Shown here: positions 1-17,694 of the stretch, one piece after another | Position numbering within the stretch: position 1 is the first letter of the stretch | How the letters are laid out: every line of letters starts with the position of its first letter | IMG/VR virus record: IMGVR_UViG_2799113093_000010 | From: a virus | Lineage: Duplodnaviria > Heunggongvirae > Uroviricota > Caudoviricetes | Direction: 5' to 3' (one strand) | DNA length: 17,694 nucleotides | The notes under the pieces: model-generated | The model's input: only the letters and a program-made list of their open reading frames with translations | Database searches by the model: none | What the model was told of the DNA's origin: nothing | Position numbers and translations under genes: made by a program

Positions 1-186
1 AGCCCTTGCGGCCGTGTAGTTGGGATAGATCGGCTGATCCTCTGAGAACGTCAGCGCTACGTCGGTCGGCCCCATGCCGGGGTACTTGCGCAGCATGTCG
101 CACACAACCCCGGTTGGCCGAGGATTGGCGTACGCGACGGGCGCACACCCGAGGGCGATCATCGTGGCCAACACGAGCGCCCTCAT
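1..186 (-). CDS. Secreted protein with signal peptide, possibly DUF732-like (partial, runs off window start)
   Basis: Not in ORF track. ATG at 186 overlaps the TGA of 183..464 (ATGA). My translation is MRALVLATMIALGCAPVAYA-NPRPTGVVCDMLRKYPGMGPTDVALTF..., open for 62 codons, with a hydrophobic leader ending AYA and a VCD-x-L motif. Confidence 0.7.
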   Translation of the reverse strand, partial: MRALVLATMIALGCAPVAYANPRPTGVVCDMLRKYPGMGPTDVALTFSEDQPIYPNYTAARA

Positions 187-464
187 TCGATGTGCCCGGG
201 CTCGCCAGGGGGGATGGCGTCAGGGGCGACGGTGTAGACGCTCGTCGCAACGGCGAAGCGCTGACCAGGCATGTAGGTCTGACGTGTCCGCTGCCACGAA
301 CCGTCCGGGGCTATCGGATCGTCACAGATGGTTCGGAACTGCGTGCCGAACACTCCCACGCGGTCGGTCTGACAGCCCGGCGGTACGGGGTCGTCAGCGT
401 GCGCAGGCGGGCTGAACATCAACGCCGCGAAAACGGCGACTACAACCCTCGAAGCCTTCTTCAT
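183..464 (-). CDS. Secreted CDGP-domain-like protein
   Basis: Signal peptide ending AHA; motif TICDDPIAPDGSWQR resembles mycobacterial CDGP proteins (CDGPIxPDGSWxR); ATGA coupling on both sides. Confidence 0.7.
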   Translation of the reverse strand: MKKASRVVVAVFAALMFSPPAHADDPVPPGCQTDRVGVFGTQFRTICDDPIAPDGSWQRTRQTYMPGQRFAVATSVYTVAPDAIPPGEPGHIE

Positions 465-748
465 GCGCGGATAGTACTGTGGTCAACGCACTCTTCGGCC
501 AGGAACGCGACCAGTCGGTCCACCTTGTCGATCCCCGCGAAGTGCCGGGGTACACGCCGGCAGTCTTGACCGTCGGCCCACAGGATCACGCCGGTGTGCG
601 CGTACATGATGCTCACCCACGACGGGGTGCCGGGCCGCCGATAGATGCAGTGTTCACCGACGTTGTTCGAGATCCAGCCGTGCACGCGGGCGGCCTGATC
701 GACGGCCTGCTGGCCGGTCAGCCCGAGGCTGAGTGCTTCGGCTGTCAT
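461..748 (-). CDS. Hypothetical phage protein, 95 aa
   Basis: GAAGGG RBS upstream of ATG 748; stop overlaps the next start (ATGA at 461-464); co-oriented with the integrase. Confidence 0.7.
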   Translation of the reverse strand: MTAEALSLGLTGQQAVDQAARVHGWISNNVGEHCIYRRPGTPSWVSIMYAHTGVILWADGQDCRRVPRHFAGIDKVDRLVAFLAEECVDHSTIRA

Positions 749-773
749 GTCGAATGCCCTTCAGTTGTGGAGG

Positions 774-1682
774 TCATGCAGCGGTCTGCCAGGGGGTTTG
801 AGCACCCGATCCGCTTGCGCCGATGACCGCTGCCCTCATCTCGTGATCGTCAACGGCGGTGTAGATCTGGGTGGTTGCCACGGAGGCGTGGCCGAGGAGC
901 CGTTGCACGGCGCGGATGTTGCGGGTAGCGCGGTAGGCGCGGGTGGCGAAGCGGTGGCGAAGCTTGTGCATGGTCCAGACTTCGGGCATGACCTTCGCGC
1001 ACAGTGTCCCCACCCACCGAGGAGACAGGTGGCCGTTGTCGTTGCCGGGGAACAGCCAGCCCGTTGGGCTGGAGCCGGGGGTGTGTCCGGCTGCGCCGCG
1101 TTGGATCATGGCGGTGAGCTCGTCGGTGATGGGGATGACGCGCTTTTTGTTGCCCTTGCCGTGGACGACGAGTTGGTAGCCGTCGAATGATTCGATGAGG
1201 TCGTTGGTGTGCACTTGGGCTACCTCGGCGCGGCGCATCCCGGCACCGCATGCCAGGTGCAGCATGACGGCCGTGCGGGCGTCGGCGGCGAGCAGCGATT
1301 CTTTCCAGACGCGATCGGGTGCGGGCTTGGGTAGCGGGACAGCAGCGGCGACATGGGGCAGTTCGGTTGAAGGATTTGTGCCGATCTGCCCGTCGTCGTG
1401 TGCCCATCCGAAGAAGCTGCGGGCGGAGTTTCGGTAGCCGCGCCGGGTCTCGATGCTCCATTGTGTTTGCGTGGAGAACCACGCCTGCAGGGTGTTACCG
1501 GTGACGGCCGTCGGCGGGGTGTCGAGAGCTCGCGCGATCCGAGCGATGTGGGACAGACGTGTGGCGATGGTGGTACTGGGCCGTCCGGCTGCGAGTTGAT
1601 GTTGCCGGTACCCCTTGATGAGGGTGTCCCATCCGGTAGGCACGGGTAGTGGTGCGGGGCCGGTCTTCTTGCGTGAGGTCAT
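774..1682 (-). CDS. int: Short (arm-binding-domain-less) tyrosine integrase, C-terminus ...QTAA
   Basis: Catalytic set intact: GMRRAEV (R), HGKGNK (K), HKLRH (HxxR), LLGH (H), TQIYT (Y). 302 aa, no long N-terminal arm domain. Lies next to a tRNA-derived att core. Confidence 0.93.
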   Translation of the reverse strand: MTSRKKTGPAPLPVPTGWDTLIKGYRQHQLAAGRPSTTIATRLSHIARIARALDTPPTAVTGNTLQAWFSTQTQWSIETRRGYRNSARSFFGWAHDDGQIGTNPSTELPHVAAAVPLPKPAPDRVWKESLLAADARTAVMLHLACGAGMRRAEVAQVHTNDLIESFDGYQLVVHGKGNKKRVIPITDELTAMIQRGAAGHTPGSSPTGWLFPGNDNGHLSPRWVGTLCAKVMPEVWTMHKLRHRFATRAYRATRNIRAVQRLLGHASVATTQIYTAVDDHEMRAAVIGASGSGAQTPWQTAA

Positions 1683-1691
1683 AAGCGCCCG

Positions 1692-1697
1692 ACCGTA
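1692..1697 (-). promoter_or_regulatory. Putative SigA -10 hexamer TACGGT for left int
   Basis: Fits TANNNT, 9 nt before ATG 1682, no SD; the same hexamer and spacing precede the right int. Confidence 0.5.
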
Positions 1698-1841
1698 GGT
1701 TGACGATGATCATGTTTCTTGAGGATCTCGCACCCTGTGATGAAGCTGTGAGCCTGCCGAGTCTCGTCGGTAACCACGGCGCGTCTACGCTGCACGAGGC
1801 GGGAAGGTCAGAAGGGGGGGATGCTCCGAAACCCGCACTTC

Positions 1842-1864
1842 GGTCAGGGGTCGAACCCCTGACC
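1842..1864. repeat. Perfect 9-bp inverted repeat GGTCAGGGG-TCGAA-CCCCTGACC abutting the att core
   Basis: Read directly from sequence: arms 1842-1850 and 1856-1864. Confidence 0.85.
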
Positions 1865-1900
1865 AGAAGGTTGGGGGTTCGAATCCCTTCGGGCGCACCA
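1864..1900 (+). other. att common core = 3' half of a tRNA, most like tRNA-Arg(ACG); not a functional tRNA
   Basis: CAGAAGGTTGGGGGTTCGAATCCCTTCGGGCGCACCA has a T-arm (GGGGG-TTCGAAT-CCCTT), an acceptor 3' strand and CCA, but no D-arm or anticodon upstream. The Arg(ACG) identity rests on my recollection of the mycobacterial gene. Confidence 0.85.
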
Positions 1901-2081
1901 TATTTCGGATGCCGGTGTCTTCGACATTGCGGAGCACCGTGCACGCCGCACCGCGACCAGCCCAATCGACCCGGTTCCGGCTTCGCTGCCGGTCGCGAGC
2001 TGACCCGGTAGCCACCGATGTCTTTCTATCCGTTTGGTAACGACTTGCTGGGAATCGGCCGTGAATAACGTGGTTCCGCTC

Positions 2082-2087
2082 TACGGT
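2082..2087 (+). promoter_or_regulatory. Putative SigA -10 hexamer TACGGT for right int
   Basis: TANNNT 9 nt before ATG 2097, mirroring the left int. Confidence 0.5.
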
Positions 2088-2096
2088 TCGGCGTCA

Positions 2097-2999
2097 ATGA
2101 GCAAGATCACCGGCCCCGCACCGACACCGGCTCCACCCGACTGGCAGCCACTCGTCGATCGATTCCTGACGCACCTGCAGGGGATCGGGCGACCCCGCAC
2201 GACTGTCTCGACCCGGCGCGCCCAGCTCCACCGAATAGCGCGCGGGCTCGGCATGCCGCCGGCGGCCGTCACCCAGGACGACGTCACCGACTGGTTCGCC
2301 GAGCAGAGCTGGTCGCCCGAGACGCGACGCGCCCACCGCAGCGCAGCAGTCGCGTTCTTCACCTGGGCGCACAAGCGAGGGGAAACCGCCAACGTCGCTG
2401 ACGAGTTCCCGAAGATCAAGCCTGCCGAACCAGCGCCGCGGCCCGCACCGGAACGTGCCTGGAAAGAATCGATCCTCGCCGCCACTCCGCGCGTAACCGT
2501 GATGCTGCGGCTAGCCCGCGAGGTCGGCATGCGGCGCGCCGAAGTCGCCCAAGCGCACACCGACGACCTCATCGACGGCATGGACGGCTGGCAACTTCTC
2601 GTGCACGGCAAAGGCAACAAGAACCGCATCGTCCCCATCCCCGACCACGTTGCAGACCTCGTACTCGCCGGCGCCGCCGGCCACACCGAAGGCGCTGATG
2701 CCACCGGATACCTGTTCCCGGGCAACGACAACGGCCATCTCTCAGCGCGCCGCGTCGGCGAGCTGTGCGCCGAAGCGCTCCCCGGGATCTGGACGATGCA
2801 CGCACTGCGGCACCGCTACGCCACCAACGCCTACCGCGGCACGCGCAACATCCGCGCCGTTCAGAAGCTCCTCGGCCACTCCAGCGTCGCCACCACCGAG
2901 CGATACACGGTAGTCGACGATGCCGAGCTACGCGCAGCAGCAATGTCTGCCAGCGACCGCCCCAGCCACCTCAATCTGGTAACTGAAATACCCGGATGA
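2097..2999 (+). CDS. int: Short tyrosine integrase, paralogue of 774..1682 (300 aa; start moved from 2034 to 2097)
   Basis: GMRRAEV, HGKGNK, HALRH, LLGH, TERYT all intact. The N-terminus MSKITGPAP aligns with MTSRKKTGPAP of the paralogue, fixing the start. Shared blocks include WKES, GAAGHT, LFPGNDNGHLS, TRNIRAVQ. Confidence 0.93.
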   Translation: MSKITGPAPTPAPPDWQPLVDRFLTHLQGIGRPRTTVSTRRAQLHRIARGLGMPPAAVTQDDVTDWFAEQSWSPETRRAHRSAAVAFFTWAHKRGETANVADEFPKIKPAEPAPRPAPERAWKESILAATPRVTVMLRLAREVGMRRAEVAQAHTDDLIDGMDGWQLLVHGKGNKNRIVPIPDHVADLVLAGAAGHTEGADATGYLFPGNDNGHLSARRVGELCAEALPGIWTMHALRHRYATNAYRGTRNIRAVQKLLGHSSVATTERYTVVDDAELRAAAMSASDRPSHLNLVTEIPG

Positions 3000-3023
3000 G
3001 CCACACCCCGTATCCAGCAGATA

Positions 3024-3043
3024 CGTGTCAACCAGTTGACACG
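3024..3043. repeat. Palindrome CGTGTCAAC-CA-GTTGACACG (operator or hairpin terminator)
   Basis: 9-bp perfect arms, 25 nt after the int stop. Confidence 0.75.
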
Positions 3044-3072
3044 GCCGTACACGCCATGTACCCCTTACGCCC

Positions 3073-3321
3073 ATGGCGAGCAAACCAACCTGGCTCGAAG
3101 GACGCGCCGACTTCCTCTGCGAATACCTCGTTCGCCGACATAGCCTTGTGGTCGCGCCGCCCACCCTCGTTGCCGACCTCTCCGACCAACTCGACAAGCT
3201 CGCCAACGACCTCGGGATCACCCGGCGCACTGCCCAGCAGTACCTCACCGACGACTACGTGCGCGGCTTCGGCGACCTTATCGCCGAACGAGTCCGCGAA
3301 GCCTGGCATCCGGGCAGGTAA
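3073..3321 (+). CDS. Hypothetical protein, 82 aa, helical
   Basis: Fills the gap between int and the lipoprotein with typical codon usage; no family recognised. Confidence 0.65.
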   Translation: MASKPTWLEGRADFLCEYLVRRHSLVVAPPTLVADLSDQLDKLANDLGITRRTAQQYLTDDYVRGFGDLIAERVREAWHPGR

Positions 3322-3348
3322 ACGAAACCGTGCAGCGACATCCTCGCG

Positions 3349-3354
3349 TACTGT
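3349..3354 (+). promoter_or_regulatory. -10 hexamer TACTGT of a probable leaderless promoter
   Basis: TANNNT exactly 7 nt before ATG 3362; no SD. Confidence 0.55.
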
Positions 3355-3361
3355 CCACACC

Positions 3362-3988
3362 ATGAAATTGCAGGTCATGATGCTTGCCGGGCTCGCGGCC
3401 TCCGCGGTCGCATGCTCCGCGTCGCACCCGGGTACCGCGCCGGCATCCACGGTCACCGTTACCGCGGCCGCGGCGTCCACGTCCAAGGCAGGATCAATGG
3501 ACGACGCCTACATGAGGGTGCTCAGCGATGCCGGCATCCACATCGAGCGTGCGGAGGCCATCCAGCTCGGGCACAAGGTGTGCGACTGGTTCAAGTTGGA
3601 CCACGACAATCAGGACTTGGCGGCGGTGTCTTCTGCTCGCGCTATCGCTGACCACTACACCGACATGTCGCAGAAGCAGGCCGGAGAGTTGATGGGTGCC
3701 GCCCGAGCCGCATACTGCCCAGAGGTGAACGAGGCCGATGCTGCCCGGGACGCCAAGTTCACGAAACAACTGTCGACACTCGGGATCTCGGTCAGCGAGC
3801 AGCGAGCCTCTGAGATCGCTAGCTTCGTCTGCGACGAGCTGATGCAACAGGGGAAGCACCTCGATGGCGACATTGTTGAGGCCCGGATGCGCGTGAAGTA
3901 CCCCGAGGTCAGCGACCCGGCGAACGCGACGATCGTGTATGGCTGGGCGACCGTCGACTACTGCCCGAAGTTCAGCCCGTACAACTAA
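3362..3988 (+). CDS. Lipoprotein with two tandem DUF732-like domains (start moved from 2996 to 3362)
   Basis: MKLQVMMLAGLAASAVAC lipobox-like Cys18; Thr/Ala linker; two units each with D..(Y/F)...L...GI, VCD and ...YCP. Confidence 0.8.
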   Translation: MKLQVMMLAGLAASAVACSASHPGTAPASTVTVTAAAASTSKAGSMDDAYMRVLSDAGIHIERAEAIQLGHKVCDWFKLDHDNQDLAAVSSARAIADHYTDMSQKQAGELMGAARAAYCPEVNEADAARDAKFTKQLSTLGISVSEQRASEIASFVCDELMQQGKHLDGDIVEARMRVKYPEVSDPANATIVYGWATVDYCPKFSPYN

Positions 3989-4002
3989 CCCACGACACGC
4001 AG

Positions 4003-4033
4003 AAGGCCCAGTCCCGGTGCGGGGCTGGGCCTT
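4003..4033. terminator. Hairpin terminator between convergent genes
   Basis: AAGGCCCAGTCCCG-GTG-CGGGGCTGGGCCTT, between stops at 3988 (+) and 4049 (-). Confidence 0.7.
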
Positions 4034-4048
4034 CCGGCTGATGAAGGG

Positions 4049-4387
4049 TTACTCGCTGCGGTACCAATCAGGCTGATACGGGAGCACCAGTTCCGCGAGC
4101 CAGGCCGGCGGCGTCCAGGAGGTCGGCGGCTCGGCACGGGTTGATTCGCCCTCGCCGTTCTTGACGATCCGCGGCCCACCCATGTGGAAGGTGCGCGAGT
4201 AGACGGGTGACGGCCCGCGCCAGGACACCGACCAGCGGCATCGGATATAGGTGATCCGCACCTCGTAGGGCTTCTTGTGGTACGGGCTGCTGGGCAGGCG
4301 GTGCTGGTTGTCCGGCACAGAGAGTGTCACCTCCTCCGTCCGGCCCAGTAGCACCGGTATCGGCACCGGGGTGACGTCCGCGCTCAT
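4049..4387 (-). CDS. Hypothetical protein, 112 aa
   Basis: ATGA-coupled to the upstream gene (4384-4387); ends just before the terminator. Confidence 0.65.
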   Translation of the reverse strand: MSADVTPVPIPVLLGRTEEVTLSVPDNQHRLPSSPYHKKPYEVRITYIRCRWSVSWRGPSPVYSRTFHMGGPRIVKNGEGESTRAEPPTSWTPPAWLAELVLPYQPDWYRSE

Positions 4388-4878
4388 CGGAGTGCCACCA
4401 ACTCCCCGGTATAGCTCGACCCTAGCGAGACTACTGGCGCACGGTGTGGCCCCTGATCTCTCGGCTCATACCAGAACCTGGGCACCGTAACTTGGTCGCC
4501 GACGCTGCACGGCTGGCTGCCCTCCCACACGTAGGCAAGTCTCGATCCATTCACCTCTACCTCGATGATCTGGTGGCCCTCGGCGTCATGTGTTCTGAAC
4601 GCTGCGCGCTCGCAGTCTTCGCGCTCACGACGTCTATGCTTGCTCTCCACCTGTATGGTCTTCGCGGAATAGCCAGAGCTGTAACCGAATTCACGACCAC
4701 GATCAAACGTGGCTGCCAGCACGGCCTCAAGTTCGTCGTCGAACGTGGAGGCGTGCTGCTTGCACGCTTGCCGGAATCCGTGGATCTGGATTCGACATGG
4801 GGTACCGCTGAGAGTGGGCCGACCGCAGAGGCGGTGACTCAGGCGGTCGATATTGATGGTGCGCCCCTCAAGCTTCAT
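4384..4878 (-). CDS. Hypothetical protein with N-terminal Zn-finger-like motif (start moved to 4878)
   Basis: Strong RBS GGAAGGA before ATG 4878; CGRPTLSGTPCR...ACKQH resembles the CGAxTRxGxPC...CxxH (HGGxSTG-type) motif. Confidence 0.7.
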   Translation of the reverse strand: MKLEGRTINIDRLSHRLCGRPTLSGTPCRIQIHGFRQACKQHASTFDDELEAVLAATFDRGREFGYSSGYSAKTIQVESKHRRREREDCERAAFRTHDAEGHQIIEVEVNGSRLAYVWEGSQPCSVGDQVTVPRFWYEPRDQGPHRAPVVSLGSSYTGELVALR

Positions 4879-4900
4879 GGTTGTCCTTCCTATGGATTGG

Positions 4901-4954
4901 CGAGGGCACCAAGCGCGTGAGAGTCGTGTGTCCATGACGCGCTTGGTGCCGTCG
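4901..4954. repeat. Intergenic inverted repeat with 14-bp perfect stem
   Basis: GGCACCAAGCGCGT (4905-4918) / ACGCGCTTGGTGCC (4937-4950), extended by CGA/TCG after one mismatch. Confidence 0.85.
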
Positions 4955-4962
4955 AAGCGTGG

Positions 4963-6147
4963 CTATCGGGCCGCTGCGACCAGCATCGCGTCGACGCCGG
5001 TGGCGGCGAACTCGTTGGAGCGGTCCACGTCCGCGATCTCCTGCGCGTATGAGGTGACGGCGTGCATGATGCCGCCCGCGGTCGGCTGGCCGCCCTTGAT
5101 GAAGTGGGACAGCAAGCCGCTCATCTCGTTCTGGGAGTAGGCGAGCTTCTTGCCGACCACCTCGATCGTCTGTTGCGGGTTGTCCAGCTCGACGCCGCTG
5201 GTTTCCTCCAGCTTGGCGATCGTCTTGGCGACGTACTCGGTGTTCATGTACGAGGCAACCGCGTCCCGGACCTGCTTCTTGACCAGCTCGTTGGCGGCGT
5301 CGATGGTGTCGGTCGACCAGGTGACGGTGCCTTCGTCGAGCTTGCGGCCCAGGTGGATCTTGCGCATCGCGTCGACGTTGATCTGCATGCCGTTGTCGCA
5401 CACCTGCACCCGCAGCTCCGGGGTGATGGTGAGCGCGCCGCCGCCCGTCTCGCTGTTGGTGACCAGCAGCCCGGCGTAGACCAGCTTCGGGTTTTCGGCT
5501 GTTTCGCCGCCGTGGCCGGTGCCCTGGAACGGGGAGCGGTATCCCTCCAGCAGCTTGCCTGCCTGCACCCCGAACTCGGGTGCGGTGACCCGCAGGTAGA
5601 GCCGGTCGTCGGTGAGGTCCGCGCCGCGGATATGGGTGTGGTTCAGCCCGGCCGCGTGCATGCCGTCAAGGAGCGCCATCACGGTGTCGAGGTTGTCGCG
5701 GATCCCATAGCGGTCGGAGAGCACCGCTCGCACTATGCCGCTGGTGCCTGGCTGGTCCGGGTCGCTGCCGGTGAGCATGCGGACCAGGACCTGACGCTTG
5801 GGATCGATACGGGAGGCCAGCGACTCGTAGTTGGTGTCCAGCAGCGGCACGTACTCGGCGCGCAGCTTGCGCACGTACTTGACTGGGATGTCCAGGACGC
5901 CAGCGAGTTGGGAGTCGGCGAGCTGGGTCAGCCCATAGGCCCCGTTGATGTCGGTGACGCCGTCCTCGTTGATCTGAGGGTCGTGGCCCGTCAGGATCAC
6001 GTTTCCGTCGCCGAACCGTAGCTGCCGTACAGGAACGACCAGGTCGAGCTTCTGGGCGTGCTGCTGTTCGAGGAGCGCGATCAGCTTGGGGAGGTCTGCG
6101 TTGCGCAGAGTCCGGGCCGGAATTTCGGGGAGTGTTGGTGCGGACAT
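4963..6147 (-). CDS. DUF932-like phage/plasmid protein (394 aa; start moved to 6147)
   Basis: RBS AGAAAGG before ATG 6147; motifs RAVLSDRY..RDN, GLLVTNSETGGGAL and VCDNGM...H typical of DUF932. Confidence 0.75.
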   Translation of the reverse strand: MSAPTLPEIPARTLRNADLPKLIALLEQQHAQKLDLVVPVRQLRFGDGNVILTGHDPQINEDGVTDINGAYGLTQLADSQLAGVLDIPVKYVRKLRAEYVPLLDTNYESLASRIDPKRQVLVRMLTGSDPDQPGTSGIVRAVLSDRYGIRDNLDTVMALLDGMHAAGLNHTHIRGADLTDDRLYLRVTAPEFGVQAGKLLEGYRSPFQGTGHGGETAENPKLVYAGLLVTNSETGGGALTITPELRVQVCDNGMQINVDAMRKIHLGRKLDEGTVTWSTDTIDAANELVKKQVRDAVASYMNTEYVAKTIAKLEETSGVELDNPQQTIEVVGKKLAYSQNEMSGLLSHFIKGGQPTAGGIMHAVTSYAQEIADVDRSNEFAATGVDAMLVAAAR

Positions 6148-6196
6148 TATGGGTGCCTTTCTAGTTGGCGGTGGGTGTTCGCTAGGCGATATGTTC

Positions 6197-6225
6197 AAGG
6201 TAAAGGCACCTGTACCTTAAATCAA
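6197..6225 (-). promoter_or_regulatory. SigA-like promoter of the DUF932 operon with embedded operator O1 (6200-6215)
   Basis: TTGATT-17 nt-TACCTT on the minus strand; palindrome GTAAAGGCACCTGTAC spans the spacer and the -10. Confidence 0.7.
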
Positions 6226-6290
6226 CTGTGAACAGCATAAATAAGTCACGACAGCCGATAGCCACAACCATCTTTAAGATTGCCGATCGC

Positions 6291-6320
6291 TTGATGTCCA
6301 TAGGTAAAGGCGCCTATACT
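6291..6320 (+). promoter_or_regulatory. SigA-like leaderless promoter of the toxin-like gene with operator O2 (6304-6319)
   Basis: TTGATG-18 nt-TATACT, ATG 6 nt later at 6327; palindrome GTAAAGGCGCCTATAC. Confidence 0.75.
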
Positions 6321-6326
6321 AATGGC

Positions 6327-6575
6327 ATGAGCAAGAGCGAACCGCGCATCACCCGCCCGGCCCGCCGCCACCGCATCGGCGACGCCCACATCCGGGCCGC
6401 TCTCGCGAACGCCGACGACTTCACCATCGACGGAGACATGGTCAAGTACTTCGGCCAGGACGATCGCGGCATCGACATGGAGGTCGGTGTGGTCCCCGAC
6501 AACCGCCGCCCCGGACGCTTCGCGATCATCCACGCCATGCCCCGCAAGTTCCTCATCCCTCGCTCCCAGCGGTGA
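6327..6575 (+). CDS. BrnT/RelE-superfamily-like toxin candidate, 82 aa (start moved to 6327)
   Basis: Pattern ARRHRI...HI..AL...G.DDRG..MEVGVV...IIHAMP.KF recalls small actinobacterial type II ribonuclease-toxin-like proteins; the promoter position supports the start. Confidence 0.6.
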   Translation: MSKSEPRITRPARRHRIGDAHIRAALANADDFTIDGDMVKYFGQDDRGIDMEVGVVPDNRRPGRFAIIHAMPRKFLIPRSQR

Positions 6576-6638
6576 CGCCGGGATTGGGATACAGCGGAGC
6601 GTGGAATGCGGAATCATGAGCCCCCGACAGGAGGATCG

Positions 6639-6785
6639 ATGGAAGAGCCATATGTGATTGATCTGAGCGGGTGGACGCGTCTGCCCGAAGCGGTCCACTA
6701 CGCGGATGTACGGGGGATCGACTTCGGCGATGCGATCCGGGAACTCGTCAATGCCGGCCTGAGTAACTGGAATGGCAACCCGTAG
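6639..6785 (+). CDS. Small protein, 48 aa (MEEPYVIDLSGWTRLPEAVHYADVRGIDFGDAIRELVNAGLSNWNGNP)
   Basis: Below the ORF-track cutoff; perfect AGGAGG SD at 6629-6634, ATG 6639, TAG 6783-6785, followed by a terminator. Confidence 0.65.
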   Translation: MEEPYVIDLSGWTRLPEAVHYADVRGIDFGDAIRELVNAGLSNWNGNP

Positions 6786-6815
6786 AGAAAGCGCACCCGT
6801 GCTGCAGAAACAGGG

Positions 6816-6842
6816 AACCCCCCAAGCTCAGCTTGGGGGGTT
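6816..6842. terminator. Strong hairpin terminator, probably bidirectional
   Basis: AACCCCCCAAGC-TCA-GCTTGGGGGGTT followed by GATTT; lies between the + toxin unit and the - tRNA unit. Confidence 0.8.
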
Positions 6843-6947
6843 GATTTGCATGCGGCGGTGTCCAGAATTAGCAGCCCACGTCTGAAACACCCTTACCGGC
6901 CGTCGGCCACATGCTGCAGTAGACGATACGCCCCGATCAGGGCCTTG

Positions 6948-7020
6948 TGCCACCGGCAGGAGTCGAACCTGCAACCGTCCGCTTAGGAGGCGTCCGCTCT
7001 ATCCGTTGAGCTACGGCGGC
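6948..7020 (-). tRNA. tRNA-Arg(CCT), 73 nt, CCA not encoded, imperfect anticodon stem
   Basis: GCCGCCG-TA-GCTC AACGGATA GAGC-G-GACGC CT CCT AA GCGGA-CGGTT-GCAGG TTCGACT CCTGC-CGGTGGC-A. Acceptor, D and T arms pair; anticodon is the complement of 6985-6987. Confidence 0.85.
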
Positions 7021-7043
7021 ATGCGAGCGGTGCGCTGGAAGCG

Positions 7044-7274
7044 CTATCGGCCGCCCGTCTCGATCCTGTTCACGATCTGCCCGGCTCTGACCTTCGTGAT
7101 TTCGGCTGCTTTCGCCAGCCTGGTCTTCGCGATGCCCATGGCGTCGCCGGTACGGATCAGGTCGTAGATGTGGTCCTGCACGTCTCTCCGCTGCTGGATC
7201 AAGGACTTCTTCTTCTGGCTGGCTGCAGCCAGGTCAGCAAGCAGCTCAAGCCGTTGCTGGGTGTCCTCGTCCAT
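7044..7274 (-). CDS. Small coiled-coil + C-terminal HTH protein, 76 aa (start moved to 7274); candidate repressor/antitoxin
   Basis: MGIAKTRLAKAAEITKVRAGQIV fits a helix-turn-helix; TATACT lies 8 nt before the ATG; stop is 23 nt upstream of the tRNA. Confidence 0.7.
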   Translation of the reverse strand: MDEDTQQRLELLADLAAASQKKKSLIQQRRDVQDHIYDLIRTGDAMGIAKTRLAKAAEITKVRAGQIVNRIETGGR

Positions 7275-7282
7275 AGCGCCAT

Positions 7283-7299
7283 AGTATAGGCGCCTGTAC
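7283..7299 (-). promoter_or_regulatory. -10 TATACT with operator O3 (7284-7299) upstream of the HTH-tRNA unit
   Basis: Minus strand reads GTACAGGCGCCTATACT versus GTAAAGGCGCCTATACT at 6304-6320 (16/17 identical). Confidence 0.75.
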
Positions 7300-7417
7300 C
7301 CCACTCCAAGTGGGAGAACTTGGTGCCCTCCAGGCTGAGCCGCGTGCTCTCCCGGAGTGTGCTGCATCGATCAAGATCCCACTGTAGAGTGCCCGCTAAC
7401 AGTTTGGTCGAGGGGGT

Positions 7418-7744
7418 GTGGTGGCAGGCGACAAAGAGGTGCTCAAGGTCGACCTCGACGCGCTGGGCAAGCTGGGTCCGCATCTGCGGACGCTCGAAGA
7501 GCAGATCACCGCCAGCACTGCGGCCTGCAGCACGACGGCACCGGCGGGTGCTGATCCGGGCCTGGCGGCGCTGTACGGAATGTCGAAAGCCATCGTCGAT
7601 GTCAAGAAGGTCGCCGCTGCTCGGTTGGGGACGATCGCGGACTTCGCCGATGAAGCCCAGAAAGATTTCGCGGTCACGTCCAGTTCGCTGGAGGCCGGTT
7701 TCCGTAACCTGCCCAGCATCTACAAGCCGCCGCTGCAAGCGTAG
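7418..7744 (+). CDS. WXG100-like small ESX (type VII) substrate/partner
   Basis: About 108 aa, helical, LKVDLDALGKL N-terminus typical of mycobacterial ESX partners; directly upstream of the WxG toxin. It has no Trp, so the call rests on size and context. Confidence 0.65.
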   Translation: MVAGDKEVLKVDLDALGKLGPHLRTLEEQITASTAACSTTAPAGADPGLAALYGMSKAIVDVKKVAAARLGTIADFADEAQKDFAVTSSSLEAGFRNLPSIYKPPLQA

Positions 7745-7753
7745 GGGCGTGTC

Positions 7754-10084
7754 GTGACGCCGCTCGATGAGTTCATGGCGAAAGACCGGAACTCCTATAT
7801 GGTGCCGGTGGGCGAGTGGCGACCGCAGACCACGCAGTACAAGGAAGCCTACGACGACTACAAACGCTGGGCCGATAACCCCGCGGGTAGCGAGTGGTGG
7901 GGGCGCTGCGCGAATGCGACATCGGAAGTCGCGGCGAAGGATTGCCACAACTCCGATCACACCGACGACACCACCGAGGATGCCGTCAGGTTGATAACGG
8001 CCACCATCACCTACGAAGTGGTGGAGCCGCTGACCGCTGGCCAGAACCTGATCGAGCGAGTGCTAGCCCGCAAGAACCAGGGTGTGTCCATCGATCAGAC
8101 CTATCACGTGACCTACACCGCCCCGGAGGGGATGAGCGAAGCACAGGCCGCCAAGAACACCAAGGAAGCCGAAGAAGCCGAACGCCAGATCAAGGAATAC
8201 GTCGCCAAGTGGGAGAAGGGCTGCCAAACCCTCAAAACCCAGGCCGACGCCGCGGCCCAGAAGATCACCGACCGCACCAACCCGGCAACAGTCCTCGTCG
8301 ACGGCCGCAAGGTCCTACGCGACGCGGTCGGCCCCGTTCCGGCTGCTCGCCCCGGTGTGGAGACGGTGGTGGGTGGCAAGCCGGTCTCGGAGTTGTTGCC
8401 AGGGATTAACCCCCGCCAGGTCGACCCGGCCGCCACGACTGCTCAGACCGCTTCGACCGCGACGCCGACCGATCCGTCGAAGCTGCTGGAACAGTCGTTG
8501 CCCAAGCCCGCAGCCGACCAGAAGCCGGTCTACGATCCGAAGTCGCTGGGCTCCCTGGGTAGCGTGACTGGCTTCTTGGAGGCGAACAAGAAGCCCGACG
8601 CGAAGCCGGCCGATCAGCCTGCACCGCAACAGAAGGGCTTTATCGACGGTTGGGTCGATGAAGCGAAGAAGACAGCCTCGGGCATCGTCGAACACGCTGG
8701 GGATCTGGTCGGCCTGCACGGCGCTGACAAGGCCAAGGACGCGTGGATACAGACCGCGACGGGCATGGGGATGCAGTTGGCCGAGCAGGACCCAACCTTC
8801 GGCCCGGCCATTCGGAACTATGAGAACCAGGTCGAGGCGGTGAACAACGCCGCCGAGACGATCCAGCACCCCGAAGACACCATGCGGCGGGTCGGTGCGC
8901 AGACCTTCGATTTTCAGGCCAAGCTCGGTGCCGATGCCCTAGCGCTCGGTACCGGTGGGATTGGTCGCGTGGCCGAGGGCGGCATTCTGGAAGGAGCGCT
9001 CGCCGAGGGTCGAGCTGGACTGTCCGAGGCTGCCGTTCCGACCCTTCGAGGTGCCGTCACCGACAGCGTTAAGGGCTTCCTCGATGACGCGATGCACCCA
9101 CACATCGAGGCACCAGCAGCACCCCACGTCGAAACCCCCTCCCTGCCGCGCGTCGAGACTCCCGTAGCACCCCACGTCGAAGCCCCAGCTGCACCCCACG
9201 TCGAGACGCCCCCACCTCCGCAGGCAGACGTACCGACCACACCCCATACGGAAGCACCCGCACCGCACACCGAGGTACCTGCAGCGCCGAGAGCGGAAGT
9301 CCCCGCCGCGCCCCACGTCGAAGCCCCGGCTGCGCCGCGGGCCGAGGTACCGGTAGCACCACACGTAGAGGGTCCCGCAACACCTCATGCCGAAGTACCG
9401 TCAGCACCGCAGCTAGACGGGGTACCAGTAGCACCGCATGTAGAGGCACCCGCCGCGCCGGACGCCGAAGCACCTGCGCCCGCTCCACACCAACCAGAAC
9501 CGAACGTCGGAACCAGCCACCCGGAGCCGAACACCGGTCATCAGCCACCGCCGACAAGCGGTGGCGATCACTCCGCAGGCAGTGGTGATCACACACCGGC
9601 GCACACCGATTCGGACTCAGGTAGCCGGCTACCAGCGCATGGGGAGCCGGACTCATTTGGCTACGACGCCGACGGCAACCGACTCAGGTACGCGAACGAT
9701 AGGCCAGATTACGGCGCGGGGCAGGAGGAGACGGTCTGGAACAACTCGCGTGACGACCAGCTGGCACGCATCGACGCCGGCCAGCTCGACCTTCCCCGAC
9801 CTGGTCCGAACCAGCAGTGGGTGGAGCTACATCCTCAGGGTCCGATCGGCGACGACTGGACCGTTCAGAACGGCCACCGACTAATCGAATGGGAGCCCGG
9901 TGACTCTCGCAGAGGCCTCTGGGACATGGGTCACGGCCGCGGACTGGAGTACCGCGACCTTCGACAGTTGTATCTGAACGGCGACATCTCCTTTGAGGAA
10001 TTCATGAGCCGGTACCGGGATCCCGGCAACTACCGAGTCGAGGACCCGTACCGGAACCAGTCCCACATTGACGAGGGTCCATGA
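7754..10084 (+). CDS. ESX-secreted polymorphic toxin with C-terminal GH-E (HNH/EndoVII) nuclease domain
   Basis: N-terminal WxG (EWWG, aa 47-50) helical domain; LALGTGG pre-toxin-like segment; Pro-rich linker; C-terminal RP.Y..GQ.E.VW, WDMGH..G.E (9920-) and DP.NYR.E...N.SH..E. Confidence 0.88.
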   Translation: MTPLDEFMAKDRNSYMVPVGEWRPQTTQYKEAYDDYKRWADNPAGSEWWGRCANATSEVAAKDCHNSDHTDDTTEDAVRLITATITYEVVEPLTAGQNLIERVLARKNQGVSIDQTYHVTYTAPEGMSEAQAAKNTKEAEEAERQIKEYVAKWEKGCQTLKTQADAAAQKITDRTNPATVLVDGRKVLRDAVGPVPAARPGVETVVGGKPVSELLPGINPRQVDPAATTAQTASTATPTDPSKLLEQSLPKPAADQKPVYDPKSLGSLGSVTGFLEANKKPDAKPADQPAPQQKGFIDGWVDEAKKTASGIVEHAGDLVGLHGADKAKDAWIQTATGMGMQLAEQDPTFGPAIRNYENQVEAVNNAAETIQHPEDTMRRVGAQTFDFQAKLGADALALGTGGIGRVAEGGILEGALAEGRAGLSEAAVPTLRGAVTDSVKGFLDDAMHPHIEAPAAPHVETPSLPRVETPVAPHVEAPAAPHVETPPPPQADVPTTPHTEAPAPHTEVPAAPRAEVPAAPHVEAPAAPRAEVPVAPHVEGPATPHAEVPSAPQLDGVPVAPHVEAPAAPDAEAPAPAPHQPEPNVGTSHPEPNTGHQPPPTSGGDHSAGSGDHTPAHTDSDSGSRLPAHGEPDSFGYDADGNRLRYANDRPDYGAGQEETVWNNSRDDQLARIDAGQLDLPRPGPNQQWVELHPQGPIGDDWTVQNGHRLIEWEPGDSRRGLWDMGHGRGLEYRDLRQLYLNGDISFEEFMSRYRDPGNYRVEDPYRNQSHIDEGP
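9098..9481 (+). repeat. 16 tandem ~8-aa repeats (consensus PHVEAPAA) in the toxin linker
   Basis: PHIEAPAA/PHVETPSL/PRVETPVA/PHVEAPAA/.../PDAEAPAP; one 7-aa and one 9-aa unit. Confidence 0.9.
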
Positions 10085-10108
10085 CTAATCCAGAGGTAGG
10101 GTGATGCC

Positions 10109-10627
10109 GTGAGCGTGGTCATGGCCGCATGGGAGGGGTCGTTTGAGGATTTCCTCAGCGTGTATACCCCTGCCGACGCGACGAAGCTCTTCGGGGACGG
10201 ACGTCCGCTGCTTTTCAAGTCCGTCGGAAACAGAGACGTCAAGGCGCGAGTAGCGATCACTAATCGGCTGCTGGACGACGGCGCCGACCCGTCGATAGCG
10301 CCCGACAACGTGAACGTGCTGCACGTGCTTTTCGACCAGCGAACACATGACACGGAGTACGAGGCACCGATGCTGCGGCGGTTGATCGAACGCGGCGCGG
10401 ACATCAACCTGTTCTCCAAGCGGTCTGGTCCACCGCTCGCGGTGTTGATCCAGCACGGCCCGTCGCCGGAGAGCGAGTGCGTTCCCTTCTACGACGTGAT
10501 ATTCGATCAGCCGAACCTCGATCTCACCGGCCGCTACCTACATGACCTCATCTTCAACTCCGCGTGGAACCTGCCCATCCTCCGGGAGCGGGTGCTGGCG
10601 TACGAGTCTGCGCACGAATCGGCGTAG
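10109..10627 (+). CDS. Ankyrin-repeat-like immunity protein
   Basis: LLDDGADPS, N.LH.L and LIERGADIN ankyrin motifs; first gene after the toxin; SD-like GAGGTAGGG. Confidence 0.78.
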   Translation: MSVVMAAWEGSFEDFLSVYTPADATKLFGDGRPLLFKSVGNRDVKARVAITNRLLDDGADPSIAPDNVNVLHVLFDQRTHDTEYEAPMLRRLIERGADINLFSKRSGPPLAVLIQHGPSPESECVPFYDVIFDQPNLDLTGRYLHDLIFNSAWNLPILRERVLAYESAHESA

Positions 10628-10631
10628 ATGG

Positions 10632-10997
10632 ATGGCTGACTACATCGACTTCATCCCGAAGTCCGGGGTGTGCCTCGCCACTGAGAATGTGATGGACCGT
10701 CGAGGCGTCGTCCGCTGGATGTGGCGGCGAGAGTCTCAGCGGCCCGCTGACAACGGCTGGCGAATCATGAGCCATCTCGACACGAGTGAGTACCTCGATG
10801 ACCCGAACAACTGGCGGATAGTCGCGTTCAACGATGTCTGCAACATCGAGCCGGCGCTGATCGGCATCTACGACTTCCCAGTCGGGTCCGACCTGCAGAT
10901 CGTGCGTGACGAGCGGGGCATCAGCATCTACGACACCCCGACCGGGCGGCAGATACCCGAGGAAGAGTTCTACGTTCCGCCGGAGTTCCGGGCATAG
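10632..10997 (+). CDS. DUF2185/Imm33-like immunity protein (start moved to 10632)
   Basis: C.AT..V...V.WM.R....ADNGWR..S...SEYLDDP.N..IV.FN...NIEP....YD.PVGSDL matches the DUF2185 pattern; ATG 4 nt after the previous stop. Confidence 0.8.
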   Translation: MADYIDFIPKSGVCLATENVMDRRGVVRWMWRRESQRPADNGWRIMSHLDTSEYLDDPNNWRIVAFNDVCNIEPALIGIYDFPVGSDLQIVRDERGISIYDTPTGRQIPEEEFYVPPEFRA

Positions 10998-11019
10998 TCG
11001 CGCGGCGCTAACAGAAAAG

Positions 11020-11051
11020 TGCGCCCCTACCCCGTGAGGGGCAGGGGCGCA
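11020..11051. terminator. Bidirectional terminator between the toxin operon and the late/lysis operon
   Basis: TGCGCCCCT-A-CCCC-GTGA-GGGG-C-AGGGGCGCA; AGAAAAG before it (U-tract on -) and TGCTCTTTC after. Confidence 0.8.
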
Positions 11052-11075
11052 TGCTCTTTCGGTCAGACGATGGTG

Positions 11076-11423
11076 CTAAACAGCGTCACGGACAGCGGCA
11101 ATGGTGCGGCGCCACTCGGCGACCTTCTCCGGTGACACCTGGTCGCCGACCAGCACCACCATCTCGTCGGCCACCACCAGCAGCGCCCGGGTCAACCGCT
11201 CCAGCGTCTGCAGCTCCGCGTCCAGCTTCTCCTCGCGTCTCTCCAGTCGCGAGATCAGCTTGTTGGAGGACTCGGTGATCGTGCCGGCCGCGGTCGCCAC
11301 CGACTTCGCGGCGTCCGCGCGCTTGGAGCCGCGCGCGAACAGCCCGGAGATGATGGCGGTCATGAGGGAGCCCGCCGCGGCGGAACCCGCGATGGCCATG
11401 AGGATCTGGGGGAGGTCGCTCAC
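11076..11423 (-). CDS. Lysis-cassette membrane protein (N-terminal TM + coiled coil)
   Basis: Hydrophobic aa 7-29, then heptad-like LERREEKLDAELQTLERL; GTGA overlap with the upstream gene. Confidence 0.75.
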   Translation of the reverse strand: MSDLPQILMAIAGSAAAGSLMTAIISGLFARGSKRADAAKSVATAAGTITESSNKLISRLERREEKLDAELQTLERLTRALLVVADEMVVLVGDQVSPEKVAEWRRTIAAVRDAV

Positions 11424-11860
11424 TGGCGGTGGGCCTCCCGTTCAACACGGGCAAGCTCTCGCGCGCTGCGTAGAACCAGGAACGCCACGCACACGGACAG
11501 GCCGGCGCCCACGGCAGCCGAGAATGATCCGCCCAGCCCCACATACCAGTAGGCGGTGACCACCGACGCCAGCCCGAACCACTGCCCGACGTCTCCACCC
11601 AACTGGAGCCACAACCCCGAGTACCGCAACTTGCCGCGCAGCTGACAGCCGATCAGCACGATGCCTGGGCACATGATGTTGATCCAGATCCAGCACTGGT
11701 AGAAGAACTCGCCGAGCACCGGCTCGATCGGCGACGGCGGCTCGTCGTAGAACAGGGCGTACCAGCCCCAGCAGCAGAACGCCGTGTACATCACGCACTG
11801 ATAGAGGCGCACCGACTTCGAGTCGAGGAGCGCCCAGAACCACCCGAGCGTGGACCGCAT
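11420..11860 (-). CDS. Multi-pass (about 4 TM) lysis-cassette membrane protein (start moved to 11860)
   Basis: Four hydrophobic segments; TGATG coupling to the holin stop at 11860-11862. Confidence 0.75.
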   Translation of the reverse strand: MRSTLGWFWALLDSKSVRLYQCVMYTAFCCWGWYALFYDEPPSPIEPVLGEFFYQCWIWINIMCPGIVLIGCQLRGKLRYSGLWLQLGGDVGQWFGLASVVTAYWYVGLGGSFSAAVGAGLSVCVAFLVLRSARELARVEREAHRQ

Positions 11861-12147
11861 CACTTGGCCAGTTCGACGGCGGTGGTGAGCGACGCTGTCC
11901 CCGGATTGCCGCGGCGAAGCGACCACAGCGAGAACAGGATCGACAGCACCAGGGTGCCCGAGCCGACGTCGAAGCCGCTGGCCCAGTCGATGTCGGAGAA
12001 CGCGACGGTGCCTTGGCCGATAGCCAGGCCGGTGGCCGCGTCGATCAGGTGAGCGCCGACGATGAATCCGCCGGCGAATGTCTTGACGGCACGCTCGCCA
12101 ATGTCCTTGACGGTGGCTTGGTACTTCTCGGGGATCGGGTTATACAT
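11860..12147 (-). CDS. Holin, r1t-like family (start moved to 12147)
   Basis: ERAVKTFA...IDW.......LSILFSL pattern of r1t-type holins; RBS GAGGGAG; follows lysB. Confidence 0.78.
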   Translation of the reverse strand: MYNPIPEKYQATVKDIGERAVKTFAGGFIVGAHLIDAATGLAIGQGTVAFSDIDWASGFDVGSGTLVLSILFSLWSLRRGNPGTASLTTAVELAK

Positions 12148-12274
12148 TGCTGCTCCCTCTATTCGAGTAAATACGAACGCGCAGGTCAAAGCCTCAATCG
12201 CGCTTACAGTCGGTTTAGAGCTGAAATAGATTCAGGGGTTCGGGACTGGGCCGGACTTACTACCGCTACAACCG

Positions 12275-13408
12275 CTATTGCAGCTGCGCGGCGACGTCGA
12301 ACTGGAAGCCCTGGTTCCACTCGGCCCAGGACCCGGGGAACAACAGAAGCGTTGCGGTAGGCACCTTCTCGCGGATCAACGCGGTGGCCTTGTCCACGGC
12401 GTTCATCCCGTCCCACAGCCAGTACTTCGGGTCCTGCTCGCCGTAGCGGCCATGCGCACCGGTGACCGCGAACTTGATTGCGTCAGTGAGCAGTTGGATG
12501 AGCTGCGGCAGCAGCGCCAGGATCTGGATCGGCCCGAGCAGGTTTCCGACGACGTTGGCTGGTCCGCTGGTCATCGCGCCCGCGAGCCCGGACAGCACTC
12601 CAGCGACCGGATCGGTGGATGGTGCCTGTCCCATGAGCTGCTGCATGGCCATCGTCGGGAACTGGGTGAACAACCAGGTGGCGAAGTCCAACGTCAACTC
12701 GGCACGCGAGATGACCTGGTACAGGATGAACAGCAACCCTCTGGCTTGCGGGTACCAGTCGCCGTCGATGGCGAACGAGTAGTAGCGGTCCCAGCACCAT
12801 TGCGGCTGCGGCTCTTTCGAGATGCCCTCGCCGGGCATATCGCCAAGCAGCGAACCCTGCGCGGGCATAGACGGGTCGCCGAAGGTGACCACCATCTTGA
12901 TGTCGCCGCGCCACTCGGGGGGCACCGTGTTCAGGAACCGCTGCACCGAGGTGCCGCCCATGCTGTATCCGATCGGCACGATGGGCGCCGGACCGTTGGC
13001 ACGCAGGATCGAGTGCAGCCGGTGCCCCTCCTGCCCGAAGTTCCACACGTCCTTCTGGAAGCTCGGGGCGTCGGGCGGCATCAGGTAGGCGCGGGAGTCG
13101 CCGCCGACACCCTGAATCGGGAACCGGGGCGGCTCGGCCGGGTGTGGGATCAGGCCGAGTGCATCGCGGGTGTTGTAGTCCAGCACGCCGTCGATGCGCA
13201 GCGGCACCTTGCCCTGCCGCACCCGCTCCACGTTCTTGTTGATCTGGTATGTGACTAGCGCCGCGCGGAAGTCCTCGCCGAAGTACGTTTCGTCGTCGAG
13301 CAGCTTCCCATACGAGAACTTGCGTCGCAGTTCGCGTTTCGCGGCCTGGACAGGCTCGCCGCGGTCACCGACGCCATAGCCGATCCACTTGCCGTCAGGT
13401 CCGTTCAC
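12275..13408 (-). CDS. lysB: Lysin B (mycolylarabinogalactan esterase, cutinase-like) with N-terminal peptidoglycan-binding domain
   Basis: PGBD-like GVGDRGEPV...LVTYQ...DGVLDYNT..AL; nucleophile GYSMG (Ser 12964-12962), FGDP, DGDWY (12766-12758), AHGRY (His 12454-12452); GTGA-coupled to lysA. Confidence 0.88.
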   Translation of the reverse strand: MNGPDGKWIGYGVGDRGEPVQAAKRELRRKFSYGKLLDDETYFGEDFRAALVTYQINKNVERVRQGKVPLRIDGVLDYNTRDALGLIPHPAEPPRFPIQGVGGDSRAYLMPPDAPSFQKDVWNFGQEGHRLHSILRANGPAPIVPIGYSMGGTSVQRFLNTVPPEWRGDIKMVVTFGDPSMPAQGSLLGDMPGEGISKEPQPQWCWDRYYSFAIDGDWYPQARGLLFILYQVISRAELTLDFATWLFTQFPTMAMQQLMGQAPSTDPVAGVLSGLAGAMTSGPANVVGNLLGPIQILALLPQLIQLLTDAIKFAVTGAHGRYGEQDPKYWLWDGMNAVDKATALIREKVPTATLLLFPGSWAEWNQGFQFDVAAQLQ

Positions 13409-14910
13409 TTCGAGGCCCCCTTCTCAGCGTCCAGCCACGCGTTGATGTCCGCGGCGGCGACGGTCTGCTTCGCGGCCGGGATCGCCGTGAGCAAGGTCTT
13501 GGCGAGCTTGGCGTCCTCCTGCCGATCCGGGTACTTGCTCGGGCTGTCGGCGGCCGTGGACACCTCCCACAGCAACGCAATGGACGGGGTATGTCCCTCG
13601 GAGGCGAGGGCGATCACCGTCGACACGTGACCGTTGGCGTCGATCGCCCGCGGCAGGTTGGCGCGCGTGTTGACGTTGCCCTCGCTGAGGTGCCGCAGCG
13701 GCGACAGCGACGGCAGCGGTTCGGTTTGTCCGCGAACGTAATTGAGGACTTCTTGCCATTCGTTCTGGGGTACTTGGGCCATGTCGTCGTCTGCTCCTGT
13801 GCTGGTGAGGAAGGTGTTGACTCGTCGGATCAGCTCGTCCCACGGGAAGTCGGATCCAGGGTCGGTGTGGCCGCCGCCCCACGACCCGAAGTCGCGGTGG
13901 CCGCAGATACCGTCACTGCCCCAGGGGATTCCGTTGCCGCCGATGTAGGTGGCAGGGATGTTGTAGGTGCGGCACAGCCACGCAATGAGCTGGGCTGTGC
14001 GGGTCAGCTCGGCGTCTTCGTTCTTGCCGTCCGAGTTGTCGGTTTCGAGCCACTTGCCGCGTGACCACGCCGAGAAGGTGCCGGCCATGCAGATGTGGAA
14101 GCCGTAGTCGTTGGCGTTGGCCGCGGACCAGGGCGCATCGGACCAGTCGACGCACAGCACCGTCTCGGTGTCGTCGACAACCGCGTTGTAGGACACCGGG
14201 TTCGGTCCGCCCTGGGTGGTGATCAGGAACCCCGCGAGGTCCCAGGCGGTGCGGCCACCTTCCTGGGTGTGCACCACGATCCAGCGCGGCGTGATTCCGC
14301 TGCGGCCGTCCTCGTGGTTGGTGGTGTACCGGGTGCGGGTGATCGGAGAGCCGGCGGTGATCGGCGGCAGCGGCGGGGTTGGGGTGACCGGGCCTTGGGC
14401 GAGCGCGCGCTGAAGCACCGCCCACGCTTCGTCCCAGCGCTCGGCATAGCGGTCCGGGAAGGCCGAGCCCTGTACCCGTTGCACGAACTGGCCGGCCAGC
14501 GTCGGGTTGTTGGCGGCTCGCCCGTAGTCGTCAGCGAGCCGGGTCTGGAAGACGTCGGCGGCCTGGGCGAGGGTCATGCGGGATCGCATTGAGCCCCACC
14601 AGTTGTCCCGGTCGCCGTACGGCAGGGTGTCGCCGGCGCGGCCGTTCTGCTGCTGGAAGTAGCCCACCGACCGGCCGTCGTTGGACTGGGAGTCGTACGG
14701 GTAGTTCTTCGACGACGGGTCCGCCGCATTCCATGGGCACCACCACTTCCGGTCGTCGCCCTGGCCGGTACCGGCTTCCACGGAGATGCACATCAACGTC
14801 AGGACGGTCGCCAACTCGTCCAGGCCGCGCGCCAGGGATACCGCGTGCACCTCGCGTGCGATCTGCTCCCGGGTCCGAAGCGGCATGTCTGCCTGCCAAA
14901 CGAAGCTCAC
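13405..14910 (-). CDS. lysA: Lysin A: N-terminal lysozyme-like/LysA N-domain, central amidase-2, C-terminal wall-binding region
   Basis: VEAG...SVGYFQQ...WWG...VQ.S.FPDRY; Zn-amidase motifs VVHTQEG, SYNAVVDD, GHRDF, HTDPG..FPWD. Confidence 0.92.
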   Translation of the reverse strand: MSFVWQADMPLRTREQIAREVHAVSLARGLDELATVLTLMCISVEAGTGQGDDRKWWCPWNAADPSSKNYPYDSQSNDGRSVGYFQQQNGRAGDTLPYGDRDNWWGSMRSRMTLAQAADVFQTRLADDYGRAANNPTLAGQFVQRVQGSAFPDRYAERWDEAWAVLQRALAQGPVTPTPPLPPITAGSPITRTRYTTNHEDGRSGITPRWIVVHTQEGGRTAWDLAGFLITTQGGPNPVSYNAVVDDTETVLCVDWSDAPWSAANANDYGFHICMAGTFSAWSRGKWLETDNSDGKNEDAELTRTAQLIAWLCRTYNIPATYIGGNGIPWGSDGICGHRDFGSWGGGHTDPGSDFPWDELIRRVNTFLTSTGADDDMAQVPQNEWQEVLNYVRGQTEPLPSLSPLRHLSEGNVNTRANLPRAIDANGHVSTVIALASEGHTPSIALLWEVSTAADSPSKYPDRQEDAKLAKTLLTAIPAAKQTVAAADINAWLDAEKGASK

Positions 14911-15155
14911 CGGCCGCCACCTCCCAGGAATGGGATGCGTGCCAGGAGCTTTCCGACGATGCCGTCGAGGACCTTGTCGTCGAGCGTTCCGGGGATGACG
15001 TCGGTGATCCGGTCAACGGCCTCGTCGATGCGCTCGGCGATCTGTGCCTCGAAGCGCGCCAGGATGACAGCGAGCCGCTTTTCCACGGCCACGGTGATCT
15101 TGTCCGCGATCAGGTTGAACAGCTGATCACGCCATCCAGCAAGGGTTTTCACCAT
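14907..15155 (-). CDS. Pre-lysin hypothetical protein, 82 aa (start moved to 15155)
   Basis: DVIPGTLDDKVLD resembles the small gene often found just before mycobacteriophage lysA; GTGA overlap with lysA. Confidence 0.72.
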   Translation of the reverse strand: MVKTLAGWRDQLFNLIADKITVAVEKRLAVILARFEAQIAERIDEAVDRITDVIPGTLDDKVLDGIVGKLLARIPFLGGGGR

Positions 15156-15292
15156 CCGTACCCGCCCTCGATCCGATAGTCGAACTCGTCGCCGTATGTG
15201 GACAGCCGGGCGTTGACGTGCCAGCCGACGAGGAAACAGACCACCGCCACGACGGCATAGAACGGGGAGTGCTTCGCCAACTGCGCGGTCAT
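15149..15292 (-). CDS. Small single-TM membrane protein, 47 aa
   Basis: FYAVVAVVCFLVGW hydrophobic segment; ATGA coupling at 15289-15292. Confidence 0.68.
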   Translation of the reverse strand: MTAQLAKHSPFYAVVAVVCFLVGWHVNARLSTYGDEFDYRIEGGYGW

Positions 15293-15777
15293 CGCTGCGC
15301 CGCCATCGCCGCGTGCGGGTTGGTGATCGGGTAGACCTCGAAGGTGCCGGCCGTGGTGAACCGGACGGGGTGGGGGAGTTGGAATCCCTGGCCGGCCTGG
15401 CACGGTCCCTCAGGGCCGTAGAAGTAGGCAAGGTGGGTGTATTCGCCTGCGGGAACACTGATCTTGGCGCGCCCGATGGTCTGCCCACGCAGCTCCGGCA
15501 GGTCGTCCCCGGCCGGACCCCAGTAGATTTGGCCGCGCTGGTAGGCCAGGTCGTCGGGCTCGCTGTACACGGCCAGTAGCGGGTGTCCCATGCAAGCGCC
15601 GACGTAGGTCGGCCAAACCTCCACCGCGAGAGTGCCGTCCGACGACACCATCGGCTGGTTACGCCGAGAGGTGCGTCGGCCATCGCGTCCACCGTCGTGC
15701 GGGCCGTTGTGCCCGATCCGCAGAACGCACTGGCCCGCGCTGGGAAGCACGTCGGGGCAGCGGTCGAAGTCGGTCAT
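15289..15777 (-). CDS. Minor tail-type protein with N-terminal Cys/His motif (start 15777; alternative 15651)
   Basis: ATGA overlap at 15774-15777; C-terminal YQRGQIYW...VPAGEYTH parallels the adjacent tail gene. Confidence 0.65.
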   Translation of the reverse strand: MTDFDRCPDVLPSAGQCVLRIGHNGPHDGGRDGRRTSRRNQPMVSSDGTLAVEVWPTYVGACMGHPLLAVYSEPDDLAYQRGQIYWGPAGDDLPELRGQTIGRAKISVPAGEYTHLAYFYGPEGPCQAGQGFQLPHPVRFTTAGTFEVYPITNPHAAMAAQR

Positions 15778-16118
15778 GACTGCGCGTAGCTCGGGGTCAG
15801 CACGATCTGCCCGGCAGCGGACAGGATCGTGGAAACGATTGCAGCCCAGTCGATCATGGTTGCACCCGTCGCCGCAGAGCACAGCGGTGCATGAGTGTAG
15901 GTGCCGGCGTTGGCGTTGATGGTGCAGGCGGTCCCGTTGATGTTTCCGCCCGATCCCGAGGACCAGGTGGTGGCGACGCGCGCATACGAACCGCCGGACG
16001 CCTCGTTGGCTGGGGTGGTCGTGGTGCCAGGGTTGGCGGTAGCCAGGCCGAAGAACGTGCCGAGCGTGCCGTACCGATCGGCCAGATTCTGGCGGGTGGT
16101 GGCGACTGCAATTGACAT
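15774..16118 (-). CDS. Minor tail protein, 114 aa
   Basis: GLATANPG...NEASGGSYAR...W...AGTYTH pattern common in actinophage tail-tip genes; RBS AAGGGA. Confidence 0.78.
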   Translation of the reverse strand: MSIAVATTRQNLADRYGTLGTFFGLATANPGTTTTPANEASGGSYARVATTWSSGSGGNINGTACTINANAGTYTHAPLCSAATGATMIDWAAIVSTILSAAGQIVLTPSYAQS

Positions 16119-16166
16119 GGTTGGTCCCTTCCAATGGGGTTGGGGTTCTGAAATGCGTTGGGGAAA

Positions 16167-17579
16167 TTACTGATAGGCGTAGAACCAGGCACGGCCCTTG
16201 CCGCCGTCGAACCCGGGGCGGTTGCCGCCCGCGGTTCCCTGTTGGCTGGCACCGCCAGCACCTGGCTCCCCGCCGACTCCAGTTCCGCCAGCGCCGGCGT
16301 TGTAGGTCTGGCCGCTTCGGGTTTGGCTTGCAGGCGAAGGGGTTGCGCCGTTTCGTGTGCCGTTACCCCAGCCGGCGCCGCCGGCGCCACCGTTCGCGGT
16401 GAGGGTGTAGGCGCCGACGGTTATGACGGTGTTTCCGCCAGTTCCGCCGTTGTTGGCGCCACCCGATGCCGAACCGCCTGTGCCGCCGACACCCACGGTG
16501 ACGGTGATGGTGTCTGCGCTATAAGGGATATCGACGCCGCGGACAAGGGTGACGACCTGCCACGACCCGGCAGAGCCGCCGGTGCCGGGCAAGAACAGCG
16601 AGCCGTTGCCGCCGCCCCCGCCGGCGCCCATGAGGATGACCTCGATGGACCGGCACCACCACGGGATCGTGTAGCTTCCCGAGTTGGTGAACTGCGCCGC
16701 AGCGGGAGCAGTCGCAGGGAATGCCGCTGTCGCTGAAAGAGTTCCAAGCCCCGACAGACCTGCTGCAGCCGGGACGATGGCGTACGCCTGACTGGACAGC
16801 ACGCCGAGTCCTGAGAGGTCAGCGTTGCGTAGGTACTTCGATCCGACGATGGCCGACAGGGTGCCTTCGCCGGAGAATTGCGCGACCTGTTGGAACTGCT
16901 GGATGGCCGCGGCCGACAGCGCGCCTGCACCGGATAGCTGCGCCGCGGTGGCGTACCGCTCCCACGCTTGTGCCGACAGCAGCCCTGCGCCGGCGAGGGG
17001 CGCGTTGCGGGGCACGATGGCGTACGCCTGGCTAGACAGTGTGCCGGCACCGCCGAGAAGCACCTGGCCGGGCACGATCGCATATGCGTCGCTCGACAGA
17101 ACACCGGAGCCGCTCAGTGCTACTGCGCGCGTGTACTTCTCGAATGCGCCAACGACCAGGTTTCCTGCGCCGGCGTACTGGACGGGTACCTGAAACTGCT
17201 GTATCGCTGCTGCTGTGAGCTGGCCTGCGCCAGCCAGCGCGGCGGCGCGCGTGTACCTCTCGAACGCGGTGCTGGAGAGTTGACCCGCGCCGGACAGCAC
17301 CACCTGGGCCGGAACGATGGCGTATGCCTGGCTAGAGAGTTGGCCGCTACCTGAGAGGTTCACCTGCGCAGGCGTCTTGGCGTACGCCTGCGCAGACAGC
17401 TGGCCGGAACCCGACAGTGGCGCTGCGGCAGGAGTTTTCGCGTACGCCTCGACGGTGAGGGTTCCTTCGGAGCTGAAGTACCCGTTGTCGTGCAGCAGCG
17501 CCCACCAGCCCAGAACAGGTGCTCGCTCCTGATCGTTCGGAGGGATCTCGAACCAACCAGGAGGCGGCGACCAAACCAT
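16167..17579 (-). CDS. Minor tail protein with 20-aa repeats and C-terminal glycine-rich domain
   Basis: 13 repeats, then YTIPWWC..IEVILMGAGGGGG and a Gly-rich tail ending GRAWFYAYQ; TGATG coupling at 17577-17581. Confidence 0.85.
   Translation of the reverse strand: MVWSPPPGWFEIPPNDQERAPVLGWWALLHDNGYFSSEGTLTVEAYAKTPAAAPLSGSGQLSAQAYAKTPAQVNLSGSGQLSSQAYAIVPAQVVLSGAGQLSSTAFERYTRAAALAGAGQLTAAAIQQFQVPVQYAGAGNLVVGAFEKYTRAVALSGSGVLSSDAYAIVPGQVLLGGAGTLSSQAYAIVPRNAPLAGAGLLSAQAWERYATAAQLSGAGALSAAAIQQFQQVAQFSGEGTLSAIVGSKYLRNADLSGLGVLSSQAYAIVPAAAGLSGLGTLSATAAFPATAPAAAQFTNSGSYTIPWWCRSIEVILMGAGGGGGNGSLFLPGTGGSAGSWQVVTLVRGVDIPYSADTITVTVGVGGTGGSASGGANNGGTGGNTVITVGAYTLTANGGAGGAGWGNGTRNGATPSPASQTRSGQTYNAGAGGTGVGGEPGAGGASQQGTAGGNRPGFDGGKGRAWFYAYQ
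16710..17489 (-). repeat. 13 x 20-aa repeats (xxxx-L/F-S/A-G-x-G-x-L-S/T)
   Basis: For example AAAPLSGSGQLSAQAYAKTP, AQVNLSGSGQLSSQAYAIVP ... AAAGLSGLGTLSATAAFPAT (aa 31-290). Confidence 0.88.
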
Positions 17580-17694
17580 CAGACCGCCCTGATGGCGACC
17601 AGTCCAGGCGAGCCGGCCCCGCCTCGTGTTCCGTTACCGCCAGAGCCGCCGTGGCCACCCTGTCCGCCGCCGCCCACTCCCGCAGAGTCGGCAC
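17579..17694 (-). CDS. 3' end of a glycine-rich minor tail protein (partial)
   Basis: My translation: ...ADSAGVGGGGQGGHGGSGGNGTRGGAGSPGLVAIRAV*, with the stop overlapping the next ATG. The ORF-track frame 17347..17694 is the wrong one. Confidence 0.8.
   Translation of the reverse strand, partial: ADSAGVGGGGQGGHGGSGGNGTRGGAGSPGLVAIRAV

Follow-up and report, generated by a model that had tools for sequence, protein, structure and literature searches.

A window of 17,694 nucleotides of viral DNA (the whole stretch analysed here) contains the seam between two different prophages, which most probably belong to a tandem array at the tRNA-Arg(ACG) gene of M. abscessus. The left prophage (element A) and the right prophage (element B) would both use integration-dependent immunity of the BPs type, A in its canonical form and B in a mirrored form. 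The array would probably run in the order tRNA, element A, core, element B, core, element C.

Integration-dependent immunity has been described for the cluster G mycobacteriophage BPs and its relatives (Broussard et al. 2013; PMC3694055; PMC4557955). In the switch that we propose for both elements, the repressor gene (rep) and the integrase gene (int) of the free phage would form one operon, with the attP core within rep. Integration by a small, arm-less integrase would split rep; its 5′ part would meet a stop supplied by the host and encode a short, stable repressor, in contrast to an unstable viral form that would confer no immunity, and its 3′ part would be stranded together with int at the other prophage end. 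In element A, the core bases TG and tRNA base T39 would create the stop TGA, and the detached tail and the integrase would both end in -AA. In element B, the gene order relative to the phage backbone would be unchanged but the 37-bp core would be reversed inside rep, so that B would insert in the opposite direction. The B repressor frame would then read the core in the tRNA sense, and host base A49 would convert the phage TGG to TAG. As an outcome, active repressors would lie at the outer ends of the pair, and the detached tails and int genes would meet at the inner core. The following features of the window bear on this model:

1 to 773, minus strand: right-end genes of element A, namely a 95-aa ORF (461–748), a CDGP-domain ORF (183–464; PF24238) and the start of the next ORF
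774 to 1682, minus strand: IntL, the tyrosine integrase of element A (left prophage), 302 aa, C-terminus ...QTAA
1785 to 1865, minus strand: 3′ remnant of the element A repressor gene, coding for the tail W-SGVRPLTEVRVSEHPPLLTFPPRAA-stop with an ssrA-like -AA tag
1851 to 1882, no strand: imperfect inverted arms (12/14 complementary) flanking AGAA, read from the sequence
1864 to 1900, plus strand: junction core, tRNA-Arg(ACG) positions 40–76, with G at position 49 (window 1873)
1872 to 2003, plus strand: presumed 3′ remnant of the element B repressor gene, TGG (Trp) at 1872–1874, 42 further codons and TGA at 2001–2003
2097 to 2999, plus strand: IntR, the tyrosine integrase of element B (right prophage), 300 aa, ending ...EIPG
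3000 to 17,694, no strand: left 14.7 kb of element B, MabK-like and inverted (by Pfam matches and collinearity); B extends to contig position 77,971

The first-pass annotation, made from the letters of the window alone, had described a single 37-bp tRNA 3′ fragment between divergent integrases without flanking host DNA, and this description held. ARAGORN and Rfam found no intact tRNA at 1864–1900, and the identity of the core was read from intact tRNA-Arg(ACG) copies at other M. abscessus loci. The site, the 3′ end of this gene, corresponds to attB-1 in Dedrick et al. 2021 (PMC8092301), and the junction core does not differ from the attL core of prophiT37-1 (100% identity). A second core copy in the same direction (37/38 identical) was found on the contig 74,644 bp further downstream (contig coordinates 3,291–3,327 and 77,935–77,971), matching the prediction that a further copy would close a phage-sized segment on the far right. 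This second copy and the presence of the same junction in at least four other public assemblies exclude chance as an explanation.

The seam has no host DNA next to it. To its left is what remains of the 3′ part of the element A repressor gene, and to its right presumably the corresponding remnant from element B. The seam coincides exactly with the core, and each flank matches its own phage type; the phage-to-phage junction claimed from the letters is real. For element A the junction core is attR, and for element B it is attL. The layout is symmetrical, each int gene being separated by approximately 100 nt from the remnant of its own repressor tail. The stretch separating the two int genes showed no sigma-70-like promoter or terminator in a consensus scan. 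The inverted arms at 1851–1882 folded far better than shuffled versions (z −4.3) and are likely a binding site of the core type for the integrase, on the attP side of element A.

Both integrases were confirmed as intact tyrosine recombinases of approximately 300 aa. They match PF00589 (IntL, E 2e-27; IntR, E 5e-22) and carry complete catalytic R-K-H-R-H-Y sets (R150, K176/179, H239, R242, H265 and Y274 in IntL; R146, K172/175, H235, R238, H261 and Y270 in IntR). They share 58% identity across 273 residues (E 2e-106). The catalytic domain was the sole Pfam match and no arm-binding domain was detected in either protein, in agreement with their first description as arm-less. Repeats of 9 or 10 nucleotides of the arm-site type were absent from the attP of B reconstructed in silico. 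The best solved relative of IntR is Gp33 (5vfz; E 7e-19), which aligned with residues 17–280. The most likely start of IntR is at 2097, and its ORF opens earlier, with a TTG at 2034. An exact look-up with the 300-aa form gave no match and the 312-aa gene call was matched.

The designation of the two integrases as paralogs had to be corrected. IntL and IntR fall into separate clades of the tree, and each is approximately 55–65% identical to BPs gp32 and the MabK integrase; they are not recent paralogs. IntL shares 58.8% identity with BPs gp32, 64.5% with the integrase of prophiGD43A-5 and 93.7% with that of the IMG/VR locus L138. IntR shares 56% with the prophiGD43A-5 integrase and approximately 60% with the integrases of Paito and Weirdo19. 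Its 90% cluster has three members only, the next relatives being at most about 60% identical, and no close relatives were found in one-genome-per-species contigs or in IMG/VR. A metagenome scaffold (L167) carries an 88% identical IntR variant and starts at the equivalent of window position 2007, just past the core.

Element A is a canonical BPs-type element, in which the repressor frame crosses the core antisense to the tRNA. Translation of this minus-strand frame yields the tail that was severed by integration, and this tail is identical to that of a full-length, attP-form repressor in L138, which spans the core. The corresponding prophage form in L133 stops at a TGA built with tRNA base T39. 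Both detached products of element A end in -AA (repressor tail ...PRAA, integrase ...QTAA). Contig positions 1–3,327 are syntenic with L138 at 89–95% identity, and L138 is MabN-like, being 96% identical to prophiGD53-3 across the lysis and tail region. By analogy with L138 (41,200 bp), element A would be a MabN-like phage of approximately 41 kb. Contigs of four runs (water and biofilm metagenomes and one isolate), compared with window positions 1–5000, held only A-type (IntL-side) DNA, and the IntR side had no informative cover, a result that is neutral as to the presence of B in these samples.

The remainder of the array was visible in a related assembly. One scaffold of GCA_900133725.1 holds the intact tRNA, both cores and element C, with an N gap between the tRNA and the right end of A. 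Of the three core copies expected for a tandem, two are on the contig and the third, within the intact tRNA, lies across the N gap of this scaffold. The prediction of an intact tRNA-Arg(ACG) on the left was borne out on the scaffold of the related assembly but not on the contig of the window, which lacks this tRNA. We rejected an element A of only 1.9 kb, as the scaffold would suggest, because this stretch, with 12 Ns and the tRNA 5′ end repeated as a fold-back, is an assembly artefact. Beyond the second core follows element C, a prophage or island whose integrase has 387 aa. The flank of C is identical to that of strains in which only C is located directly at the intact tRNA; empty tRNA-Arg(ACG) sites were also seen. 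Either order of integration (A or B first) predicts identical sequences.

Element B occupies the 74.6 kb between the core copies. It runs collinear with the opposite strand of prophiT37-1 (blastn, 68–80% nucleotide identity, contig 3,856–77,261), and we call it MabK-like on the basis of this nucleotide similarity and gene order, formal cluster assignment being by gene-content thresholds. The part within the window holds genes for a DUF732 protein, tRNA-Arg(CCT), a GH-E polymorphic toxin with Imm33, a holin, lysin B, lysin A and tail proteins. Across B, the terminase, portal, protease, capsid, RecE, ParB and Ro genes gave full-length single matches. IntR marks the end nearer the tRNA and RepB the far end, and both are co-directional with the tRNA. 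At other loci, all 18 of 18 related integrases beside the core were to its left on the minus strand, with none mirrored; in the BPs attP, too, int and rep are on the minus strand when this same core is read in the tRNA sense. The opposite polarity of core use proposed at the outset is correct, the MabK-like right element being inverted relative to all known users of the site.

The repressor gene of element B (RepB; L008 3599–3946, plus strand) matches phrog_2328, a transcriptional repressor family (E 2.6e-14). Beside it lies a divergent, Cro-like HTH_26 gene (L008 3253–3507, minus strand), and joining the ends of the element places IntR on the same strand as RepB. The RepB ORF enters the right-hand core and stops at a TAG inside it. 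When this ORF was joined in silico to the frame of the remnant at the seam, a product of 158 aa ending ...SLPVAS resulted. The attP core thus lies inside the repressor frame of both elements, as seen for the A type in the full-length gene of L138 and for B in the RepB ORF running into the core, with the viral form of B reconstructed in silico only. Likewise, a host-supplied stop shortens both repressors: for the A type it is the TGA with tRNA T39 (L133), and for B the TAG formed via host A49 where the junction has TGG. An open frame as long as the B tail has, by our estimate, a chance of about one in three at this GC content, and the tail is therefore a putative coding sequence. Neither the tail (...PVAS) nor IntR (...EIPG) of B carries an -AA tag; this does not exclude B from the BPs-type family, since published members without -AA exist (BPs, MabC, MabN, MabO and MabH).

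RepA and RepB had no BLASTP similarity, and we rejected a recent common origin of the two switches on these grounds. The nearest relatives of RepB are cluster Z repressors of the Rem711/32HC type, which carry a tRNA core and an -AA tail.

The base at position 49 is central to the interpretation of element B. A49 was found in 16 of 16 intact tRNA copies inspected, from strains lacking B, and in all five A-type cores seen elsewhere. In the window, as in four other assemblies, the junction core has G49; one of these assemblies is 99.06% identical to the window. In prophiT37-1, G49 is present at attL and A49 at attR, the same pattern as in B. This distribution suggests that strand exchange takes place to the left of position 49, in which case the junction base should come from the attP of B, whichever element integrated first, and the free-phage attP of B would carry G49, i.e. 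TGG. It also led us to reject an exchange in the palindromic T-loop (TTCGAA) that would permit either orientation.

An alternative that we consider unlikely is that B is mirrored but not integration-dependent. Its attP would already contain TAG (A49), the repressor would be the same in phage and prophage, and the G49 of the junction would stem from the attP of A or from a later mutation. The lack of an -AA end and the possibility of a chance open frame would fit this explanation, as would prophiGD43A-5, which has A49 at both ends and shows that the phage-borne base varies. However, a G49 contributed by A is at odds with the A49 of all five A-type cores, and a later mutation with the conservation of G49 in the four further assemblies. 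The attL/attR pattern of prophiT37-1 would also trace the junction base to B, and the cluster Z relatives of RepB themselves have the core and the tail. We therefore prefer integration-dependent immunity for B.

It is very unlikely that the tandem arose by homologous recombination of phage genomes or from a pre-formed co-integrate, with one element defective and a seam that is no working att site. Amarh et al. discuss such routes for their own tandem prophages (PMC9934374), and the body of A is not visible here: the contig carries only its right 3.3 kb and all assemblies break inside A. Nonetheless, the similarity between A and B at the seam is limited to the 37-bp core and the diverged, inverted int genes (~71–77% identical). 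The exact coincidence of seam and core, with flanks that each fit their own phage type, and the intact essential genes of B also argue against this route. We hardly credit a third explanation, that IntL and IntR are a pair from one composite element, either as two subunits of one recombinase or as an inversion switch built around the common core. The symmetrical layout would suit it, as would the fact that IntL adjoins every IntR with visible upstream DNA, so that B was never seen integrated alone. Against it, many contigs and water metagenomes carry A-type integrases with this flank but no IntR, and attL and attP forms in other contigs already indicate that the A type integrates and excises by itself. 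The repressor remnants on the two sides are unrelated, each belonging to its own element. Core repeats mark both limits of B exactly, and B corresponds over its whole length to a complete phage type that is known. These repeats are direct rather than inverted and thus define no invertible segment. B-specific junctions (repressor arm plus core, or core plus left flank of B) had no exact-pattern match in viral or metagenome contigs.

Under the tandem model with two integration-dependent prophages, the tail of B may act as a degron and both prophages may still be active. More doubtful is a set of functional consequences: that the reversed core lets two such phages share one attB without either repressor reading the tail of the other, that A stabilises B by insulating IntR from tRNA-Ser/tRNA-Arg transcription, and that the integrases might act on each other's sites and produce single, double or swapped excisions. 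Were B the sole prophage of a lysogen, transcription of tRNA-Ser/tRNA-Arg would run straight into IntR.

To our knowledge, integration-dependent immunity is the simplest phage lysogeny switch, and parts of it serve as genetic tools in mycobacteria. The array indicates that the attachment core can occupy either direction inside the repressor gene and that the truncating stop can come from a single host base within the core rather than from the core boundary. A head-to-head layout would allow two such phages at one tRNA without conflict of reading frames. IntR is a second, distantly related attB-1 integrase that inserts in the opposite direction, with potential use in vector design. A stack of three elements at one tRNA in clinical M. 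abscessus isolates also bears on prophage-driven strain diversity and on phage susceptibility.

Compared with BPs, the elements share an attP inside the repressor gene, a rep-int operon opposite a cro-like gene, a small integrase without arm-binding domain and the same tRNA-Arg(ACG) 3′ end as target. IntL (58.8% identical to gp32) and IntR (56–60% to its nearest members) are about equally distant from the family. The -AA tails of the BPs type are present in element A and absent from element B. Unlike in BPs, the core of B is in the opposite direction inside rep, so that rep runs with the tRNA; the stop results from a base difference within the core (host A49 versus phage G49), not from the core boundary; and the DNA-binding part of the repressor is of the cluster Z (Rem711/32HC) type.

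Cluster MabK prophages at attB-1 include prophiGD43A-5 (MW584167) and prophiT37-1 (OQ417969) (Dedrick et al. 2021, PMC8092301). Element B resembles prophiT37-1 in its collinearity over ~74 kb at 68–80% identity, in the same attB and 37-bp core and in a polymorphic toxin cassette near the int end. In contrast to these prophages, B is inverted relative to the tRNA, and its cro, rep and int genes have been swapped for unrelated or distant versions.

A related published arrangement is that of prophiT36-2a and prophiT36-2b, tandem prophages at attB-2 in a tRNA-Thr gene (Amarh et al. 2023, PMC9934374). There, too, two different integration-dependent prophages share one tRNA attB, the core between them doubles as attR and attL, one for each prophage, and one member is MabN-like with a swapped integration cassette, as is element A. 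Tandems of integration-dependent prophages in head-to-tail order are thus known; a head-to-head pair with a reversed core in the repressor gene is new. In the published pair, the second repressor reads into the tail remnant of the first phage and different reading frames are needed for this reason, whereas the outward repressors of A and B, with their tails meeting at the seam, should be free from such a constraint. The present pair also differs in its chromosomal site and in the third element that follows it.

The window covers bases 1,428-19,121 of an 88,683-bp contig (virus record). It contains two tyrosine integrase genes, IntL and IntR, whose ORFs point away from a short non-coding stretch between them; this stretch holds a fragment of a tRNA gene, the junction core.

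Integrase genes and junction core (window positions)
774-1682, minus strand: IntL, 302 aa
2097-2999, plus strand: IntR, 300 aa from the ATG at 2097 (start by homology; the ORF opens at TTG 2034)
1864-1900: junction core, 37 bp with CCA at its end, equal to positions 40-76 of the tRNA-Arg(ACG) whose intact copies occur at many M. abscessus loci

IntL and IntR share 58% identity across 273 residues (E 2e-106), and at the DNA level their genes form inverted repeats with 71-77% identity. Both match PF00589 and have retained the catalytic residues R, K, H, R, H and Y, and a Pfam search gave no matches indicating an arm-binding domain in either. The best solved relative of IntR is Gp33 (5vfz; E 7e-19, residues 17-280 aligned). 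ARAGORN and Rfam detected no tRNA at 1864-1900; the only tRNA in the window, tRNA-Arg(CCT) at 6947-7020, is unrelated to the core. Because the core equals tRNA-Arg(ACG) 40-76, the first-pass annotation was correct in describing diverging integrases with a tRNA fragment, including the identity of the tRNA.

That annotation had also predicted a core copy at the far right of a phage-sized segment, and one was found 74,644 bp rightward in the same direction (contig 77,935-77,971; 37/38 identical). The DNA between the cores, element B, is collinear end to end with the cluster MabK prophage prophiT37-1 (76,210 bp) at 68-80% nucleotide identity, on the opposite strand. It holds one full-length match each to terminase, portal, protease, major capsid, RecE, ParB and Ro60 genes, and its genes inside the window include lysin A, lysin B, holin and a GH-E polymorphic toxin with an Imm33 gene. 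The tRNA-Arg(CCT) gene belongs to B, and its relative prophiT37-1 is listed with zero tRNAs; this tRNA is not an obvious replacement copy because it is another isoacceptor than the integration target. A diverged B-like phage on a metagenome scaffold (L167, ERZ28623012) has 88% identity around IntR, rising to 94-97% deeper in. Its toxin cassette differs, with a 697-aa protein and GAD-like and Tdi1-type neighbours replacing the GH-E/Imm33 pair, which fits the published exchange of polymorphic toxin cassettes.

The core is that of attB-1 of Dedrick et al. 2021 (PMC8092301), used by the MabK prophages prophiGD43A-5 and prophiT37-1. We retrieved the attB-1 locus from other M. abscessus genomes via the neighbouring aminotransferase gene and saw three states: empty, holding just an island, placed immediately behind the tRNA and encoding a 387-aa integrase, or carrying a canonical MabK prophage. 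At empty sites (L175, L177) the tRNA-Arg(ACG) gene ends ...GCGCAC, followed by TCATCC, and CCA is not encoded; at every occupied site CCA is present, supplied by the elements. Since the native tRNA lacks CCA, the core common to the native attB is 35 bp (positions 40-74), not 37. In island-only strains, the tRNA-island junction has exactly the 70 nt that follow B's second core on the right. Together with integrase homologs at the same position, this flank identity shows a third mobile element, element C, to have been already resident, with B and the left prophage (element A, carrying IntL) placed between the tRNA and C.

Element C (L008 is the locus covering the right end of B and C)
L008 4041-5204, minus strand: element C integrase, 387 aa; 80-95% identical homologs at that position in many loci
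contig 78,040-88,683 (L008 4041-14684): element C, beginning directly after the second core, outside the window

The tyrosine integrase of C points toward the tRNA fragment, and its homologs occupy the same position in many M. abscessus strains and in other mycobacteria. C further has a replication-initiator-like gene. It also encodes a tape measure protein of 1,328 aa, only ~5.5 kb away from the integrase; MabA1-type prophages have tape measures that are 80-84% identical to it.

In assembly GCA_900133725.1, one 857-kb scaffold has the order tRNA-Ser, intact tRNA-Arg(ACG), gap, A's right end, junction core, B, second core, C. The gap consists of 12 Ns beside a fold-back artefact, and A's body is absent from view. 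At this place (L163 7897-8138, FVHQ01000002.1) the intact tRNA-Arg(ACG) has G at position 49 (G49); next come 134 bp of B's left flank, then the tRNA 5' end in a fold-back copy, then the Ns. Such a sequence could stem from some cells without element A, and could equally be a mis-threaded assembly via the repeated core.

From the contig end to the junction core (3.3 kb), element A is syntenic at 89-95% identity with the IMG/VR locus L138. The source of L138 is a MabN-like phage (41.2-kb contig) whose lysis and tail genes are 96% identical to those of prophiGD53-3. IntL and the L138 integrase share 93.7% identity, and L138 and the window agree in all 45 nt left of the core. In L138, an attP form, the A-type repressor crosses the core antisense and has the C-terminus ...TFW SGVRPLTEVRVSEHPPLLTFPPRAA; in L133, an attL form with an intact tRNA, it ends ...TF, because the core TG and tRNA T39 form TGA. 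The window keeps the severed end:

1785-1865, minus strand: detached A-type repressor tail, exact match to the L138 tail

The C-terminus of IntL is ...QTAA. Element A is a textbook case of integration-dependent immunity, in which attP lies inside the repressor gene and a host-supplied stop shortens the repressor upon integration. Inside the stretch that encodes the tail lies a perfect hairpin with a 9-bp stem (1843-1865; GGTCAGGGG TCGAA CCCCTGACC), which on the minus strand mimics the tRNA T-arm and provides an inverted copy of the T-arm half-site.

Element B most likely has integration-dependent immunity too. It carries a repressor of its own, with a Cro-like HTH gene opposite it:

L008 3599-3946, plus strand: RepB, 115-aa HTH repressor at the far right end of B; phrog_2328 match, E 2.6e-14

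The reading frame of RepB enters the second core in tRNA sense and is closed there by TAG, the A of which corresponds to tRNA position 49. The junction core has G there (window 1873), giving TGG, and from this codon the frame runs through 42 further open codons to a TGA at 2001-2003, 94 nt short of the IntR ATG. A49 was present in 16/16 intact tRNA copies inspected from strains without B, and G49 in 5/5 junction-core copies (the window and four assemblies). In prophiT37-1, attL has G49 and attR A49, as expected if G49 is phage-borne and exchange takes place left of position 49. Around AGAA in A's half of the site lies an imperfect inverted repeat (1851-1882), which would be compatible with exchange at that place. 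Exchange left of position 49 implies that the junction base 49 comes from B's attP under both integration orders. Most likely, the free-phage RepB is a 158-aa protein, and integration swaps TGG for the host TAG. The -AA tag is absent from the B tail (...SLPVAS) and from IntR (...EIPG), as it is in BPs and several Mab clusters.

The DNA-binding part of RepB is ~60% identical to the cluster Z repressors of Rem711 and 32HC. These read another tRNA core antisense and have a C-terminal -AA, and the integrase paired with them is only 28-31% identical to IntR and IntL. This makes B's switch a mosaic. The closest relative of RepB, the Rem711 repressor (L172, MG770216 33,680-34,057), includes, in antisense, the 3' end of another tRNA, ends ...EKDAA and overlaps the integrase gene start; it has the appearance of a further integration-dependent immunity system.

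Flipped so that it runs like prophiT37-1, B has int, rep, cro and early genes in MabK order and on MabK strands, and the sole reversed part is the 37-bp core. As the core is reversed relative to the phage genes, B inserts backwards relative to the tRNA. A tblastn search over 153 loci with the exact core gave 18 related integrases; each of the 18 sits to the left of the core, on the minus strand, and the mirrored arrangement did not occur among them. The integrase tree groups IntR with a metagenomic variant (88% identical) as a clade apart, placed among canonical clades whose relations the tree does not resolve. In published MabK records attP is annotated within the immunity repressor; BPs has the same tRNA-Arg core in tRNA sense within gene 33, and its int and rep genes lie on the minus strand. 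In arm-less tyrosine recombinases, as is established for Cre- and Xer-like sites, the asymmetric exchange region, not the position of the int gene, sets the insertion direction, and on this basis the mirror arrangement requires no new chemistry. Integrases of this type are described as working alone in both directions (PMC3694055).

Two orders of integration lead to identical predicted sequences: either B came first and A entered the rebuilt tRNA, or A came first and B entered A's attR. Only A-type DNA was seen in the sequencing runs chosen for inspection, IntL is present in every assembly showing DNA upstream of IntR, and no other B-type junction was found in the viral and metagenome contig collections searched. 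BLASTP found no similarity between RepB and RepA, the repressor of A, which is consistent with different immunities.

The prophages prophiT36-2a/2b lie in tandem head to tail, the second repressor reading into the first phage's tail remnant, and the authors argue that the two must therefore use different reading frames (PMC9934374). Here, in contrast, the repressors face outward, RepA toward the tRNA and RepB toward C, and the seam is where the two tail remnants and the two int genes come together; neither repressor should thus be able to acquire the other's tail in the head-to-head pair. The initial overall reading was essentially right and the finding is real; it varies a mechanism known from the literature, at a site likewise published, and is no new type of system.

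Follow-up and report, generated by a model that had tools for sequence, protein, structure and literature searches.

A helix-turn-helix (HTH) protein of 76 aa encoded in a Mycobacterium abscessus-type prophage is probably, at odds of roughly two in three, a small dimeric repressor of three 16-base dyads (O1, O2 and O3), and would represent a second regulator apart from the immunity repressor. From the arrangement of genes and sites we infer that this protein binds as a dimer to the dyad GTAnAGG(Y/R)CCTnTAC and blocks the host RNA polymerase at three SigA-type promoters. It would in this way repress its own promoter with the tRNA-Arg gene behind it, the promoter of a BrnT-like toxin homologue and a 48-aa ORF, and the promoter of an operon that begins with a 394-aa gene of phrog_1362. 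The three predicted transcription units (Table 1) consist of the 394-aa gene and two downstream genes, read leftward; the toxin-like gene and the 48-aa ORF, read rightward; and the HTH gene and tRNA-Arg(CCT), read leftward. Most likely, given that the pairing of protein and site recurs in related mycobacteriophages, the phage has here a genuine if rather unremarkable second control circuit, and the mechanism itself is the textbook one of an HTH repressor acting on a promoter palindrome.

Table 1. Genes, palindromes and predicted promoter elements of the locus (positions in the window, i.e., the whole 17,694-nt stretch of DNA that was analysed)
Feature	Position	Strand	Description
112-aa gene	4049-4387	minus	last gene of the 394-aa operon
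164-aa gene	4384-4878	minus	same operon as the 394-aa gene; missing from the close relative L055
394-aa gene	4963-6147	minus	phrog_1362; first gene of the operon behind O1
O1 promoter	6220-6225, 6197-6202	minus	TTGATT, 17 nt, TACCTT
O1	6200-6215		palindrome GTAAAGGCACCTGTAC; upstream of the 394-aa operon, minus-strand promoter
O2 promoter	6291-6296, 6315-6320	plus	TTGATG, 18 nt, TATACT, 6 nt, ATG at 6327
O2	6304-6319		palindrome GTAAAGGCGCCTATAC; upstream of the toxin-like gene, plus-strand promoter
Toxin-like gene	6327-6575	plus	82 aa; homologous to phage proteins annotated as BrnT-like toxin
48-aa ORF	6639-6785	plus	ribosome-binding site GGAGGA; 63 nt downstream of the toxin-like gene
Hairpin	6816-6842		GC-rich, 12-bp stem; bidirectional terminator that separates the toxin operon from the HTH/tRNA unit
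tRNA-Arg(CCT)	6947-7020	minus	24 nt downstream of the HTH stop codon
HTH gene	7044-7274	minus	76 aa; proposed repressor; long N-terminal helix, then C-terminal helix-turn-helix
O3 promoter	7304-7309, 7281-7286	minus	TTGGAG, 17 nt, TACTAT, 6 nt, ATG at 7274
O3	7284-7299		palindrome GTATAGGCGCCTGTAC; upstream of the HTH gene, minus-strand promoter

A pattern match in the window located the consensus at starts 6200, 6304 and 7284, exactly where the original prediction had placed three dyad-symmetric 16-mers, and all three are intergenic. When up to two mismatches were allowed, three sites were observed compared to 0.02 expected (200 shuffles of the window). The accompanying statement that the window has no other intergenic copy was borne out, and in the whole provirus of 88,683 bp neither a scan with up to two mismatches nor one requiring the outer arms only revealed a further copy. 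By base composition about 0.001 copies would be expected. Across IMG/VR, the exact consensus pattern gave 49 matches, all of them single and unclustered and hence taken as chance, and a near-identity DNA search with positions 4000-7420 found no match among GenBank phages. Contig L055, a relative with 94–97% identity, is only 86.5% identical in intergenic DNA; the -35, operator and -10 blocks are nevertheless kept there, with differences in only two central operator bases, and the change in O1 is limited to central base 8. Among restriction-type sequences, short palindromes (GGCGCC or GTAC, for example) are common, and the dyads could accordingly be thought a chance or non-regulatory repeat, for example of recombination or restriction type. 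This explanation is refuted in practice and retains hardly any probability given the excess over shuffled sequence, the intergenic location of all three sites in register with -35 and -10 elements, their retention in L055 while the flanks diverge, and the occurrence of variants at orthologous promoters in other lineages.

The three sites share a common layout in which the -35 is followed after 4–7 nt by the dyad, whose last bases constitute the first half of the -10 (O1, read on the minus strand, covers the spacer together with three nucleotides at the start of the -10). By this geometry and with predicted starts the promoters appear to be of SigA type, and the earlier claim that each palindrome overlaps the -10 of a different transcription unit holds at the level of sequence geometry. 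Bound protein would block the polymerase because the dyad begins 4–7 nt past the -35 and reaches into the -10. Between the O1 promoter and the ATG at 6147 lies a leader of roughly 43 nt that contains GAAAGG, whereas in the O2 promoter the -10 lies only 6 nt from the ATG, so that the toxin-like mRNA would be leaderless. O3 lies 9 nt from the ATG of the HTH gene, and both the toxin-like and the HTH gene would start leaderless at the predicted starts, 6327 on the plus and 7274 on the minus strand. For the O1 promoter the predicted start is at about 6190 on the minus strand. From its predicted start, the core promoter of the HTH gene is overlapped by the dyad, as for an autoregulated repressor. 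The right arm of the dyad supplies the -10, and the repeat may for this reason be regarded as a promoter element instead of a repressor operator, that is, as a spacer/-10 module spread by promoter duplication or as a site where the HTH protein, similar to sigma region 4, activates or redirects the polymerase. We consider this quite improbable. The left arm (about -30 to -18) is as conserved as the right one, and we know of no conserved element of SigA promoters at about -30 to -18; the flanks of the three sites are unrelated, indicating that the sites are not simple duplications, and the -35 and -10 hexamers look usable without a helper. Additionally, the dyads extend over spacer and -10, the place where repressors classically bind.

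The 76-aa protein matches phrog_686 (E 1.8e-4). A single-sequence AF2 model with two long helices and no turn was superseded by a model built with a 10-sequence family alignment, which comprises helices at residues 3–45, 50–56 and 61–73 (pLDDT 80.6). In AFDB the model matched clusters of resolvase HTH proteins, transcriptional regulators and sigma-70 region 4 proteins (TM 0.7–0.84, E 0.03–0.1), matches to Atlas folds were to the HTH_7 and HTH_Rpn_C families (TM 0.8–0.9), and the best rows of a Foldseek search of the PDB were all HTH regulators but with E >0.1. The protein is predicted to adopt a tri-helical HTH fold similar to resolvases or sigma-70 region 4. The match to sigma-70 region 4, and the sigma-factor annotation given to some distant HTH homologues from other phages, would suit the promoter-element explanation, against which the 76-aa protein has no sigma region 2. 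The HTH gene is under purifying selection as judged from the comparison with L055, which showed seven synonymous changes and one non-synonymous change. Direct searches with the protein were of little help: tblastn against phages gave nothing, a word-based search of 5.8 billion proteins returned its own cluster only, and phmmer against 1.84 billion representatives found the protein itself and one coiled-coil match but no relative. Solved structures searched by sequence with the HTH protein, the 394-aa protein and the toxin-like protein gave nothing meaningful either. Relatives of the 76-aa protein were recognised only through synteny and then by pairwise and profile comparison.

The provirus (G000) is distantly related to the MabK prophages of M. 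abscessus and syntenic with them. Homologous HTH proteins of 68–81 aa were found in four lineages: this provirus, MabK, an IMG/VR lineage (L073-L080) and the M. smegmatis phages Typha, Bipper and Cracklewink. MabK gp109 (73 aa) is homologous to the 76-aa protein with a pairwise E of 9e-5 and also matches phrog_686; the 68-aa protein of L073 reaches E 3e-6, and Typha gp37 E 1e-6 with an hhalign probability of 90.8%. In all four lineages the HTH gene begins 7–9 nt behind the lineage's own variant of the palindrome, which is also present upstream of the 394-aa homologue (4/4) and of the toxin homologue (3/4), and the HTH gene retains its site even though the gene's place with respect to toxin cassette and 394-aa gene varies. 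The MabK variant, GTATAG-N4-CTATAC, has six sites per genome. The L073-lineage variant, GTAAAG-CGNG-CTATAC, has only two in a complete 75-kb genome, one upstream of the HTH gene and the other upstream of the adjacent 394-aa gene, and no toxin gene was found in the 15-kb locus examined. Typha and Cracklewink carry nine copies each of GTCTAGTGAGCTATAA (compared to 0 for a control pattern), and a perfect palindrome lies upstream of the HTH gene of Bipper and Cracklewink. The Typha/Cracklewink motif is oriented with transcription and symmetric at four of six arm positions, and a promoter element would also fit such a partly symmetric motif; against this, the most symmetric sites are those upstream of HTH genes. 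The MabK prophage papers (PMC8092301; PMC9934374) do not mention a palindrome, inverted repeat, operator or conserved repeat, and neither of the motif strings occurs in the literature searched. Myrna (cluster C) was considered as a further case and rejected: its distant HTH match, gp249, lies inside an operon without a promoter of its own, so that the pairing does not extend to this phage.

Co-occurrence of motif and genes elsewhere had been proposed as a check of the original prediction, and the pairing of HTH gene and site does recur in MabK, the L073 lineage and Typha/Bipper/Cracklewink. The same result corrects the view of a unique system composed of toxin, tRNA and DUF932 genes, since the locus turns out to be a three-site version of a circuit for which related phages have from 2 up to 9 or more sites. 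The operator variant appears to change together with the regulator, four HTH lineages corresponding to four motif variants, although these are only four data points that depend on phylogeny. The recurrence of the HTH gene with its own site variant in four lineages supports the idea of an autorepressor, and adjacency and this pairing make the HTH protein the best candidate binder, as first suggested; the binding itself is what we infer. Several observations speak against the repressor reading: the four lineages are related phages, so that shared synteny could be inherited and not functional, and the cross-lineage homology of the HTH proteins is weak (19–38% identity, pairwise E 1e-4 to 1e-6). 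To be counted on the same side are the phmmer search that found no relative, the single-sequence model lacking a turn, the PDB matches with E >0.1, the strongly oriented and only partly symmetric motif of Typha and Cracklewink, the equally consistent presence of the 394-aa protein with the motif, and possible DNA binding by the 48-aa ORF.

A different protein might also bind the dyads, the HTH gene being merely one of the regulated genes, and the toxin-antitoxin pair, the immunity repressor, the 394-aa protein or a host regulator could be considered in this role, which we judge unlikely. Type II antitoxins bind palindromes in their own promoters, a precedent for the 48-aa ORF, which is a possible ribbon-helix-helix (RHH) antitoxin candidate on weak RHH leads and may itself bind DNA. 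However, no partner ORF follows the toxin homologue in Typha or in contig L065, the L073 lineage has sites while its examined locus lacks a toxin gene, and the MabK antitoxin is unrelated and dissimilar to the 48-aa ORF. The immunity repressor is disfavored by the absence of sites in the repressor-excise switch regions of this provirus, prophiGD43A-5 and prophiT37-1, which carry different repeats of TGCGCA type. The 394-aa protein is found with the motif in every lineage, no less consistently than the HTH protein, but it has no recognised DNA-binding domain and remains 56–73% identical between lineages while the motif changes markedly. Lastly, the outer half-site GT..AG is common to the lineages, as a conserved host factor might give, but the motif differs between phages of one host species, which argues against a single host factor.

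Regarding the units that the HTH protein would repress, the 394-aa protein belongs firmly to phrog_1362 (E 7e-98) and has homologues in 244 phage records. It had been labelled DUF932, a name that the Pfam model (PF06067) does not support, hmmscan giving no match to the protein even at E 10; a six-frame search of the provirus with the same model found no match at E 10 either. Ranked by language-model features, the Atlas clusters closest to it (score 0.97) have DUF932 on just 16–30% of their members, which leaves a relation to DUF932 as a distant lead from language-model features only. A locus search of viral contigs with the single 394-aa protein and one of genome contigs with an alignment of this protein found nothing, PADLOC gave no match for seven proteins of the locus, and NCBIfam gave no match. 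The 82-aa toxin-like protein, proposed earlier as a ribonuclease-like toxin candidate, matches phrog_36779 'toxin' (E 3e-9), prophiGD43A-5 gp50 (36% identity, E 2e-10) and Typha gp42 (tblastn E 1e-6), and its Atlas features point to toxin, DUF4258 and BrnT clusters. The candidate thus gains homology to phage proteins annotated as BrnT-like, names that are annotations and not assays for gp50, gp42 and phrog_36779, whereas the Pfam BrnT_toxin model (PF04365) gave no match even at E 10. The 48-aa ORF is also present in L055 and L067, with five synonymous and three non-synonymous changes with respect to L055. Concerning the third unit, its earlier description as a small HTH gene followed by tRNA-Arg(CCT) stands; the tRNA lies 24 nt past the HTH stop with no terminator between them, which makes co-transcription plausible, and it is probably part of the HTH-gene transcript. 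The same slot is filled by other tRNAs in related phages.

The closest known arrangement is that of the MabK prophages prophiGD43A-5 and prophiT37-1, which share with this provirus the 16-bp layout, the outer half-site core, the position in a SigA-type promoter, the leaderless small HTH gene behind the site and the orthologous targets (394-aa gene and BrnT-like toxin). They differ at dyad positions 7/10, which are G/C in this provirus and C/T and G/A in MabK, position 4 being variable in the former. Additionally, the provirus has three sites compared to six, its toxin gene has been relocated beside the cargo region near the attachment site, and its HTH gene lies on the opposite side of the polymorphic-toxin cassette and has a tRNA behind it. 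Operators of the lambdoid cI/Cro and BPs gp33 types are dyads of 12–17 bp over the -35/-10 of a self-controlled regulator gene encoding an HTH protein. O1-O3 resemble them in the dyad over the promoter, the putatively controlled regulator gene and the HTH protein, but those operators act at the lysis-lysogeny switch, whereas the O1-O3 family is absent from the repressor-excise region, which also sets it apart from BPs-type immunity operators, and would control accessory genes; the 76-aa protein has no sequence relation to cI/Cro or BPs gp33-type repressors. Stoperators are comparable in that many copies of one repressor site are dispersed across a mycobacteriophage genome (PMC9934374). Those of cluster A (L5/Bxb1) and MabJ are asymmetric, 13–14 bp long, located inside transcribed regions, oriented with transcription and bound by the immunity repressor; O1-O3 are symmetric, located in promoter cores and have no link to immunity, and in these respects they differ from stoperators. 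Cluster O mycobacteriophages harbor a 17-bp palindrome, TGTTCGGNNNCCGAACA, in more than 30 copies per genome, which was treated apart from predicted SigA promoters and with no binding protein named (PMC4351075). It is similar to O1-O3 in its variable centre, invariant arms and mostly intergenic location, and its sequence is unrelated. Type II toxin-antitoxin systems (BrnT/BrnA and similar) are comparable to O2 in having a palindrome in the promoter of a toxin-first two-gene cassette; unlike in these systems, the palindrome is also found in promoters that belong to unrelated genes and to a separate HTH gene, and it persists in lineages whose toxin homologue lacks a partner ORF.

Accessory genes, including toxins, secreted proteins, tRNAs and defence genes, are numerous in temperate mycobacteriophages, and little has been described of how they are controlled in the lysogen. 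A candidate regulator can now be named for a promoter family that extends across MabK-like M. abscessus prophages and easily handled M. smegmatis phages. The phrog_1362 394-aa gene is the constant target; it occurs in 244 phage records without an assigned function, so that the circuit also gives a handle on the timing of its expression. The four natural operator/regulator variants could also serve as orthogonal repressor-promoter pairs in mycobacterial genetics. A broader and rather doubtful extension is that the HTH protein and its operators form an immunity-independent switch that silences the cargo as a unit (toxin, tRNA, phrog_1362 operon and, in relatives, secreted proteins) until superinfection or stress removes the repressor, i.e., a derepressible defence or conversion regulon conserved between phages of M. 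smegmatis and prophages of M. abscessus. That phage attack or stress would release the units together, or that they act in defence, is speculation.

As to public RNA data, no run containing this prophage was found, and two pure-culture RNA runs under the same species label had 0 reads on this stretch and thus provide no test of expression. Contigs from wastewater 'RNA-Seq' contain fragments, and these contigs are probably DNA.

The three 16-bp palindromes O1, O2 and O3 occur exactly where the original prediction had placed them (table below), and at up to two mismatches the window holds three copies against 0.02 expected from shuffles. The window corresponds to positions 1428-19121 of an 88,683-bp IMG/VR provirus, and in this whole provirus no copy beyond the three was found, either at up to two mismatches or with the outer-arm-only pattern GTA.AG/CT.TAC. 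Base composition predicts about 0.001 copies, and an origin of the palindromes by chance is highly improbable. In all three cases the palindrome begins 4-7 nt past a predicted -35 hexamer and its final bases constitute the first half of the predicted -10 so that, as had been proposed, each one overlaps the -10 of a separate transcription unit. A protein occupying O1-O3 would exclude RNA polymerase from these promoters. For two of the three units the predicted mRNA is leaderless, a common type in mycobacteria.

Sites, predicted promoters and genes of the locus, and tRNA slots in related stretches (window coordinates unless a stretch is named; gene starts in the window were picked from ribosome-binding site and reading frame)
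Feature	Position	Strand	Remarks
O1 palindrome	6200-6215		GTAAAGGCACCTGTAC; position confirmed in sequence
O2 palindrome	6304-6319		GTAAAGGCGCCTATAC; position confirmed in sequence
O3 palindrome	7284-7299		GTATAGGCGCCTGTAC; position confirmed in sequence
O1 predicted promoter	TTGATT (6220-6225), 17 nt, TACCTT (6197-6202)	minus	~43-nt leader with GAAAGG; ATG 6147
O2 predicted promoter	TTGATG (6291-6296), 18 nt, TATACT (6315-6320)		6 nt, then ATG 6327
O3 predicted promoter	TTGGAG (7304-7309), 17 nt, TACTAT (7281-7286)	minus	6 nt, then ATG 7274
112-aa gene	4049-4387	minus	behind 164-aa gene
164-aa gene	4384-4878	minus	behind 394-aa gene
394-aa gene	4963-6147	minus	first of three same-direction genes
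82-aa gene	6327-6575	plus
48-aa ORF	6639-6785	plus	GGAGGA ribosome-binding site; after 82-aa gene
Two-way hairpin	6816-6842		strong
tRNA-Arg(CCT), tRNA slot	6947-7020	minus
76-aa gene	7044-7274	minus
tRNA slot, L070	7375-7527
tRNA slot, L090	2869-2943
tRNA slot, L065	7873-7948

The locus is bordered on the right by a WXG100-like gene and a polymorphic toxin (776 aa) tipped with a GH-E nuclease, and on the left by a DUF732 gene and genes for tyrosine integrases. With E 7e-98 the 394-aa protein falls into phrog_1362, a phrog of no assigned function; homologues of the protein occur in 244 phage records, mainly of mycobacteriophages. The DUF932 label originally given to it was not borne out by the Pfam model, which gave no match at E 10 in hmmscan or in a six-frame search; since the remaining indication is a language-model neighbourhood (adjoining clusters carry DUF932 on 16-30% of their members), DUF932 is a lead and not a membership. 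Likewise, the BrnT label of the 82-aa protein failed, with no match to the Pfam BrnT model. This protein matches phrog_36779 'toxin' (E 3e-9), the 'BrnT-like toxin' gp50 of the prophage prophiGD43A-5 (36% identity, E 2e-10) and gp42 of the M. smegmatis phage Typha (E 1e-6), and Atlas leads point to toxin, DUF4258 and BrnT clusters. The 48-aa ORF, which has weak ribbon-helix-helix leads, may be its partner.

Comparison with L055, a metagenome contig of 94-97% identity, gave synonymous/non-synonymous codon changes of 7/1 for the HTH gene, 7/1 for the toxin gene, 31/5 for the 394-aa gene and 5/3 for the 48-aa ORF. As judged from these sequences all four are genuine constrained genes, the 48-aa ORF being the least supported. 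The O1-O2 intergenic DNA is 86.5% identical with its middle scrambled, and the -35/operator/-10 blocks are unbroken. Within the operators only the two bases at the centre differ, GGCGCC becoming GGTGCC and GGCACC becoming GGTACC, indicating that the arms are under constraint and that the centre tolerates change. A second small palindrome, CCCACTCCAAGTGGG (7300-7314), adjoins O3, includes the -35 of the HTH promoter and is kept in L055; it could be an additional protein site or a hairpin. The 164-aa gene, whose product has no family match, is absent from L055, elsewhere 89-97% identical, as a clean gene-sized indel within the O1-controlled operon.

The 76-aa protein is nearly an orphan in sequence searches, with a weak match to phrog_686 'HTH DNA binding protein' (E 1.8e-4). 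AlphaFold with the family alignment predicts a long helix at 3-45 and then two further ones at 50-56 and 61-73 (pLDDT 80.6), and the closest folds in AFDB clusters and Atlas are HTH domains of the resolvase and sigma-70 region 4 types (TM 0.7-0.9); PDB fold matches have E above 0.1. The provirus is syntenic end to end with prophiGD43A-5, of the M. abscessus cluster MabK (PMC8092301), at 40-85% amino-acid identity in an ORF-by-ORF comparison. GTATAG-N4-CTATAC, with the layout of the window sites and a different centre, occurs six times in prophiGD43A-5 and six times in prophiT37-1, upstream of the 394-aa homologue, a 105-aa ORF, a BrnT-like toxin/antitoxin pair, an unannotated divergent ORF for a secreted product (with tRNA-Thr behind it in prophiGD43A-5 and no tRNA in prophiT37-1), gp55, and a 73-aa gene (gp109 or gp102). 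The predicted MabK promoters share the window architecture (e.g., TCGACA-17-TACGTT and TTGCCT-18-TACATT), and in four units the ATG lies 7-10 nt past the palindrome. The gp109 gene starts 7 nt downstream of its site, and its product, also in phrog_686, aligns without gaps to the 76-aa protein over the helix-turn-helix (pairwise E 9e-5).

In the IMG/VR proviruses L073-L080, a 68-aa homologue (E 3e-6 to the 76-aa protein) begins 8 nt past GTAAAGCGGGCTATAC, and the 394-aa gene, with GTAAAGCGCGCTATAC, comes directly after it; a complete 75-kb genome has no site besides these two. The M. smegmatis phages Typha, Cracklewink and Bipper encode a 77-81-aa HTH homologue (blastp E 1e-6; hhalign probability 90.8%) whose gene begins 8 nt past its site, a perfect palindrome GTCTAGAGAGCTAGAC in Bipper and Cracklewink. 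In Typha and Cracklewink the variant GTCTAGTGAGCTATAA is present in nine copies per genome against none for a control pattern, and it precedes several right-arm genes as well as the homologues of the toxin and of the 394-aa protein. Thus, in four lineages (window, MabK, L073-L080 and M. smegmatis phages) a small HTH homologue lies behind a dyad variant of the lineage's own, and this sequence pairing supports the proposed autorepressing HTH protein with three operators. The pairing persists although the HTH gene changes place (in front of or behind the polymorphic-toxin cassette, or immediately ahead of the 394-aa gene). Sites precede the HTH gene itself and the 394-aa gene in every lineage, and the toxin homologue in three of the four.

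We favor, with a probability of about 0.68, a model in which the 76-aa protein would act alongside the immunity repressor as a second regulator, binding O1-O3 as a dimeric HTH repressor and blocking RNA polymerase at its own promoter (presumably co-transcribing the tRNA), the toxin-like operon and the 394-aa operon. The sequences directly show where the sites lie, how they fit the promoters, that they are conserved and that HTH gene and dyad co-vary; binding, its sign, dimerization and tRNA co-transcription are inferred. A different binder, be it the 48-aa RHH-like protein, a toxin/antitoxin complex, the 394-aa protein or a protein from the host, is unlikely; against the toxin/antitoxin option, some toxin homologues have no partner ORF (that of L065, a Logan contig, has none downstream), and the L073 lineage has sites yet no toxin gene in the examined locus. 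Slightly less probable still is a promoter element or activator site: in its favor, the Typha/Cracklewink motif is oriented and half-symmetric; against it, the conserved left arm lies at about -30 to -18 and both hexamers are complete. Repression by the 76-aa protein would apply to accessory genes instead of immunity. The repressor/excise switch regions of the provirus, prophiGD43A-5 and prophiT37-1 contain other repeats and no site of this family, which on sequence grounds is not the immunity operator. The feature itself is real, and probably represents a phage HTH repressor with promoter-embedded operators.

The original prediction is supported in its core and overstated otherwise: the composition is not unique, related phages carrying forms of this circuit with 2 to 9 or more sites where the window has three, and a joint release of the units upon phage attack is speculation. 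The mechanism is conventional, and the circuit is useful and testable, above all in M. smegmatis phages. Comparable systems are lambda-type and BPs-type operators, the stoperators of cluster A and of MabJ prophages (PMC9934374), and the cluster O 17-bp palindrome, for which PMC4351075 names no binding protein. Neither motif string was found in the literature searched, and the two papers on the MabK prophages (PMC8092301, PMC9934374) mention no palindrome, inverted repeat, operator or conserved repeat.

Several further observations concern the relatives. The HTH operon and the toxin gene are separated by a conserved tRNA slot with exchangeable cargo: Arg-CCT in the window, Arg-TCT and Met in Typha, and, for both Bipper and L065, Met. 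L065 also carries a toxin homologue (69% identical) and hybrid sites GTATAGCGGACTAGAC and GTCTAGTGCGCTATAC; at 7969-8846 (-) the toxin homologue is faced by a 215-aa gene with a HicB domain, upstream of which lies a 76-aa gene, possibly HicA, and by tRNA-Met. In L072 (760-835), the dyad of the nearest 394-aa homologue (83%) is a different one: it reads GGAAAGAAAACTTTAC, follows GGAAAGTTTTAC and is situated between an 89-aa ORF and the integrase gene. This dyad may be a fifth operator variant. The unannotated secreted ORF of prophiGD43A-5 (~113 aa; L060 2917-3255 (+), MW584167 about 25416-25754), also carried by prophiT37-1, has a signal-peptide-like N-terminus (MKSLYVKRIAVMGAAISALTTLPTATASA...) and is predicted to be leaderless behind the palindrome GTATAGCTCTGTATAC, upstream of tRNA-Thr(TGT). 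prophiGD43A-5 gp114 carries a minus-strand annotation. The 105-aa ORF on the plus strand (L053 4545-4862 (+)) has a ribosome-binding site, a T-rich terminator and a promoter with the palindrome, and corresponds to prophiT37-1 gene 107, annotated plus; the strand recorded for gp114 seems to be an error. The string AGCGAACACC is common to the 394-aa leader (window 6148-6199) and the MabK 105-aa leader (L053 4506-4544), which suggests that the window lineage lost the 105-aa gene and the second promoter, its promoter becoming fused to the 394-aa gene. Finally, biofilm metagenome runs contained 21-61% of sampled words from window 4000-7500, and two wastewater runs gave short contig pieces only (90-99% identity to the same region), so relatives of this prophage may live outside clinical isolates.

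Follow-up and report, generated by a model that had tools for sequence, protein, structure and literature searches.

Predicted control of a RelS/BrnT-like toxin candidate by an HTH regulon in a mycobacterial prophage

How is a toxin gene kept in check if no antitoxin gene is coupled to it? This question is raised by a locus within the window analysed here, a stretch of 17,694 nt that is contained in an 88.7-kb provirus record (G000) with the setting of a mycobacterial prophage. A preliminary description, made from the letters of the DNA, had proposed a split toxin-antitoxin (TA) system in which protection is transcriptional, exerted by a protein in trans or based on RNA.

Layout of the locus and family of the toxin

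The closest annotated relatives of the provirus are the Mycobacterium abscessus MabK prophages prophiGD43A-5 and prophiT37-1 and the cluster Y phages Typha and Bipper. Identical copies of the stretch are present in one NCBI genome and in Logan/ENA assemblies. The toxin region has an integrase on one side and, on the other, a WXG100/GH-E polymorphic toxin cassette with the lysis genes behind it. The cassette (7418-10997) is of the PEST type and comprises WXG100, a polymorphic toxin with a GH-E nuclease tip, an ankyrin-like gene and an Imm33 gene, the last two being candidate immunity genes. At 774-2999 two related, divergent tyrosine integrase genes are found with 71-77% complementary blocks, which would fit two prophages lying side by side.

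The toxin candidate (82 aa, 6327-6575, plus strand) is preceded by a predicted SigA-like promoter on the same strand (6291-6320; TTGATG-18-TATACT, -35 at 6291, -10 at 6315-6320). Its ATG lies 6 nt past the -10 box, hence a leaderless start is predicted, as had been assumed before. Three RNA runs contain no reads from the stretch. None of the open reading frames in the window overlaps the 3' end of the toxin gene. It is followed by an ORF of 48 codons and by a hairpin of 12 bp (6816-6842; z about -4 for either strand, terminator score on the minus strand), which is likely a bidirectional intrinsic terminator. On the minus strand a tRNA gene and, convergent with the toxin, a gene for a coiled-coil and helix-turn-helix (HTH) protein complete the arrangement. 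Every part of this layout had been noticed in the preliminary description and was found again. Absent from that description are a 16-bp palindrome shared by several promoters (6200, 6304 and 7284) and a structured element between terminator and tRNA (6849-6915, minus strand).

The identity of the toxin was evaluated by profile and fold comparison. It matches phrog_36779 ('toxin', E 1.5e-8) as well as phage proteins annotated as 'BrnT-like toxin'. A profile of 37 toxin homologs matches chain C of PDB entry 9SDC (E 7.8e-7); the profile is needed here, as the single sequence alone does not match this chain. Pfam and NCBIfam searches assigned neither the toxin nor its alignment to a meaningful family, and word-index searches for homologs returned almost nothing. 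The predicted model (pLDDT 91) finds BrnT (3u97) as top Foldseek match (E 0.04, prob 0.99, TM 0.53). In the VIA fold search the top four matches are TA toxins with moderate scores (Z 5.2-6.4), BrnT again among the matches with a moderate Z of 6.2 and an rmsd of 2.7 over 70 residues. 9SDC is not among the matches listed in the fold searches with this model.

Entry 9SDC is RelS (Rv2663) of M. tuberculosis, an acutely toxic protein first described in 2026, which cuts inside the anti-Shine-Dalgarno core of 16S rRNA and has RelI as its neutralising partner (PMC13284704). Mutation of K9, H10 or H64 severely reduces RelS toxicity, while R69 and K71 have a minor influence (PMC13284704). R14, H15 and H69 of the toxin candidate align to K9, H10 and H64. 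By offset, the position of R69 is occupied by a lysine (K74), K71 is unmatched and the C-terminus is unlike that of RelS. A wastewater variant of the gene carries four substitutions, three synonymous ones and I34V, so that the pattern can be taken as a small sign of purifying selection. Taken together, profile, fold model and residues support a RelS/BrnT-like RNase toxin candidate of the RelE superfamily, which agrees with the RelE/BrnT fold assigned earlier; its absence had been named as grounds for rejecting the idea. Toxicity would be expected by analogy to RelS, and the target would be the anti-Shine-Dalgarno end of 16S rRNA; BrnT, by comparison, acts on mRNA.

If the toxin were attenuated or active only under a condition such as a phage trigger or cofactor, no antitoxin would be needed at all, and the gene would be regulon cargo for translation shut-off or abortive infection. 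Orphan toxins of TA origin in phages can indeed be non-toxic (LeBron gp82 HicA), the homolog of Bipper is divergent and the R69 position is changed in the window. However, the toxin retains the three key catalytic positions, and most changes in the wastewater variant are synonymous. We regard attenuation as rather unlikely; moreover, it is compatible with repression by the HTH protein and does not exclude it.

The usual antitoxin and the candidates for its place

In relatives the toxin gene is directly followed by an antitoxin gene with a ribbon-helix-helix (RHH) domain. This holds for 15/15 genome loci, 2/2 viral loci, five annotated phages and 18/21 metagenome loci, the other three ending at a contig edge. 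In most loci this antitoxin is 100-120 aa long with an acidic N-terminal part, and it overlaps the toxin nearly always. In several assemblies (L021 3992-4606, P0014, P0057) apparent fusions of toxin and RHH antitoxin or read-through ORFs occur, which may be real or sequencing artefacts. A separate toxin clade, the RelS-RelI branch (8 loci), has a gene for a RelI-like coiled-coil and HTH protein next. The toxin of the window lies outside this clade (95/95 support) and sits among toxins partnered by the acidic RHH antitoxin. The preliminary description had named a coiled-coil and HTH gene as frequent follower of the family; this applies to the RelS-RelI branch but not to the toxin of the window.

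The profile of the acidic RHH antitoxin (A4) finds nothing in the provirus at E ≤ 1 and nothing in Typha or Bipper, in line with the absence of a coupled antitoxin stated before. A downstream acidic RHH antitoxin, as in a type II operon, is thus not found in the provirus. The same profile detects truncated forms in the MabK prophages, in which the toxin was found by HMM search (prophiGD43A-5 and prophiT37-1). These antitoxins have 64-67 aa and match only positions 3-56 of the canonical profile, hence the RHH is gone. The MabK state can be read as an intermediate, the antitoxin having lost just its DNA-binding half. The toxin gene of these prophages is about 44 kb away from the HTH gene, and its promoter still carries the operator. 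In L037 (5890-6329, prophiGD43A-5 genes 49-50) and L086-L088 two HTH-type palindromes are situated upstream of the toxin, with the acidic N-terminal antitoxin lacking RHH. The toxins of this lineage have no histidine equivalent to H10.

The 48-aa ORF (6639-6785, plus strand) stands in the canonical position of an antitoxin gene. It starts 63 nt downstream of the toxin gene on the same strand with no stable structure in between, so co-transcription is probable, and it has a good ribosome-binding site (GGAGG). The product is acidic (8 D/E vs 3 K/R) with a predicted fold that may be RHH-like. Helices are predicted at residues 15-25 and 29-38, and the top VIA matches are mostly RHH proteins but weak (N-domain of MazE9 Z 3.9, ArtA 3.8; all below 4). 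Named neighbours in the Atlas language-model search are also RHH proteins at a weak 0.89-0.90. The ORF is called in the NCBI, Logan and ENA copies as well. Against a cognate antitoxin speaks that comparison to the canonical antitoxin profile shows no significant similarity (prob 0.9%), and the acidic N-terminal domain which MabK prophages retain is missing. Likewise no such ORF follows the toxin in the sister locus L005, in Typha or in Bipper, and a word-index search found no homologs. A likeness to the N-terminal domain of the antitoxin was considered and dropped, being unsupported in the profile comparison. We thus consider a cognate antitoxin quite improbable; according to the models, the ORF most likely encodes a bare RHH regulator or is a passenger.

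The HTH protein (76 aa, 7044-7274, minus strand; phrog_686, E 1e-4) could on the other hand be a RelI-like antitoxin acting in trans, forming a true split type II pair with the toxin. RelI is likewise a coiled-coil and HTH protein and neutralises RelS also in trans (PMC13284704). Compared with a RelI-like protein, the protein of the window gives a weak alignment (hhalign prob 47%, E 2e-4), and its N-terminus begins with acidic residues. However, residues 2-24 of RelI are essential for neutralisation (PMC13284704), while the alignment covers only residues 31-81 of the RelI-like protein, with 9 residues before the aligned helix. As the alignment begins at residue 31, the neutralising segment is seemingly missing from the HTH protein. 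Moreover, the toxin groups outside the RelI-coupled clade, MabK prophages keep a separate antitoxin domain although they have the same type of HTH protein, and the N-termini of the HTH proteins of Typha and Bipper are basic. A RelI-like function therefore has a low probability, comparable to that of the 48-aa ORF being the antitoxin.

Compared to RelS-RelI (Rv2663-Rv2664), the locus shares toxin family, size, the equivalents of K9, H10 and H64 and a coiled-coil and HTH protein nearby. It differs in that the HTH gene is uncoupled and convergent, its product lacks the neutralising N-terminal segment and the toxin belongs elsewhere in the tree. Furthermore, no inverted repeat or DNA binding is reported for RelSI, whereas the main link in the window is an operator. 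The closest toxin relatives are of the BrnT-BrnA type and belong to actinobacterial pairs of BrnT-like toxin and RHH/CopG protein, as annotated in PhrostedPhlake (39/38), Eyre (31/30) and JustASigh (88/87); they share the BrnT fold and a promoter near the start codon. In contrast to these pairs, the window has no coupled acidic RHH antitoxin, and the promoter bears an HTH-type palindrome instead.

A palindrome shared by the toxin and HTH promoters

The 16-bp palindrome occurs only three times in the 88.7 kb with up to two mismatches allowed. For the copies at 6200, 6304 and 7284, 6 strand-matches were counted vs 0.06 expected. One copy (6304-6319) covers spacer and -10 box of the toxin promoter and a second (7284-7299) the -10 box of the HTH gene, for which autoregulation is predicted. 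The third (6200-6215) is located upstream of the divergent phrog_1362 gene (4963-6147, minus strand), whose 394-aa product has no match in Pfam and is a regulon member in every relative examined. A related palindrome, GT(A/C)TAG-N4-CTA(T/G)AC, precedes the toxin, the HTH homolog and phrog_1362, along with additional accessory genes, in Typha, Bipper, prophiGD43A-5 and prophiT37-1, with one mismatch at the HTH gene of Typha. The half-sites in the window, GTA(A/C/T)AG, are somewhat unlike those of the relatives. Upstream of the toxin the palindrome was also found in G003, G004 and L005, and upstream of both toxin and HTH gene in G002. None of 22 toxin-RHH loci (L004, L011, L012, L014-L032) has it. 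Scans of viral contigs for the palindrome gave mostly unrelated matches, and a scan with the phrog_1362 protein found nothing there.

All HTH proteins tested match phrog_686. Together with the palindrome they serve one to five other promoters besides those of toxin and HTH gene. By its predicted sites, the HTH protein would thus be a general regulator rather than a dedicated antitoxin. Additional copies are situated far from toxin and HTH gene in Typha (W01; 67195, 69037 and 70493) and prophiGD43A-5 (W03; 28849), hence in relatives the predicted regulon spans the genome. Of the split TA system proposed earlier, the link between toxin and HTH gene holds by virtue of the shared palindrome; the term 'split TA pair' however overstates this link because HTH protein and palindrome also serve those other promoters. 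Protection by transcription, one of the options named at the time, gains support from the palindrome common to both promoters and its conservation in several phage lineages.

The phylogenetic tree pairs the toxin of the window with that of L005 (100/99), while Typha and Bipper are placed elsewhere and the MabK toxin is sister to intact toxin-RHH pairs of the Gordonia type. The six operator-controlled toxins had been defined as a group prior to tree building, and a single clade of all six is rejected (AU p 1.4e-7). The same test on the four orphan toxins is borderline (p 0.049) with short alignment rows. As the operator-controlled toxins do not form one clade, RHH autoregulation was lost and an HTH-type operator gained at least twice. 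This repetition, as read from the tree, is the strongest argument for control by the HTH protein at the toxin promoter.

Hence we assume, with somewhat better than even confidence, that the HTH protein represses toxin transcription as part of a wider regulon by binding to the predicted sites. We infer the following course from binding and repression to toxicity, rRNA target and trigger. A RelS-like RNase that blocks translation would have come out of a type II toxin-RHH pair to stand under a second, phage-wide repressor. The dimeric coiled-coil and HTH protein would bind palindromes of the type GTATAG-N4-CTATAC and block two -10 boxes, that of the toxin gene and that of its own gene, thereby also affecting the downstream tRNA, and probably the promoter of phrog_1362 as well. 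Such a negative loop could keep the toxin nearly silent without a neutralising protein. If the repressor were absent or diluted, leaderless toxin mRNA would be translated, host ribosomes attacked and host translation blocked. Possible triggers are incoming DNA early in infection, induction, titration by the operators of a related phage and translation stress. The toxin could serve early host takeover or abortive defence, and the model leaves room for both. In other M. abscessus prophages, TA pairs are expressed during lysogeny, and a role in defence has been proposed for them (PMC8092301).

Repression alone may be insufficient, since the toxicity of RelS is high enough for leaky expression to prevent transformants (PMC13284704). 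The toxin of the window may be weaker than RelS, or a further inhibitor may exist. Against control by HTH repression speaks also that the MabK relatives still carry a protein antitoxin domain. The lysine at the R69 position, the deviating C-terminus, the moderate fold match and the deviating half-sites count against the model too. Alternatively, the HTH protein might activate transcription, or a different protein might recognise the palindrome.

Aca1 and Aca2 are HTH repressors of anti-CRISPR promoters. Similar to these Aca-type repressors, a small HTH protein is encoded in the window and inverted repeats lie over its own promoter and over that of a potentially harmful cargo gene. On the other hand, the regulon is dispersed over multiple promoters, the cargo is an RNase toxin and no Acr is evident. 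By this analogy, the locus would behave as an Aca-type cassette whose repressed cargo is a RelS-like toxin.

The same toxin family, phrog_686 HTH protein, palindrome, phrog_1362 and a nearby tRNA are found in Typha (42/37), Bipper (42/39) and prophiGD43A-5 (50/49/109), where the genes are annotated only as 'BrnT-like toxin' and as hypothetical or HTH genes. A literature search found no paper on the regulation of these toxins, on a regulatory link between toxin and HTH gene or on the structured element. A phage-borne RelS relative without protein antitoxin, along with an RHH-less intermediate, illustrates how phages can bring a TA toxin into a regulon of their own. Testable roles thereby emerge for genes of cluster Y phages and M. 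abscessus prophages that had been uncharacterised, which is relevant to phage defence and phage therapy.

The structured element and the tRNA

The element (6849-6915, minus strand) has 67 nt and consists of an outer stem of 9 bp, a conserved one-sided 5' bulge of 14-16 nt and an inner stem. The consensus of the bulge is CGA(N)CG(U)GCCGGUAAG. Four further copies were obtained (L003 ~7281-7353 and L005 ~5278-5349, both minus strand; L118 ~2500-2567 and L115 ~11185-11263, both plus strand), using synteny (L005, Typha), blastn (cluster K4 phage Fionnbharth) and a motif scan (L115). Ten of 14 pairs covary with both sides changed, and 91% of cells are paired vs 23-57% in slid controls, figures that lean in favour of the structure as it was derived from the same five related sequences. 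A TANNNT hexamer stands 6-8 nt upstream in 4/5 copies (6929-6924 in the window), so the element probably has a -10 box of its own. Rfam holds no match, a model of the element found nothing in 149 Mycobacteriaceae-level genomes under stricter filters and with no positive control, and motif scans gave no convincing further full copy. Phages of the Cheetobro type in cluster K4 keep only the left half. Comparisons of the bulge with helix 45 of 16S rRNA and of the element with an HDV-like ribozyme were judged by eye only and dropped. We hold it to be quite likely that the element is a real small RNA. Irrespective of any connection to the toxin, it may represent a new family of small RNAs in mycobacteriophages, Fionnbharth among them.

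Could this RNA be the antitoxin? Alongside HTH repression or in its place, it might substitute for the lost protein antitoxin as a decoy or inhibitor, similar to type III systems. It is located directly opposite the toxin in three antitoxin-less lineages with intact HAMP motif (window, L005 and Typha group), and it was not found in Bipper with its divergent toxin, in MabK prophages, which kept the protein antitoxin, or in toxin-RHH phages. The covariation and the upstream hexamer fit as well. Full copies, however, are also present in Fionnbharth and L115, a 12-kb fragment, with no toxin found there. Neither an 8-nt complementarity to the toxin mRNA nor an anti-SD mimic is apparent, and the whole structure comes from the five related sequences. 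An antitoxin role of the element is accordingly doubtful. Still further reaching would be a scenario in which temperate mycobacteriophages repeatedly dropped the protein antitoxin of a RelS-like anti-Shine-Dalgarno nuclease in favour of the HTH repressor and an undescribed, neutralising 67-nt small RNA. Such a new RNA-antitoxin architecture might shift translation to leaderless mRNAs or abort superinfection, but we deem it speculative and little probable.

Unlike the RNA of a type III system, the element is a single copy downstream of the toxin on the opposite strand, with no tandem repeat and no Rfam family. For a type I system an antisense RNA would be expected; the element lies outside the toxin ORF, in which no complementary word of ≥ 8 nt exists. 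Judged by sequence, the locus is neither a type II TA operon nor a system of type I or III.

The tRNA-Arg(CCT) gene (6947-7020, minus strand), the sole tRNA gene of the provirus, is located 23 nt downstream of the HTH gene and probably co-transcribed with it. It had been suggested as decoy or replacement for a toxin target. Within 1 kb of the toxin lie the sole tRNA genes of the provirus, Typha and Bipper as well as the annotated tRNA-Thr of prophiGD43A-5. RelS, however, cuts 16S rRNA (PMC13284704), and the identity of the adjacent tRNA changes (Arg-CCT; Met and Arg-TCT; Met; Thr). ARAGORN detects none beside the toxin of prophiT37-1 or G003, VanLee has a similar tRNA-Arg near phrog_1362 with no toxin and the toxin gene contains no AGG codon. 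We hence regard the suggestion as highly improbable. In the HTH gene 4/8 Arg codons are AGG or AGA (two each) vs 10/224 in 13 other genes of the window (post hoc P 2e-4), and synthesis of the repressor could depend on this tRNA. This is only a hint since the enrichment is not conserved in relatives.

The predicted tRNA-Arg(CCT) has two non-canonical pairs in the anticodon stem, and no CCA is encoded. In L005 (5001-6526) the genes next to the sister toxin, in convergent orientation, are tRNA-Met, hicB, a hicA-like gene and, where the locus ends, a partial tRNA-Arg(CCT), with a second RNase TA pair thus lying between the tRNAs.
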